Assembly (NCBI GenBank): GCA_025358305.1
Contig: JANYJZ010000018.1
Span: forward strand, 19,403-83,402
From: Ignavibacteriota bacterium
Lineage (GTDB): Bacteria > Bacteroidota > Ignavibacteria > UBA10030 > SZUA-254
Length of the DNA: 64,000 nt
Direction of reading: 5' to 3'
Below the pieces are notes generated by a model. It was given only the letters and a program-made list of their open reading frames with translations, was not told the DNA's origin and did no database searches. Both the position numbers and the translations under genes were made by a program. Shown here one piece after another: positions 1 to 64,000 of this stretch; positions within the stretch are counted from its first letter, which is position 1; each line of letters opens with the position of its first letter.

Positions 1-1334
1 TAATTTGCGCTGTAACTGATGCCGATGTCCTCGTACCACGCCACCTTCTCGCCGCCCTGCGGCGAGGATCCGGACCGGAACGGGTTGCTTTGGCTGTGGT
101 TGAAGTTGATCGACGGAAGGATCTCGTCGATCCGGCCGTCGCGCAGGTTCTGGCGCCGCCCGAGGCTGAAGGAAATGCTGTTCGGCGTGCCCTCCCACGA
201 CTTCGAGAGCGTCGCATTGGAGGCGATCGACTGATCCAACGCCTGGCGCAGGTCCCGCGTCACGAGGAACGAATTATTACTCGTAAAGGTGAAGTTGACC
301 CCGAGCCGTGTCGTCGGATCGAAGATCTGGCTGTGTGATAGATTGACGTGGTAGGAATTCTCCTCGGTACGCCCGGGGTCCGCATTTTCGCCGGTGTGAA
401 GTTTCTTATACTCGCCCGAGAGTGACCCGGAGTACTCGTACCGGACAGCGTAACGATAATCTGCGTACGCGGCCCATCCCCCCTTCGTGTAGAGGTCGGA
501 CCGGAGGCTGAGGTCCATATAATCGCTCAAGGCGAAGTAGTAGCCGAGATGGCTGAAGAACTTTCCCCTCCGTCCGTCCTCGCCGTATGCGGGAGCGATG
601 ATCCCGGAGCGCCGCCCCCGTTTGTTCGGGAAGACCCCGAACGGGAGCGCGAAGACCGGGACATCCGAGATGTAGAGGTAGACCGGCTCCGCTACGATCT
701 TATCCTGGAACATGATCTTCATCTTCGGGCTTCCGAAGTAGTAATGGGGATTCGGCGCATCGCATGTCGTGAAACGGCCGTCCTCGACGAACAGGACGTC
801 CGTATCGACCTTCTTGATCTCCTCCCCGTGATAGAATCCCTGATCGACCTTCGTGTCGCCGAGGTCAATTTTTCCCCGCTTCGATCGGAAGTTGTAGCCG
901 AGTGCGAAGCCGTGGTACTCCTCGCCGCCGTCCTTCATGACCGGCAAACCGATGTATTTCTTCCCGGTGGAATCTGTGCTGTCCGGAATGCCCGCGGCAT
1001 CCATGGTTGAGGTATTCCAGTTCACCAGGATGGTTTCCGCGTTGAGGTCCATGTCGCGGAACTTGATGTCGCCCTTCTTGTGAAGGGTCATCGTCCTTGA
1101 GGGGATCGAGTAGACGATCGAGTCGACAGCAGTGTAGGTGATGAGCGTGTCCACGCCGGATGGCGCGGTCGAATCCTTCCGGACGGCGGTCGAATCAGTA
1201 GATCCTCTGAGTGAATCTGCGGATACCTTGAGCGAATCTGTGAATACCTTGAGCGAATCCACGGGGAGCGCCCGTTGTGCGAAGACCGAGCCCGACGCGA
1301 GAAATCCGAGGAGGATGAGGGTGCAGAGGCGCAT
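1..1334 (-). CDS. lptD: LPS-assembly outer membrane protein LptD (OstA family), N-terminal part; the gene runs off the 5' edge of the window.
   Basis: Not in the ORF track because it reaches the window edge. Hand translation from the ATG at 1334 (minus strand) gives MRLCTLILLGFLASGSVFAQ..., a signal peptide. It continues with an OstA-like N-domain and motifs FTTCDAPNPHYYFGSPKMKI and VPVFALPFGVFPNKRGRRSGIIAPAYG. These resemble E. coli LptD (STCEPG..., VPVFYLPYFSFP..RRKSGFL.P). There is no stop codon down to position 1. Confidence 0.8.
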   Translation of the reverse strand, partial: MRLCTLILLGFLASGSVFAQRALPVDSLKVFTDSLKVSADSLRGSTDSTAVRKDSTAPSGVDTLITYTAVDSIVYSIPSRTMTLHKKGDIKFRDMDLNAETILVNWNTSTMDAAGIPDSTDSTGKKYIGLPVMKDGGEEYHGFALGYNFRSKRGKIDLGDTKVDQGFYHGEEIKKVDTDVLFVEDGRFTTCDAPNPHYYFGSPKMKIMFQDKIVAEPVYLYISDVPVFALPFGVFPNKRGRRSGIIAPAYGEDGRRGKFFSHLGYYFALSDYMDLSLRSDLYTKGGWAAYADYRYAVRYEYSGSLSGEYKKLHTGENADPGRTEENSYHVNLSHSQIFDPTTRLGVNFTFTSNNSFLVTRDLRQALDQSIASNATLSKSWEGTPNSISFSLGRRQNLRDGRIDEILPSINFNHSQSNPFRSGSSPQGGEKVAWYEDIGISYSAN

Positions 1335-1341
1335 GCGGTCG

Positions 1342-2331
1342 CTAGAGGATGAGCGCCGCCGCGCCGATGATGCCGGCGGTATTACCGAGGCTTGCCCGCA
1401 CGATGCGGACGCCCGCCTTATGCGGCGTGAGGATCCTCGCCTTCACGGATGCTTCGACCGCATTCAAAACGAAATCCGGCGCCGCCGAAATGCCGCCGCC
1501 GATGACGGCGACCCGCACGTCGATGACGTTCATGACCGACGCGAGCGCCACGCCGAGGAGGTCGCCGGCCTCTGCAAAGATCTCGCGCGCAAGTGTGTCC
1601 CCCTGCTGGGCCGCCCGCGCGATGATGACCGGCTCGATCTTCCGGAGATCGCCTCCGACGAGCTCGATGATCTTTGATGGCGCACCTCCGCGCGGCCTCG
1701 TCTCGAGGATCTCTCGGGTCCGGTCGGAGAGATAGCGCTGTCCGATGTAGCTCTCGATGCAGCCTCTATTGCCGCAGCCGCAAAGCCGGCCGCGGTAGTC
1801 GATCGTAACGTGGCCGATCTCCCCCGCCCCGCCGTACGGGCCTGCGTAGATCTTCCGGTCAAGGATGATCCCGCCCCCGACGCCAGTCCCCCATATGACG
1901 AAGAGAAAGTCCTTGAAGTCCTTTCCCGCGCCGTAGTGCGCTTCGGCCATCGCCGCCGCATTGGCATCATTCGCGATCACCACGGTGAGCGAGACGCTTG
2001 AACGGATCGCTGCGGCGAGATCGTACTCTCCCCAGTCCGTGAAGTTCGGGGGATGACGGACGACGCCGTCCTCGCTCGACACGACTCCCGGCGAGCCGAT
2101 GCCAATGCCGAGGCAGTCAGCGATCGGGTGCTTGGTGAGGAGCTCGTTGATGACGCCCGTTATCTGACGAACGACGGCATCCGGGCCTTTCGACGCGGCC
2201 GCGTCCGCGGACGCCTGGGCGAGGATGGCGCCTGTCCCGTCGACGACGCCGGCCTTGACGGTCGTGGCACCGAGGTCGACGCCGATGACGAATGCGCCCG
2301 GACGCATCATCGTTTCTTCCCTTTCCACCAT
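1342..2331 (-). CDS. ROK-family glucokinase / sugar kinase.
   Basis: 329 aa. The N-terminus IGVDLGATTVK matches the ROK/sugar-kinase ATPase fold. The C..CGC..GC zinc motif is present (GRLCGCGNRGCIE). Confidence 0.85.
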   Translation of the reverse strand: MVEREETMMRPGAFVIGVDLGATTVKAGVVDGTGAILAQASADAAASKGPDAVVRQITGVINELLTKHPIADCLGIGIGSPGVVSSEDGVVRHPPNFTDWGEYDLAAAIRSSVSLTVVIANDANAAAMAEAHYGAGKDFKDFLFVIWGTGVGGGIILDRKIYAGPYGGAGEIGHVTIDYRGRLCGCGNRGCIESYIGQRYLSDRTREILETRPRGGAPSKIIELVGGDLRKIEPVIIARAAQQGDTLAREIFAEAGDLLGVALASVMNVIDVRVAVIGGGISAAPDFVLNAVEASVKARILTPHKAGVRIVRASLGNTAGIIGAAALIL

Positions 2332-3641
2332 GCGTGCAGTCTTTCCTTGATCGTCAATTCCATCCCTTCGTCGGACGGATGATAGTAGACCTTTTGTTGC
2401 ATCGAATCCGGCAGGTATTGCTGATCGACAAAATGGCCGGGAAAGTCGTGGCTGTATTTGTACCCCGCGCCATACGACAGCGACTTCATAAGCTCGGTCG
2501 GCGCATTTCGGAGATGAAGGGGCACTTCGGGCGTGAGGCCCTTGCGGACGTCGCCCATGGCGGATTCAATGGACATGTAGGAGGCATTGCTCTTCGGCGC
2601 GGAAGCAAGATAGGTCGCCGCCTGTGCGAGGATGATCCGCGCCTCCGGCATGCCGACGAAATCCACCGCCGAAAAGCAGGTGGTCGCCAGCGTCAGGGCG
2701 TGGGGGTCGGCGTTGCCGACATCCTCCGACGCGAGGATGATCATCCGGCGGGCGATGAATTTCGGATCTTCGCCCCCTTCGAGCATGCGCGCGAGCCAGT
2801 AGACGGCCGCGTCGGGATCGCTTCCCCGCATGCTCTTGATGAACGCCGAGATGATGTTATAGTGTTCTTCCCCGCCCTTGTCATAGTTCGCCGTTCTCCG
2901 CTGAAAGGCGTCGCGTAACGTCTGCCCCGATACGACCGTGCGGCCTTTTGCGTCAGGACGCACGAGCCGGGAAGCCGTTTCGAGACCGTTGAGCATCATG
3001 CGCGCGTCCCCGGAGGCGAGGACCATGAGAAGCGCCCGCTCGGGCTCTGCGATGACGAGTGAACGTTTCGCCATCTCCGGGTCGGCCGCGAGGGCGTGGT
3101 CGAGGATTGCGTTGAGTTCGGGGACGAGGAGCGCATGGAGCGTATAGACTAGGCAGCGCGAAAGGAGCGGGGAGATCACTTCGAATGACGGGTTCTCCGT
3201 CGTAGCGCCGATGAGGGTGAGAATGCCGTCCTCCACGCTGTGGAGAAGGGCGTCCTGCTGGGCCTTGTTGAACCGGTGGATCTCATCGATGAAGAGTATC
3301 GTCTGCGCGTTGAGCTTCCGGTAATGGACTTCCGCGCGCTCGATGACCTTGCGGACCTCCTGGACACCCGATGAGACGGCATTGAGCTGGAAGAACTCCG
3401 CTTGGACCGAACCGGCGATCAACCGGGCAAGGGTCGTCTTGCCGCAGCCGGGCGGTCCCCAAAAGATCATGGACGGGATGGAGGACGATTGGATAAGGAT
3501 GCGCAGTGGCTTCCCCGCGCCGAGAAGATGGTCCTGACCGACGAACTCCGCGATGGCCTTCGGACGCACTCGCTCCGCGAGCGGCACCACAGGGGATTGA
3601 CGTCGTGGATCGCGAAGGGATTGCTGTTCGAAGAGTTCCAT
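2307..3641 (-). CDS. rarA: Replication-associated recombination protein A (RarA/MgsA, AAA+ ATPase).
   Basis: 444 aa. Walker A is GPPGCGKTT, Walker B is [15 protein letters not shown], and the C-terminal MgsA helical domain is present. It overlaps the downstream glucokinase start by 25 nt. Confidence 0.9.
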
Positions 3642-3717
3642 GGGTGCGTGTGCGAGGCTTGGTGGACCTACCGCTGCCCGGTTCAGTACGAGGGGCGAAC
3701 CTGACGTCCGGGTAGCA

Positions 3718-4062
3718 TCACTTGTCCTTCTTCACTTTGTAGACCGTCTCCCCTTCCCGAACCATGCCATAGCGTTCCCGGGCGACCTTCTCGATCGCGC
3801 GCGTGTCATGGTCCAGGTCTTTGGAAAGGTGCTGGAGGCGAACCTGTTCCTGCTGGGCCTCGACGATCTTCTGCTGCATCATTTCCTTCTCAGAGGCGAG
3901 GCTGAGGCGCTTCATCACGCCTCGGTTACTCAGCATGATGAACGACAGGGCGGGTACGGTCACAAGGACCGTCAACAGAAGGGTCTTGTTGCTCGAGACC
4001 TTCTTCAGGGATGCGGGGATCCTGAACTTCGATCTTGCTTTTCGGTAGTATTGGCCGTCCAT
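3718..4062 (-). CDS. ftsB: Septum formation initiator (FtsB/DivIC family) cell-division protein.
   Basis: 114 aa with a single N-terminal TM segment followed by a coiled coil (QQKIVEAQQEQVRLQHLSKDL). It is positioned directly upstream of ddl. Confidence 0.7.
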   Translation of the reverse strand: MDGQYYRKARSKFRIPASLKKVSSNKTLLLTVLVTVPALSFIMLSNRGVMKRLSLASEKEMMQQKIVEAQQEQVRLQHLSKDLDHDTRAIEKVARERYGMVREGETVYKVKKDK

Positions 4063-4115
4063 GGCCCTTAATGTACGAGATTTTCGCTCAATTACAAATC
4101 AGCGCGAAGCGATGC

Positions 4116-5270
4116 TCATGATGCGAACCAATTGGATTTCGGGCGGAAGCCGCGCTTGAGCCTCAGGTTCGTCCGATGGCGCTCAAGCGCGAGCGCGATG
4201 AGCCGGTCGAGCAGCCGGGAATACGGGATCCCCGAAGCTTCCCACAGTTTGGGATACATGCTGATGGAAGTGAACCCGGGGATAGTATTGATCTCATTAA
4301 AGTAGACCGCATTGCTTCTCTTCGTTACGAGAAAATCCACGCGCGCCATCCCGGCGCCGTCGATCGCGCGATAACTCCTGACGGCGCAATCCATGACGCG
4401 ACGACTCACCGCCCGCGGCAATGCGGCAGGAATGACGGCCCGCGACTTGCCGTCGACGTACTTGGCATCGTAATCGTAGAATTCGTTCGACGAGATGATC
4501 TCGCCCGGGACCGAGGCGACAGGCTCATCATTGCCCAGGACGCTCACTTCGATCTCGCGGGATCTCTCGATCCCGCGCTCGATAAGGATCTTCCGGTCGT
4601 ACGCGCCGGCGAGGGCGATGGCCGCGATGAGCTCCTTCCTGTTGTGCGCCTTTGAAATACCGACGCTCGAACCAGAGTTCGACGGCTTCACGAACGCAGG
4701 ATAGCCGAGACGCTGCTCGATGAGCGGGACCATGGCCCGCATCTTCCTTCCCGCCCGGTCGTTGACGAACCAGAGGTAGGGTGCGACTGGTATGCCGGCG
4801 TGCTCACAGAGCTGTTTTGTGACGATCTTGTCCATGCCGACCGCTGACCCAAGGACGCCGGCGCCGACGTACGGGATCCCGGCGAGTTCGAGCAGGCCTT
4901 GGATCGTCCCGTCCTCGCCGAACGTCCCGTGGAGTACAGGGAAAACAACATCGAGCTTCTGGCGCCGGCCGGCACGCCGAGATCCGTGTACGGGCGATAG
5001 TCCCGGCATGGAGGGATCGGCCGTGAGCGTGCAGGCGGGGAGATGGCCCATCGGAGCGCGACGTTTCATGAGTGCCAGGACCTGCGGACCGCTCACCCAG
5101 GTGCCGCTCGGCGTGATGCCGATGGGGATGATCTCATATTTTCGCTTATCGAGGGCCTTGATGATCGACGCGGCCGAGACGAGCGAGACCTCATGCTCCG
5201 CCGAGCGTCCCCCAAAGATGACCCCGACGCGGATCTTTTTCTGCGCACGTGATTTCTTCTTGGTGCTCAT
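4116..5270 (-). CDS. ddl: D-alanine--D-alanine ligase.
   Basis: 384 aa. The N-terminus [18 protein letters not shown] and the ATP-grasp C-terminus (MARVDFLV...[12 protein letters not shown]) are characteristic of Ddl. Confidence 0.9.
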
Positions 5271-5276
5271 GTGATA

Positions 5277-6035
5277 TCAGGACCTGATCATGTGTCGGAT
5301 GGCCGAAAGGAGATCGGCGTTCGAAGGCGCCTCGACCTCGCGCGCACGGGCGGGATCGGCCGGGAGGCAGGCGTTGCCTTCCGGAACCTGTTTCCCATAC
5401 GCAGCCAGGCTCACCGCCTTGAGCTTGTTCAATTGTTCGGCCGTAAGCTTCTCCTCGCCTCCCAGGATGCGCGCAAGCAAAAGGATGTGCGCGGCATGTT
5501 CGACCTTCTCCATCTTGTCGTATGCCTCGTTAAGGTCGCGGCCGTATGTCACCACGCCGTGGTTCTTCAGGAGTATGGCCGTGGCCGACTTCACGAACGG
5601 CGCGAGCGAGGCGGCGACTTCGGGTGTGGACGGAGTCGCATACTCCGCCAGGGGGATCGCGCCAAGGCCGACGATCACTTCCGGGAACACGCAGCCGTCC
5701 AGGCCCAGGCCCGCGACCGCGAATGCCGTGGCGTAGGGAGGATGGGCGTGCACGACTGCTCCTATGTCGGTACGCTCTTGGTAGATGAAGAGATGCATGC
5801 CCAACTCGCTCGAAGGCTTGAGAGGGGACGACACCGGCTCCCCCATAGCGTTCACCTCCACGATGTCGTTTGCGGTCGTCAGGGCCTTATTGAGCGCTGT
5901 CCGGGTCGAGAGGAAGTTCCCGTTTCCGAGACGAGCGGTGACGTTGCCGTCGGTGGCGGCGACAAGGCCTTTGGCGGAAAGTCGGCGGGAGACATCCACT
6001 ATCTCACGGATCAGATCGGCTCGCCGGTCGGACAT
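5277..6035 (-). CDS. Class II aldolase/adducin-family protein (fuculose-phosphate aldolase / MtnB-like).
   Basis: 252 aa. It carries the HxH metal-binding signature VVHAHPPYATAF and the class II aldolase fold pattern (GNVTAR...). The specific function is not resolvable from sequence alone. Confidence 0.7.
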   Translation of the reverse strand: MSDRRADLIREIVDVSRRLSAKGLVAATDGNVTARLGNGNFLSTRTALNKALTTANDIVEVNAMGEPVSSPLKPSSELGMHLFIYQERTDIGAVVHAHPPYATAFAVAGLGLDGCVFPEVIVGLGAIPLAEYATPSTPEVAASLAPFVKSATAILLKNHGVVTYGRDLNEAYDKMEKVEHAAHILLLARILGGEEKLTAEQLNKLKAVSLAAYGKQVPEGNACLPADPARAREVEAPSNADLLSAIRHMIRS

Positions 6036-6037
6036 GC

Positions 6038-7867
6038 TCAGAGGGCGCTCAAGATGTCATCGATGACGTGGTATTTCTGGAACGGCGGCATGAGATACAT
6101 GCCGGCCACTGCAGGCTTCGCTTCCTTGAGGAAGTCCACGGAGAGCTGGACGCCCACTTTGACGGCGTCCTTCCCTGACGTCCGCATGATCTCCCGGAAC
6201 TTCTCCGGTATCCGCATTCCCGGGACCTCGTTGTGGAGGAAGTCCGCGTGCTTGAAACTTCGCAGCGGAATGATGCCGAGCATGAGAGGAACCTTCAGAT
6301 GCTCGATCTTCTTCAGGAACGTCTCGAGCGTCTTCATCTCGAAAAGGGGCTGCGTGAAGAGGATATTCGCGCCCGCCTCGACCTTCCGCGTCGTTTTCTC
6401 CACTTCCGCCTCGAGGTTGTCGGCGCAGGGATTGGCGGCGCAGGCAATGAGGAACGACGTCGGCGCGCCAATGGAGTTGCCCATGATGTCCGTGCCCTGG
6501 TTCATGGAATGGATCGCTCGGATGAGGCCGGAAGAGTCGACGTCATAGACGGAATTGGCGTGCGGATAATCCCCAATGCCCGCGGGATCCCCCGTGATGC
6601 AAAGGACGTTACGCACCCCGAGGGCGTAGGCGCCGAGAAGTTCCGCCTGGAGCCCGATGAGGTTCCGGTCCCGAGTGGCGAGGTGCATCATGCTCTCGAT
6701 GCCGACGCGCTGCTGCACCTGGGCCGAAATGGCGATCGAGCTCATCCGGAGCCGGGCGCGGGCTCCGTCGGTGATATTCACCGCATCGATCTTCCGCTCG
6801 TAGCAATACTGTGCCCCTTCGAAGACCGCCGTCATGTCGAGGCCGCGCGGGATGTCTAACTCCACAGTCATGAGGAACTTCTTCCCGATATTGCGGGAGA
6901 AGTTCGACCACCGAGTTGGTTCGATGTAATACCGCGTTTCAGGCGATGCAGCGACAGAAGCCGAGGATCGTTCCTCCTTTTTCATCGCGGGCTTGCCGAC
7001 GCTCATGCCTCTCACGGCATTCGCGATGGCCCGAATATGCGCCGGCGTCGATCCGCAGCACGCACCGACGAGCGTGACGCCCGATCCGACGAGCTCGCGT
7101 GCATACGCTCCCAGATACTCCGGCGTCGTATGGTAGATCGATCGGCCGTTGAGGAGCGTCGGAATGCCGGCAGCCGGCTGCGCCGAGAGGATGATCCCGT
7201 CCTTATGAAGGTTCCGGATGATGCTGAACATGCGTTGAGGTCCGACCGTGCAGTTCGCGCCCACGATCTCGGCCCCCTGTTCGATGAGGTGCTCGATGAC
7301 CTGGATCGGGAACGAGCCGCTAAGGATCGCACCGTCCTCTGCGAATGCTTTCTGGGCCACGATGGGGAGGTCAGTGAGCTCCTTCACCGCGGCGAGAGCC
7401 TCGTCGAGTTCCTGGACGCTGACGAAGGTCTCGAGCATGATAAGGTCCACGCCGGCCTCGAGAAGGACCTCCGCCTGCTCCCGAAAAGCGTCGCGTGCCT
7501 GCTGGCGCCGGATCTTGCCGATGGGCTCCAGAAGCATCCCGGTGGGACCCATGGCTCCGGCGACGTAAACGTCGTCCCCCGCCGCCCTGCGGGCGATCTC
7601 CACTCCGCGGAGGTTCATCTCGCGAAGCTTGTCTTCGAGGTGGAATTGGGTAAGGCGAAGTCGGTTGCACGAGAACGTATTCGACTCGATGATCTCGGAG
7701 CCCGCATCGATATACTCCCGGTGAAGGCGCTCGATTATCTCCGGATTCTTCAGGTTCTGGATCTCATGGGGGAGCTCCTCGAACCCCTGAAGGTCGAGCA
7801 ACGTACCCATCGCACCGTCACAGACGATCGGGCCTTCCTTAATGCGTTCGCGGAATGGTTTCTTCAT
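6038..7867 (-). CDS. Bifunctional homocysteine S-methyltransferase / 5,10-methylenetetrahydrofolate reductase fusion protein.
   Basis: 609 aa. The N-terminal roughly 300 aa carry homocysteine-binding (S-methyltransferase) domain motifs (CDGAMGT..., GANCTVGP, ...GACCGSTP). The C-terminal roughly 290 aa are MetF-like (MTVELDIPRG..., ITDGARAR..., LCITGDP). The start is at ATG 7865-7867. Confidence 0.85.
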   Translation of the reverse strand: MKKPFRERIKEGPIVCDGAMGTLLDLQGFEELPHEIQNLKNPEIIERLHREYIDAGSEIIESNTFSCNRLRLTQFHLEDKLREMNLRGVEIARRAAGDDVYVAGAMGPTGMLLEPIGKIRRQQARDAFREQAEVLLEAGVDLIMLETFVSVQELDEALAAVKELTDLPIVAQKAFAEDGAILSGSFPIQVIEHLIEQGAEIVGANCTVGPQRMFSIIRNLHKDGIILSAQPAAGIPTLLNGRSIYHTTPEYLGAYARELVGSGVTLVGACCGSTPAHIRAIANAVRGMSVGKPAMKKEERSSASVAASPETRYYIEPTRWSNFSRNIGKKFLMTVELDIPRGLDMTAVFEGAQYCYERKIDAVNITDGARARLRMSSIAISAQVQQRVGIESMMHLATRDRNLIGLQAELLGAYALGVRNVLCITGDPAGIGDYPHANSVYDVDSSGLIRAIHSMNQGTDIMGNSIGAPTSFLIACAANPCADNLEAEVEKTTRKVEAGANILFTQPLFEMKTLETFLKKIEHLKVPLMLGIIPLRSFKHADFLHNEVPGMRIPEKFREIMRTSGKDAVKVGVQLSVDFLKEAKPAVAGMYLMPPFQKYHVIDDILSAL

Positions 7868-7881
7868 GATCCCTTGGCGAT

Positions 7882-7912
7882 AAAAAAAATCCCGTTATAC
7901 GGGATAACGGGA
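7882..7912 (-). terminator. Rho-independent terminator (9-bp stem UCCCGUUAU/AUAACGGGA, 5-nt loop, followed by U8 on the minus strand), 16 nt upstream of the start codon of the fused methionine-synthesis gene.
   Basis: On the plus strand this reads aaaaaaaa-tcccgttat-acggg-ataacggga; on the minus strand it is a hairpin followed by UUUUUUUU. It lies downstream of the tlpA-like stop at 8112. Confidence 0.75.
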
Positions 7913-8111
7913 GTAAAATACCAAATACAGCATAGATTTCCAAACGGAGGGTGTTGTACCGCATCGGCATACGCTGAAACGCTCCTCAGGGTCAGGGAGG
8001 GCCGACTTGTGCCATTGCGCTCGAACGTCTCCGCAACTCAGGAGGACCGGATGGCCTACATCGGCAGCTGCGGAGCGCCGGACGGGGGCGGCCTAGCCGG
8101 TACACGCGGGG

Positions 8112-8639
8112 TCACCGCGCTTGCTGCAAAAGCGGAAGAAGTGCGTTCTTGAAACGATCATAACTCTTTTCCCCGACGAACATTGCTCGGCGATCACCTT
8201 TCCGATCGAAGAGGAAGGTCGCTGGTATCGCTCCCCCCCAATCCTTGCCGAGACCGTTGATAAACACCTCTTCGGAAGTGTCGCGTTCGATGTAGGTGAC
8301 AAAATCGACGCCGAGCGTATCGAGCACCGGCTGTACGGCACTCATGAGAAGGTCCGGATCGTCGGAAGAGACGATAATGAGCTTCAACCCGCTGCTGTCG
8401 TACTCGCGACGGAGCTTCAGGAGGCTCGGCAGTTCGACACGGCATGGGACGCACCATGTCGCCCAAACGGTCACCATGACGACGCTCCCGGAATCGCGGC
8501 GGATCAGATCGTTGAGTCCCGCCGCGGTGACGCCTTCAATCGGCGGGAGAACCCTCGCGCGCGGTTGTGAGGCCGCGAACGAGTGGAGTGCAAGAATGGG
8601 GCAGAGAAGCAGTGCGGCCCGAAGAGAACGTTTCCTCAC
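8112..8639 (-). CDS. TlpA/ResA-like periplasmic thiol-disulfide oxidoreductase (thioredoxin fold, CVPC active site).
   Basis: 175 aa with a signal peptide (MRKRSLRAALLLCPILALHSFAA) and the WATWCVPCRVELP CxxC motif. Confidence 0.85.
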   Translation of the reverse strand: MRKRSLRAALLLCPILALHSFAASQPRARVLPPIEGVTAAGLNDLIRRDSGSVVMVTVWATWCVPCRVELPSLLKLRREYDSSGLKLIIVSSDDPDLLMSAVQPVLDTLGVDFVTYIERDTSEEVFINGLGKDWGGAIPATFLFDRKGDRRAMFVGEKSYDRFKNALLPLLQQAR

Positions 8640-9217
8640 TCGCCGATTCGCTTGATCGAGCAGCCGATAGCCTTCGTTTGCGCAACGGTCACATTCTTAC
8701 CCGCGAGAAGTGCGTCAAGGGCGTTCGCCAGATCGCTCGACTGGACCTTTTCCTCCTTTTTACTGTCGTCGATCCTGCCATGGTAAAGGAGTTTCCCCTT
8801 CTGGTTCACGACGTACACTTCCGGCGTGGACTGAGCGCCGTACGCGTCGGCGATGACGTTCTTCTCGTCTTTCAGCACCGGAAAGGTGAACCCCTTGTCC
8901 TTTGCGTGCGCGGCGATGTCGGCGACAAGCTCTTCCTTATTCGCATTGATACCGGCGAACGCGATGCCCTTCTTCCCGTATGACTCGAAGAGCTTCTCCA
9001 TACGGCCGTTGTATGCGTTGGAGACGGGACACTGCGTGGAGATGAACATGATGACGGCGTACTTGTTCTGCTTGAGCATGGCGCTCAGTGAAACAGCTTT
9101 GCCATCATAGTTCTTCAGGTCGAACTGCGGCGCATTGTCGCCCGTCTTCAACTCTTTAAGCTCGCCCGCGAACGCGGCAAGAGAGAATGCGAGGACCAAC
9201 GTCAGAAGATACTTCAT
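8636..9217 (-). CDS. Redoxin/AhpC-TSA family thioredoxin-like protein (CxxS variant), secreted.
   Basis: The start was re-anchored to the ATG at 9217 (MKYLLTLVLAFSLAAFA, a signal peptide). The ORF-track N-extension is Arg/Ser-rich and judged spurious. The motif is FISTQCPVS. The stop overlaps the upstream tlpA-like start by 4 nt. Confidence 0.75.
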   Translation of the reverse strand: MKYLLTLVLAFSLAAFAGELKELKTGDNAPQFDLKNYDGKAVSLSAMLKQNKYAVIMFISTQCPVSNAYNGRMEKLFESYGKKGIAFAGINANKEELVADIAAHAKDKGFTFPVLKDEKNVIADAYGAQSTPEVYVVNQKGKLLYHGRIDDSKKEEKVQSSDLANALDALLAGKNVTVAQTKAIGCSIKRIGE

Positions 9218-9275
9218 ACGATACCCCTTTCGATAAGTGGATGTGCGATGCTTCAATACTTGTGCCGGCGCCCGC

Positions 9276-10295
9276 TCAGGCGCGTTGTGCTTCCGCCGTC
9301 TGGCGCTGTGCAAGCCATACTTCTGCGATCTGGACGGCGTTCGTTGCGGCACCCTTACGTAAATTGTCTGAGACGATCCAGAGGTGAAGCCCGGAAGCGA
9401 CGGTGGTGTCTCTCCGAATCCTGCCGACGAATACGTCGTCCTTTTCATGGGCCCATATCGGCATGGGATAGATGCTCTGGGCAACATCGTCCTGAACGGT
9501 AATCCCGGGTGAATGTCGCAGGAGTTCCATCACTGCGTCCAATTCGAACGGCCGTTCAAATTCAAGGTTCACTGATTCACTGTGGCCGCCGATCACCGGC
9601 ACCCGAACACACGTCGGGGCGATCTGGATCGAATCGTCATGCATGATCTTGCGCGTTTCCTGTACCATCTTGATCTCCTCACGCGTAAAACCCGCTTCGA
9701 CGAAGACATCGACCTGAGGCAGAGCATTATACGCGATCTGGTGCGGGAACTTCCGCTCCCCGAGAGGCTCCTGTGCGATCTCCGATTCGAGCTGCTTCAA
9801 CGCGCGTTTCCCGGCGCCGGTGACCGACTGGTAGGTCGACACGACAACGCGCTTGATGCGGAATCGCTCGTGGAGCGGTTGAAGGACGACGACCATTTGG
9901 ATCGTGGAGCAATTCGGGTTCGCGATGATCCCCTTGTGCCGACGGATGTCGCCCGGATTGACCTCGGGGACCACGAGCGGCACCACCGGGTCCATCCGAA
10001 ACGCGCTCGAATTATCGATGACAAGCGTCCCGAGGGCGGCAGCAATCGGCGCGAACTCCTTGCTTGCACGGGCGCCGGCGGAAAAGAGCGCGAGATCGAC
10101 TCCTACAAAGCTCCGCGGAGTCATCTCTTCGACGATGAGCGGCTTCCCGCTGAAACTTAGGACCTTTCCCGCCGATTGGGCGGTCGCGAGGAGCTTGAGC
10201 GAAGCGAGAGGAAAGTTGCGTTCTTCGAGGACCTGTATCATCTTCCTGCCGACGAGCCCTGTGGCTCCGGCAATGGCGACGTTCGGGTTCTTCAT
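9276..10295 (-). CDS. asd: Aspartate-semialdehyde dehydrogenase.
   Basis: The start was re-anchored to ATG 10295 (MKNPNVAIAGATGLVGRKM, Rossmann fold). Active-site region IANPNCSTIQMVVVL. The upstream 81 codons in the track are rejected as an extension. Confidence 0.9.
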   Translation of the reverse strand: MKNPNVAIAGATGLVGRKMIQVLEERNFPLASLKLLATAQSAGKVLSFSGKPLIVEEMTPRSFVGVDLALFSAGARASKEFAPIAAALGTLVIDNSSAFRMDPVVPLVVPEVNPGDIRRHKGIIANPNCSTIQMVVVLQPLHERFRIKRVVVSTYQSVTGAGKRALKQLESEIAQEPLGERKFPHQIAYNALPQVDVFVEAGFTREEIKMVQETRKIMHDDSIQIAPTCVRVPVIGGHSESVNLEFERPFELDAVMELLRHSPGITVQDDVAQSIYPMPIWAHEKDDVFVGRIRRDTTVASGLHLWIVSDNLRKGAATNAVQIAEVWLAQRQTAEAQRA

Positions 10296-10308
10296 CAATG
10301 TCGTCTGG

Positions 10309-11577
10309 TCAGAGATCTTCAAGCGTTTCCCTCTTTCTGATGCATGTATGAGATCGTCCATCCACGAGCACTTCCGGCGGGCGTGGCCGCGCATTGTAAT
10401 TTGAAGCGAGCGCGTATCCATACGCGCCCGTGCACATGACCGCAAGGATGTCGCCGCGATCCACGCGCGGCAGGATCCTGTCCTGAGCGAGAAAGTCTCC
10501 GCTTTCGCAGAGAGGACCGACGACATCGACGACCTCATGCTCCGCGCGGTGCGGCGCGATCGGAACGATCTGATGATACGAATGGTAGAGGCTTGGCCTG
10601 AGGAGATCGTTCATGCCGGCGTCGACGACGACAAAGGTCTTTCCCCCACTCTCCTTCCTATATAACACTTTCGTCAATAAGATTCCAGCGTGCGCAAGAA
10701 GGGATCTCCCCGGCTGCACGACAAGCATGCACCCGGCCTGGCCGAAGACCCTGAGGAGCTCCCGGAGCATGCTCACGGTCGTCAATCCCGCCTCCTCTTG
10801 GTCGTCGGGCTCCACGGGGAGGAGCGTGTGACGGAGATAGTTCCGGTACTGGACGCCGAACCCCCCTCCGAGGTTCACTTGGCGCACGTTGACACCGGCC
10901 GTTCTCGCCCGTCCGGCGAGCTCCAACGCTGCCCGTGCGGCGTCGACGAAGGCCCCGCTGCTCGTGATCTGGGAGCCGATATGGCTGTGGATGCCGAGGA
11001 CGTCGATCTCGGGGAATGTCTGTGCGCGTGTGAGGATGTCGATCGCCCGGCCCGACTCGACGCCGAACTTGTTCTGCCTGCTTCCTGTCGTGATGTAGGG
11101 ATGGGTTCCCGCATCGATGTCAAAATTGACACGCAACAGGATCCGCGCGACGAGTCCCATCCGTCCGGCGATCCCCCGGATCACGTCGATCTCACCTTCT
11201 GATTCCACGTTCAGGGCGAGGATATCTCGCCGAAGCGCATACTCGATCTCGTCGTCCCGTTTTCCGACCCCGCTGTACGTGACCTTCTCGGCAGGGAATC
11301 CGGCGCCGAGCGCGAGATGAAGTTCCCCGATCGATCCTGCATCTGCACCGATGCCTTCGTGCGCGAGAAGTCCGAGGATCGCGCTGTTCGTATTGGCTTT
11401 GACGGCGTAGCAAGACAGATGTCCGATCGCTCCGAAGGCGCGCTCAAAATGACGCGTATGGTCAACGATCGAGTTCTTACTGTAGATATAGGCAGGGGTT
11501 CCGTAGGCCTGCGCGAGATCGGATGCGGCCACCTCCTCGCAATGCAGAGAGTCCTCCTTATAACGGAATTCTTCCAT
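10309..11577 (-). CDS. lysA: Diaminopimelate decarboxylase.
   Basis: 422 aa. PLP-dependent fold-III decarboxylase motifs are present (YAVKANTNSAIL, GGGFGV, CESGD, EPGRSL). Confidence 0.9.
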   Translation of the reverse strand: MEEFRYKEDSLHCEEVAASDLAQAYGTPAYIYSKNSIVDHTRHFERAFGAIGHLSCYAVKANTNSAILGLLAHEGIGADAGSIGELHLALGAGFPAEKVTYSGVGKRDDEIEYALRRDILALNVESEGEIDVIRGIAGRMGLVARILLRVNFDIDAGTHPYITTGSRQNKFGVESGRAIDILTRAQTFPEIDVLGIHSHIGSQITSSGAFVDAARAALELAGRARTAGVNVRQVNLGGGFGVQYRNYLRHTLLPVEPDDQEEAGLTTVSMLRELLRVFGQAGCMLVVQPGRSLLAHAGILLTKVLYRKESGGKTFVVVDAGMNDLLRPSLYHSYHQIVPIAPHRAEHEVVDVVGPLCESGDFLAQDRILPRVDRGDILAVMCTGAYGYALASNYNARPRPPEVLVDGRSHTCIRKRETLEDL

Positions 11578-12629
11578 TAATGCTGCCCCGCGAAGTGATC
11601 AAGGAGTGCCTGTGCGAGCCGCGGCCGACCGCCGGTCAGGACGTCCCCGACCGGTAGACCCGTCTTGCGCTCGAGCTCCGTTTGGGCTTGGGCGGCCTGT
11701 GCGGCGGTCATCATGACGGGATTCATCGCGATGCCGACGACCTTGGAAGGTTTGAAGGGCTCCAGGAGCTTCTCATGGAGGGAGATCGCCCGGGAGACGT
11801 CGTCGAGGTCGAGATCGTAATCATCGCGGTGCCGCGAAGGATGATGCACGAGGATCATGGCGTCCGGCATGACGCCGTGGATGAGCCCGAGCGTCACGCC
11901 GGAATACCCCTGGTGCGTGATCGAGCCCTGGCCCTCCACATGGAGATACTCGAACCCTTCTGCTGCCCTCCGGTCGAGTTCGTGCTCGATCGCGCCCGAG
12001 ATGTAATCGCTCAGCACGGAGTCGACGGCGACCCCGGCGCCCGAAAGAAGGATCCCGGTCTGGCCCGTCGCGATGAATCCAGAATTGAGTCCCCGACTGA
12101 CGAATTCCCTGTGAAGTTCGAGCGATGCCGTCATCTTCCCGACGTTGCAGTCCGTCCCCACAGTCAGGATCGTTTTCGCCGGCCGGGTCTTCCAACTCCC
12201 TTTGGCGACCACCTCGTATTCCTGGGGGACCTTGCGGAGATCGGAGATGACAGCGCCATGGAGTGCGGCGCATCGGGCGATCTCGTCGTCATCCGAGAGG
12301 TGCGTGTGCAGACCGCTGACGATGTTCAGTTTCAGCCGCAGCGCGTCGAGAATGAGCGGCCTCCAGTCGTGCGGCAGCGCCCCGCCCGCAGGAGCGATGC
12401 CGATGAGGAGCGTGTCAGGCGCGTGTGCGAGCGAGGCGCGCAAGTCCGGGTACACCGCGATGTCGCCGCCGAATCCGAGCACATGCGCCGCGGTCCTGCC
12501 CGCCTGACGGCTGTCGATCACGCCTACCACCTCGTCCGGGATGTAGCGGAGCGCCTGGTTGGCAGTCTTCGATTCCAGCGGGCTGAAGCGTCCTTCTGCG
12601 AGGATGACAATGCGTCGGGGTGCGGTCAA
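11577..12629 (-). CDS. DUF1611-family protein (DgcN-like, Rossmann/P-loop containing).
   Basis: 350 aa. The DUF1611 core VGTDCNVGKMTASLEL...ATGQTGIL is present. Its stop overlaps the lysA start by 1 nt. Confidence 0.7.
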   Translation of the reverse strand: MTAPRRIVILAEGRFSPLESKTANQALRYIPDEVVGVIDSRQAGRTAAHVLGFGGDIAVYPDLRASLAHAPDTLLIGIAPAGGALPHDWRPLILDALRLKLNIVSGLHTHLSDDDEIARCAALHGAVISDLRKVPQEYEVVAKGSWKTRPAKTILTVGTDCNVGKMTASLELHREFVSRGLNSGFIATGQTGILLSGAGVAVDSVLSDYISGAIEHELDRRAAEGFEYLHVEGQGSITHQGYSGVTLGLIHGVMPDAMILVHHPSRHRDDYDLDLDDVSRAISLHEKLLEPFKPSKVVGIAMNPVMMTAAQAAQAQTELERKTGLPVGDVLTGGRPRLAQALLDHFAGQH

Positions 12630-12636
12630 AGCCGAA

Positions 12637-13302
12637 TCAGACGAGAAGGTGGATGAGATAACCGAACGGGTAGACGAGCGTATCGATTACGCCGTAGAAG
12701 AAGCGAGCGAACGGGTCCCAACGCATGATGAGAAGGATGAGGATGATCCCGAGAAATCCGATCTTGCGGTACTGCTTGCTCAGTTCGGCCGGCAGGAGCG
12801 AGGCCAGTACGTGCGATCCATCGAGGGGCGGGACGGGGATCATGTTGAATACCGCAAGGACGACATTAAGCGTGATCCCTCCCGCGAACATCTTTAGAAG
12901 AAACTGCACACCCTGGTCGAGGATGCCCGGCGGCAACTCTGCAATCCGAGAAAGCCTTGCCGTCACGATGAATAGGAACGTGCACGCGAACGAGAGCAGA
13001 ATGTTGGAGACCGGCCCTACGACAGAGACAAGAATGTCATCGCGCCGAAGGTGCGAGAAGTTCGCCGGGTTCACCGGAACGGGCTTCGCCCAGGCGATGA
13101 ACACCCGTCCGGACACCGCAAGAGACATGAGCGGGATCATGATCGATCCGACGGGATCGATGTGCGGCACGGGATTGAGGGTCAAACGGCCGAGATCCTT
13201 GGCGGTCGTGTCACCGAGGCGCAGGGCCATCCAGCCATGCGCCATCTCGTGAATGATGACCGAAAAGAGGAGGACCGGGAGGATGTAGATCTGGTCAAGC
13301 AC
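12637..13302 (-). CDS. Site-2 protease-family (M50) membrane metalloprotease.
   Basis: 221 aa, polytopic. HEMAH zincin motif within the first TM, plus a downstream LDG motif. Confidence 0.8.
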   Translation of the reverse strand: MLDQIYILPVLLFSVIIHEMAHGWMALRLGDTTAKDLGRLTLNPVPHIDPVGSIMIPLMSLAVSGRVFIAWAKPVPVNPANFSHLRRDDILVSVVGPVSNILLSFACTFLFIVTARLSRIAELPPGILDQGVQFLLKMFAGGITLNVVLAVFNMIPVPPLDGSHVLASLLPAELSKQYRKIGFLGIILILLIMRWDPFARFFYGVIDTLVYPFGYLIHLLV

Positions 13303-13365
13303 GCCGCCGGCTCCAATCTGACAAGGGAATGTCTATGGCGCGGACCGGACGGTACCCCGCCGGCC

Positions 13366-14805
13366 TCATGCTTCCCTTCCGGCCGGGCTCGACCGGAGCG
13401 GATCGAAATGTCCGAAGTGGGTAGCGGCGATCACGTTGTACCCCTTTGCGACGTACATCCCGGTGACGGGATGAAGGGAATAGCTCCCGACATACTCCTT
13501 CCGGACGATCTTCGTCAACGTCTCGATGAACCTGTCGATGTCCTCGTCATTGTTGTAGCAGCCGAAGCTCGCGCGGACCATGCCGGGAAGCGTCGGATTG
13601 TCGCACCGCGCAGCGCGCTTCTGCCGCTCCTCTTCGGGGGAGACATCGAGAAGCTTTCGCATGTAGGGCTGGGCGCAGAAGTTTCCGTTCCGCACGCCGA
13701 TCCCCCCTTCCGTGCTCAGGATCGTGGCAACGAGGGCGTGGTCCATGCCGTCGACCGTGAACGGAAGCACTCCCACCTTCTTGGAGATATCCTCGGTGGG
13801 GCCGAAGATGCGCGTGCCGCCGAGTTTCCGCATCTTGCCGATCGCGTACCGGAGCAGCCGCTGCTCGTGGTGGGCGATCTCTTCGAGGCCGACGGACCGT
13901 AGCACCGCGATCGCTTCTGCCAGCGCGACGGAACCGACGACATTGGGGCTTCCCGCCTCCTCCTTCTGCGGCAGATTACCCCACTCGACGGAGTCGAGGC
14001 CGACGTAGGCGACGGTGCCACCGCCGACGTATTCCGGGTCGCCCGCGAGGAAGAATTCCGTCGGTCCGATGAGGACGCCGATGCCGAACGGCGCGTACAC
14101 TTTATGGGACGAGTAGGCGAGGAAGTCGATGTGCCCCGGATCGCTGTCCGGGAGCATGTCGACAGGCCTGTGGGCGACGAGTTGGGCTGCGTCGACGAAG
14201 ATCTTCGCGCCGGCCTCATGAGCCCACGCGGCGATCTCGTGGACGGGATTGCAGATCCCGGTGACGTTCGAGGCTCCTGTCACCGCGACAAGGCGAACCT
14301 TGCCGGCGGATCGGCGGAGCTCGCGCCGGAGCGCATCGAGGTCGAGACTGCCGTCGGGGAGCGTCCCCACGTGAAGGACCGTGCAGTGCTTTCTCCAAGG
14401 AAGATCGTTGGAATGGTGCTCCATCGCGGTCGTGATGACGATATCGGTGGCGCTGAACGGAAAATGCGATGCGAGCTTGTTGATCGACTCGGTCGTGTTC
14501 TTCCCGAACAGGACGACGTTCTTCGAGAGATCGGCTCCGACGAACTCGCCGGCGATCCGGCGCGTCTGGTCGTAGACCTCGGTCGCGACGACAGCCTTGT
14601 ACCCCATGCCGCGGTGGACGCCGGAGTACCAGGGGAGGAATTCCGCCATCCGATCAAGGACCGATCGGAAGGTCGGCGTGCTCGCCGCATTATCGAGGAA
14701 CACATACGGGCGCAACGTCCCGTCAAGGAGGGGGATCTTCGTATCGATGCCGACGACCTGCTCCCGAAGCCGGGCGAATGTCGTGGCGTGTTCCGGAAAA
14801 TGCAT
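13366..14805 (-). CDS. Class V aminotransferase (cysteine desulfurase / selenocysteine-lyase-like, PLP-dependent).
   Basis: 479 aa. Motifs VFLDNAAST, TTAMEHHSN and SSHKVYAPFGIGVL (PLP-lysine region). Confidence 0.8.
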   Translation of the reverse strand: MHFPEHATTFARLREQVVGIDTKIPLLDGTLRPYVFLDNAASTPTFRSVLDRMAEFLPWYSGVHRGMGYKAVVATEVYDQTRRIAGEFVGADLSKNVVLFGKNTTESINKLASHFPFSATDIVITTAMEHHSNDLPWRKHCTVLHVGTLPDGSLDLDALRRELRRSAGKVRLVAVTGASNVTGICNPVHEIAAWAHEAGAKIFVDAAQLVAHRPVDMLPDSDPGHIDFLAYSSHKVYAPFGIGVLIGPTEFFLAGDPEYVGGGTVAYVGLDSVEWGNLPQKEEAGSPNVVGSVALAEAIAVLRSVGLEEIAHHEQRLLRYAIGKMRKLGGTRIFGPTEDISKKVGVLPFTVDGMDHALVATILSTEGGIGVRNGNFCAQPYMRKLLDVSPEEERQKRAARCDNPTLPGMVRASFGCYNNDEDIDRFIETLTKIVRKEYVGSYSLHPVTGMYVAKGYNVIAATHFGHFDPLRSSPAGREA

Positions 14806-14820
14806 AAAATGTCTCTTCGA

Positions 14821-15729
14821 CTATCCTCGTGGATGAAATGTCCGGTGAACTTCCTTCAGGTACTCTCTGTCGACGTGCGTATAGATCTGCGTCGTGGAAA
14901 TATCCGAGTGGCCCAGCATTTCCTGGACCGCCCTGAGATCGGCGCCCCCCTCCAGGAGGTGCGTCGCGAACGAGTGCCGGAACGTGTGGGGGTGGACCGC
15001 TTTGCGGATGCCGGACTTCTGTGCGTTCGTCCTGACGATGTTCCAGATGGACATCCGCGACATCGGCCGTCCCCGGGCGTTGAGGAACACGACGTCCTGG
15101 CCGCTGCCGAGGCGCGAAAGCTTTCCCCGCACCGTTTGAATATAAAGATTTATCCAATGTAATGCAGACCGTCCGATCGGAATAAGCCGCTCCTTCGAAC
15201 CCTTACCGAACACCCGGACGAAGCGCTCCTCCGCATGGACCCCCGACTGTTTCAATGTGATGAGTTCGGAGACACGCATGCCCGTGGCGTACATGGTCTC
15301 GAGGATCGCTCTGTCGCGTTTGCCCAGATCCTCCGCCACGTTCGGCTGCCGCAAGATGGCGTCGACCTCGTCTTGGCTGAGGACGTCGGGGAGCGTGCGC
15401 GACATCTTCAGCGCCTCGATGGTTGCCGAGGGATCGGCGGTCACGACCCGCTCCCCGACGAGGTACCGATGGAACATCTTCACCGACGAGAGGTTGCGTG
15501 TGATGCTTCGTGCCGAAAGTCCCAGGTCCGAGAGCGTCGCAAGAAAGCCTGAGATCTGCGCCTGTCGGATCTTTGCCGGCTGCGCCACTCCTTTTCCCTC
15601 GAGGTAGGAGGCGTAGCGACGCAAGTCGAGACGATAGGAGGCGACGGTATTCTCCGCGGCGTTCTTCTCCAGTTGGAGATAGCGCAAGTACACATCAACA
15701 TGAGTGTTCATCGATGTCCCCCTGTTCAT
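14821..15729 (-). CDS. xerD: Tyrosine site-specific recombinase XerC/XerD.
   Basis: 302 aa. N-terminal SAM-like domain (YLRYLQLEKNAAENTVASYRLDL) and the C-terminal catalytic R..HxxR..Y signature (HTFRHSFATHLLEGGADLRAVQEMLGHSDISTTQIYTHV). Confidence 0.85.
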   Translation of the reverse strand: MNRGTSMNTHVDVYLRYLQLEKNAAENTVASYRLDLRRYASYLEGKGVAQPAKIRQAQISGFLATLSDLGLSARSITRNLSSVKMFHRYLVGERVVTADPSATIEALKMSRTLPDVLSQDEVDAILRQPNVAEDLGKRDRAILETMYATGMRVSELITLKQSGVHAEERFVRVFGKGSKERLIPIGRSALHWINLYIQTVRGKLSRLGSGQDVVFLNARGRPMSRMSIWNIVRTNAQKSGIRKAVHPHTFRHSFATHLLEGGADLRAVQEMLGHSDISTTQIYTHVDREYLKEVHRTFHPRG

Positions 15730-18074
15730 GCCTGCCCTTCCGCAGAGGTGGCGCCCTGTGCCGGATCAGGCGGTACCGGGCCGACGGCGGGAGCCGCAAC
15801 GGCGTCCTCCTGTGCTTCGACGGCATCCGGCGGGACCATGGGGTACGCGATGCGCTGGTGGTGCGTCCCGACAAGGATCTTCAGGAACGCCTCCTTGATC
15901 CTGGTGAGATCCTTCAGCGTAAGATCGCAGTCGTCGAGCTGGCCTTCCAGGAAACGCTGCTTGATCATCCGTTCGATCGCGTCTTCGAGCTCCTGCGGCG
16001 TGAGCTCTCCGAGCGCGCGCGTCGACGCCTCCACGGAATCCGCCAGCATGACGATGCCGGTCTCCTTCGTCCTGGGCTTCGGGCCGGGATATTGAAAATC
16101 CTCTTCCTGGATCGTTTCTCCCGTCCCCTTGCGCTCGGCCTGGCGAACCGCCTTATCGTAGAAGAATGCGATCCGCGTCGTCCCGTGGTGCTCGGGGATG
16201 AACTCGACCACGCGCTCAGGCAGTCCGCGGGATCGTGCCATTTCCATCCCCTCCTTCACATGAGAAGCGATGATGAGCGCGCTCATTCTGGGCCGCAGCC
16301 TTGTGTGCTTGCTGTGCGTGCCGATCTGGTTCTCTACAAAATACTCCGGCTTCTCCATCTTTCCGATGTCGTGGTAGTACGCACCGACGCGCGCGAGGAT
16401 CGGGTTCGCGCCGGTCGCTTCCGCCGCGGCCTCCGCAAGGCTTCCGAGGAGCATCGAGTGGTGAAACGTGCCGGGGGCCTTCTCGGACAGTTCGCGCAGG
16501 AGCGGCGTGTTGAAGTCGGAAAGTTCAACGAATGTGAGATCCGTCGTCACCTTGAATGCCCGTTCGAAGAAGAACAGGAGGGCGTAGGTGAGAACGGGAG
16601 AGACCACCGCGTTCACCAGTGCGAACAGGAGCTGCGTTACCACCATCGATACGCTGTCGAACTGCTCGAAGGAGAGCGCGAAGATCGAGACGGCGTACCC
16701 GATGAAGATGAAGATGAGCGAACGGAAGATCTGCGTCCTGTTGCTGATATCCCGGACCGTGTACGCGCCGAACGTGCCGGCGACAAGCGACGTAAGCGCA
16801 ATCGTATAATCGTTGCCGCGGATCCCGGCAATGAGGAATGCGATAGTGACGGTCCCGTAGAATGCCACCCGCGAGTCGAAGATGATGGCGAGAAGCATCG
16901 AGGCGGCAGGGACGAAGATGAGGTATTGGATCGGCTGGCTGACGTCGACCCACAGGCTAAGGGCCGTGAAGTACGTCTCCATAAGAAGGATGAGCGCGAT
17001 GAGCGCGAGCTTCGAATTGTCCCGGATGATCCGCTTTCGAAAGAGGAAGAGATAGACGGCGAAGAGCGAGACGATGAGCCCGACATGGAGGATGATGCCG
17101 ATCCAGTGCTTCCATTCGTTCGCGCCGACCTCGCGGTCGGCCTTCGCGCGTTGGTATGAATCGAGCTTCAGTTTGATCTCGTCGGTGATCCGGTCGTGCT
17201 TGCTGACGATGCGCTCGTTTTCCTGGACGAAGCCCGTCGTCCTCGGGACGTTCTCCTCCGCCGCCTGGGCAAGCCGCAGGGTCTCGAGCTGGTTGAAGAC
17301 GAGGTTCGGCTGGAGGACCGCACGCGCGACCGCAAAGGCCGCGGCATGTTCGTCCCTGTCGCCGAACGATGCGAAGAGCCTTGTTTCTATGTCCGAGAAC
17401 GCCCCGACCATGTCGGAGACGGCATTGACGGAGATGAGCTCCTCCATCGTCCCTTTGCGGATAGCGATGGTTCGGCGCGGCAACCTCGTCGCTTCCCTGT
17501 CCAGGATCCCTTTGCGCAGGACGTCGGTGAGACAGACGCCGAGGAACGACTCCGTCGACGCGAGCGAGTTGCCGCCCTTCCGCGGGCCCGCCCACCGGGC
17601 GACGGCATCCCATTGGGCATCGGTGAAGTTCACCGGTGTGGCGTTCCGGAGAACGGCGAACGCGAGCGAATCCTCCCGCGACTCTGTCGTGAGCATCCTG
17701 GCGCGTGCGGCCGAAGCCACGGAGATCGCCTTGAACGCTCCGCGCAGGGATTCCTGGACGGCCAGTTGGACCTTCGGCGCCCGTTCGAATACGGGATACA
17801 CCGACTGTACCGCGACGCTTTTCTCGGCCTCGTAGTCCCGCTGGTCGCGCAACAGGGGGAACGAGAACGGAGCGATGAGGTCCTTGTCGACCCACACGGT
17901 TCCTGTCGCGTAGCTGATCTCGCGATCCTCCCCGTGGGGGAACATGAACGAAATGACGACGATGAGGACGAGACCGAGGAGTATCTTGGAGAACGGGTGT
18001 TGCGAATCCCGGCCCGCGACGACGATCTTGGCGAGCGTCTTGGAAAGGGTGCTATGTTGCGAATTGCTGTCCAT
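15726..18074 (-). CDS. 7TM-receptor with intracellular HD hydrolase domain (7TMR-HD / PgpH-like membrane phosphohydrolase).
   Basis: The start was re-anchored to ATG 18074 (MDSNSQ...). It has an extracellular N-domain, 7 TM helices, and an HD domain (YHDIGKM...EHHGT). The 3' end overlaps the xer start by 4 nt. Confidence 0.8.
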   Translation of the reverse strand: MDSNSQHSTLSKTLAKIVVAGRDSQHPFSKILLGLVLIVVISFMFPHGEDREISYATGTVWVDKDLIAPFSFPLLRDQRDYEAEKSVAVQSVYPVFERAPKVQLAVQESLRGAFKAISVASAARARMLTTESREDSLAFAVLRNATPVNFTDAQWDAVARWAGPRKGGNSLASTESFLGVCLTDVLRKGILDREATRLPRRTIAIRKGTMEELISVNAVSDMVGAFSDIETRLFASFGDRDEHAAAFAVARAVLQPNLVFNQLETLRLAQAAEENVPRTTGFVQENERIVSKHDRITDEIKLKLDSYQRAKADREVGANEWKHWIGIILHVGLIVSLFAVYLFLFRKRIIRDNSKLALIALILLMETYFTALSLWVDVSQPIQYLIFVPAASMLLAIIFDSRVAFYGTVTIAFLIAGIRGNDYTIALTSLVAGTFGAYTVRDISNRTQIFRSLIFIFIGYAVSIFALSFEQFDSVSMVVTQLLFALVNAVVSPVLTYALLFFFERAFKVTTDLTFVELSDFNTPLLRELSEKAPGTFHHSMLLGSLAEAAAEATGANPILARVGAYYHDIGKMEKPEYFVENQIGTHSKHTRLRPRMSALIIASHVKEGMEMARSRGLPERVVEFIPEHHGTTRIAFFYDKAVRQAERKGTGETIQEEDFQYPGPKPRTKETGIVMLADSVEASTRALGELTPQELEDAIERMIKQRFLEGQLDDCDLTLKDLTRIKEAFLKILVGTHHQRIAYPMVPPDAVEAQEDAVAAPAVGPVPPDPAQGATSAEGQA

Positions 18075-18164
18075 GCCGAAGACAAATATCAGAAGAAGTT
18101 GCCACAGAATCAAGGATAGGGGCAGTTCCGGCGCCTCGCGCGCGCGCGACGGGAGACGGAAACC

Positions 18165-18193
18165 TTGATTCTTGAGGCGGAGAGGTCTATATT
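18165..18193 (+). promoter_or_regulatory. Sigma-70-like promoter TTGATT-17-TATATT upstream of the aldo/keto reductase gene.
   Basis: TTGATT at 18165-18170, a 17-nt spacer, TATATT at 18188-18193. It sits about 55 nt upstream of ATG 18248. Confidence 0.45.
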
Positions 18194-18247
18194 GGACGAT
18201 CAAACGCGGCAAACGTGCCGCCCGGACGATCAAGGGACGCGAATCAT

Positions 18248-19228
18248 ATGGAATATATCAATCTCGGGAGCACCGGTGTTCAGGTTTCACGGATCTGTCT
18301 TGGAGCGATGACCTTCGGTACGCCTGAGTGGCGGCCATGGGTCCTCACGGAAGAGGCGAGCCGTCCTCTCATCAAGCGCGCCGTCGATCAAGGCATCACC
18401 TTCTTCGACACCGCGAACATGTATTCCGTCGGGAAGAGCGAGGAAGTGCTCGGCCGGGCGCTGAAGGAGTATCTCCCCCGAGACCGCGCCGTCATCGCCA
18501 CGAAGGTGTTCTTCCGTATGGGCCCAGGTCCGAACGACCAGGGGCTTTCGCGGAAGCATATCATGCAGGCCATTGACGCGTCGCTTCGGCGGCTCGGGAC
18601 GGAGTACGTCGACCTCTACCAGATCCACCGCTGGGACAAGCGGACGCCGATCGAAGAGACGATGGAAGCTCTCCATGACGTCGTAAAGGCGGGGAAGGCC
18701 CGGTATATCGGCGCATCGAGCATGTTCGCCTACCAGCTCGCAACGGCGCAGCACACCGCAGAGCTCAACGGTTGGACGAAGTTCGTCTCGATGCAGAACC
18801 ACTACAACCTCGTCTACCGCGAAGAGGAACGCGAGATGATCCCGTACTGCCGGCAGGAAGGGATCGGGATCATCCCGTGGAGCCCGCTCGCGCGGGGGTT
18901 CCTTTCCGGGAGCCGCTCCCGGAACCACGCGGGGGAAACTCCCCGGGCCGCATCCGACGAGTACGCGAGCGAGATGTACTTTCAGGAGGCGGACTTCGCC
19001 GTTTTGGACCGCGTCCTGGAGCTCGCGAAGACCCGCAACGTCTCGCCGTCCCAGATCGCGCTCTCCTGGCTCCTCCACAAGGACGGCGTCACCTCGCCGA
19101 TCGTGGGCGTCACGAAGCAGGCCCATCTCGACGAGGCGGTGAGCGCGGTCGGACTCCGGCTGTCGGCAACGGAGCTCGAAGCCCTCGAATCCGCCTACGT
19201 CCCTCACCGCACGCTGGGCCATTCCTGA
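18248..19228 (+). CDS. Aldo/keto reductase family oxidoreductase.
   Basis: The start is at MEYINLGSTGVQVSRICLGAMTFG (AKR N-terminal signature). Motifs IHRWD and GASSMFAYQ are present. Confidence 0.85.
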   Translation: MEYINLGSTGVQVSRICLGAMTFGTPEWRPWVLTEEASRPLIKRAVDQGITFFDTANMYSVGKSEEVLGRALKEYLPRDRAVIATKVFFRMGPGPNDQGLSRKHIMQAIDASLRRLGTEYVDLYQIHRWDKRTPIEETMEALHDVVKAGKARYIGASSMFAYQLATAQHTAELNGWTKFVSMQNHYNLVYREEEREMIPYCRQEGIGIIPWSPLARGFLSGSRSRNHAGETPRAASDEYASEMYFQEADFAVLDRVLELAKTRNVSPSQIALSWLLHKDGVTSPIVGVTKQAHLDEAVSAVGLRLSATELEALESAYVPHRTLGHS

Positions 19229-19361
19229 TGCGCCTGAGCGCTCTCTTCCCTGTGCAACCATCATTCACGAATAATCGTACACTAGAGGCACGCTTCCCAG
19301 AGCTGCGGCGAACGCATTCTCTGCGCCCTTCACTCACCCTCATCGCAAAGAAAGGTCATCC

Positions 19362-21248
19362 ATGCATATGGCAGCAAAGATCGTCGTAACGGCTGTGGGC
19401 ATCGCGCTTGCAGCCGCCTCCACTGGCTACAGCCAGGAGCGGGACAGGACAAAGATCGCCGACAAATACAAATGGAAGCTCAGCGACATCTACTCGAGCG
19501 ACGACGCATGGCGCAAGGAGAAGGTGAAACTCGTCGCGGCGATCGAGACCATGGAACAGTACCGCGGCACGCTCTCACGCTCGGCGCAAGCGCTCCTCGC
19601 GTGCCTCAACGCCTCGACGGAGCTTTCGAAGGAGTACTCCCGCCTCTACGTCTATGCGAGCATGAACTCCGATACCGACACCCGGGACTCGAAGTACCTC
19701 GCCATGGAGCAGGAGATGAGCCAGCTCGGCTCGGACTTCGGCGCGAAGACGGCGTACATCGAGCCGGAGATCCTCGCGATCGACCAGAAGGTGATCGACG
19801 GGTACCTGAAGCAGGAGAAGGGACTGGAGATCTACCGGCACTACCTCGGTGACATCCTCCGCCGCAAGACGCACACCGGAACGTCCGGCGAGGAGAAGAT
19901 CATCGCAGACGCAGGCCTCATGGCGGATGCGCCGAATACGATCTTCGGTATTTTCGCTGACGCGGATTTTCCGTACGCCGACGTGAAGCTCTCCGCCGAC
20001 AGCACGTTGAAGCTCGACAAGCCCGCGTTCAACTTCTACCGCGGAAGCGCGAACCGCGCAGACCGCAAGAAGGTCTTCTCCACCTATTTCTCGCGGCTCA
20101 ACGACTACCGGCGTACGTTCGGCGCAGAACTCAACGCCCAGATCAAGAAAGACATGTTCTACGCCAGGGCCCGACAGTATCCTTCGAGCCTCGAGAGCGC
20201 TCTCGACGCGAACAACATCCCGGCAGCCGTCTACCACAGCCTCGTCGACAACGTCAACAAGAACCTCTCCACGTTCCACCGCTACCTGAAGCTCCGCAAG
20301 CGCATCCTCGGCGTCGATACGCTCCATTATTACGACCTCTACGCGCCGCTCGTCGCAGGCGTCGAACTGAAGTACCCGATCGAGGAGTCGGAAAAGAACA
20401 TCCTTGCCTCCCTCGCCCCCCTCGGGACGCAGTACACGGCGACGATCAAAAAGGCGCTCGACGAGCGCTGGATCGACCTCTATCCCACTGAAGGGAAGCG
20501 CTCTGGTGCGTATTCCAACGGCGGCGCATATGACGTGCACCCGTTTATGCTTCTGAACTATAACGGTAAGTATGACGACATGAGCACACTGGCGCACGAG
20601 CTGGGCCATACGATGCAAAGCTACTTCTCCAACAAGACACAGCCGTACGCGACGGCGAACTACCCCATCTTCGTTGCGGAGGTCGCCTCGACCTTCAACG
20701 AGGCGCTCCTCATCGACCACATGCTCAAGACGATCAAGGACAAGAAGGCTCGGCTCTCCCTCCTCGGGAACTACCTCGAGAACATCAAAGGGACGGTCTT
20801 TCGGCAGACGCAGTTCGCGGAGTTCGAGATGACGATACACGAGATGGCGGAAAAAGGCGAGCCCCTCACGGGCGACCGTCTCAACGAGGTGTACGCGGAG
20901 ATCACGAAGCGGTACTACGGGCACGACCAGGGCGTCTGCATCGTCGACGACGAGATCAAGTCCGAATGGTCGCACGTCCCCCACTTCTACTACAATTTCT
21001 ACCTGTATCAGTACGCGACCTCGTTTACCGCATCGGCCGCGCTGTCCGAGCTCGTGCTCGCCGGGGACAAAAATGCGACGAAGCGCTATCTGGAGTTCCT
21101 CTCCGCCGGCGGATCCGAGTATCCGATCGAGCTGCTGAAAAAGGCGGGCGTGGACATGACGACGTCATTGCCGCTCGAGCTGACGATGAAGAAGATGAAC
21201 CACGTCATGGATGAGATGGAGCAGATCCTGGGGGAAATGAAAAAGTAG
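19362..21248 (+). CDS. pepF: Oligoendopeptidase F (M3B family), secreted/lipoprotein.
   Basis: 628 aa with a signal peptide. HELGHTMQ zinc motif and the downstream E (FNEALLIDH). Confidence 0.85.
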   Translation: MHMAAKIVVTAVGIALAAASTGYSQERDRTKIADKYKWKLSDIYSSDDAWRKEKVKLVAAIETMEQYRGTLSRSAQALLACLNASTELSKEYSRLYVYASMNSDTDTRDSKYLAMEQEMSQLGSDFGAKTAYIEPEILAIDQKVIDGYLKQEKGLEIYRHYLGDILRRKTHTGTSGEEKIIADAGLMADAPNTIFGIFADADFPYADVKLSADSTLKLDKPAFNFYRGSANRADRKKVFSTYFSRLNDYRRTFGAELNAQIKKDMFYARARQYPSSLESALDANNIPAAVYHSLVDNVNKNLSTFHRYLKLRKRILGVDTLHYYDLYAPLVAGVELKYPIEESEKNILASLAPLGTQYTATIKKALDERWIDLYPTEGKRSGAYSNGGAYDVHPFMLLNYNGKYDDMSTLAHELGHTMQSYFSNKTQPYATANYPIFVAEVASTFNEALLIDHMLKTIKDKKARLSLLGNYLENIKGTVFRQTQFAEFEMTIHEMAEKGEPLTGDRLNEVYAEITKRYYGHDQGVCIVDDEIKSEWSHVPHFYYNFYLYQYATSFTASAALSELVLAGDKNATKRYLEFLSAGGSEYPIELLKKAGVDMTTSLPLELTMKKMNHVMDEMEQILGEMKK

Positions 21249-21319
21249 GCGGGAAGTCGTCGATGGGGAGTTCGAAGCGCGCCTATTCGGGCGGTCGGTC
21301 CTCCCCCTACGGCCGTCGA

Positions 21320-21655
21320 TCAGGCGCTCAGGGCGTCCGCAAGCTTGCCGTTGATCGTGAAGACGCGGTCGAGTTGTGAGATCTTCATGAGGTCGAGCAC
21401 TTTCTTGTGCACTGCAACGAGGTGGACCTTGCCGCCGTGCTCCCGCATCGCCCGGTCGGCGATGAGGAGAGCGGAGAGGCCGCTCGAGTCGCAGAACTCG
21501 ACTTGCCCCATGTCCACGATGAGCTTCGTTGCGACCTTCGGCTTGCAGAGGACCAGAAATTCCGCTTTCAGCTCCGGCGTGAGCGTGGAGTCCAACTTGC
21601 GGGACTCGAGCGTCAGGATCGTCGCCTTCCCGTTCTTCGTTACAGAGTATTTCAT
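21320..21655 (-). CDS. STAS-domain anti-sigma-factor antagonist.
   Basis: 111 aa. DMGQVEFCDSSGLSALL is the SpoIIAA-like phosphorylatable serine region. Confidence 0.75.
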   Translation of the reverse strand: MKYSVTKNGKATILTLESRKLDSTLTPELKAEFLVLCKPKVATKLIVDMGQVEFCDSSGLSALLIADRAMREHGGKVHLVAVHKKVLDLMKISQLDRVFTINGKLADALSA

Positions 21656-21673
21656 ACGAGCTCCTTCATACAG

Positions 21674-22216
21674 CTAGAACATTGCGAGGCACGACGCGCA
21701 TTGGTCGTACACGGACTGGGAGGCGCGACGCGCGGCGAGATTGAACCGCACGTTGAAGAACAGGTCTGCATCCGGGCCGTCGTAGAAGTTGACGCGGACT
21801 CCTGCCCTCGACGCTTTGCAAATATACGCAGTATGGAGGACGAAGTCAAGATTGAAGTCCAGGGCGACGTCGTACTGCTTGACGTAGATCCGCTTCAGGA
21901 GCGGCGCGACCGGCAGCGAGAAGCGGTTAACGTCCGGCGGATCGATGCGGATCACCGTGCATCGGGGAAATTCCGTCAGGGCCGTCGCGCGCGTGCTCGT
22001 GTGGATCACGGTGAACTCGAGATGCGAAAGCGAGTCGCGAAACTTCCGCAACGCCTTCCCTGCTTCCGCCGCTTCTTCGTAGCCGATCGGAAGCGTGATG
22101 AGAACGTTCCGGGCGCCGGTGAAGAAGTTCGTCATCTTCTGCGGCGTATCGATGTCGCTCCGGAACTGGAACCGGGCGTACTGCAGCCCGCAATAGGCGT
22201 AGAGGCGTTCAAGCAT
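21674..22216 (-). CDS. Hypothetical protein with weak similarity to the N-terminal half of GT9 (heptosyltransferase-like) glycosyltransferases.
   Basis: 180 aa. NVLITLPIGYEEA...KQYDVALDFNLDFVLHTAYICKASRAGVRVNFY resembles the GT9 N-domain (...DlviDlqg...sallarlagarrriGf). It is only half the length of a full GT9 enzyme. Confidence 0.35.
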   Translation of the reverse strand: MLERLYAYCGLQYARFQFRSDIDTPQKMTNFFTGARNVLITLPIGYEEAAEAGKALRKFRDSLSHLEFTVIHTSTRATALTEFPRCTVIRIDPPDVNRFSLPVAPLLKRIYVKQYDVALDFNLDFVLHTAYICKASRAGVRVNFYDGPDADLFFNVRFNLAARRASQSVYDQCASCLAMF

Positions 22217-22225
22217 GCGCGTCCA

Positions 22226-25148
<2,923 letters not shown>

Positions 25149-25244
25149 GGAACCGCCGCTAGAAAGTGGAGAAAATCATGATGCCCGCGTTTACGCGTGC
25201 AGACGTCAAAAAGGTACCATTCCGTGTTCTGAATTGCAAGACAC

Positions 25245-27497
25245 TCATAACTCGCTTTCGGAGCGCGGGGAGGCATCAAGAATGCTGCGGATCTTCCGGG
25301 AGAAGCTGTCGATCTCATACGGCTTTTGAATGAATCCGTCGATCGCCCGTGCGAACTTGCCGTCGTCCAGCATCGTGGCGCTGTAGCCGCTGCAGACGAG
25401 TATCCGCAATGACGGGAAGAGTTCCTTGATCCGGTCGAACGTCTCCCGCCCTCCCATGCGCGGCATGTTCATGTCGAGGATGACGAGGTCAAACGGCTTG
25501 CCGGTTCCGGAGAGAAGATCCATCGCGTCGCGGCCGTTGCGTGCGATCTCCACGGTGTAGCCGAGGTCCGTCAGGAGGTCGTTGCCGACCTCCCCGATCG
25601 AGATCTCGTCCTCGACGAGAAGGATCCGCTCCTTGCCGCCGACGATCGGCTCCTGCGACTTTTTCACCTCGCGGATCGACCGGATCTCCGTGACTCGGGG
25701 AAAATACATGGTGAACACCGTGCCGCTGTTCAGTTCGCTGCTGACCGCGATGAGCGCCTGGTGGCTCCGCACGACGCCGTAGACGACCGAGAGGCCAAGG
25801 CCAGTCCCTTTGCCCTGCTCCTTCGTCGTGAAGAACGGCTCATAGATCTTGTTAAGGATCTGCGGCGAAATGCCCGTTCCTGAATCCACCACGGAGACCA
25901 GGACGTACTCGCCCGGTCTGCCGTCGGCGAATTGGGCGGCGATCTGATCGGTCATCGTGAACGGTTTGCAGTTGATGACGAGTATACCTCCGTTCGGCAT
26001 GGCATCGCGGGCATTGAGGCAGAGATTGAGGAATGCCTGCTGAAGCTGGCCTTCATCGCCGTTGACGATCGCCGGTTCCTGGGACAGCGTGCACTTGATG
26101 ACGATATTCTTCGAGGTCGTCGCCTCGAAGAGCTTGATCGTCTGGTCGAGGATCGTGTTCACATCGACGAAGTGGACGTGTGGGTTGTTCTTCCGGGCGA
26201 ACGTCAGGAGCTGCCTTGTGATCGCCGCGCCCCGCCGAGACGTCGTCTCGATGAGGTCCACATACTTCATCCAGCGCTCTTCGCCGCTCATCTTTCTCCG
26301 CATGATCGATGCGGAGCCGAGGATCGCGGTGAGGATGTTGTTGAAATCATGCGCGATGCCTCCCGCGAGGTTGCCGATGCTATCGATCTTCTGCACCTGC
26401 AGGAGCTTCTCCTCCATCCGCTTCTTCTCTGTGATATCCCGCATGACGATGCGGGCGAGGGTCGGCCTTCGGTCGGGTCCGTAGACGAGCGAGGCGCTGA
26501 CGCTCACGTCGATAAGGCTGCCGTCGGAGCGCAGGAGCCGCTCCTCGACGCCCCGGAGCTCCTCGCCGAACTCGAAGATCCGCAAGAGGTCCTCACGCAC
26601 GCGGTGGAACTGTGTATCAGGGAAGAGCCTTAAGAGCGGCTTCCCGATGATCTCGGCCTTCGGATACCCGAGGAGAGTGCTTTCGGTTTGGTTGCAGCTG
26701 ATGATGATCCCGTCTTGGTCGACGCTGTGGTACATGTCCGGGGAATGCTCGTAGAGGTCGACATAGAGACCCTCGGACTGCTTGACTTGTTCGAAGAGCG
26801 ACGCGTTGTTGAGGGCGACACTGATCTGGTTGCCGAACGCTTGGATGAGCGCGATCTTCTTTGATGAGAAGTTCTTCGCACCGCGGCCGGCGATGACCAT
26901 CACCCCTGCGAAGATGCCGTTCCGGATGAGGGGAATGGAGGCCAAGATCTCATTCTCGCGGGCGCGGAACGCCTCGTGCGTGTTGGTCTGTACGCGCGGT
27001 TCGGTTGCGCGGAGCATGCCGGGGTCCCAGATCCACTGGAGCGACGGATCGCTCGTGGAGCAGTCCGGCCGGAAAAAGGGGGTGAAGGTGCCGTGCTGGA
27101 AATGGAGGACGAGGCGCTCCCCCTCGACGAGATAGATCCATCCGCTGTCGGCCCGCATGAGTTCCATGACCTTCTCCAGCGCGGAGCGCAGGACGAGGTT
27201 GAGGTCCATGGAGTGGTTGACCGCCTCCGCGATCGTGTTGAGCTCCTGGAGTTCCCGGCGCTGGTCCTCGAGCATCCTCCCGTACTTCAGCGTGAAGTAC
27301 ACGCTGACATACCCGAAGACGCCGACGGTGAGGACGCTGATGAAGTCAAGCCACCCAAGTCGTTCTCCGATGAAGATGTGGGTCGTCACGATCGTCGCCA
27401 TCGCGACGATGACAGCCGTCGAGGCGACCACCTGAGATTGTTCGACAAGCCCCATGGACTTGAAGAACTGTCGGATGCTTTTGATGATGGCTTTCAT
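25245..27497 (-). CDS. Hybrid sensor histidine kinase (TM-GAF-PAS-HisKA-HATPase_c-REC).
   Basis: 750 aa. H-box GGIAHDFNNILTAI, N/G boxes (LNLCLNARDAM, DSGTGI, GTGLGLS), and a C-terminal receiver (ILLVEDE...DLVILDMNMP). Confidence 0.85.
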   Translation of the reverse strand: MKAIIKSIRQFFKSMGLVEQSQVVASTAVIVAMATIVTTHIFIGERLGWLDFISVLTVGVFGYVSVYFTLKYGRMLEDQRRELQELNTIAEAVNHSMDLNLVLRSALEKVMELMRADSGWIYLVEGERLVLHFQHGTFTPFFRPDCSTSDPSLQWIWDPGMLRATEPRVQTNTHEAFRARENEILASIPLIRNGIFAGVMVIAGRGAKNFSSKKIALIQAFGNQISVALNNASLFEQVKQSEGLYVDLYEHSPDMYHSVDQDGIIISCNQTESTLLGYPKAEIIGKPLLRLFPDTQFHRVREDLLRIFEFGEELRGVEERLLRSDGSLIDVSVSASLVYGPDRRPTLARIVMRDITEKKRMEEKLLQVQKIDSIGNLAGGIAHDFNNILTAILGSASIMRRKMSGEERWMKYVDLIETTSRRGAAITRQLLTFARKNNPHVHFVDVNTILDQTIKLFEATTSKNIVIKCTLSQEPAIVNGDEGQLQQAFLNLCLNARDAMPNGGILVINCKPFTMTDQIAAQFADGRPGEYVLVSVVDSGTGISPQILNKIYEPFFTTKEQGKGTGLGLSVVYGVVRSHQALIAVSSELNSGTVFTMYFPRVTEIRSIREVKKSQEPIVGGKERILLVEDEISIGEVGNDLLTDLGYTVEIARNGRDAMDLLSGTGKPFDLVILDMNMPRMGGRETFDRIKELFPSLRILVCSGYSATMLDDGKFARAIDGFIQKPYEIDSFSRKIRSILDASPRSESEL

Positions 27498-27607
27498 ATC
27501 GCGGTGAAAATGTAAGAAGAAACGGCAAGAGTATCAACCGCAATCGGGAATGACGTGACGCGGAGCGCGGGCGTGGGGACAAGCGCAGAGCAAATACCGG
27601 CTGGAAC

Positions 27608-27638
27608 GCACAAGGGGAGGCAAAGCCTCCCCTTGTGC
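27608..27638 (-). terminator. 13-bp perfect hairpin (gcacaaggggagg/cctccccttgtgc, 5-nt loop), 20 nt downstream of tRNA-Pro on the minus strand; probable tRNA transcript terminator or processing hairpin.
   Basis: A perfect inverted repeat read directly from the sequence. The downstream U-tract is weak (GUUCCAGCCGGUAUUUG). Confidence 0.45.
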
Positions 27639-27657
27639 ACCGAGAACGATAAACGAG

Positions 27658-27732
27658 TCGGAACGGCGGGATTCGAACCCGCGACCCCTACCACCCCAAG
27701 GTAGTGCGCTAGCCGGGCTGCGCTACGTTCCG
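27658..27732 (-). tRNA. tRNA-Pro (anticodon GGG).
   Basis: The reverse complement folds as a cloverleaf. Acceptor stem CGGAACG/CGTTCCG with discriminator A. D-arm AGCGCAGCCCGGCTAGCGC. Anticodon stem CTACC/GGTAG with loop TTGGGGT (anticodon GGG). T-arm GGTTCGAATCC. No CCA is encoded. Confidence 0.85.
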
Positions 27733-27768
27733 ATCATGAAGCAAAATGTCGTCTGTTCGCCAGGCCGC

Positions 27769-28179
27769 CTAGGCCAGCCGAACGAGCAGATCTTCCAAGA
27801 ACTTCTTTACTTCGACCATGTCGCTTCGGAGCCGGTTTTCCGTCGGCTTCTGGGTCGACGACGCACTCTGACCGGCGGAGACCGTCTCGGTCGACGAGAT
27901 GAGCTCGAGCTGTTCCCCCGTGTCGGTTTCCGGCATGTATGTCTGGAGGACCTGTTTCGCACCCTCGATCGTATAGCGCTCTTCACGCAAGAGGCGCTTG
28001 ATGTAGAGGATGAGCTTGATATCCCGGTTCGTATAGATCCGGTTCCCCGCCCTGTTCTTGGCCGGTTGGAGCAGCTCGAACTCCGATTCCCAGTACCGGA
28101 GGACGTATTGCTCCAGATCAGTGATCTTGCTGACCTCACTGATCGAATAGTAGAGTTTCTTGATACCGAGCTGTTTCAT
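27769..28179 (-). CDS. MerR-family HTH transcriptional regulator.
   Basis: The start was re-anchored to ATG 28179 (MKQLGIKKLYYSISEVSKITDLEQYVLRYWESEF). This is a MerR-type wing-HTH with a C-terminal coiled coil. Confidence 0.7.
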   Translation of the reverse strand: MKQLGIKKLYYSISEVSKITDLEQYVLRYWESEFELLQPAKNRAGNRIYTNRDIKLILYIKRLLREERYTIEGAKQVLQTYMPETDTGEQLELISSTETVSAGQSASSTQKPTENRLRSDMVEVKKFLEDLLVRLA

Positions 28180-28255
28180 GCGCTTCCCGCGAAGGTGAAT
28201 GGTCGCAGTATTGTGTCCTTGAAAATACGCAATAAAAACGGGAAAGGCAACCTCT

Positions 28256-28645
28256 TCAGGCCGTCGATTCGATGACCGTCGATTCGATGACGGCAAAACC
28301 CACGACAACATTGTCCGAATGGGAGATCGAGACCAGGATACGGCTCCCTTCGAGGAGTTCTCGGACGCGTCCGTGGAGCCGGACCGATGGCTTGCCGCTC
28401 GCATCGTTCTCCACCTCCACGTCCTTCCAACGAAATCCGCCGCTCCAGCCTGTCGCCAGGGCCTTCGAGACCGCCTCCTTGACGGCGAATCGCCCCGCTA
28501 TGTGCTGCGTGGCATTCTTCCGTGCGCGGGAGTACGAAAGCTCCTGCGGCGTGAAGATCTTCTCGAGGAACGTGTCGCCCCACTGGTCGATCGCCCGCTG
28601 GATGCGGGGAAGTTCGACGACATCGACGCCGACGCCCTCGATCAT
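28256..28645 (-). CDS. acpS: Holo-[acyl-carrier-protein] synthase (4'-phosphopantetheinyl transferase).
   Basis: 129 aa. MIEGVGVDVVELPRI...FTPQE...AGRFAVKEA matches the AcpS signature. Confidence 0.85.
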   Translation of the reverse strand: MIEGVGVDVVELPRIQRAIDQWGDTFLEKIFTPQELSYSRARKNATQHIAGRFAVKEAVSKALATGWSGGFRWKDVEVENDASGKPSVRLHGRVRELLEGSRILVSISHSDNVVVGFAVIESTVIESTA

Positions 28646-29337
28646 CGGGGCGCCCCGCGCGAGTTCTCCTTTTCGACGATGGGGAGAAGGTCCTTGATGT
28701 CGGCCACTTCGTAATCCGCGTGCGTCACGACGGTGCCGAACGTGTCGCCGTACCGAGCAAACACGGTCTTCATGCCGATGTTCGCGGCTCCCACCATGTC
28801 GCGCTCCGCCCAGTCGCCAAGCATGAGGGCCTCGGCCGGTGCGACGCCGAGGAGCTCCAGCGCCTTCTTGAACGGACCGGGGTTCGGCTTGCGTTCCCCC
28901 GTGTCGTCAAAGGTCACCACGGCATGGAAGATGTGGTGGAAGTTGAGATAGCAAAGCCGGAGCCAGGCCTCCCGGCCGGGCGCGTCGGAAACAACGGCGA
29001 GGAGCATCCCACGCTTCAAAAGCTCCATGAGGGTCATGTAGACGTGGGGATACGGCACGAGCGCCGCTTCGCGCGCGCGACGGTAGGCGATGATGCCGGC
29101 GGAAAGGATCTTGTAGTTCACCTTGTTGAAGACGTCGTAGAGCAGCTGGTCGAAGACGTTCTGGAATTCAATGCCCCGCTCCTTGTAGATCGCGTCGATC
29201 CGGGTCCGGACCTCGTCGCGCGACAGATTGAGCCCGGCGTCGATCATTGCGTCAATGGCGGCATCCACCGCCTTGCGCTTCATCGCCATGAAGTCGACGA
29301 GCGTGTTGTCGAGGTCGAAGATGACGGCTTTGATCAT
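28642..29337 (-). CDS. HAD-superfamily hydrolase (phosphatase).
   Basis: 231 aa. Motif I is VIFDLDNTL, with motif III and the downstream GD (LMLGDWAERD). It overlaps the acpS start by 4 nt. Confidence 0.8.
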   Translation of the reverse strand: MIKAVIFDLDNTLVDFMAMKRKAVDAAIDAMIDAGLNLSRDEVRTRIDAIYKERGIEFQNVFDQLLYDVFNKVNYKILSAGIIAYRRAREAALVPYPHVYMTLMELLKRGMLLAVVSDAPGREAWLRLCYLNFHHIFHAVVTFDDTGERKPNPGPFKKALELLGVAPAEALMLGDWAERDMVGAANIGMKTVFARYGDTFGTVVTHADYEVADIKDLLPIVEKENSRGAPR

Positions 29338-29343
29338 TGGGCG

Positions 29344-29613
29344 TTATTTCGATTTGGCCGCGCGGGCGGCTTCGTCTTCGATGTACACTCGCAGCTTCGG
29401 CTTAATGAACGCGGTCTCGATGCCGTAGGCGGCCAAGGCTTGGGCGAGCGAGGAGGCCTTCCTGGGGTCGGGAAGCCGCTTGTTCACAACGACGACCTTC
29501 TGTTCTTTGAGAACGCAGTAACCGCTCTCGAAATCCCCCTTCTCATAGCGGAGATTGATGCCGAGCTGGTGGGTGAGTTCTTCGAGTTCTTGTACGATGA
29601 GGAGGTAATTCAT
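29344..29613 (-). CDS. Hypothetical small protein (89 aa).
   Basis: The ORF is compact, with the codon usage of its neighbours, and sits inside the operon. No motif was recognised. Confidence 0.4.
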   Translation of the reverse strand: MNYLLIVQELEELTHQLGINLRYEKGDFESGYCVLKEQKVVVVNKRLPDPRKASSLAQALAAYGIETAFIKPKLRVYIEDEAARAAKSK

Positions 29614-29662
29614 GCGTTTTCGGGGGATAATCGAATCATGCGCTCATGTAAGGATAACACAT

Positions 29663-32182
29663 TCAGTGGAGAGAATCAACTGTGGCGCTGCGATCGACGA
29701 TGATGAGACCGGAGCTGACGGAATCCGCATGCGCCCGCGCGGCGAAGATCTCCCGGCGCAGTCCGACCGCCGCCGCATTTCCAGGCGCCTCGCCGATGGC
29801 CCGTTCATCCTCGTCGAGCGCAACCTCGTAGAGCTCGATGGCGCGGTAGAGCCGCGCCTCGCTCAGATGGAGGGCGCTCCGGGCCGCAGGGTCGCGGACC
29901 CAACAGAGGGAGTCGCTCGAGGCGAGCAGCTGGGAGAACGCCATGACGACCTGGTTCTTGGCATCCATCGCGCTGAGTTGACGGAAGTAATGGCGGGCGT
30001 CGGCGGTATCCCCGTTCTGCAAATTGAAATGGAATCCCCAGAGGAGCCCCCAGAAGTAACTGGAGTCGAGCCGCAGCGACTCGTCGCAGAGGTGCTCCGC
30101 GCGCTTTTTGTATCCCAGGTCCCAGTAGAGCCGGCCGAGGTCGTTCATCTTGATCGCCCGCTCCTGCGTGGGCGGTACTCCTTTGGCCGATAGCGCCACG
30201 TACATCGCGTCCAGATGCACGCGCGCGGTGTAGAGGAGCGATGCCGCCTGGGGCATCGCCATGAGCCGCTCATAGGAGCGTTGCGCCGCGAGGGAATCCC
30301 CTTCCATCGCAAAGGCCGTCACGGACTCGTAGATCGGGTCAGCCTGACCGGGCGCTCGCTCTGCCGCCCGCAGGTAGTACGCGGCCGCGCTCCGGTATTC
30401 CCCAGCGAGAAAGTGCGCCCTTCCCATCCGCAGAAGGCCCGCAGCCCTCAGAGAGTCAGGAATCGGCACGGCGCGCACTGGGGCGGCGGCGCCCGGGTTC
30501 CGAAGGAGCGATGTCACCTTGTACACATGGAGGTTCGCAGCGGCAAAGACGGAATCAAACCGGTAGCGCTCCGATTCCCCCATGAGAAACTCGTAGAGCT
30601 TGTAGTCCTCCCACTGCGTCTCGCTCAGGAGATACGACACGTCGTTATCGCGTATCATCTTCTCGAACAGGGGCAGGGTCAGGCCCGGGTTCGCTTCGAG
30701 CACTTTGCGAGTACCGACCATGATCGCGATCTGTTTCGCCGGGCTCGCAATGACGCTTTGTTCCGGGACGCTGTTGCGGATCCAATCCCCGACGAGGGCC
30801 CAGGGATAGGTGTAGGCGGTCGGATACGACGGCCGCTTGATGAGCTCCTGGTAGAACCCCATCGGCGATCGCCGGTACGACATGTTCGTCCCGATGATCT
30901 CGCCCATCAGCAGGAGATTCGGGAGCATGAGAAGGAGGACGAGCGGAACGAGCACGCGCGGACGGCCGAGCCCTTGCAGCAGCTCGATGTACCCGGACGC
31001 GAAGCGCGCTCCGGCGATGACGTAGTAGATCATCAAGGGGAGGATCGGAAAAAGGAACCGGATATCGTGCACCGGATAGACGAGTACGATGAGAAGGTAG
31101 CCCAGGAAGAGCGTACCTCGGAAGATCGCTCCGGCCCCCTCCTTGCGCTCCGCGGCGATCCCCGCCGCTCCCGCCAGGAGCACTGCCGCGATGACAAGGA
31201 GGCGGAGCGCCGAGGGAAACTGCGCCGGCGACATCGCAAGGTTCACCTGCCCACTGCCGTGGAGCGGGTAGAAGAGCATTCCGCCGAGCTCCCAGGCGTA
31301 CGCGTGGAGACTGAGCCAGACCCGCTGAGCGAGTTCCGATAAGAGGGGCGTCCCCGCCGGCGATACGAAGTGCTGGAAGACAAGGGCGCTGTTCGCCTTC
31401 GTCGAACCCTCAGGGAGGCGGACAAGGACCTGGTTTCGGACGTACCAGAGACCGAGGCAGAGCGCTGCGGCGCACACGAGCACCCCGGCGCGCATGAAGC
31501 GTCGCCGCAGGAGAAAATAGACGAAGATGGCGAGGACGGCGGCCACGCCGATCTCGCGCAACAGTCCGATCGTGCCCGCGAGGGCGACGAGGAGGATCCA
31601 CCGAGGCCCGGGCGCGGGGTCATCGATGACCCGGTCGGCGAGGAGAAGCATGGCGCAGAGACACGCGACAAAGGGCGCCTCCGAGAGAGCCTCCGAAGAG
31701 TAGACCAGGAGGAGAGGGTTGCAGACCAGGAGGAGCGTCCCGGCGAGCGCTGCCGTCTTGCCCATCCTGCTGCGCAACCAGCGGTGAAACAGGTAGAGCG
31801 CGAGCATCCCCCAGAGGATCGTCGCGACCTTGACGGCGGTGAGCGACCGCGGAAAGAAAAGTTCTACCGGAGCGAGTAGGACGGAATAGAACGGAGCATG
31901 TTCGACGAATTGCTGGACCTCCGGCTGCGTATCATCGACGAACCCCTTCCCGGAGGCGAGCGAGTTGCCCCAGATGACGTACCGGATGCTGTCGGGCGAG
32001 TAGAGCGAGAGGTCGTTCAATCGCAAGATCCCGGCGAGCAAGAAGGCCCCGAGAATGAGCGCAATGGCGTACCACGACGATCGGCCACCCGAAGGGATCG
32101 ACACAGGCCCGGTCACGCCTTCACCCGCGGGGTCCGCCGCATGGGACGAAAGACGGCGAACGCGACGCTGGTGTAATAGCAC
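29663..32182 (-). CDS. Polytopic membrane glycosyltransferase-like protein (PMT/ArnT-type GT-C fold) with C-terminal TPR repeats.
   Basis: 839 aa. It has about 12 N-terminal TM helices with loop motifs typical of the dolichyl-phosphate-mannose / ArnT family. The C-terminal roughly 300 aa are TPR-like (AAAYYLRAAERAPGQ..., GRLYWDLGYKKRAEHL...). The annotated 5' end overlaps the upstream ORF by 70 nt, so the true start is probably the GTG near 32113 or further downstream. Confidence 0.55.
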   Translation of the reverse strand: MLLHQRRVRRLSSHAADPAGEGVTGPVSIPSGGRSSWYAIALILGAFLLAGILRLNDLSLYSPDSIRYVIWGNSLASGKGFVDDTQPEVQQFVEHAPFYSVLLAPVELFFPRSLTAVKVATILWGMLALYLFHRWLRSRMGKTAALAGTLLLVCNPLLLVYSSEALSEAPFVACLCAMLLLADRVIDDPAPGPRWILLVALAGTIGLLREIGVAAVLAIFVYFLLRRRFMRAGVLVCAAALCLGLWYVRNQVLVRLPEGSTKANSALVFQHFVSPAGTPLLSELAQRVWLSLHAYAWELGGMLFYPLHGSGQVNLAMSPAQFPSALRLLVIAAVLLAGAAGIAAERKEGAGAIFRGTLFLGYLLIVLVYPVHDIRFLFPILPLMIYYVIAGARFASGYIELLQGLGRPRVLVPLVLLLMLPNLLLMGEIIGTNMSYRRSPMGFYQELIKRPSYPTAYTYPWALVGDWIRNSVPEQSVIASPAKQIAIMVGTRKVLEANPGLTLPLFEKMIRDNDVSYLLSETQWEDYKLYEFLMGESERYRFDSVFAAANLHVYKVTSLLRNPGAAAPVRAVPIPDSLRAAGLLRMGRAHFLAGEYRSAAAYYLRAAERAPGQADPIYESVTAFAMEGDSLAAQRSYERLMAMPQAASLLYTARVHLDAMYVALSAKGVPPTQERAIKMNDLGRLYWDLGYKKRAEHLCDESLRLDSSYFWGLLWGFHFNLQNGDTADARHYFRQLSAMDAKNQVVMAFSQLLASSDSLCWVRDPAARSALHLSEARLYRAIELYEVALDEDERAIGEAPGNAAAVGLRREIFAARAHADSVSSGLIIVDRSATVDSLH

Positions 32183-32634
32183 ATGAGCGCGATCATCGGG
32201 ACACCGGAGAGAGCTGCGAGGCGGTGGATGAAGAGCTTGCGAAATTCCACGAGATCATTCGAGCCCTGGTGGTCGAGAAGCCACATGCGGCCGTCCAGGA
32301 TCATCGTATAGATCTCGACCGGCGTAAAGAGGAAGAAGAGGATCGCGGCCGCGACGAGCCACCCGTTCTCCCGGAAGGTGAAACGGCAGGTCGCGAGATA
32401 CACAAAGGCGGAGACCCAGCAGGTGATGTACGCGACGCCGATGATGAGGGAACTCTGCGCCACGAGGCTGAAGACGGCCCGCTCGACGTATGGGTGGATG
32501 TTCGGCTTGAATTCGAGCGTCCCCACCTGGAGGAGGTCGAACCCGACGACGGCACGGACATTGAGGCCCCCGAGCCAGAACCCTGCGGAGAGGCAGAGGA
32601 CGAAGAGCGATATTTTTGCCGTGCGGTTTTCCAT
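32113..32634 (-). CDS. Hypothetical 4-TM membrane protein.
   Basis: 173 aa with four hydrophobic helices. It lies immediately upstream of the GT-C/TPR gene in the same operon. Confidence 0.5.
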   Translation of the reverse strand: MENRTAKISLFVLCLSAGFWLGGLNVRAVVGFDLLQVGTLEFKPNIHPYVERAVFSLVAQSSLIIGVAYITCWVSAFVYLATCRFTFRENGWLVAAAILFFLFTPVEIYTMILDGRMWLLDHQGSNDLVEFRKLFIHRLAALSGVPMIALMCYYTSVAFAVFRPMRRTPRVKA

Positions 32635-32716
32635 TTTGCCGCCCTAACATAGCGGTTTTCCGCGAGAGTTGCAAGATGCGGCAATACGACGGGCGGACGC
32701 GAAGCGAGAGGGACGC

Positions 32717-33139
32717 TTAGCGAGGCGAGCGTGCGTCGAGCATGTAGTTCTTCACCCAGCTCAGTTCGGCAAGGAGCGCCGTGAGGCTGGCCATGGAGCT
32801 CTGGGAGAGCGTGAGAAAGGTGTCGAGGATGTGTTGGCGAAACTCGCCGGGAGATTCCTTGATGATGGTCCGGAGGATCGTCGAGGTCTTTTCGAGCATC
32901 CGGTTGAGCTCCGCACCGAGCGGCACCGCGTCCGCATTGTCCGCCCCCACGCGCTTCAGGATGTGGAGCGCGTTCGTGACAAACTTGGCGTGGAACACGA
33001 GATCGTCGAAGAGCTGCTCGTGTGCGCGCGCGCGGGAGAGTTCCAGGAGCGTCACCATCTCCCGGCGGTACTGAAACGAGCGCTGCGCGAACGCCTCGGC
33101 GGCGGCGATGAAGGCGCGGGGCTCCTCCGGGGACGTCAT
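32717..33139 (-). CDS. Hypothetical alpha-helical protein co-transcribed with the sensor kinase.
   Basis: 140 aa, predicted all-alpha. Its start overlaps the histidine-kinase stop by 4 nt (33136-33139). Confidence 0.45.
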   Translation of the reverse strand: MTSPEEPRAFIAAAEAFAQRSFQYRREMVTLLELSRARAHEQLFDDLVFHAKFVTNALHILKRVGADNADAVPLGAELNRMLEKTSTILRTIIKESPGEFRQHILDTFLTLSQSSMASLTALLAELSWVKNYMLDARSPR

Positions 33140-34617
33140 CCAGGGAGGAGAACAGTGAAGGTCGAGCCGTGTCCGACCTCGCTTGCGACGCTCACGCGGC
33201 CGCCGTGGGCCTCCGTGACGTGCTTGACGAGGGCGAGGCCGAGTCCGGAGCCCTTCTCGTTGACGAGCGGGGTATTCTTTGCCTGGTAGAACTTTTCGAA
33301 GAGCTTCTCAAGGTCGGGTTTGGGGATGCCGACGCCGCTGTCTTGCACGTCGATCTGAACGCAGCCATTGGCGCTTGGCGTCACCCCTTCGCACTGCGCG
33401 CGTTTCGTGATGCGCACGGTGATCGTCCCCTGCTCCGGCGTATACTTCAGGGCATTCGAAAGGAGGTTGCTGAAGGCCTGGCTGATCCTGTCCTTGTCGA
33501 GCGAGAGAGTCCCGGTCTCCTCCGGGAGGAACTCGAGATTGATCGAGCGCGTTTGGGCGATGAGCTGTGCCTCGCCCACGAGCGGCGTGAGGACCTCGAT
33601 GAGGTTCTGCGGCGCAAAATTGAACTTCATAAGCCCCGCCTCCATCTTCGCGATGTCGAGGAAAGAGTTCACGAACTGGTTGATGCGGTTCGTCGCCTGG
33701 TGGATCATGCCGACGGCGTCGCGCTGGCGCTGGGTGAGGACCGGTCCGTCCTTCGTGTGGATGATGGAGTAGCACCCCGCCTTGATGACCTGGAGTGGCG
33801 TGCGCATCTCATGGGAAATCTCCGACATCATCTGCATGCGCATCTCGTCGAGCTGCTGCAGCTTCTCGCTCATGAGATTGAAGGCGCGCGTCAGATCCGC
33901 AACCTCGTCGTTCGTCGTCACCGGGACGGTCTCGTAGGTCCCTTCACCCACCTTCTCCGTGCCCGCCTTGAGCGCCTTGATCGGCTTCGTGAGCGTACGG
34001 ACCATCATGAATGTCAATCCGACGCCGATCGCGAGCGAGAGCATGAGACCCACGACCGCCGCCTCGATGGCGGTGTCCATCCGTTTCGGGATCTCGTCCT
34101 GGGTCCGCATCACGGGGCCGACGTATTTGTCGCGCATCGCGACGAGCATGCCGCGCAATGGGACGGCAAGTGCGTGTTCGCGAGCCTGCACCTCGAGGGT
34201 GTCGGCCGCGAGCCAGCCTCGGGCAAAGAGGGCTCGGACGAAGTCGTCGTACGCGAGATGGAAGCTCCGGATCGAATCGACCCTCGCCGAGTCCGTGAGG
34301 TCCGTCGCGCTGAGCGAGTCCTCGTTCGCGAGGAACCGCCTGTTGAACATCGCATAGAGCGCTGGGTCGTTGGGACCCGCATTACGCAGGACTTTCTGGG
34401 TCACAGTCTGCTGGGCGGAAAAATTGTCGATCATATCGAGCGTCATCTGGAGCTTGCGGTATTCGTTCGAACGTCCGCTCGCGAGCCCGCTCTGCAGCCC
34501 CTTGAGGATGGTGAGGCTGAATCCGATGATAATGACGATGACGATGATGACCCCGCCAAAGAACTTGCCGAAGAGGGAGGAACGACGGCGCGATATTTTT
34601 CGTGGCTGTTCGGTCAT
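33136..34617 (-). CDS. Sensor histidine kinase (TM-periplasmic sensor-TM-HAMP-HisKA-HATPase_c).
   Basis: 493 aa. TM1 is FGGVIIVIVIIIGF. A periplasmic domain of about 150 aa. HAMP is LTKPIKALKAGTEKVGEGTYE. H-box ISHEMRTPL. N, G1 and G2 boxes (LLSNALKYT, DSGVGI, GSGLGLA). Confidence 0.85.
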   Translation of the reverse strand: MTEQPRKISRRRSSLFGKFFGGVIIVIVIIIGFSLTILKGLQSGLASGRSNEYRKLQMTLDMIDNFSAQQTVTQKVLRNAGPNDPALYAMFNRRFLANEDSLSATDLTDSARVDSIRSFHLAYDDFVRALFARGWLAADTLEVQAREHALAVPLRGMLVAMRDKYVGPVMRTQDEIPKRMDTAIEAAVVGLMLSLAIGVGLTFMMVRTLTKPIKALKAGTEKVGEGTYETVPVTTNDEVADLTRAFNLMSEKLQQLDEMRMQMMSEISHEMRTPLQVIKAGCYSIIHTKDGPVLTQRQRDAVGMIHQATNRINQFVNSFLDIAKMEAGLMKFNFAPQNLIEVLTPLVGEAQLIAQTRSINLEFLPEETGTLSLDKDRISQAFSNLLSNALKYTPEQGTITVRITKRAQCEGVTPSANGCVQIDVQDSGVGIPKPDLEKLFEKFYQAKNTPLVNEKGSGLGLALVKHVTEAHGGRVSVASEVGHGSTFTVLLPG

Positions 34618-34823
34618 GCGGTGCGTTCAGTAAGCGAACTCAGAGGGTGCCGGCGGCAAGACGACGAAAGCCGGATTCCTGAGAGCCCTCGAGAGGCGCC
34701 TTCTTGCGGCGCTCCCCCCTTGCTCACGGGAATCCGGCTTCTCTTCGCCATGGAAATATGTTCTCGTCTGATGTTCGATGCGGGGGAAAGATAGGCCAGA
34801 ATTAGCAGAAAGTCAAATGCGCC

Positions 34824-34858
34824 AGGAATTTGCAAAGAATTCCTCCATTATGTACATT
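34824..34858 (+). promoter_or_regulatory. Candidate sigma-70 promoter (TTGCAA-17-TACATT) overlapped by a perfect inverted repeat AGGAATT-N7-AATTCCT, upstream of the cytochrome-porin gene.
   Basis: The palindrome spans 34824-34844. The -35-like TTGCAA is at 34830-34835 and the -10-like TACATT is at 34853-34858, 47 nt upstream of ATG 34905. Confidence 0.4.
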
Positions 34859-34904
34859 TATCGAGCTCAATAACTGTTCATTCACCGTACGCTACGGGGG
34901 TATC

Positions 34905-36065
34905 ATGCGTGGATTTTCGTGCACGTTCGCGTGCGTTCTGTTCATCCTCACGTTCTGGTCGGGGGCGCTCGCGCTGCCGCGGTTCGCACTCATGGCCGGG
35001 GCAAAATGCGGGTCCTGCCACGTCAATCCGACCGGGGGTCAGATACGGACCGACTACGGTCTGAGCTACGGGATGGACGCCCTCCCCTTGCGGACGGGCA
35101 AGGGCGAAGGCGACGACGCCGGTTTCACGTTCAACCCGAAACTCTCCGAGAACTTCACCATCGGCGCCGATTTCCGGCGGCAGTTCATCATAGAACAGAC
35201 GGGCGGTGCCTCGGCGTTCCACTTGATGACGATGTCGCTCTACGGCTCCGTACAGCTCCAGAAAAGGCTTGTCTTCTTCTTCAAGCAGGACCTCGTCAAC
35301 GAGACGTACGGCGCCCTGGGCGGCCCCGAGGTCTTCATCGTGGCGAAGATCCTCCCCGGAGGCTGGTACGTCAAGGGCGGTGACTTCCTTCCTGATTACG
35401 GATGGCGCCTGGACGACCACACCGCCTACGTCCGCGGGGGCGACCTCGGGTTCCTCCCGGGGTTTGCGGGCCACGCAGGGCTCATCTTCCTCCCCAACTA
35501 CAAGGACATCGGCATGGAGTTCGGCGGATATGCCGGAGGGTTCTTCATCACGGCGGGCGTCTTCAGCGGAAGCGGGAACACGCAGAAGATCTACTTCGAG
35601 AACGATAAAGCCTATAGCGCGAAGATCGAGTACAGCGGGAACATCGAGTCGGTCAATTTCCGGCTCGGGGCGTCGGGGTACGGCTATAAAAGCTACAAAA
35701 TGGGGGGTATTCACGCCGGTCTTGGGACGGCGGATGTCGCCCTGCTGGGGGAGGTTGACGTCACGCACAACACGATCGATCCGTTTGCCGTACCTTCTCC
35801 GGGGGACATCAATGAGTCGGGACGCGCCATGGCCGCCTACGGGGAACTCGACATCCGCGCGGTCCAGGGTGTCTGGTTCACCGGCAAGTACGACGTCTTC
35901 GACCCGATACGCGGCGTCACCGGCGATGCGCTGAAGCGGCTGACCATCGGGATGGAATTTTTCCCCTATCCCTTCGTCGAGTTCCGGCCCCAGTACCGGC
36001 TCGCCATGGAAACGCCGAGCATCGACAATAACACGGGCCTCGTGCAGCTGCACGTCTGGTTCTAA
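34905..36065 (+). CDS. Cyc2-like fused monoheme cytochrome c / outer-membrane beta-barrel (porin-cytochrome) protein.
   Basis: The start was re-anchored to ATG 34905 (MRGFSCTFACVLFILTFWSGALA, a signal peptide). A single CxxCH (AKCGSCHVNP) lies about 10 residues after the predicted cleavage site. The remaining roughly 360 aa are Gly/aromatic-rich with an alternating beta-strand pattern, and the protein ends ...LVQLHVWF (C-terminal Phe, an outer-membrane beta-barrel signature). Confidence 0.65.
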   Translation: MRGFSCTFACVLFILTFWSGALALPRFALMAGAKCGSCHVNPTGGQIRTDYGLSYGMDALPLRTGKGEGDDAGFTFNPKLSENFTIGADFRRQFIIEQTGGASAFHLMTMSLYGSVQLQKRLVFFFKQDLVNETYGALGGPEVFIVAKILPGGWYVKGGDFLPDYGWRLDDHTAYVRGGDLGFLPGFAGHAGLIFLPNYKDIGMEFGGYAGGFFITAGVFSGSGNTQKIYFENDKAYSAKIEYSGNIESVNFRLGASGYGYKSYKMGGIHAGLGTADVALLGEVDVTHNTIDPFAVPSPGDINESGRAMAAYGELDIRAVQGVWFTGKYDVFDPIRGVTGDALKRLTIGMEFFPYPFVEFRPQYRLAMETPSIDNNTGLVQLHVWF

Positions 36066-36094
36066 CATTCACTTTATCGCGGATAGATCATCTC

Positions 36095-36505
36095 ATGAAC
36101 GCAAGAACATTCGTCCTTTTCGGCCTCCTCTGCGCCCTCTCTCTCGGCGCTGCGTGGGCGTACCAGCAGACCAAGAGACAACCGAAGCCGAAACCGGCCG
36201 TCAAGCTCGTCTCTTTCAAGAAGGACGTCGCGCCCGTCCTGAAGAAATACTGCCTCCCGTGCCACACAGAGGAAATGATGAACCCGAGCGAACTCTATCT
36301 TGATAGCTACGAGAACCTCGCATTGGGAGGGAAGCACGGCAAGCCTATCGTCGCCGGCGCGCCCGACTCGAGCCTCCTCATGCAGAAGCTCTCCGCGAAG
36401 GCGCCGTTCGGGGACCGGATGCCCCTGAAGCTCAAAACGCCGTTCCCCGACGACACGCTGAAGGTCCTGAGCGAGTGGATCCTTCAGGGAGCGAAGAACA
36501 ACTGA
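36095..36505 (+). CDS. Periplasmic monoheme c-type cytochrome with a PSCyt1-type (Planctomycete cytochrome C) domain.
   Basis: 136 aa with a signal peptide (MNARTFVLFGLLCALSLGAAWA). FKKDVAPVLKKYCLPCH...LYLDSYENLALGGKHGKPIVAGAPDSSLLMQKL...RMP...LSEWILQGA matches the PSCyt1 consensus block by block. Confidence 0.75.
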   Translation: MNARTFVLFGLLCALSLGAAWAYQQTKRQPKPKPAVKLVSFKKDVAPVLKKYCLPCHTEEMMNPSELYLDSYENLALGGKHGKPIVAGAPDSSLLMQKLSAKAPFGDRMPLKLKTPFPDDTLKVLSEWILQGAKNN

Positions 36506-36533
36506 TATCTGCCTCCACTCTACGACACGAACC

Positions 36534-37688
36534 ATGGCGAATTTGACGCACACACAGAAGCTCCAAGTGGATGATTGGCTGCGCGTCGCGGACCAGTTCA
36601 TCCGCGCAGGGCGCTACATCGCAGCGGACGAGATGCTGCAGAAGGTCTTCCAGTCCGATGCGGGCAATGAGATCGCCCGCTCGTACGAGGACCGCATCGA
36701 GTTCCTCATCAAGCAGCTCTCGCAGCGCGTGGGGCTCAACAACGACATTCAGGGTGAGATACGGAAGTACCAGACGATCCACCTCCAGCGAAGGACGAAC
36801 CAGATCCAGTCCGTGCTCATCGGGGCGCAGCGCCTCCTCGACGACGGCTACCTCAAGAAGGCCGCGGAGCAGGGTGCCAAGGCGCTCGTGCTCGACCCGG
36901 AGAACGCCTACGCGCGGGCGTTCGTCCAGCGGGTCACCGAGCTCCAGCGTGAGGCCGGCACGCACGAGGGAAGCGATAACGACCTGAAGTTCCGCGCACT
37001 CCTCATCGAAGCGTGGCGCGACGGTGCGCCCTCCGCGGCGCAGGAAACCGTCCTGGCCCGCCTGCAGCTCGAGTTCCTCATCCCCGAGGCGAATCGGCAC
37101 GAGCTCGAGCGCGACGCGAAGAACCAACTCTACAAGGAGCAGCTCCATTCCATCTGGCTCACCGGTGGGATCTCGTCCTTCACGCCGGGACTTGCCGAAA
37201 GCCTTCGGGAGAAGTTCGGCGTCTCGCGCACGGACTATACAGCGATCGAGACCTCCGTCCTGAGGGAGGTGCGGAAGAACCGGATCAAGGGCACGGTGCT
37301 CGTCGTAGACGAGAACGACGCGTCACTGCTCGAACTGACAACGACGCTCCGGACGAACGGCTACGCCGTCGTCGCCGCGGGGTCGTTCGGCGAGGTGCTG
37401 GCATCCATCAGGGAATTCACGCCCGACGTCATCCTATGCGAACTCTACGTCGGGAACGAGTCGTCGGGGCTCGACGTGTACGAACTCATCCGGAAGACGG
37501 GCGTGACACGGTACGCGCCGTTCTTCTTCCTCGCCGACAAGGTGGACCGGTCAACCGAGATCATCGCCCGGCGGCTCGGGGTCGGCGGGTTCTTCACCCG
37601 GCCCATCGATACCGAGATGCTCCTGGCGACGATCGGCGGCAGGATCGACCACGTGCGCACTCTCCGCGTCGCCGAAACGGCCCCCTAG
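36534..37688 (+). CDS. Response-regulator receiver protein with an N-terminal TPR-like/helical domain (REC at the C-terminus, no DNA-binding output domain).
   Basis: 384 aa. The C-terminal REC domain has GTVLVVDENDASL..., the phospho-acceptor D in DVILCELYV, T/S and K motifs, and ...YAPFFFLADK. The N-terminal roughly 250 aa are helical repeats. Confidence 0.75.
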   Translation: MANLTHTQKLQVDDWLRVADQFIRAGRYIAADEMLQKVFQSDAGNEIARSYEDRIEFLIKQLSQRVGLNNDIQGEIRKYQTIHLQRRTNQIQSVLIGAQRLLDDGYLKKAAEQGAKALVLDPENAYARAFVQRVTELQREAGTHEGSDNDLKFRALLIEAWRDGAPSAAQETVLARLQLEFLIPEANRHELERDAKNQLYKEQLHSIWLTGGISSFTPGLAESLREKFGVSRTDYTAIETSVLREVRKNRIKGTVLVVDENDASLLELTTTLRTNGYAVVAAGSFGEVLASIREFTPDVILCELYVGNESSGLDVYELIRKTGVTRYAPFFFLADKVDRSTEIIARRLGVGGFFTRPIDTEMLLATIGGRIDHVRTLRVAETAP

Positions 37689-38596
37689 GGCCTGCGTTCG
37701 AACGCATCGTAGAGCATCCGGGAGATCTTCGCCACGGCGACGGTCGCCGGATTGTCCACCTCCTCCCCTTCCGCGCGCGACTCGTCGCAGAAGATCGCAT
37801 AGACGTACATCCCGCCCGCCCCGGAGACGATCCCCACATCATTCTTTACGCCATCGAGCGACCCAGTCTTGTTCCCGATCCACAACGTCGAGTCGTCCCG
37901 GAACGGCAGGTACCGCGCAGCGAGTTGGACGTCCTGCTGGTGCCGGAGGATCGTGATAATGGAATCGCAGGCGTGTCCTACTTCGGCCGTGCCGCCGGCG
38001 ATCTCCGACAGGAGAAGCGCCATGTCCCCCGGCGAGGAGACCCCGATGCCGAATCGCCGCGCTTCCTCCGTCTTCTTCTTCGTTTCCCAGGAATAAAGTT
38101 TATTGAGGAGCTTCGTCCTGGTGAGGCCGAGCTCCCGCATGCGGCCGTTGACCGCTTCGAGCTTCGCCTCGTGCTCGAGGCCGAGCCGGTCGATGACGTA
38201 GTTCGTCGCGGTGTTGTCGCTCAGGATGATCATGAGCGTCGCCACGTCGATCAAGGGAAGCGCCGTGCCGCCCCGAAGGTACTGGAGCACCCCGCTCCCG
38301 GGCCGGGCCTGGCCCGTATCGAGTTCGACCGGCTCGAGCGGATCGAGGCGGCGTAGTTCAAATTGATGGAAGAGCGCGACGAGGATCGGTAGCTTGATGA
38401 CGCTCGCCGTGGGAAAGAGCGAATCGGCGTTGATCTCCACTTTTGCGCCGGTCCCGAGGTGGCGTGCGGCGACGCCGACCCGCACGCCCTGCTCGGCGGC
38501 GCACTTTAGGATCGCTTCCCGGAGCGCCCCTGCGTCCTGCGCGCGAGCGAAGAACCCGAGCCAGAGCAGAGCGCAGACGATGGCGGTTCGTTTCAT
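37685..38596 (-). CDS. Class A beta-lactamase-family serine hydrolase, secreted.
   Basis: 303 aa with a signal peptide (MKRTAIVCALLWLGFFARAQ). SxxK is SVIK, the SDN loop is ILSDNTATN, and the KTG box is GNKTGS. Confidence 0.75.
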   Translation of the reverse strand: MKRTAIVCALLWLGFFARAQDAGALREAILKCAAEQGVRVGVAARHLGTGAKVEINADSLFPTASVIKLPILVALFHQFELRRLDPLEPVELDTGQARPGSGVLQYLRGGTALPLIDVATLMIILSDNTATNYVIDRLGLEHEAKLEAVNGRMRELGLTRTKLLNKLYSWETKKKTEEARRFGIGVSSPGDMALLLSEIAGGTAEVGHACDSIITILRHQQDVQLAARYLPFRDDSTLWIGNKTGSLDGVKNDVGIVSGAGGMYVYAIFCDESRAEGEEVDNPATVAVAKISRMLYDAFERRP

Positions 38597-38742
38597 ACAT
38601 TTCTCCTCATTGGTAGGCGTATGGGTAGGCGTAAGCTATGGCTTATTTCTTGAGATTCAATCTCTGCGGGCCTTCCCCCTGAATGGGGCCCGGGTCCGGC
38701 GCGACCGAAAAGTGACGCAGGCAACACAGGAACGCCGAGTGC

Positions 38743-38789
38743 TTGACAATAGCCTCAAATACCTCTATCATGCGTTAGGGACCGTACGG
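38743..38789 (+). promoter_or_regulatory. Sigma-70 consensus-like promoter TTGACA-17-TATCAT immediately followed by a perfect 14-bp palindrome GGACCGTACGGTCC (candidate operator).
   Basis: TTGACA at 38743-38748, TATCAT at 38766-38771, palindrome at 38776-38789. The ATG of the downstream hypothetical gene is at 38828. Confidence 0.5.
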
Positions 38790-38827
38790 TCCTTGTTGCC
38801 AACGAATCACGCGAAGGAGTACGACGT

Positions 38828-39574
38828 ATGTATTCGAGAACGCGGTCACAGTTCACGCCGGCTGATTACCGGTTCATTGCCGAGACGCTCTCCCGTGATC
38901 CGTCGCAGCGCAGGGCGATCGTGCGACTCACCGATGACCCGGTTTGCGTGACGTCGATGCTCCACAGCCGGGAGCTCTTCGACCGCTCGATGACGGTGCC
39001 GCCGCTCTTCCTTTCGATCTCGCCGCACCTCTTCTTCTATGTATTCGTCTACCAGGCCCTCGAGAAGCGGGGCGTCGACGACGACGTCGTCGATTACGTA
39101 GCGGCGGTCTGCGTGGAGTTCCGTTCGAGCGCCTCATTCTGGCATCTCGCGCGGACCGAAGGCGGCCGGGCGCTCTACATGGTCGACCTCCTCAATACAC
39201 TCGCGGACGCCGACCGCGCGCAGCAGTATCAACTCCGGCGCTATATCGGGAACGCAACGCTCTTTCTCACCGGGTTCTTCCCCGATTTCATCTTCCGCCG
39301 GAGCCAGGACCGCAGCGCGCCCCCTCTAACCTACTATGAAGCGATCGGCCGGAGCCAGTACGGCACGGCCGCGGGCGAATCGACCGCGTACGACGGGGAC
39401 GCGGCGGCGGTGCTCGCCACCCTCGCCGAACGCTTTGTCGATATCCGCTGCGCGATGAACGTCTACACTGACGCCTACCTGAGCCTCGCCGGACGCGGAC
39501 GAACCCTGCAGGTCCTCCAGCGCCAGACCAAGACGCTCGACGAAGAGGGCTTGCGGGACTCGCTCGAACTTTGA
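38828..39574 (+). CDS. Hypothetical protein (248 aa).
   Basis: A clear ORF preceded by a strong promoter-like element. No recognisable motif, no signal peptide. Confidence 0.5.
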   Translation: MYSRTRSQFTPADYRFIAETLSRDPSQRRAIVRLTDDPVCVTSMLHSRELFDRSMTVPPLFLSISPHLFFYVFVYQALEKRGVDDDVVDYVAAVCVEFRSSASFWHLARTEGGRALYMVDLLNTLADADRAQQYQLRRYIGNATLFLTGFFPDFIFRRSQDRSAPPLTYYEAIGRSQYGTAAGESTAYDGDAAAVLATLAERFVDIRCAMNVYTDAYLSLAGRGRTLQVLQRQTKTLDEEGLRDSLEL

Positions 39575-39605
39575 ACGACACATCCGTTCACTACCACAAG
39601 ATACG

Positions 39606-39635
39606 ATGAGGGCGAGCCGACCGGCTCGCCCTCAT
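39606..39635. terminator. 13-bp perfect hairpin (ATGAGGGCGAGCC-GACC-GGCTCGCCCTCAT) between convergent genes; candidate bidirectional terminator.
   Basis: A perfect inverted repeat lying between the stop of the hypothetical gene at 38828-39574 and the sdhB stop at 39680. The U-tracts are weak on both strands. Confidence 0.4.
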
Positions 39636-39679
39636 GCTATCCTAGACCATGGGGTCTCCCCCCCGGTGGGCGGATCACG

Positions 39680-40420
39680 TTATTTGACGCTCGCGGCGAG
39701 GAACTCCCTGTTGAGACGCGCGATGTGCGTGACGGAGATCTCCTTCGGACATTCCGCTTCGCAGGCAAGCGTGTTGGAACAGCCGCCGAAGCCTTCGGCG
39801 TCCATCTGCGCGACCATGCCGAGTACGCGCGCCTCCCTCTCGGGCTTTCCCTGGGGCAGGAGTGCGAGCTGGGAGACCTTCGCGCTCAGGAAGAGCATCG
39901 CGGAGGAATTCTTGCACGCCGCGACGCACGCCCCGCAGCCGATGCAGGCCGCCGCGTCGAATGCCTCGTCGGCGACGACCTTTGGAATGGGGATGACGTT
40001 CCCGTCCGGCACTCCGCCCGTATCCACCGTGACGTAGCCGCCAGCCTGGATGATCCGGTCGAGTCCGGAGCGGTCCACGACGAGGTCCTTGATCACAGGG
40101 AACGCCTTCGCGCGCCACGGCTCGATGGTGATCGGCTCGGATTCCTTGAAGGACCGCATGTAGAGCTGGCACGTCGCGACGCCCCTCGCCGGACCGTGCG
40201 CACGGCCGTTGATATACATGCCGCAAGTTCCGCAGATGCCTTCCCGGCAGTCATGGTCGAAGGCGATCGTGTCGTGGCCGTTCCTGGCGAGATCGAGATT
40301 CACAAGGTCGATCATCTCGAGGAACGACATGTCGGGAGAGATATTGGAAGCAGTGTACTCGACCATCTTCCCTTGCGCGGCGCTGCTGGTTTGGCGCCAG
40401 ACCTTCAGTGTAAAATTCAT
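39680..40420 (-). CDS. sdhB: Succinate dehydrogenase / fumarate reductase iron-sulfur subunit.
   Basis: 246 aa. 2Fe-2S cluster [11 protein letters not shown]. 4Fe-4S/3Fe-4S clusters [11 protein letters not shown] and [12 protein letters not shown]. Confidence 0.9.
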
Positions 40421-40466
40421 AGAGCGTCAGTAAGTCTGTGAGTCGTCGTTGTCGTTGATGTCTGCG

Positions 40467-42380
40467 TTACTTGTAGCTGCGCTGCGAGGGTTTCACATCC
40501 TCGAACGCGAGCGGCTCCTTGTGGAGCTCGGGCGGTGCGCCCTGTCCCTTGAACTCCCAGGCGGAGACGTAGGAGAACTTCTCGTCGTTGCGCTTTGCTT
40601 CCCCTTCCGGGGTCTGATACTCCTCCCGGAAATGCCCGCCGCAGGATTCCTCGCGCTGGAGCGCATCGCGCACCATGAGTTCGGCGAGTTCCATAAAATC
40701 GGCGACGCGGCCCGCCTTCTCGACCTCCGCATTGAAGTCCTCCGCGCTGCCCGGGACGCGTACGTCCTTCCAGAACTCGCTCCGTAACTCAGGTATGAGC
40801 GTGAGGGCCTTCGTAAGGCCGGCGGCGGTGCGTCCCATGCCGCAGAACTCCCACATGATCTTCCCGAGCCGCTTGTGGAACTCGTCGACGGTCTGTTTTC
40901 CGTTGACGGCGAGAAGCCGCTTCGTGAGGTCTGCGGCGCCTGCAAGCGCTTCTTTGAACGCCGGGTGGTCCGGCGTCACCGGAGGGAATGAAGTCGTGGC
41001 GAGGTAGTCGCCGACGGTGTAGGGGATGATAAAATATCCGTCGGCGAGCCCCTGCATGAGCGCACTCGCGCCGAGACGGTTTGCTCCGTGGTCGGAAAAG
41101 TTCGCCTCGCCGAGGACATATGTCCCCGGGATCGTGCTCATGAGGTTGTAATCGACCCAGAGCCCACCCATGGTGTAGTGGACGGCCGGGTAGATCCGCA
41201 TCGGGACCTCGTAGGCGTTCTCTGCGGTGATCTCGTGATACATGTCGAATAGGTTGCCATATTGCTGCTTCACCCACTCCTTGCCGTTGCGCTTGATCGT
41301 GTCGCTGAAATCGAGGTAGACCGCGAGACCCGTCGAACCGACGCCGTGCCCCTTGTCGCACATTTCCTTCGCACGGCGCGAAGCGACGTCTCGAGGAACG
41401 AGGTTGCCGAAGGAGGGGTAGAGCCGTTCGAGGTAATAATCGCGCTCGTCCTCGGGGATCTCCCGGGGATTACGCTTGTCGCCCGCCTTCTTCGGGACCC
41501 AGATGCGCCCGTCGTTCCGCAGGCTCTCGCTCATGAGAGTGAGTTTCGACTGGTGTTCGCTCGAAACGGGGATGCAGGTCGGGTGGATCTGCGTGAAACA
41601 GGGGTTGCCGAAGAACGCTCCGCGCTTGTATGCGCGCCAGATGGCCGTCGCGTTGCATTGTTTCGCGTTCGTCGAGAGGTAGAACACGTTCCCGTAACCG
41701 CCGGTCGCCAAGATCACGGCGTCGGCGACGTAGGTCTCGAGGGCTCCCGTGATGAGGTTCCGAGCAACGATGCCCCGAGCGTGACCGTCGACAAGGACAA
41801 GGTCGACCATCTCGCGCCGGGGATAGAACTTCACTTTCTTACCGTCGATCTCCTTCGAGAGGGCCTGATACGCCCCGAGGAGAAGCTGTTGGCCGGTCTG
41901 GCCTCTGGCGTAGAACGTCCGCGAGACTTGCGCACCGCCAAAGGAGCGGTTGTCGAGGAGCCCGCCGTATTCGCGCGCGAACGGGACGCCTTGGGCGACG
42001 CACTGATCGATGATACTGCCGCTCACCTGTGCGAGGCGATAGACGTTCGCTTCCCGCGCACGGTAGTCGCCCCCCTTCACGGTGTCGTAGAAGAGCCTCC
42101 AGATGCTGTCGCCGTCGTTCTTGTAGTTCTTCGGCGCGTTGATGCCGCCCTGTGCGGCGATGCTGTGTGCGCGCCGCGGAGACTCGTGGTAGCAGATCGA
42201 GGTGACGTTGTAGCCGAGTTCGGCGAGAGAGGCCGCCGCCGAGGCGCCCGCGAGCCCGGTGCCGACGACGATGACGTGGTACTTCCGTTTGTTCGCGGGG
42301 TTGACGAGCTTCAGGCCGAAGCGGTGGTTGTCCCACTTCTCTTGGACGGGTCCGGCCGGTATCTTCGATTGTAGGGTCAT
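40467..42380 (-). CDS. sdhA: Succinate dehydrogenase / fumarate reductase flavoprotein subunit.
   Basis: The start was re-anchored to ATG 42380 ([16 protein letters not shown]...). FAD-binding motif [14 protein letters not shown]. Covalent-FAD histidine region [10 protein letters not shown]. Active-site motif HYTMGG. The 114-codon N-extension in the track is rejected. Confidence 0.9.
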
Positions 42381-43033
42381 GGGTTTATCAGGAAATAGAC
42401 GGGCATGGAGATGAAACCGAGCGGGATGAGGAGCCAGAAGACCATACCCGCCAAGTGAATGAGGGGCGCATACTTCTGCTTCTTGATCCCGAATGTCTGA
42501 AACGCCGACTGGAAGCCGTGGCGCAGGTGGAACGCGAGGAGCGCGATCGCGACGATGTAGAACGCGCAGTACACCGGGTCCGAGAAGGCCGCGCGTACGA
42601 GCTGGTACATGGACGGATTCTCCGCGGCGTAGAACCGCGAGGCGACCCAGAACGTCCGCAAGTGGACGACAAGAAAGATGAACACGATGCTCCCGGTGAG
42701 GAACATCGTGCGCGACATCCACGTGCTGTTCTCCGACACGTCGTTCCGGACGTACTTTTCCGGCCGGGCGCCCCTGTTCGTCAGCCAGGTGATCGTCCCC
42801 GTGACGAGATGGAGGATGAACCCGGCGAACAGGACGATCTCCATCGTGCGGATAAAGAGGTTCGTCGACATGAACATGCCGTACGCGTCGAACGCGGCGC
42901 CGCCGTCATGCTTGAAGAGGAGAAAGTTCCCGCTGAGGTGGACGACGAGGAAGCTGCAGAGAAAGAGGCCCGTCAGGCCCATGACAAACTTCTTGCCGAC
43001 GGAGGAATGATACAAGGTAGCGAACAGTCCCAT
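42377..43033 (-). CDS. sdhC: Succinate dehydrogenase cytochrome b subunit (b558 family, 5-TM).
   Basis: The start was re-anchored to ATG 43033 ([23 protein letters not shown]...). Five TM helices with conserved His residues. It overlaps sdhA by 4 nt. Confidence 0.8.
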
Positions 43034-43158
43034 GGATGCTCTTCTGAAGGAAGTAGTCAGTGTACCGATTACGGCGTTCAATGTAGGAAACACGGCGCAA
43101 AGAAGCAAGGAAAGCGCGCGGGCGGAGGCGCGCATACTCGCGTGAAAATCGGACCGGC

Positions 43159-44037
43159 TTATCCGGCAACGGCGTCGCTGATGAACCTCCGGACGGAGAT
43201 GAGGCTCCCGAGGAGTCCCAGGGCCGTTCCGGCGAGCGTCATGAGCCCGTAGAACGAAAGTTCGGCGCGGAGGAACTCCGCGAGCTCGCCGGAGATCATT
43301 CCCGTGACGAATGTGAGAAGATAGTACATGAGGAGTGCGGCGAGCATCCCCCCGAGGAGGCCCTGGATGACCCCTTCCAAGATGAACGGCGACCGAATGA
43401 ACCACCGGGAGGCGCCGACGAGCTTCATTGTCTGGACCGAACGACGCTTCGCGTCGATGGCGAGCCGGATCGTGTTCGACACCAGAATGATGGCGGAAAT
43501 GGCGATGAGGATGCCGAGGCCGAGCCCGCCGAGGGAAAGCGCCCGGGACTGCTTTTCGATGAATTGGAGCATATCCTTACGGAAGATGTCCGACTGTACG
43601 CCGTCGATCGCGAGAATGCGTTCGTGGAGCTCTTCCGCTTTCACCGTGTTCCGGTACTCCGGCTTCAGAAAGATCTTGAACGAGGGAGGTAAGGGGTTGA
43701 CGTCGAGAACGCTCATGATGTCCTCCCCGAACTCCTCGCGGAAGATCTTCGCCGCCGCCTCCTTCGAGACGAACTCAACATGGTCGACGCCGTCCAGGGC
43801 CGTGAGCGCCCGCTCGACGTCGGCGATCTTCGCCTTCGGCGCGGGTTCATCGAGGAACGCCTCCATCTCGACGCGCTCCCGGATGCTCCCGACGAGCCGC
43901 GATGTGTTGTCGGCGATGACGTAGAAGATCCCGAGGAACAACAGCGAGATCATGATCGTCATGATCGAGCTCAAGGCGGCGAACTTGGCGCGGTTGAAAC
44001 CGGAAAGGCTTTCCCGGACGACGTACATCAGGCTCAT
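43159..44037 (-). CDS. ftsX: Cell-division ABC-transporter permease-like protein FtsX.
   Basis: 292 aa. TM1, a periplasmic loop of about 100 aa, and three C-terminal TM helices, which is FtsX topology. There is no adjacent ftsE. Confidence 0.75.
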   Translation of the reverse strand: MSLMYVVRESLSGFNRAKFAALSSIMTIMISLLFLGIFYVIADNTSRLVGSIRERVEMEAFLDEPAPKAKIADVERALTALDGVDHVEFVSKEAAAKIFREEFGEDIMSVLDVNPLPPSFKIFLKPEYRNTVKAEELHERILAIDGVQSDIFRKDMLQFIEKQSRALSLGGLGLGILIAISAIILVSNTIRLAIDAKRRSVQTMKLVGASRWFIRSPFILEGVIQGLLGGMLAALLMYYLLTFVTGMISGELAEFLRAELSFYGLMTLAGTALGLLGSLISVRRFISDAVAG

Positions 44038-44079
44038 GGCCGTACCCCTCTCATCATGTTCGTTCCTGTCATAGTTCTC

Positions 44080-44580
44080 CTAATAGTTCGATTCATCCCG
44101 CCACCGGACGATCTTCCACGGATCGCTGATCGTCGGACGGACCAGGGTGAGGTTTGCGTAGCCGTCGATGCGCGTCACGTCGCTCGGATTGAACGTCACC
44201 GTGAGGTTGAATCCCCGTATGATCGTTCTCGCGGTGTCAGTCCCTTCGGACGAGAGCTCGTTGTTCCAGGTGAGCGTGAGGGTCTGGACGCTCTGGAACA
44301 GCCCGGACGACGTGCGCATCTCGTCCGTCCGGCCCCACGTGACGTCGACGCCGAGGTCGTAGTCGGTATAGATGAACGTGAAACCCGGGGCCAGGATCGA
44401 GCCGTAGAGCGTCGTGTCCTTGAACGCGTACGCGTTCCGAAACACGCAGAAGACGTCGTCGGTCTTCGTCAGGTCGGTGCAGACCTGCGAGGAGAGCTGC
44501 GTGTCGAGCTTCGGCGCGAACGGGTTGACGCACGAGAGTCCGGATGCGGCCAAGGCAAGGACGAGCGGCCAGAGAAGCAT
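44080..44580 (-). CDS. Hypothetical lipoprotein (paralogue B).
   Basis: The start was re-anchored to ATG 44580 (MLLWPLVLALAASGLSC, a lipobox). The C-terminal motif is DPWKIVRWRDESNY. Confidence 0.6.
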   Translation of the reverse strand: MLLWPLVLALAASGLSCVNPFAPKLDTQLSSQVCTDLTKTDDVFCVFRNAYAFKDTTLYGSILAPGFTFIYTDYDLGVDVTWGRTDEMRTSSGLFQSVQTLTLTWNNELSSEGTDTARTIIRGFNLTVTFNPSDVTRIDGYANLTLVRPTISDPWKIVRWRDESNY

Positions 44581-44591
44581 GCGGGCGCGGA

Positions 44592-45164
44592 TCACTTGTC
44601 GAACCAGAATTTTAGGTAGCTCCACGTTGAATCCGTCGTCGCCGGCAGACGGTTGTCCCGCCACTGGTCGATCCCCCAACGTCCCTGCGGGTCGATCGCG
44701 AGATGGAGCTGCATATTGCCCCGGACGAACTTCGGCGCAAAGGGGTCCTTGTGGGGGAAATAGAGCGAGTAGTTCACGTTGTAGGTCGAATCGGCATAGA
44801 ACGTCGTGTTCTGTATGGCGTTCGTCAGAAGCGGCGTCCCGTCGATCGTCGCCCCCATCGACCGGAAGTACCGGCGCTCGTCCTCGAGGGTCCAGACGGT
44901 GATGTTCGGCCGGAGGTCCTGCGACGGCACGAACGCGAACGGCCGGAATGTCGTGTCGATGAAGCAGCGCAGGTAGTTGTCCAGGTTGTTTTCGCGGATC
45001 GCGGACTGGAGGTTGTGGAGCACCGCGTCGGGCGTCACCGGCGGTTCGAATGTCGAGGTGGACTGCGTCGGGGGAGCGGGCTCGCGGGTCTGGAAGATGT
45101 CGCACCCCTGAACGGAGAGAAGGGCCAGTGTCGCGGCCAGGATCAGGGCGGGAGCGTGGGGCAT
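44592..45164 (-). CDS. Hypothetical lipoprotein (paralogue A).
   Basis: 190 aa. Lipobox LLSVQGC. The C-terminal motif GRWGIDQWRDNRL resembles paralogue B. Its ATG overlaps the recR stop (TGATG). Confidence 0.6.
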   Translation of the reverse strand: MPHAPALILAATLALLSVQGCDIFQTREPAPPTQSTSTFEPPVTPDAVLHNLQSAIRENNLDNYLRCFIDTTFRPFAFVPSQDLRPNITVWTLEDERRYFRSMGATIDGTPLLTNAIQNTTFYADSTYNVNYSLYFPHKDPFAPKFVRGNMQLHLAIDPQGRWGIDQWRDNRLPATTDSTWSYLKFWFDK

Positions 45165-45760
45165 CAGACGGCGACGCGCCCTTCGATGGCCCGGGAAAGT
45201 GTCGCCTCGTCGGCGAACTCAAGATCGCCGCCGATCGGGATGCCGCGGGCGAGCCGCGTCACGTCGACGCCGAGCGGCTTGAGGAGCCTGGTGAGATAGA
45301 TCGTCGTGGCTTCCCCCTCGATGTTCGGGTTCAAGGCGAGGATAACCTCGTGGACCTCCGGGGTGATCCGGACGAGGAGCTCCTTCACCTTCAGGTCCTC
45401 CGGGCCGATCCCCTCGAGCGGGGCAAGCGCGCCGCCCAGAACGTGGTAGTGCCCGCGGTAATCATTCGTCTTCTCGATGGCCATGACATCGTTCGGTTCT
45501 TCCACGACGCAGATGATGTTGGCGTCGCGCTTCGGGTTGGAGCAGACGGGGCAGGGATCCGTCTCCGTGAAGTTCCAGCACGTCGTGCAGTAGCGCATCT
45601 TCTCCTTGACGTTCATGAGCGCCGCCGCCATCGCTGCAACCTCCTCCTTCGGGAGCTTGAGGATGTAGAGGGCGAGGCGCTGCGCGGACTTCCTCCCAAT
45701 GCCGGGAAGTTGCGCGAACTCTTCGATCAATTCATGGAGCGAATCAGCGGTATAGAGCAT
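45164..45760 (-). CDS. recR: Recombination protein RecR.
   Basis: The start was re-anchored to ATG 45760 ([30 protein letters not shown], an HhH domain). C4 zinc finger [17 protein letters not shown] Toprim domain is present. Confidence 0.9.
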
Positions 45761-45820
45761 GCATCCTGTCGTAATAGGTGGTTCAGCGAGGACCGTCGGC
45801 CGCACGTCGGGCCGCGCGGT

Positions 45821-46156
45821 TTAGAAACCGGGGAGGTTCATCCCCGGAATGTTCGGGATCATCCCGGCGGTGGCCTTGCTCATTTCGTCCTGGGCGAGCT
45901 TCTGCGATTCCTCGAGGGCCTTGTTCACGGCCGCGACGACGAGGTCTTCGAGCATCTCGGCGTCCTCGGGATTGATGACCTCCTTCTCGATCTGGATCTT
46001 CATGATCTGCTGCTTGCCGTTCGCGGTCACTTTTACCATGCCGCCCCCCGCTTCGGCCAAGACCATCTTCTGCTCGAGTTGCGATTGGACCATTGCCATC
46101 TTTTCCTGCATTTTCTGCATCTGTTTCATCATTCCCTGCATATTGGGCATGCCCAT
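45821..46156 (-). CDS. ybaB: Nucleoid-associated protein YbaB/EbfC.
   Basis: The start was chosen at ATG 46156 ([20 protein letters not shown]...), the typical YbaB N-terminus. It sits immediately upstream of recR. Confidence 0.8.
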
Positions 46157-46405
46157 ATTCACACCTTTCCTCGGACGGTTGACCACTTGTTCTGCGCCCG
46201 GCTTGGGGGCGGCAGTCGACAAAATTGAGAGAGACACGGAGGGCAATATATCTCTTTTCGTTCGGAAAATCAATAAACTTCATGGAAGAGGAAACGGCCG
46301 GAACTTCTTCATTCCCAACGGCGTACCAAAGGAAAGGGCCCTCCAAAAACCTTGACTTTCTACGCAAAATGAGTTACATTTTAGAATAAATTTGCGCCAT
46401 TTCTC

Positions 46406-47269
46406 TTGAATTCACCAGAATCTTCTGCCGCAGAGACCCGCGGCGTTCGCCGTGCGACCGGGGGCGATAAACGGCTTCAGGACGCGTTGCACGCGAGCGG
46501 TCCCATCCCGGTGCACATCGCCGTGATCATGGACGGGAACGGTCGCTGGGCGAAGAAGCGCGGGTTCCCGCGCATCGCCGGACACAATGAAGGCGTCGAA
46601 TCGGTCCGCGATACGGTCGAGGCGTGCGGACAACTCGGGGTGAAGCATCTGACGCTTTATGCGTTCTCGACGGAGAACTGGAAGCGCCCCCAAGAGGAGG
46701 TCTCCATGCTCATGCGCCTTCTCATGCGCGCCTTGCGCGACGAGACCGACAAGCTCCACGAGAACAACGTGAAGGTCGACACGATCGGCGACTTCCCAAC
46801 GCTCCCTATCGAGGTCCAAGATGAGCTCACCGACGCGATGACGAAGACGAAGCTCAATACGGGGCTTCATCTCCATCTCGCCCTGAGCTACAGTGGACGG
46901 TGGGACATCACCACGGCGATCAAGGCGATCGCAGAGGATGTCCGGCGAGGGACGCTCGCGCCGGAATCGATCGACGACCAGCTCGTCTCGCGCTACCTCG
47001 CGACGAAGAACGTCCCCGATCCCGACCTCCTCATCCGCACGAGCGGGGAATTTCGTATCAGCAATTTCCTTCTCTGGCAGCTTGCGTATTCCGAGATCTA
47101 CATCAGCACGTCGTGCTGGCCAGATTTCCGGCGGAAGGAGCTCTACGAGGCGATCACCGACTTTCAGCGCAGAGAACGACGCTACGGCATGGTGAGCGAA
47201 CAGCTCCAGCCGGGCAAACGCAAGCCCAACGCAGTCCAGCGATTTTTCAATAACGTTTCAGGGTCATAA
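46406..47269 (+). CDS. uppS: Isoprenyl transferase (undecaprenyl-diphosphate synthase).
   Basis: 287 aa. HIAVIMDGNGRWAK, FSTENWKRP and the C-terminal RYG are the cis-prenyltransferase signatures. Confidence 0.9.
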   Translation: MNSPESSAAETRGVRRATGGDKRLQDALHASGPIPVHIAVIMDGNGRWAKKRGFPRIAGHNEGVESVRDTVEACGQLGVKHLTLYAFSTENWKRPQEEVSMLMRLLMRALRDETDKLHENNVKVDTIGDFPTLPIEVQDELTDAMTKTKLNTGLHLHLALSYSGRWDITTAIKAIAEDVRRGTLAPESIDDQLVSRYLATKNVPDPDLLIRTSGEFRISNFLLWQLAYSEIYISTSCWPDFRRKELYEAITDFQRRERRYGMVSEQLQPGKRKPNAVQRFFNNVSGS

Positions 47270-47273
47270 CATC

Positions 47274-49658
47274 TTGCACCGCCTCGTTCTCCCCCTGTGT
47301 CTCTGCTGTCTGGTTTTCACGATCCCCGGCTTCTCGCAACAGCCCGTGTCGGAAACCCTCAAGATTCTCGGCATCTCCGTCGAAGGCATCCGGTCCGGTT
47401 CGGGAACCGACGAAGGCGCCGTCATCTCCAACACCGGATTGAAGACCGGCGACGAGATCACGATCCCGGGGGACAAGGTCCGCCAAGCCATCCAGCGTCT
47501 CTGGGCCTTGAGGATCTTCTCCGACGTGCAGATGCTCACCGAGAACCGGGTCGGCAACGGCGTCTACCTCTTGATCAAAGTAGCCGAATATCCGAGGATC
47601 CGGCACGTCGAGATCCACGGCGCGAACGACGTCGGCGAGGACGACATCCAGAAGAAGGTCGCCCTCATCGACGGCCAGGTCCTGGCACCCGAGGACCTGA
47701 GCCGGATCATCAAGAACGTCAAGACGCTCTACGAAGAGAAGAATCACCTCCTGGCGAAGGTGACGACCGAATCGGTCGTGGACGACACCGCCAAGGGGAA
47801 CGTCGTCACGCTGCGCGTGAACATCGAGGAAGGCCCGAGCGTCAGCATCGACCGGATCCACTTCCTCGGCAACACCGCGTTCAGCGAGGACGACCTCAAG
47901 GGCAAGCTCGACGACACGGGCGAAAAGACATGGTGGCATTTCTGGTCGAGTGCGGACTTCCACAAGGAGAAGTATGCGAAGGACAAGCAACGCGTCATCG
48001 ACTTCTACCGGAAGAACGGCTACATCGACGCCGAACTCGTCAGCGATTCCCTCGCCTACAGCCAGGACAAGAAGAAGCTGACGATCTTCATGACCGTCCA
48101 CGAAGGCGCACAATACAAGATCCGGCACATCACGTGGGAAGGAGGCATGGTGTACCGGCCCGAGGTGCTCGAGGAGCGGCTCCAGTGCCGCCCGGGAGAG
48201 GTCTATAACGCGGAGAAGTTCGAACAGAACCTGCGCGGCAACCCGGACCAGACCGACGTCGCATCGCTTTATCTCGACAACGGCTACCTCACGTTCGCCC
48301 TGGAACCAGACATCCGACGCGTCGCGCCGGACAGCCTCGATATTTCCATCAAGATCCTCGAACGCAACCAGTTCCGGGTCGGGAAGGTGGATATCAAGGG
48401 GAACACGAAGACGCAGGAGTTCGTCATCCGCAGGGAGCTCTTCACTCGGCCCGGGGACTTCTTCAATCGCTCCCAGATCATTCGGAGCCTCCGGCAGCTT
48501 TCCCAGCTGAACTACTTCAACCCCGAGCACATCCGCCCGGACTACCATATCAACGACGACGGCGAGACCGTCGACCTCGTCTATGAGGTCGAGGAGAAGT
48601 CGAGCGACAACGTCAACGCGTCGGTCGGGTACAGCCAGGCCTTCGGCGTCACGGGCTCCCTCGGCTTCACGATCAACAACTTTTCGATCGCCGAGCCGCT
48701 TGTCGGCGGCGCGGGGCAGCTCTTCAATTTCGAGTGGCAGTTTGGCGAGGGGGCGCGCTACCGCACCTTCTCCCTCAACTTCACCGAGCCCTGGCTCTAC
48801 GGCAAGCCCACGACCCTCGGCCTGAGCCTCTTCGACACGCGGCAGATCTACACGTACGACCTGCGCCAGACCGGCCTCTCGGCCCGCATCGGCCGGCGCC
48901 TGAACTGGCCCGACAACTATTTCCGCGCGGACTGGACGTTCCGGTTCCAGAACATCGACGTCCTCGACAACGGCGGCAACCCCTACATCCAGACGGGCAA
49001 GACGACGCAGTACAGCGTCACGCAGACGATCTCCCGGAACAGCACCGACAGCCCGATCTTCCCGGCGGACGGTTCGAGCATCTCGCTCTCCATGGAGATG
49101 TCCGGCGGCCCCCTCCTCCCCGGAAACGTCGACTACCATAAGTGGCTCTTCGACGCGGACTGGTACACGCCGCTCTTCGGCACGACGCGTCTCGTACTGT
49201 CAAGCGCCACCACCTTCGGCTACGTCGACGGGTTCAAAGCCACGTCGAACATCCCGCCGAATGAGAAGTTCTACATGGGCGGTACCGGCGTCGGCTACAT
49301 CGCGACGACGTCGCTGCGCGGCTACGAGGACCGGAGCGTCGGCCCGGTCAACAGCGCCGGCCAGGAACTCGGCGGCAACGTCGTGACGAAGCACACCCTG
49401 GAACTGCGCTTTGCGCTCGCCCTCAATCCGATCCCGATCTACCTCCTCACCTTCGCCGAAGGAGGCAATGTTTTCGCAGACTTTTCCCACGCGGACCTTT
49501 TCGACCTCAAAAGGTCGTACGGGTTCGGCGCGCGGCTCCTCATCAATCCGCTCGGTCTCATCGGCTTCGACTACGGCTACGGCGCGGACGACGTCTACCC
49601 GAAGGACGGCAAGCCCGACGGCTGGAAGTTCCACTTCCAGTTCGGCAGAGGTTTTTAA
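47274..49658 (+). CDS. bamA: Outer-membrane protein assembly factor BamA.
   Basis: 794 aa. A signal peptide, POTRA repeats, and a C-terminal Omp85 barrel ending ...FHFQFGRGF. Confidence 0.9.
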   Translation: MHRLVLPLCLCCLVFTIPGFSQQPVSETLKILGISVEGIRSGSGTDEGAVISNTGLKTGDEITIPGDKVRQAIQRLWALRIFSDVQMLTENRVGNGVYLLIKVAEYPRIRHVEIHGANDVGEDDIQKKVALIDGQVLAPEDLSRIIKNVKTLYEEKNHLLAKVTTESVVDDTAKGNVVTLRVNIEEGPSVSIDRIHFLGNTAFSEDDLKGKLDDTGEKTWWHFWSSADFHKEKYAKDKQRVIDFYRKNGYIDAELVSDSLAYSQDKKKLTIFMTVHEGAQYKIRHITWEGGMVYRPEVLEERLQCRPGEVYNAEKFEQNLRGNPDQTDVASLYLDNGYLTFALEPDIRRVAPDSLDISIKILERNQFRVGKVDIKGNTKTQEFVIRRELFTRPGDFFNRSQIIRSLRQLSQLNYFNPEHIRPDYHINDDGETVDLVYEVEEKSSDNVNASVGYSQAFGVTGSLGFTINNFSIAEPLVGGAGQLFNFEWQFGEGARYRTFSLNFTEPWLYGKPTTLGLSLFDTRQIYTYDLRQTGLSARIGRRLNWPDNYFRADWTFRFQNIDVLDNGGNPYIQTGKTTQYSVTQTISRNSTDSPIFPADGSSISLSMEMSGGPLLPGNVDYHKWLFDADWYTPLFGTTRLVLSSATTFGYVDGFKATSNIPPNEKFYMGGTGVGYIATTSLRGYEDRSVGPVNSAGQELGGNVVTKHTLELRFALALNPIPIYLLTFAEGGNVFADFSHADLFDLKRSYGFGARLLINPLGLIGFDYGYGADDVYPKDGKPDGWKFHFQFGRGF

Positions 49659-49664
49659 CTGAAC

Positions 49665-50246
49665 ATGCATCATTCCTATCTTCCACTATTCATCGAGGTC
49701 ACTGTGAAACGTACGATTTTCCTTATCTCACTCTTCACCCTTCTCCTGGCCGCCGGCGCCCGCCCCGTCATGGCGCAGTCGCCGAAGATCGGATTCGTCA
49801 ACTCGTCCAAGATCCTCTCGGAATTCCCCGAAGCGCAGCAAGCGAACAAGAAGCTCGACGCCATGGGTCGCCAGTGGCAGGCGGAGCTCGAGCGCATGAG
49901 CAAGGACCTCCAGGGGAAGTATGATGAATTCCAGAAGAAGGAAGCGCTCCTCAACGAGACCGAGAAACGCGCCCAGCGCGAGGACCTCGTGGCACTCGAA
50001 CAGCGCGGGATCCAGTACCGAACGCAGAAGTTCGGCAACGACGGCGAACTCGCCGTCGCGACGGACTCCCTCTTGACGCCCATCAAGCAGAAGGTCATCC
50101 GCATCATCGAGGAGATCGCCAAGAAGGAGAAGATCCAGTTCATCTTCGACCGGAACGACCAGATCCTCGTGCTTCTCTACGGCGAGCCGAAATTCGACTA
50201 CACGAACCTCGTCATCGACCGCCTCAAGCGCGGCGTGGACAAATGA
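49665..50246 (+). CDS. skp: OmpH/Skp-family periplasmic chaperone (copy 1).
   Basis: 193 aa. A signal peptide followed by a coiled-coil-rich body (KIGFVNSSKILSEFPEAQQANKKLD...). Confidence 0.8.
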   Translation: MHHSYLPLFIEVTVKRTIFLISLFTLLLAAGARPVMAQSPKIGFVNSSKILSEFPEAQQANKKLDAMGRQWQAELERMSKDLQGKYDEFQKKEALLNETEKRAQREDLVALEQRGIQYRTQKFGNDGELAVATDSLLTPIKQKVIRIIEEIAKKEKIQFIFDRNDQILVLLYGEPKFDYTNLVIDRLKRGVDK

Positions 50247-50278
50247 CGCTCACTGCATCCGTCAAAGGAACCGCACAT

Positions 50279-50809
50279 ATGAAAACATCCCTCGCACTCG
50301 CCGCTGTCTGCATGCTCCTCTGCTGCACGGCAGTCTCCGTCCAGGCCCAGGCCAAGATCGGCTGGGTGAACTCCGCAGCGATCATGGAGAAGCTCCCGGA
50401 GGCCCAGGACGCCCAGCACCAGATCGACAAGCTCGTGGCCGACTGGCAGGAAGAGCTCGCCAAGATGCAGAACGACTGGCAGAAGAAGTACGAAGAGTAC
50501 GACAAGAAGAAGCTCATCATGACCGACCAGCTCCGGGCGCAGTCCGAGCGGGACCTTCAGGAGCTCGAGAAGAAGATCGCGGACTTCCGCACGAAGAAGT
50601 TCGGGCAGTCGGGCGAGCTCTTCAACAAGCAGAACGAACTCATGAAGCCACTCCAGAACAAGGTCTTCAAGGTCATCCAGGACCTCGCGAAGGAGAATGA
50701 CTACGACTACGTCTTCGACAAGAGCGGCGACATCCTCCTGCTCTACACGAACGACAAATTCGACCTCACCGCCAAGGTCTTAGAGCGGATCACCACGTTC
50801 AACAAGTGA
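50279..50809 (+). CDS. skp: OmpH/Skp-family periplasmic chaperone (copy 2).
   Basis: The start was re-anchored to ATG 50279 (MKTSLALAAVCMLLCCTAVSVQA). It is paralogous to copy 1 (KIGWVNSAAIMEKLPEAQDAQHQIDKL...). Confidence 0.8.
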   Translation: MKTSLALAAVCMLLCCTAVSVQAQAKIGWVNSAAIMEKLPEAQDAQHQIDKLVADWQEELAKMQNDWQKKYEEYDKKKLIMTDQLRAQSERDLQELEKKIADFRTKKFGQSGELFNKQNELMKPLQNKVFKVIQDLAKENDYDYVFDKSGDILLLYTNDKFDLTAKVLERITTFNK

Positions 50810-50817
50810 CCTGACGC

Positions 50818-51876
50818 ATGCACCTACGCGAGATCGCGGCGCTCGTCGGCGGAGAGATCGTCGGGAGCGCGGACGCTGAGATCCTCCGCGTCGAGAAGAT
50901 CGAGGAGGCCCGCTCCGGCGCCATCACGTTTCTTGCGAACCGGAAGTACAAGCAGTTCCTCGGCACGACGGGCGCCAGCGCCATCCTCGTCGGCCGCACC
51001 ACGCCGGCGGAGGAGCTCCGGGGACATACCGGACGGCTCTCCTTTGTCCTGGTGGACGACCCGTACCGTTCGTTCCTCCGGCTCGTCGATGTGTTCCATC
51101 CCGCCGCCACCACGACGCTCAAAGGCATCCATCCGACGGCGATCGTCGCGCCGGGCGCTACGGTCCATCCCGACGCGGTGCTGGGAGCGTACGTCATCGT
51201 CGGAGAGCGTGCGGCGATCGGCGCCCGCGCGGTCATTCTCCATCACTGCGTGATCGCCGAGGACGTGACCGTCGGCGACGACACGCTCCTCTACCCTTCG
51301 GTCGTCGTCCGTGAAGGCACGAAGATCGGCCTGCGCGTCATCATCCACTCCGGGACGGTCATCGGGAGCGACGGATTCGGGTTCGCACCGACCCCCAGCG
51401 GAGCATACGAAAAGATCCCGCAGCGCGGGACCGTCGTCGTCGGCGACGACGTCGAGATCGGCGCGAACTGCACCATCGACAGGGCCACCCTGGGCGAAAC
51501 TCGCATCGAGCGCGGCGTGAAGATGGACAACCTTATCATGATCGCGCACAACGTGACGATCGGCGAGGACACCGTCATCGCAGGACAGGCCGGCGTCTCC
51601 GGCAGCACGAAGATCGGCAAGCAGTGCATGATCGGAGGCCAGGCCGGCTTCGCCGGCCACATCACCATCGCGGACCGCACGGGGGCGGGAGCCCAGTCCG
51701 GATACGCAAAATCGATCACGGAGCCGGGAACGAACTGGTTCGGTTCACCTGCGAAAGAGGTCTCCCGCGCGTTCCGCATCGAGGCGGCCCTCAAGCAGCT
51801 CCCCGAGCTCCTCACCGAGGTCCAGCAACTCAAGCTGCGGATCGCAGAGCTCGAACAACAACTTCACGGAAAGTAA
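50818..51876 (+). CDS. lpxD: UDP-3-O-acylglucosamine N-acyltransferase.
   Basis: 352 aa. An N-terminal LpxD domain and left-handed beta-helix hexapeptide repeats. Confidence 0.9.
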   Translation: MHLREIAALVGGEIVGSADAEILRVEKIEEARSGAITFLANRKYKQFLGTTGASAILVGRTTPAEELRGHTGRLSFVLVDDPYRSFLRLVDVFHPAATTTLKGIHPTAIVAPGATVHPDAVLGAYVIVGERAAIGARAVILHHCVIAEDVTVGDDTLLYPSVVVREGTKIGLRVIIHSGTVIGSDGFGFAPTPSGAYEKIPQRGTVVVGDDVEIGANCTIDRATLGETRIERGVKMDNLIMIAHNVTIGEDTVIAGQAGVSGSTKIGKQCMIGGQAGFAGHITIADRTGAGAQSGYAKSITEPGTNWFGSPAKEVSRAFRIEAALKQLPELLTEVQQLKLRIAELEQQLHGK

Positions 51877-51889
51877 CGAAAGGACCCGC

Positions 51890-53302
51890 ATGGTCGTCCA
51901 GCAGCGAACAATCAAGGATCCGGTCACGCTCTCCGGCGTGGGACTTCACACCGGCGTCAGCACCACCATGACGTTCCGGCCTGCGCCCGAAAACTCCGGG
52001 ATACGCTTCAAGCGCGTGGACCTGCCCGGAAAGCCCGAGATCCCGGCGCTCGTGGACCTCGTGGTGGAAGTGGCCCGAGGAACGACCATCTGCCAGGGCG
52101 AGGCGAAGGTCCACACGGTCGAGCATGTCCTGGCGGCGATCGTCGGCATGGACGTTGACAATATCCTCATCGAGCTCAACAACATCGAGCCGCCGATCTG
52201 CGACGGAAGCTCCATGCCTTTTGTCGAAGCGCTGACCAAAGCCGGCTTCGTGACGCAGAACGAGCCGAAGGACTACCTCATCATCGACCAGACCGTCAGG
52301 TACACCGACGAGAAGCTCGGCGTCGACATCGTCGCGCTGCCCACCGACGAGTACCGCCTCACCGTCATGATCGACTACCAGAATCCCGTCCTCGGGAGCC
52401 AGCATACCGGCCTGTTCAACATGGAGAAGGAGTTCGTCTCGGAGTTCGCGTCCGCGCGCACGTTCTGCTTCCTCCACGAGGTGGAGATGCTCCATTCGCG
52501 CGGGCTCATCAAAGGAGGCAACCTCGACAACGCGATCGTCATCGCGGACCAGGACCTCCCGGACGACGAGCTCCGGAGGATCGCGAAGAAGCTGGGCATC
52601 AGCGACTCCATCATCATGGGAAAGACCGGGATGCTCAATAACCGCGAGCTCCGGTTCCGCAACGAACCCGCGCGTCACAAGCTCCTCGATCTCATGGGCG
52701 ACCTCGCCCTCATCGGCGCGCCCCTGAAGGCCCAGATCCTCGCCGCGCGGCCCGGCCATGCGAGCAACGTCGAGTTCGCCAAGAAGATCCGCAAGCTCTA
52801 CCAGCAGAAATCGCTCGTGAAGAAGTACCAGTACGAGAAGAAGGCCGGGATCGTCTTTGACATCAATGCGCTGCAGAACATCCTCCCCCACCGCTATCCG
52901 TTCCTCCTCCTTGACAAGATCGTCGAGTTCAAGATCGACGAGAAGATCGTCGGGGTGAAGAACGTGACGATCAACGAGTGGTTCTTCGAAGGTCACTTTC
53001 CGGGCCGGCCCGTCATGCCAGGCGTGCTCATCATCGAGGCGATGGCCCAGGCCGGCGGCATCCTCCTCCTCAACGGCGTGGAGAATCCCGGCACGAAGCT
53101 CGCGATGTTCACGAGCATCAACAACGCAAAATTTCGGCGACAGGTCGTCCCGGGCGACCAGCTCATCATGGAGCTGCAGATCGTGAACCGCCGATCACGC
53201 ATGGCGCAGATGTCCGCAAAGGCGTTCGTCGACGGCGAGCTCGTCGCCGAAGCGGAACTGAGCGCTGCGATCGTCGACAAGACGGAGAACGCCAAGCAAT
53301 AA
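51890..53302 (+). CDS. Bifunctional UDP-3-O-acyl-GlcNAc deacetylase / 3-hydroxyacyl-ACP dehydratase (LpxC-FabZ fusion).
   Basis: 470 aa. The N-terminal roughly 300 aa are LpxC (TLSGVGLHTG..., HTVEHVLAA). The C-terminal roughly 150 aa are FabZ hot-dog (ILPHRYPFLLLDKIVE...GHFPGRPVMPGVLIIEAMAQ). Confidence 0.9.
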   Translation: MVVQQRTIKDPVTLSGVGLHTGVSTTMTFRPAPENSGIRFKRVDLPGKPEIPALVDLVVEVARGTTICQGEAKVHTVEHVLAAIVGMDVDNILIELNNIEPPICDGSSMPFVEALTKAGFVTQNEPKDYLIIDQTVRYTDEKLGVDIVALPTDEYRLTVMIDYQNPVLGSQHTGLFNMEKEFVSEFASARTFCFLHEVEMLHSRGLIKGGNLDNAIVIADQDLPDDELRRIAKKLGISDSIIMGKTGMLNNRELRFRNEPARHKLLDLMGDLALIGAPLKAQILAARPGHASNVEFAKKIRKLYQQKSLVKKYQYEKKAGIVFDINALQNILPHRYPFLLLDKIVEFKIDEKIVGVKNVTINEWFFEGHFPGRPVMPGVLIIEAMAQAGGILLLNGVENPGTKLAMFTSINNAKFRRQVVPGDQLIMELQIVNRRSRMAQMSAKAFVDGELVAEAELSAAIVDKTENAKQ

Positions 53303-53355
53303 AGCCGCACGCGCGGCAGAGTCAGTCCTTGATCATTACATTCGACGCTTGATCC

Positions 53356-54138
53356 ATGACCACCATCGATCCACGTGCACTCGTCTCCCCGAAGGCCCAA
53401 CTCGGCGACAATGTCACCATCGGCCCGTTCGCCGTCATTGAGGACGACGTCGTCATCGGCGCAGGCACCTCTGTCGGCTCCCACGCGCTCCTGGCGAGCG
53501 GCACCCGCGTCGGCAAGGAATGCCGGATCCACCACGGCGCCGTCCTCGGCACGCAGCCCCAAGACCTGAAGTTTCACGGCGAGGTGACGGTCCTCGAGGT
53601 CGGCGACGCCACGACCATCCGGGAATACGCCACGATCAATCGGGGCACAGTCGACCGCGGAAAGACGACCGTCGGGTCACACTGCTTCATCATGGCGTAC
53701 GCACACATCGCGCACGACTGCTCGGTTGGCAACCACGTCATCCTCGCCAACTCCGTGAACATGGCGGGGCACGTCGTCATCGAGGACTACGTCGTCATCG
53801 GCGGTCTCGTTCCGATCCACCAGTTCGTGCGGATCGGACGCCACGCAATGATCGGCGGAGGCTTTCGCGTCGCGAAGGACGTCCCGCCGTACATCCTCGC
53901 CGGCCACGAGCCGCTCGCGTTCCAGGGCCTCAACATCGTGGGCCTCAAGCGGCGGAACTTCACCCAGAAGGCGCTCGACGGCCTCCAGGAGACCTACAAC
54001 ACCCTCTACCATTCCCAACTCAACGTCTCGCAGGCCCTGGCGAAGATCAAGGGCTCCGGCGAGATCTCTGACGAGATCAGGCACGTCGTCGATTTCATTG
54101 AAAAGAGCAAGCGCGGCATCATCTGGAACCGAAAATGA
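53356..54138 (+). CDS. lpxA: Acyl-ACP--UDP-N-acetylglucosamine O-acyltransferase.
   Basis: 260 aa. Hexapeptide repeats plus the C-terminal LpxA helical domain. Confidence 0.9.
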   Translation: MTTIDPRALVSPKAQLGDNVTIGPFAVIEDDVVIGAGTSVGSHALLASGTRVGKECRIHHGAVLGTQPQDLKFHGEVTVLEVGDATTIREYATINRGTVDRGKTTVGSHCFIMAYAHIAHDCSVGNHVILANSVNMAGHVVIEDYVVIGGLVPIHQFVRIGRHAMIGGGFRVAKDVPPYILAGHEPLAFQGLNIVGLKRRNFTQKALDGLQETYNTLYHSQLNVSQALAKIKGSGEISDEIRHVVDFIEKSKRGIIWNRK

Positions 54139-54893
54139 TCTGGCACTTTCGCGACGACGGACCGCAGTCCGGGGCCCTGAACATGGAGACGGACGAAATG
54201 ATGGCCCGGCAGCTCAGTGCGGGCGTCATCGGGCCGGCCGTGCGATTCTACGGCTGGCGCCCTTACGCCCTTTCCCTCGGGTTCCACCAGGAGAGCGCCG
54301 ACGTGGACGCTCGAGCGCTCGCCCAAGAAGGCATCGATCTCGTGCGGAGGCCCACAGGCGGCAAGGCGATCCTCCACGCCCGGGAACTCACCTACTGCGT
54401 CGTAGTGCCTCTCGCCGATCAGTCGCCGAAGGCGATCTACCGGTTCATCAACGAGCGCCTCATCGCCGGGCTTCGCCGCCTCGGCATCGATGCGACGTTG
54501 AGCGGCCGGGACGACGATTTCCGTTCGCTCTACCAGGACCCGGCGTCCATCCCCTGCTTTACGAGTTCCGCGCGTTCTGAGGTCCTCGTCGGCGGGAAGA
54601 AACTCATCGGCAGCGCCCAGCGGAAGTTCGGCTCCGTCATCCTCCAGCATGGTTCCGTCTTGATCGGGCCCGAACACCGCAGGATCGCTGAGTTCCTCGC
54701 GCCGCACGTGCAAGACGCCAGATCGACGGTCGAGCGCGACCTCGAAGAGAAGACGACGGAGATCGAGACCCTGCTCGGGAGACGCGTGACGTACGAGGAG
54801 GTCTCCCGTGGGCTCCGCGAAGGGTTCGCCGAGGCACCCGATCTGACGCTCATCGACGCTCGGCCGGAGCAGACCCTCGCCCCTTCCTGTTGA
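54135..54893 (+). CDS. Lipoate-protein ligase A-family catalytic-domain protein (BPL/LPL domain; LplA N-domain / octanoyltransferase-like).
   Basis: 252 aa. The motifs [29 protein letters not shown] and [11 protein letters not shown] match LplA/LipM-type catalytic domains. There is no LplA C-terminal domain. Confidence 0.7.
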
Positions 54894-54931
54894 CGATTCC
54901 ACGCTCATCACCCACTATCGCGTACAAGACC

Positions 54932-55759
54932 ATGAAACAACATAAGCAGGCCGCAGCGAAGCCGAGAGTCGTCACGACGAAGACCGTCTTGACGATGAAG
55001 CAGTCTGGCGAGAAGATCGCCATGCTCACCGCGTATGATTTTCTCATCGCGAAGTATCTCGACCAGGTCGGCATCGACATCATCCTCGTCGGGGACTCCC
55101 TCGGCAACGTCGTGCAGGGGTATGAGACGACCCTTCCGGTCACGGTCGATGATATGATCTACCACGCCAAGGCGGTGAAGCGGGCCGTGAAGAACGCCCT
55201 CATCGTGGTCGACATGCCCTTCATGTCGTTCCAGACGAGCATCGACGACGCCGTGCGTAACGCCGGCAGGATCATGAAAGAAGTGGGGGTCGGCGCTGTA
55301 AAGCTTGAAGGAGGCGCCTACATCGCCGAGATCGTGCGCCACTTGGTAAAGGTCGGCATCCCGGTCATGGGCCATTTAGGGCTCACCCCGCAGGCCATCA
55401 ACAAGTTCGGCACGTACGAAGTGCGCGCTCAATCGAAGAGCGAAGCCGACGAGCTCCTCGCCGATGCGAAGGTCCTGGCCGATGCCGGCGTCTTCGCGAT
55501 CGTCCTCGAGAAGATCCCTTCGGCGCTCGCGAAGAAGGTGACCAATGCCATCTCCGTCCCAACGATCGGCATCGGCGCGGGCCCCGACTGCGACGGCCAG
55601 GTCCTCGTCGTGTACGACATGCTCGGCCTCACCGAGGAGTTCAAACCCCGGTTCGTCCGGCGTTATTCCGAGCTCGCGGAGAATCTGCGCGGCGCGTTCG
55701 GGCAGTATATCAAGGACGTCAAGGGACACGAGTTTCCCAAGAAGAAAGAGAGCTACTAG
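54932..55759 (+). CDS. panB: 3-methyl-2-oxobutanoate hydroxymethyltransferase.
   Basis: The start was re-anchored to ATG 54932. Motifs [15 protein letters not shown] and GGAYIAEIV, with a catalytic E. Confidence 0.9.
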
Positions 55760-55765
55760 GTACAG

Positions 55766-56554
55766 ATGTCAGCGCGAAAAGCGAAACTCCCCTCCATCCT
55801 CGTCTCCAACGACGACGGCATTGACGCTCCCGGCATCGAGGCCCTGGTCAGAGAACTCGTGAAGATCGGCAGCGTCACGGTCGTGGCCCCCGACAAGCAG
55901 CGCAGCGCCGTCGGCCACGCCATCACGATGAACTACCCCCTGCGCGTAACGAAGTTCCAGAAGGACCGGAAATTCTTCGGCTATGCGGTGGAAGGGACGC
56001 CGGCTGACTGTGTCAAGCTCGCGATCGCCACGCTCCTTCCTCGGAAGCCGGACCTCCTCGTCTCCGGCGTCAACCACGGATCGAATACCGCCATAAACGT
56101 CATCTATTCCGGCACGGTCTCCGCCGCGACCGAGGGCACGATCCTCGGCATTCCGTCGATTGCGGTGTCCTTGACGACGCACGGCACCGCGGACTTCCGC
56201 GAGGCTGCGAAGTTCGCGCGGAAGCTTGCCGCCTACGTGCTGAAAAAGGGTCTCCCGAACGCGACGCTCCTCAACGTCAACGTACCGGCGGCGAAGGCAA
56301 CAGATATCCGCGGCGTAAAGCTTACCCGGCAAGGGATCACACGGTGGGTGGAGTCGTTCGACGTCCGGATGGACCCGAACAATAAGGAATACTACTGGCT
56401 GAAGGGTAAGCTCGAGATCTTGGACCACGCCCCCGATACCGACGAGATCGCCGTTCGGAACAACTACATCTCCATCACGCCCATTCAGTTCGACCTCACC
56501 GATTACAAGGCTCTCGAAGCGATGCGCCGCGCGAAATTCGGCGAGCTTCTCTAA
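55766..56554 (+). CDS. surE: 5'/3'-nucleotidase SurE.
   Basis: 262 aa. ILVSNDDGIDAPGI and GVNHGSN motifs. Confidence 0.9.
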   Translation: MSARKAKLPSILVSNDDGIDAPGIEALVRELVKIGSVTVVAPDKQRSAVGHAITMNYPLRVTKFQKDRKFFGYAVEGTPADCVKLAIATLLPRKPDLLVSGVNHGSNTAINVIYSGTVSAATEGTILGIPSIAVSLTTHGTADFREAAKFARKLAAYVLKKGLPNATLLNVNVPAAKATDIRGVKLTRQGITRWVESFDVRMDPNNKEYYWLKGKLEILDHAPDTDEIAVRNNYISITPIQFDLTDYKALEAMRRAKFGELL

Positions 56555-56660
56555 AGCGGACCTCCCCGCGCCCCGCTATTGAGCCAGCGGTGCATCTGTG
56601 CGTACCGGCGCTCCCCCCCCCAAAAGAAACAAAACACACCTCCGGCAGGAACTTCCCTCC

Positions 56661-57911
56661 CTACTGCGCCGAAGCAATCTTCCTGCGCAACGAACGCCAC
56701 CGCACACAGAAACCGATGTCGAAGAGCAGGACGGCCATCATCGACAAGGAACTCACGAGGATATTGTCCTTGTACGGGTACGGTTCCCAGTCATGGAGCG
56801 GCCCGAAGAGAAGATATGTCAGAAGAATGAGGACGAAGAGAGCCGAGAACGGTCCCCCCGCATACTCTTCGAGCTCCTCGACCTTGATGAGATCCTTGCT
56901 CACAAGGTAGAAGATGGCGAAGAAATTGCAGAAGACGACCGCCGAGAGCCACCGGCCGTAGTCCGTCGCGATGGGCACCAGCAACAATCCACTCAAGGTG
57001 GCGAGAATGAGGAGCCAGAACGCACCCCGGTGCGCCCCACAGTTCTTGAGTGCGCGCCCCCAGAGGTTCGCAAGGACCAGGAACACCGGGCTCATCATGA
57101 CGATCGCCATGATGAAATTGACGATCGAACCTGAGTCATACAAGGACGAAGAGGCCAGCGCGGAATGGTTCCTGACGCTGAAGTAGCATTCGCGCATGGA
57201 TAGTTCCGTGAGGTGGTACGCCGCCCGTGATTGAATGAGGCGCGAGAATTCTTCAAACGACAGCGCCGGGGTGCCGAAGTTGTAGAGGACGAGGAACGCG
57301 CCGGCAACGCCCAGCACCGACGCAATGATCGTGACGAGCATCGCCCTCCGTCTTCCTTCCCGAAGATACGCAAAGACCATCATTGCCACGATCGTCGGGG
57401 CGCACAGTACCAAAAAGCCTTCGTGGATGAACATCGCCACACTCATGAGGATCGGGATGAGCCACAATTGCCGATTACGCGATACGAGGGTCAGGGAGAG
57501 CAGTAGGATCATCATGAGGAAGAGATCGAAGCGCCCCAGGTCACGCGCAGAGAGGGAAAGCGTGGCAGGTGCGGCCACAAACAGGAGGATCAACCGGAAG
57601 AGACGCCCGCCCTTGTCCTTGTGCCGCAGGAGGACGTAGAAGATGACGAGCAGGAGCGCAAGAAACGTGCAATAGGAGATCAGTGTGATAAGGTGAACAC
57701 TCTCGAGCGTCATGATCGGCACCCAGAGTTTGGCGATCGCGCCGAGGAGCCCCCTGCGAACGAGGCCGTAATCGTACGACAACGCCCAGTGAGAGACGCC
57801 GTACATATTCTCAAAACCCGTCGGCGTCGGCATCCACCACCGTGTCACCCCGAGCATGGTGACAAGGATGAGGAGCACCTCTTGTTCATGTTCTTCTATG
57901 AATCTTCTCAT
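56661..57911 (-). CDS. Hypothetical polytopic integral membrane protein.
   Basis: About 10 TM helices. The start is uncertain (ATG 57911 or an earlier alternative up to 57998). No motif was recognised. Confidence 0.5.
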   Translation of the reverse strand: MRRFIEEHEQEVLLILVTMLGVTRWWMPTPTGFENMYGVSHWALSYDYGLVRRGLLGAIAKLWVPIMTLESVHLITLISYCTFLALLLVIFYVLLRHKDKGGRLFRLILLFVAAPATLSLSARDLGRFDLFLMMILLLSLTLVSRNRQLWLIPILMSVAMFIHEGFLVLCAPTIVAMMVFAYLREGRRRAMLVTIIASVLGVAGAFLVLYNFGTPALSFEEFSRLIQSRAAYHLTELSMRECYFSVRNHSALASSSLYDSGSIVNFIMAIVMMSPVFLVLANLWGRALKNCGAHRGAFWLLILATLSGLLLVPIATDYGRWLSAVVFCNFFAIFYLVSKDLIKVEELEEYAGGPFSALFVLILLTYLLFGPLHDWEPYPYKDNILVSSLSMMAVLLFDIGFCVRWRSLRRKIASAQ

Positions 57912-58020
57912 ACCGAGCCTGGCAATAGTTGTTGAACGCATCGGTGAAAGAACAGCACCCCGGTGACGCCCACTCTCACGCGCAAGGTTCCATTCCACTG
58001 AAGCTGCATCGGGCGACGGA

Positions 58021-59172
58021 TCACTTCAATACGAAGTAGGCTACCATCCCGAGTATCGTTGCGTACTGCACGGCGTGCGCAAGCCGCATATTCGCTCCCT
58101 TGAGCCGATGCCAGGCGTACGCGAGTGCGTACATGGCCGCGGTGAGGAGGATCGTCAGGCCGAGGCACTGCCAGAACACGAGCGTCTTGCCGAACAGGCT
58201 GATGAAGCTCCAATCGAACGTCGTCCCGTAGACGATGAGGAGGTGCGTGGCGTACACGAGGAGCGATTCCTGTCCGAACATCGTCAGGAGGGACGACCCT
58301 CTTGCCTCCCTGCGCTGCCCATAGAGCCACAGCGCGATGCAGATGAAAAGGACGAGCCCGATGCGGACAAAGAAGAACTCCGGGCTCGCGTTCCAGAAGT
58401 TCAGTCCGGGGTAGAGCTCGAACGGCAGGAGTTCGCCGAGAAGCGAGACGGCGATGGCCGCCAACGAGAGCCCGGCGACGCGGTTCACGAGCACCCGCTC
58501 CCTCCCCGCGGCCCGTGAACGAATGAAGGCGAACCCCGTGAGCGTGCCGGCGAGGAGGAACGCGGACCAGGGAAAGGCCGGGAACTGCGACTTGAACTGC
58601 AAACTGAGGTACGGCCGGAACCAGATCGGGAGCGCGCTATGGTCCATCGCGCGTACGACCGGTGCGCAGAAGACGACCGCGACCGCGAGCACCGTGACGG
58701 CGATAAGAAAGGGGCGTTCCTTTCGCAATGTCACGGCGAGGAGCACGAGCCCCGCGAGCGTCAGCGCGATGATCTGGAGGATGTCCGACTGGAAGAAGAT
58801 GATCCAGCTCGATGCGTCAGCCTCGGTGATCATCTTGTGGAGGGAGAAGAACGGGATATGGAGCGCGTATGCGACGGCGAGGATGAATCCGAGCCGTTGA
58901 AGGTACCGCCAGAGAACGGGACGCAACGATGTGTACTCGCCCCACTTCCTGGAGAACGAGATCGCAAATCCGAACCCTGCGCAGAATAGGAACGTCGGGG
59001 CGACGAGTCCGTTGACGAAGACGAGGACCTTATACCATGCCTCTTCCTTCAGGGCCGGCTGGAGAAGGGCGTTCACGACGTGCGTCTCGATCATGAAGAG
59101 GACCGCCCACCCGCGCAGGAGGTCGATAAAATGGAACCTGGGGGATGCGGTGGGAGCGGCCGGTGCGGTCAC
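58021..59172 (-). CDS. DUF1624/HGSNAT-like acyltransferase-family membrane protein.
   Basis: 383 aa, polytopic. The N-terminal FHFIDLLRGWAVLFMIETH motif is typical of the heparan-alpha-glucosaminide N-acetyltransferase catalytic-domain family. Confidence 0.55.
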   Translation of the reverse strand: MTAPAAPTASPRFHFIDLLRGWAVLFMIETHVVNALLQPALKEEAWYKVLVFVNGLVAPTFLFCAGFGFAISFSRKWGEYTSLRPVLWRYLQRLGFILAVAYALHIPFFSLHKMITEADASSWIIFFQSDILQIIALTLAGLVLLAVTLRKERPFLIAVTVLAVAVVFCAPVVRAMDHSALPIWFRPYLSLQFKSQFPAFPWSAFLLAGTLTGFAFIRSRAAGRERVLVNRVAGLSLAAIAVSLLGELLPFELYPGLNFWNASPEFFFVRIGLVLFICIALWLYGQRREARGSSLLTMFGQESLLVYATHLLIVYGTTFDWSFISLFGKTLVFWQCLGLTILLTAAMYALAYAWHRLKGANMRLAHAVQYATILGMVAYFVLK

Positions 59173-59187
59173 AAGCGGCGTCGGGTC

Positions 59188-59565
59188 TTACAGTGCCTTC
59201 ATGGCGCGGCTCACGACGATCGCTTCGAGCCGGTCGATATCGACAGGCTTTGTCAGGTACGCATCGACGCCGAGTTTCTTCCCGTAGGTCTGGGCGAGCT
59301 GGTCGTCCACCGCCGTGAGGAAGACGAACGGGGTGTCGGAGAACTTCGGAGTCTTCTTCAGCTCCACGAAGAGGTCGAAGCCGTTCACCGGTGTCATCCG
59401 CAAGTCTGTGATGATGAGGTCCGGCTTCTCTGTTTCGAGGATCGCGTAAGCCTCCTTCCCCCCGAGGGCCGTCAGGACGATGAATCCCCGGTCTTCGAGG
59501 CCGATCTTGAGGACGCGAAGCGCTTCCGGATCGTCGTCGACGTAGAGTATGAGCGGTCGTTTCAT
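59188..59565 (-). CDS. Single-domain CheY-like response regulator receiver.
   Basis: The start was re-anchored to ATG 59565 (MKRPLILYVDDDPEAL...). Phospho-acceptor D at DLIITDLRMT, with T and K motifs present. Confidence 0.8.
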   Translation of the reverse strand: MKRPLILYVDDDPEALRVLKIGLEDRGFIVLTALGGKEAYAILETEKPDLIITDLRMTPVNGFDLFVELKKTPKFSDTPFVFLTAVDDQLAQTYGKKLGVDAYLTKPVDIDRLEAIVVSRAMKAL

Positions 59566-59677
59566 CACGAGTGTTGTCTCTCCTACAGTGTGCCCAGCCG
59601 AGGGCGAATGAACATAGCGCGAAATCGGTAGAAAGTCAAATCCGGCCCGGGCCCGCGATGGCCCGGCCCGGTCCATC

Positions 59678-62600
59678 CTACTTCATGAGGATCATCTTCT
59701 TGACGTCCGAGAATCCGACGGCCGTGAATTTGTACATATAGACGCCGCTGGCGAGGTTGCCGGCGTCCCAGGCGACGCTGTACCTGCCCGGTTCGAGCGA
59801 TCCCTCGAGGAGGGTGGCGATCTCGCGGCCGAGGAGGTCATACACCTTGAGCGTCACCGGCCCCGTCGCAGGAACCTCGACGACGATGCGCGACGACGAA
59901 TTGAACGGGTTCGGGTAGTTCTGCGACAGCCGGAACGACGTCGGCGTCGTGCCAGCGATCTCCTGCACGCCGAGAACGATCGGGTCGGCGCCGCCCGCTT
60001 CAACGTACCGTGCCGCGAACTCCTGGAGGTAGAGGTTGGCGATGCGCGTGCTGCGGACGATGACGGTATTCTCGTCGTTCGAGCCTTCCGCGCTCGAGGA
60101 CCAATTGTGCGATCCGGTGATCACCCACTGGTTCCCGTTCGCGCTCGTGCCGTCGACGATCGCATACTTGTGGTGAAGGAGTCCGCCGGAGAAGCCCTTG
60201 AGGTGGACGTCCACCCCAGCGCCGAGGAGCGCGGGGTACTGCGTCCCGGTGTCGGTCCCGTTGTCCATGATGATGCGGACCTTCCGTCCCCTGTTCTTCT
60301 GCGCGATGAGCGTGTCGGCGAGTTCCTTCCGGGTGAACGTGTACATCGCAACGGAGAGCGACGACTGTGCCCGCGAGAGAGCGCGGCCGATCTTCGCGGT
60401 CGTTCCGTCGCTCGGGCTGAAGTAGTTCTCGACGCGCGTACCGTTGATGTTGAAGAGGTGCGGGGTGTTGTTGTGCTTCCGCGGCCCGAAGCGCGTCAAC
60501 GCGGCGTTCGGCGTCAGTGTGCTGCTCCCCCACATCTCGTTGAATTCAAGGGTGTACGACCCGGCGAGGGCGACGTCCTGGAACTCGATGGAGTTCTGCC
60601 GATCGCCGTTCGTGCCGGGATCCGTCGGGTTCCACGAGCCCGTCCAGAGCCAGACGCTGTCCGGTGCCCCGCCCTTGTAATCGAAGATCGCAAACTTGTT
60701 GTGCATGAGTTCGGTGCCGCCGGTGGAGACGTCAAACTCGTCGGTGATCACCGGGATGCCGTTTGAGGAGAGCGTCGCATAGGGAGCGTTGCTGTTGTCG
60801 GCCTCCCCGATGATCCGGACCTGGACGCCGCGGTCATGGGCGGCGATGAGCGCCGCAGCGATCGACGCGCCGACCGAGCCGCTCAGGTTGTAAAGCGCCG
60901 CGTCGATACTGTACCGGGCCGCGTTGACCTTCGCGATGAAGATCGAGGGAAGGTCCGCGTTGCCGTTCGCGACCTCGCCGGTGGCGAGCGACGCCTGGAT
61001 CGTTTTGTTGAAGTACACGTTAATCCGGCCCGTCGTGGCTGCCGGGGAGGCGGAACTCAGGATGAAATCGCTCGCGATCGTCGTCCCGTTGGTGTCCGCC
61101 GATCCGACGGCGTAATGATATACCGTTGCAGGCGTGAGTCCGGTGAGCCACATGCTGTGGCTCTGCACCGGGTCGGTCACGGTGATTGAATCCGTATAGA
61201 CGTTCGTCGCGCCGAAGTAGACGATGCTCGATGACAGGACGTCCGTCGTCCAGTTCACTCTCACGGCGTTGGCAAGTACGCTGTCCTCCTGGGGAGACGT
61301 CGTGATGACGGGGCCCGGATGTCCGATGATGTCCTCTGGGACACGCGGCGACATCTCATAATCCGCCGTGTACGGCGGGCCAGGGGCGGGCGTTCCCGGT
61401 TTGAATTGTTTCAGGATGCCGATGACGTCGAACACCGACGGTGTCGGCGGGTAGGAGATCGGGATGAAGATGGCCGACGTTCCCGTCCCGTCGGTGATGG
61501 TCGAGGTGAGGGAATTGTACTGCACCGCGTTGATCCTGATCAGGCGCCCTTCGTTCGGCTCGCTGAAGTCAGGAAGGAACGCGTTGTTGAGATCGGCGCA
61601 GGTCATAACGAGCGGCACCGGGAGGGGCCGGCCCGTCGCGACCGTGATGACCGTCGAGGAATCGGGCGTGATCTCGACCAGGCCTCGGAACTGCTGCACT
61701 TTGCCGGTCAGGATGACGCTGTCGCCGACCTGGTAGTTGAGCGGCCGGGTGAAGCTGAACAGGTCCACGCCTGCCGTGCCATCCTGGATGAAGACGTTCG
61801 TCTGCGTACCGCTCAGGTTCGCCGTGACCGTGCCGGTGATGCTCACCTGGCTGCCGACCGCGTAGGGGGCGGCACACACGCCCGTGGAGGTATTGACGTG
61901 TACCGTGACGATGGGGACGACCGCCTTGACCTGGACGGTCGGCTGGACCAGCAATTGTGCGGGCTGACCGCCGAAGACGCCGGTCTGGGTCCGGAAGACC
62001 GAAAGTCCGCCGAAGGCCGCGGAGGTCATGTTTGCGATCGTGATCGTTCCGTGGTCCGTCGCCGAGACCGCGGCTTGGGAGATATCGATCGTATCGCCGA
62101 TGAGCGCGACAACGGCGGTGTCGAATCCGGTTCCGGAGATCTGGACGTCGCCGAGGAGGTGCGACCAGCCCCAGGAGACTGGGACGGCGCAGCGGATGCG
62201 GTTGAGGACGTACCCGGTGTCGCCGATGACCGTAAGGGTCACCAGCGGGACCGGCTGAGCGTTATAGATCTTCGAAGGGTTGATCGTGATCGTACCGGTG
62301 CCGTTCCCGCCGACGCCGAACGAGGGTTCGGGCGTGCTCTGCGTGTTCTGGGGGTTGCGGCCGTGCGTCTGCGCGACGAAATCGGCGGCATTGTTGTCCG
62401 AATCGAATCCGTTCCCAAGGACGTAATGCTTCCCGCCGGCGGCGAGGGAATCCGCGGTCGAGGAGAGAGAAGCCTTCCGTTCCACGCTTCCGGTCGTACT
62501 CGGGCTCTGGATGGGCGCAGGCGAGCCCTCCGGGTCAATGGCCGTGGGTCCGTATCCGACCTTGTCGATTTCGAGGGCCGAGACATCGATGATCCTGAGG

Positions 62601-62956
62601 TGTCCCAGGCTCGAGATGCCGGTCGCCGAGGTCCAGAGATCGGAAGTATAGTCAGGCGTTACGATGCCCACATAGCTCGTATTCGCGATAAGGTAGTAGC
62701 TATGCGGCGCGATAACTGCTGAAACTGGGAGGAGCGCGCGGTCTTCCCATATTGTCCCGCTGACACCCTTGTACTCGAGCGTCCACCCATGGAGCGAGAT
62801 GTCGGCTTCGGTAGGATTATAGAGCTCGACAAATTCGTCCTGGCCGCCGCTCCCCGACGTCGCAAACTCGCTGATGACGACGTGCGTGGCGGTCTGGGAG
62901 AGGAGTCCGGCGCTCACGACGAGCGTCAGAAGAAGGATCGTACCGAAGGCTTTCAT
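59678..62956 (-). CDS. Large secreted multidomain protein with an N-terminal lamin-tail domain (LTD), a PLD-family catalytic domain (two HKD motifs) and a T9SS C-terminal sorting domain.
   Basis: The start was re-anchored to ATG 62956 (MKAFGTILLLTLVVSAGLLSQTA). LTD motif VVISEFATSGSGGQDEFVELYNPT. HKD motifs HNKFAIFD...GSWN and HHKYAIVD...GSHNWS. The C-terminus LSQNYPNPFNSSSRIVVEV...GVYMYKF is a T9SS CTD. Confidence 0.8.
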   Translation of the reverse strand: MKAFGTILLLTLVVSAGLLSQTATHVVISEFATSGSGGQDEFVELYNPTEADISLHGWTLEYKGVSGTIWEDRALLPVSAVIAPHSYYLIANTSYVGIVTPDYTSDLWTSATGISSLGHLRIIDVSALEIDKVGYGPTAIDPEGSPAPIQSPSTTGSVERKASLSSTADSLAAGGKHYVLGNGFDSDNNAADFVAQTHGRNPQNTQSTPEPSFGVGGNGTGTITINPSKIYNAQPVPLVTLTVIGDTGYVLNRIRCAVPVSWGWSHLLGDVQISGTGFDTAVVALIGDTIDISQAAVSATDHGTITIANMTSAAFGGLSVFRTQTGVFGGQPAQLLVQPTVQVKAVVPIVTVHVNTSTGVCAAPYAVGSQVSITGTVTANLSGTQTNVFIQDGTAGVDLFSFTRPLNYQVGDSVILTGKVQQFRGLVEITPDSSTVITVATGRPLPVPLVMTCADLNNAFLPDFSEPNEGRLIRINAVQYNSLTSTITDGTGTSAIFIPISYPPTPSVFDVIGILKQFKPGTPAPGPPYTADYEMSPRVPEDIIGHPGPVITTSPQEDSVLANAVRVNWTTDVLSSSIVYFGATNVYTDSITVTDPVQSHSMWLTGLTPATVYHYAVGSADTNGTTIASDFILSSASPAATTGRINVYFNKTIQASLATGEVANGNADLPSIFIAKVNAARYSIDAALYNLSGSVGASIAAALIAAHDRGVQVRIIGEADNSNAPYATLSSNGIPVITDEFDVSTGGTELMHNKFAIFDYKGGAPDSVWLWTGSWNPTDPGTNGDRQNSIEFQDVALAGSYTLEFNEMWGSSTLTPNAALTRFGPRKHNNTPHLFNINGTRVENYFSPSDGTTAKIGRALSRAQSSLSVAMYTFTRKELADTLIAQKNRGRKVRIIMDNGTDTGTQYPALLGAGVDVHLKGFSGGLLHHKYAIVDGTSANGNQWVITGSHNWSSSAEGSNDENTVIVRSTRIANLYLQEFAARYVEAGGADPIVLGVQEIAGTTPTSFRLSQNYPNPFNSSSRIVVEVPATGPVTLKVYDLLGREIATLLEGSLEPGRYSVAWDAGNLASGVYMYKFTAVGFSDVKKMILMK

Positions 62957-63237
62957 GGTGTTCCCGCGTAAGAAATGGAATTCAGTCCGACTGAAGTAGA
63001 TATAATCTATAAAAAATCGGCAGAATTGCAATTTCTTCACGATGGGGGTGATACCTTCACATCGCAGACAGGTCCTTCGAAGTGCTCACAAACAGTCAAG
63101 CGTCGGATCGATTGGACGCGCAATTCCCTCGTGCCATCGACACTGCTCCCTTGCCAGCGGTGCTGGCGCTGATCGCGCAGGAAGATAGATCCCCGCCGAG
63201 AGTTCACGACCACCTGCGGTGGGCTCTGGTTCCACAC

Positions 63238-64000
63238 TCACCTCATAAGGACCAGCGTACGAACTGCGGTGAACGACCCGGCCGTGAGCCGATAGAAGTA
63301 GACGCCGCTCGGTACTGCGGCAGCGTTCCACTCCACGGACCTGTCGCCGGCCGACTGGTAGTCGTCGACAACTGTCGCCACAGTGCGCCCGAGGACGTCG
63401 AACACCTGCAAGAGCACGCGTCCATCGACGGGTGTCTGGTACCCGATCGAGGTTGTTGGATTGAACGGGTTCGGATAATTCTGGCTGAGCCCGAACGTTG
63501 TCGGTACCTCGCCTGACATGAGGGACGCGACGCCTCCGGGCGCGGACGGAGGCAGTTCTGACGTCGGCGTGATCCGGATGCGGTTCGACGCCGAGAGAAG
63601 CGCGGCTGACGCAAGAGAAAGCGTCCCACTCTGATTCACCTTCACCCAATACGCTTTACCGGGATCGATGACCGTGGCGGTCAGATACGATCCGGCATAG
63701 GCGAAGAACTGCGAGGTGACGATGCCGCCGGGGCTGGAAGTCACAGACCCGACAGAGACGGATGCGCTGATCGAGCCGATGAGATTCCATCCCTCCGACA
63801 CGCTGATCGAATCCGACCAACGCGGTAACCCGGTGAGATCGACCACCTGCACCCCGGAAAACTTCATCCAGTAGCCGGGCCCGTTCTTCAGTGTCTCCTT
63901 CAAGGCATAGGTCCCGTCGAACACGAAGGCATTACTCGTGGCCGTTGGAAAGAGAATGGTCTTGCGGTCATCGGTTCGCGACGTCGGGAGGCTGACGAGG
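63238..64000 (-). CDS. T9SS-sorted secreted protein, C-terminal part; the gene continues beyond the 3' edge of the window.
   Basis: The C-terminal roughly 90 aa (LSQNYPNPFNPTTSIGYQTPVDGRVLLQVFDVLGRTVA...GVYFYRL) form a T9SS CTD. A hand translation upstream of the track's GTG start (63924) shows an open frame with no stop out to position 64000. Confidence 0.7.
   Translation of the reverse strand, partial: LVSLPTSRTDDRKTILFPTATSNAFVFDGTYALKETLKNGPGYWMKFSGVQVVDLTGLPRWSDSISVSEGWNLIGSISASVSVGSVTSSPGGIVTSQFFAYAGSYLTATVIDPGKAYWVKVNQSGTLSLASAALLSASNRIRITPTSELPPSAPGGVASLMSGEVPTTFGLSQNYPNPFNPTTSIGYQTPVDGRVLLQVFDVLGRTVATVVDDYQSAGDRSVEWNAAAVPSGVYFYRLTAGSFTAVRTLVLMR

Follow-up and report, generated by a model that had tools for sequence, protein, structure and literature searches.

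The 64,000-nucleotide stretch of an Ignavibacteriota genome analysed here (the window) encodes a protein in which a monoheme cytochrome c signature is fused to a predicted outer-membrane porin. This raises the question of whether the protein is an Fe(II) oxidase of the Cyc2 type, and which role it may play together with its neighbours. A preliminary description of the locus had proposed a Cyc2-type cytochrome-porin and a secreted cytochrome bracketed by two regulatory genes. All four open reading frames were found at the coordinates given there (Table 1); the observation as a whole was confirmed, and its interpretation was supported in part.

Table 1. Features of the cytochrome-porin locus, in positions of the window
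Feature	Position	Strand	Basis or remarks
Sensor histidine kinase: two TM segments flanking about 140 periplasmic aa, then HAMP, HisKA, HATPase_c	33136..34617	-	Pfam; hydropathy
Divergent intergenic region between kinase and cytochrome-porin, 287 bp	34618..34904	.	coordinates; presumed promoter region
Fused monoheme c-type cytochrome / 16-strand outer-membrane porin (predicted)	34905..36065	+	386 aa; unannotated Cyc2-like family
Signal peptide, residues 1-23	34905..34973	+	direct reading; AF2 helix 2-19; start Met aligned family-wide
Heme-binding signature ALPRFALMAGAKCGSCHVNPTGGQIRTDYG, residues 23-52	34971..35060	+	conservation, F-to-Cys spacing, hhalign
Beta-barrel, residues 84-386	35154..36062	+	about 16 strands; aromatic beta-signal ...QLHVWF at the end
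Most conserved block of the family, FLPDYGWRLDDHTAYVRGGD...PNYKDIGMEFG	35385..35525	+	conservation; loop position from DSSP
Secreted 136-aa PSCyt1-type monoheme cytochrome c	36095..36505	+	Pfam, FoxE matches, 29-bp gap, synteny, conserved motifs
384-aa protein: N-terminal domain of no assigned family and C-terminal receiver	36534..37688	+	Pfam Response_reg

Architecture of the cytochrome-porin

The proposed signal peptide was recognised by inspection as Sec type with an AxA cleavage site (N-terminus MRGFSCTFACVLFILTFWSGALA, followed by LPRF), the signal peptidase being predicted to cut between ALA and LPRF. The single CxxCH motif, CGSCH (residues 35-39, 35007-35021), starts at mature residue 12 and thus lies near the mature N-terminus as described. 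The Gly- and aromatic-rich character ascribed to the remainder of the protein is evident in residues 84-386 (14.5% Gly, 15.5% aromatic), for which the AF2 model contains about 16 beta strands, and the last residue is indeed Phe. The heme segment has a pLDDT below 50, and its placement relative to the barrel is not fixed by the model. The protein would carry covalently bound heme c on a short N-terminal segment, followed by an OprP-like 16-strand barrel in the outer membrane.

According to DSSP on the AF2 model, the most conserved block forms the long loop joining strands 5 and 6, in which conservation across the family is extreme and many acidic residues are invariant. This loop appears to occupy the position of the L3 constriction loop of porins and may likewise constrict the pore. 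Its invariant His172 is a candidate sixth heme ligand. The phosphate-selective porins OprP/OprO and other 16-strand porins (Omp32, PorB, OmpU) are only 9-15% identical to the family and have no heme segment; the conserved acidic loop of the family at the L3 position would not suggest anion selectivity. MtrCAB, MtoAB and PioAB similarly combine an outer-membrane beta-barrel with c-type heme for electron transfer across the outer membrane. However, they consist of separate polypeptides with 26-strand barrels and decaheme wires (PMC8406198), whereas the protein described here unites one heme and a 16-strand barrel in one polypeptide.

A previously unannotated family

The cytochrome-porin belongs to a previously unannotated family, separate from Cyc2, with representatives in about 525 species genomes. 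The best-matching 80 of these come nearly all from Ignavibacteria, Melioribacteraceae, Kryptoniota and related Bacteroidota MAGs. C35, C38 and H39 are retained in all 110 members that cover these columns, down to about 33% identity, and the heme motif is therefore not a chance occurrence. Ten further matches without CxxCH are gene calls truncated at the N-terminus, or fragments. Invariant or nearly so are also L24, P25, R26, F/Y27, A28, G32, P42, G44, G45 and R48.

Usually the gene stands alone beside apparent dxr and rseP genes (both named from their N-termini only), without a redox partner nearby; at 19 of 78 loci, the adjacent gene encodes a CxxCH protein. The Ignavibacteria lineage is mainly organoheterotrophic. 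Since the gene is mostly solitary in such a lineage, constitutive use outside lithotrophy has the same likelihood as Fe(II) oxidation that yields energy.

Relationship to Cyc2

Cyc2, represented by the proteins of Mariprofundus ferrooxydans PV-1 and Acidithiobacillus ferrooxidans and by Cyt572 of Leptospirillum, is defined by the motifs PxFAR[Q/K][T/Y] and PxL, and sequences without the upstream motif were dropped from the Cyc2 tree by Keffer et al. (2021, PMC8406198). Membership by this published definition is ruled out: PxFAR[Q/K][T/Y] occurs in 0/113 and PxL in 0/107 members of the family. Where Cyc2 has the invariant Arg of FAR, the family has Leu (or Val); [Q/K][T/Y] is absent, and the sequence following the heme motif is xxPxGGxxRNx[FY]G as opposed to xxxxPxLNxFG. 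Neither the very strongly conserved block YGWRLDDHTxYxRGGD at the L3 position nor the invariant residues M108, H172 and H383 have a counterpart in the Cyc2 consensus. The taxa differ as well, Ignavibacteria, Kryptoniota and Bacteroidota for the family and mainly Proteobacteria, Chlorobium and Nitrospirota for Cyc2.

Common to both are a signal peptide, one CxxCH from about mature residue 12, a length of about 390-450 aa, an aromatic C-terminus, a 16-strand barrel with OprP as the best match among solved structures, and a periplasmic monoheme cytochrome that is often encoded alongside. The register ALPxFA/AxPxFA...G..CxxCH is the same, with an F-to-Cys spacing of 8 in 102/107 family members and in 85/85 Cyc2 sequences. 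With a Cyc2 reference set chosen by the published motif criteria and not by named iron-oxidiser accessions, hhalign aligned the two families co-linearly across 332 columns (95.6%, E 1.3e-8; reversed control 0.7%). The mature heme segments without signal peptides gave identical values (95.6%, E 1.3e-8), and it is this segment from which the signal derives. An in-house Cyc2 HMM scored each of the 114 family sequences (median 15.6, maximum 29.3 bits) as compared to maxima of 3.2 bits for shuffled and 6.0 bits for reversed controls, and the reciprocal search behaved in the same way. The window protein itself reached only 11 bits. At the scale of a whole library, the Cyc2 heme-domain profile would give E 0.0073 for the best family member and 15 for the window protein.

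Barrel sequences alone showed no significant alignment (hhalign E 0.017 versus about 0.1 for controls; HMM maximum 10.6 bits). It follows that the case for homology to Cyc2 depends on about 35-50 residues of one segment. Some pairwise BLAST alignments to Cyc2 extend 95-157 residues into the first strands, with up to about 37% identity, and even within Cyc2 barrels are weakly conserved, at about 17-22% identity between clusters. Judged by sequence, the protein is best named a member of a Cyc2-like sister family, a remote homologue and not a Cyc2. The fused monoheme/16-strand porin architecture was borne out, with Cyc2 as the closest known relative, but the label Cyc2 type was not, as the two defining motifs are missing.

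The downstream cytochrome is related to FoxE

The claim of a secreted PSCyt1 monoheme cytochrome downstream was borne out by Pfam (28.9 bits; gathering score 22). Its heme motif is CLPCH (residues 53-57, 36251-36265), and PFGDRMP (36404-36424) likely provides the Met ligand. With only 29 bp between them, the cytochrome-porin and PSCyt1 genes are likely co-transcribed, and a PSCyt1 gene directly follows the cytochrome-porin gene in 14 of 21 close relatives.

As a single sequence, this cytochrome matched FoxE (PDB 5mab) with E 3.9e-4, and a profile of its orthologues did so with E 6.9e-9. FoxE is the di-heme Fe(II) oxidoreductase of Rhodobacter ferrooxidans SW2 (PDB 5MAB/5MVO; PMC11570789). The alignment to its heme domain 2 (FoxE residues 200-289) includes CxxCH, the (E)L.L.(S/T)YE block, the Met of drMP and the C-terminal WI.QGAK. 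Both are secreted c-type cytochromes; the window protein has one heme domain and is encoded with the cytochrome-porin, whereas FoxE has two (291 aa in the solved chain) and belongs to a foxEYZ operon. Because the PSCyt1-type domain is widespread, the match indicates domain-family homology and not orthology. The connection to iron is stronger than had been claimed, since the cytochrome is homologous to the FoxE heme domains. We propose it as the periplasmic electron carrier.

At seven Melioribacter-type loci, the gene immediately upstream, in the same orientation, specifies a different cytochrome: a Temptin_C-like monoheme protein (Pfam PF24784 plus Por_Secre_tail) of about 222 aa, without a barrel and with a C-terminal T9SS sorting domain. 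It shares the heme segment CxxCHxxPxGGxxRNxFG with the family (hhalign on the heme segment 96.3%, E 1.6e-9). The window itself contains no such gene.

Kinase and pseudo-receiver

The divergent HAMP histidine kinase is as described, its periplasmic sensor region lying between hydrophobic segments at about residues 13-38 and 183-207. The receiver domain of the 384-aa protein is likewise C-terminal (residues 255-367, 37296-37634; 41.8 bits), while the N-terminal 250 residues, previously called TPR-like, gave no TPR match in Pfam at E <= 0.1. Glu303 (37440-37442) occupies the phospho-acceptor position, which we take to be that of D57 in CheY, and Glu is also found in 7/7 orthologues (8/8 with the window protein). 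By its sequence, the protein is predicted to carry a pseudo-receiver without the acceptor Asp.

The kinase gene is adjacent and divergent in 12 of 21 close loci, five of these contig-truncated, and was never found adjacent in the distant clade. The regulator gene is present in 7 of the 21, each time together with PSCyt1. At 59 more distant loci, kinase, regulator and PSCyt1 neighbours are all absent, which confines them to the closest clade. A scan of the intergenic region for sigma-70-like promoters, whose model does not extend to those of Bacteroidota type, returned only one weak match, on the minus strand. The suggestion of a regulated module is weakened by the Glu at the phospho-acceptor position and by the restriction of these neighbours to the closest clade. 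The association of the kinase with the cytochrome-porin is clade-specific and unproven, and the two regulatory proteins may control the module.

Possible function of the module

With moderate confidence, we explain the architecture, conservation, remote homology and gene linkage observed here by a two-gene, probably co-transcribed unit, in which a cytochrome-porin of Cyc2 design and a FoxE-like periplasmic cytochrome make up a module for electron transfer at the outer membrane, with iron as its probable substrate. The pair would thus probably carry electrons across the outer membrane. As to substrate and direction of electron flow, we infer that the pore would admit a small, soluble redox species, of which Fe2+ is the most plausible, and that this species would exchange one electron with the barrel-associated heme; the FoxE-like cytochrome would then take up the electron and pass it to the respiratory chain. 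In Melioribacter-type relatives, the T9SS surface cytochrome may instead, or also, link the porin heme to extracellular partners.

The flow might also be outward, the porin heme handing electrons from the periplasm to external acceptors such as surface cytochromes, humic substances or Fe(III) in anaerobic respiration. The exported, presumably surface-anchored cytochrome of the Melioribacter-type loci is consistent with this, as are reports of Ignavibacteria as iron reducers (PMC7914226) and of Cyc2-like genes in Fe(III)-reducing taxa (PMC6344600). We nevertheless consider such a conduit unlikely: according to Keffer et al. (PMC8406198), one heme cannot bridge the membrane when housed in a pore of about 3.5 A, known reductive conduits are multiheme wires in 26-strand barrels, the partner in the clade of the window is periplasmic and not on the surface, and Cyc2 and FoxE, both closest known relatives, are oxidases. 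Quite unlikely is a bona fide Cyc2, that is, a dedicated Fe(II) oxidase for lithotrophic or microaerophilic iron oxidation under two-component control. The shared architecture and OprP-like barrel, the remotely homologous heme segment and the FoxE-like partner would agree with it, but not the missing motifs, the library-scale E-values, the Asp-less receiver with its clade-specific neighbourhood, or the near-universal occurrence of a mostly solitary gene within a heterotrophic class. Also in its favour, FeGenie-based surveys reported that MAGs of Ignavibacteriales carry iron-oxidation genes (PMC8478452, PMC13594681); against it, no expression was detected for the Ignavibacteriaceae MAG in PMC13594681. 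In addition, a BLAST-based survey found Cyc2-like genes in one Ignavibacteriaceae MAG (PMC6344600). The locus had been considered uncharacterised in this lineage; this holds for the cytochrome-porin itself, but such genes had already been reported by these surveys.

A housekeeping porin whose heme serves no respiratory purpose, for example in Fe2+ oxidation against toxicity or Fenton chemistry, in peroxide scavenging or in envelope redox sensing, would suit the wide distribution of the mostly solitary gene, its strongly conserved acidic loop and the canonical Cyc2 homologues of many bacteria that do not oxidise iron, among them Burkholderia, Ralstonia and Xanthomonas (PMC8406198). The cytochrome partners adjoining at a subset of loci speak against it, the locus has no link to stress regulons, and we hold this role to be very improbable. 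Equally improbable, to our mind, is that the likeness to Cyc2 is convergent or due to a mobile heme-binding peptide, with a generic N-terminal CxxCH module on an unrelated Bacteroidota porin. Barrel-only comparisons lack significance and, for the half following the heme motif, the match to the Temptin_C-like cytochromes is no poorer than that to Cyc2; against this stand the identical register from the signal-peptidase site through the CxxCH motif, the co-linear full-length alignment, the BLAST alignments reaching into the first strands, the common structural template OprP and the low identity among the barrels of Cyc2 itself.

Other genes in the window

Within the 64-kb window, no cytochrome-maturation or terminal-oxidase genes were found, and the cytochrome-porin and the PSCyt1 cytochrome are the only CxxCH open reading frames. 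A TlpA-like pair had been cited in support of cytochrome maturation. These genes (8112-9487) belong to the AhpC-TSA/Redoxin family, lie 25 kb away and are evidence for nothing specific; the second of them ends at 9487 and not at 9217. A protein with a T9SS sorting domain is encoded at 59678-63040.

The cytochrome-porin locus

All four open reading frames (ORFs) that the preliminary description had reported for the locus were found at their claimed places. The three plus-strand genes are separated by gaps of 29 and 28 bp, and the cytochrome-porin and the PSCyt1 cytochrome are the only CxxCH-containing ORFs within the 64-kb window. A scan of the locus for sigma-70 promoters and terminators yielded nothing informative.

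Positions of the locus genes, of other genes in the window and of related genes at loci from other genomes (L handles)
Feature	Position	Strand	Length	Remarks
AhpC-TSA/Redoxin family protein, first	8112-8639	-		contains CxxC
AhpC-TSA/Redoxin family protein, second	8636-9487	-
Hybrid sensor kinase	25245-27497	-	750 aa	GAF, PAS, HisKA, HATPase_c, REC
173-aa ORF	32113-32634	-	173 aa	hydrophobic-looking
140-aa ORF	32717-33139	-	140 aa	overlaps kinase stop codon by 4 nt
Kinase	33136-34617	-	493 aa	HAMP/HisKA/HATPase_c, divergent; two hydrophobic segments flanking a periplasmic region of ~140 aa
Cytochrome-porin	34905-36065	+	386 aa
PSCyt1 cytochrome	36095-36505	+	136 aa
Regulator	36534-37688	+	384 aa	C-terminal receiver-domain protein
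248-aa ORF	38828-39574	+	248 aa
sdhB and sdhA	39680-42722			convergent to 248-aa ORF
Lamin-tail/PLD-like protein	59678-63040	-	1120 aa	secreted
Upstream monoheme gene	L079:5201-5869	+
Upstream monoheme gene	L039:5233-5943
Upstream monoheme gene	L065:4499-5164
Upstream monoheme gene	L066:476-1150
Upstream monoheme gene	L070:5252-5926
Upstream monoheme gene	L075:5224-5889
Upstream monoheme gene	L081:5185-5919
Upstream di-heme cytochrome	L058:5574-5978	+	134 aa	Kryptoniota MAG
Split Cyc2-type gene	L084:3001-4700
Split Cyc2-type gene	L085:3001-4471
Split Cyc2-type gene	L086:3001-4350

The N-terminus of the cytochrome-porin, MRGFSCTFACVLFILTFWSGALA/LPRFALMAGAKCGSCHVNPTGG (slash, cleavage site), looks like a Sec signal peptide with an AxA site: on inspection a hydrophobic stretch closes in ALA/LP, and the AlphaFold2 model has a helix at residues 2-19. 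Beyond the heme segment the protein consists of 14.5% Gly and 15.5% aromatic residues and its last residue is Phe, so that the proposed signal peptide and the Gly/aromatic-rich remainder ending in Phe were both recovered. The single CxxCH, CGSCH at residues 35-39, was likewise found, beginning at mature residue 12. Pfam, NCBIfam and PDB sequences gave no match to the cytochrome-porin at permissive thresholds.

A large family with an invariant heme motif

A homologue search with the cytochrome-porin retrieved 501 proteins at E <= 1e-3. Every source-named homologue is a 'hypothetical protein', mostly from Ignavibacteria or Bacteroidota MAGs, and no hit has a precomputed Pfam domain. When one genome per GTDB species was scanned, relatives appeared in 525 stretches, the best 80 of which come from Ignavibacteria, Ignavibacteriaceae, Melioribacter, Kryptoniota and unclassified Bacteroidota MAGs, with a few other bin labels; MAGs assigned to Melioribacter and to Ignavibacterium carry the family. 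One member lies on a 5.3-kb contig (L054, JAEOUE010000170.1) binned in a MAG of 'Candidatus Hodarchaeum mangrovi', an Asgard archaeon, which most likely reflects bin contamination by an Ignavibacteria-type contig.

In a 37-sequence alignment with identities down to ~37%, C35, C38 and H39 show no variation, and neither does LPRFAL..G..C..CH.NPTGG..R around the heme motif. Among 114 sequences, C-x-x-C-H is present in all 110 members covering those columns, a positive outcome for the suggested check of cysteine conservation in orthologues, and Met108, His172 and His383 are invariant in 114/114. Strong selection therefore acts on the heme motif, and its invariance (110/110) rules out a chance CxxCH in an ordinary porin. 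Among the matches listed (120), each of the 110 motif-bearing hits has exactly one CxxCH, and the other 10 are fragments or gene calls whose N-terminus is truncated. Five entries (P0077, P0080, P0082, P0090 and P0091) begin at the internal Met of a conserved GGQMRN and so lack both signal peptide and heme motif; their start codons have probably been miscalled, which masks the cytochrome nature of the proteins. As a family, this large unannotated group is computationally solid.

An AlphaFold2 model of the cytochrome-porin, run with the 37-sequence alignment and without heme, reached a pTM of 0.71 and a mean pLDDT of 68. It places sixteen beta strands across residues 84-385, as anticipated for the barrel. 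The N-terminal heme plug proposed along with it falls into a segment (18-76) which, like one long loop, was modelled at low confidence; for the heme segment this is expected, because the model was built without heme. The longest loop connects strands 5 and 6, where classical porins have their L3 constriction loop, and bears the most conserved block of the family, FLPDYGWRLDDHTAYVRGGD...PNYKDIG.E.G. The conserved barrel and loop residues of the family are predominantly acidic.

Relationship to Cyc2

According to Keffer et al. 2021 (PMC8406198), Cyc2, the fused cytochrome-porin of iron oxidisers, has a signal peptide and one CXXCH, an upstream motif AXPXFAR[Q/K][T/Y] called unique to Cyc2, a PXL four residues past CXXCH, a 16-strand porin structurally homologous to OprO/OprP (citing 4RJW and 2O4V) and a length of at least 365 aa. 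Sequences without PXFAR[Q/K][T/Y] were taken out of the Cyc2 tree in that study (PMC8406198).

For comparison, a bait made from the published Cyc2 consensus retrieved N-terminal fragments reading AVPAFARQTGMACSACHFQHFPLLNGFGRAFK, from frameshifted or partial genes. A profile from these fragments was searched against 1.84 billion representative proteins and found 4,789 at E <= 0.001. Of 148 proteins taken from the best 150 of these, 96 are full length; this reference set is Cyc2 by published sequence criteria only. Exactly one CxxCH was present in 96/96 proteins and the strict upstream motif in 61/96; the spacing from the motif Phe to the first heme Cys was 8 in 85/85, and PxL followed four residues past the heme His in 79/85. 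A cluster look-up and a further homologue search for named iron-oxidiser isolates yielded MAG proteins only; the named relatives come from Deltaproteobacteria, Nitrospirota, Methylomirabilis and Methylophilaceae, one of them annotated as 'OprO/OprP family phosphate-selective porin'. On the metagenome contigs L084, L085 and L086, frameshifts break canonical Cyc2-type genes into an N-terminal call of ~100-130 aa and barrel fragments; the L085 gene is followed by genes for an OMP beta-barrel and two c-type cytochromes.

The window protein agrees with the published description of Cyc2 in its signal peptide, its length of 386 aa, its single CXXCH near the N-terminus and its 16-strand, OprO/OprP-like porin fold. 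At the upstream motif, however, it reads ALPRFALMA, and past the heme CH-VN-PTG in place of PXL. Across the family, P.FAR or the strict motif occurs in 0/113 members. AxPxFA is common to Cyc2 and the window family, and the Phe-to-Cys spacing is 8 in 102/107 members, with Gly at F+5, but the invariant Arg of the Cyc2 motif is replaced by Leu or Val; PxL is found in 0/107 members, as against the large majority of the reference set. The earlier reading as a Cyc2-type protein thus holds for architecture, length, heme position and barrel fold and fails at both Cyc2-specific motifs. Cyc2 membership by the published definition was rejected on the absence of these two defining motifs, and the window family should not be filed as Cyc2.

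A relationship to Cyc2 is nevertheless detectable. An in-house Cyc2 HMM from 94 motif-verified sequences, used in place of the FeGenie set named in the preliminary description, scores 114/114 family sequences (median 15.6, maximum 29.3 bits; controls at most 3.2 bits with shuffled residues and 6.0 reversed), with the window protein itself, at 11.0 bits, below routine detection. In the reciprocal search the median was 14.7, with controls reaching at most 5.1 (shuffled) and 4.0 (reversed). This signal is N-terminal: N-terminal HMMs reach ~25 bits in both directions, and barrel-only HMMs are not significant (maximum 10.6 bits, median 0.8, versus 5.3 for shuffles). By hhalign, Cyc2 and the window family align co-linearly over 332 columns with 95.6% probability (E 1.3e-8; reversed control 0.7%), and the mature heme segments with signal peptides removed over 34 columns (95.6%, E 1.3e-8); the barrels alone gave no significant alignment (2.7%, E 0.017 versus ~0.1 for controls). 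Some pairwise BLAST alignments between the two families run over 95-157 residues with up to ~37% identity, and barrel identity between the Cyc2 clusters themselves is 17-22% (Keffer et al. 2021, PMC8406198). An apparent YG[FW][ER]L element common to both families at the L3 position was discounted as too weak. At whole-library scale a Cyc2 heme-domain profile would reach a best E of 0.0073 for the window family and 15 for the window protein, which explains why the family is unannotated. Judged by these profile comparisons, there is a solid case that the window family is a remote Cyc2 homologue lying below routine detection.

Partner cytochromes

The 136-aa cytochrome encoded downstream scores 28.9 bits against Pfam PSCyt1 (PF07635), above the gathering score of 22, in accordance with its previous assignment. 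Its gene lies directly downstream in 14/21 close loci (identity at least 44%), and the orthologues keep CLPCH and PFGDxMP, the latter containing the likely Met ligand. The sole solved relative is FoxE (5MAB), matched by the single sequence at E 3.9e-4 and by the orthologue profile at E 6.9e-9 (38.9 bits), strongly in its second heme domain and weakly in its first. According to published work, the photoferrotroph R. ferrooxidans SW2 uses FoxE as its iron oxidoreductase (PMC11570789; PMC5359306). Whereas FoxE is a di-heme, two-domain protein, the PSCyt1 cytochrome has one heme domain, and the likeness represents homology of a widespread domain, not orthology. All the same, the closest characterised relatives of both paired proteins are iron oxidoreductases.

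A CxxCH protein is encoded in an adjacent gene at 19/78 loci. In seven Melioribacter-type loci, a same-strand gene 58-136 bp upstream encodes a secreted monoheme protein of ~222 aa. The three of these proteins that were scanned all match Temptin_C (Pfam; 46-61 bits). For the T9SS sorting domain Por_Secre_tail, with a cut-off of 27 bits, two of them score above (29.8 and 30.1) and the third just below (26.9). The upstream protein would be a c-type cytochrome that type IX secretion delivers to the cell surface. Its heme segment CxNCHxxPxGGGxRNxFGQ aligns with the post-heme motif of the family (hhalign 96.3%, E 1.6e-9; reversed 0.4%). A third type of adjacent partner, the di-heme cytochrome at L058, has a CytoC_RC-like Pfam match (53 bits).

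Proposed function

The best-supported reading is that the cytochrome-porin and the PSCyt1 cytochrome form an outer-membrane electron-transfer module. Heme c would sit at the periplasmic end of, or within, a narrow 16-strand pore, trade electrons with a small solute entering the pore and hand them to the soluble periplasmic cytochrome. Fe2+ would be the most plausible solute because of the analogy to Cyc2 and FoxE and the acidic character of the conserved barrel and loop residues. In some relatives the pore heme may be coupled to a surface carrier, as the T9SS cytochrome suggests, an arrangement in which electrons could flow outward as well. The module may serve energy conservation, detoxification or sensing. 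Tentatively, and with more doubt than confidence, we suggest that the protein could be the first representative of a hitherto overlooked sister family of Cyc2 that Ignavibacteria, Kryptoniota and related Bacteroidota use as their electron gate in the outer membrane; it would be wired inside to FoxE-like periplasmic cytochromes and outside, in Melioribacteraceae, to T9SS-exported surface cytochromes. If so, abundant sediment and subsurface heterotrophs would gain an iron or extracellular redox capacity that is excluded by motif-based Cyc2 definitions and barely detected by whole-database Cyc2 profile searches; to our knowledge, it would also be the first link of type IX secretion to extracellular electron transfer.

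Cyc2 is the main genetic marker for inferring microbial Fe(II) oxidation in metagenomes and is recognised by its specific motif. The window family shares the Cyc2 architecture and a homologous heme segment, yet it fails the marker motif and is unannotated in ~525 species-level genomes of a host lineage whose members abound in sediments, aquifers, soils and bioreactors. If the family is redox-active towards iron, Ignavibacteria-type iron-cycling potential would be under-counted, or mis-assigned where permissive HMM cut-offs pick the family up, and the inferred evolutionary history of Cyc2 would need a deeper outgroup. The FoxE-like pairing and the T9SS-exported cytochrome of relatives give concrete hypotheses. 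These should be testable in cultured species of Melioribacter and Ignavibacterium (M. roseus, I. album), since MAGs of both genera carry the family.

Iron-oxidation genes have been reported in Ignavibacteriales and Ignavibacteriaceae MAGs by FeGenie-based surveys (PMC8478452; PMC13594681). At the DeMMO sites Cyc2 cluster 3 was the dominant type of iron-oxidation gene, with FeGenie counts given per site. He et al. 2019 (PMC6344600) found a Cyc2-like gene in an Ignavibacteriaceae MAG by BLASTP (1e-5) against A. ferrooxidans Cyc2. None of these three papers describes the window family, how widespread it is, its distinct motif or its FoxE-like and T9SS partners, and the other Cyc2 literature checked does not mention Ignavibacteria or Bacteroidota. 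The window family would thus be newly recognised, Cyc2-like with a distinct motif and distinct partners, and with a predicted function.

Kinase, regulator and neighbouring genes

The kinase has a complete core (Pfam HAMP 46 bits, HisKA 46.4 bits, HATPase_c 104 bits) and is adjacent and divergent in 12/21 close loci; the regulator is present in 7/21, each time together with PSCyt1. In an alignment to a CheY reference sequence, the regulator has Glu303 (37440-37442) at the position of CheY Asp57, as do 7/7 orthologues, and the equivalent of CheY Lys109 is kept in the orthologues but is Arg in the window. The receiver is thus a conserved Asp-less pseudo-receiver, and a simple phosphorelay from kinase to regulator is therefore unlikely. 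The N-terminal ~250 aa of the regulator matched no Pfam family, TPR included, at E <= 0.1.

In the 59 loci of a clade of 33-37% identity, neither kinase, regulator, PSCyt1 nor the 248-aa ORF is adjacent to the gene, which is usually alone beside opposite-strand genes resembling dxr and rseP (N-termini only). A kinase/regulator module conserved across the family is ruled out by this survey of 21 close and 59 distant loci, and lineage synteny may therefore account for the kinase association. The regulated module of the preliminary description accordingly appears weak, in view of the missing receiver Asp and the distant loci; regulation by kinase or regulator is something we can only infer.

The 248-aa ORF occurs downstream of the cytochrome-porin locus in 15/21 close relatives and in the window adjoins sdhB and sdhA. 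It matched nothing in Pfam and NCBIfam, and its link to the locus is probably synteny only. The 140-aa and 173-aa ORFs on the other side of the locus, also without match in Pfam and NCBIfam, were found by tblastn in 8 and 10 related loci, respectively, usually beside the kinase. A stretch of the 140-aa ORF, LHILKRVG, bears some resemblance to HPt phosphotransfer motifs. The hybrid sensor kinase 8 kb upstream is a second signalling protein nearby.

A TlpA/ResA-like CxxC pair had been placed at 8112-9217. The pair is present and belongs to the AhpC-TSA/Redoxin family, but the second gene extends to 9487 and CxxC was seen in the first only; a functional link to the cytochromes was dismissed, the genes being 25 kb apart and no link having been found. 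The secreted 1120-aa protein carries a Lamin-tail domain, two PLD-like domains and a T9SS C-terminal sorting domain, which confirms the description of the host as a T9SS-bearing, Bacteroidota-type lineage.
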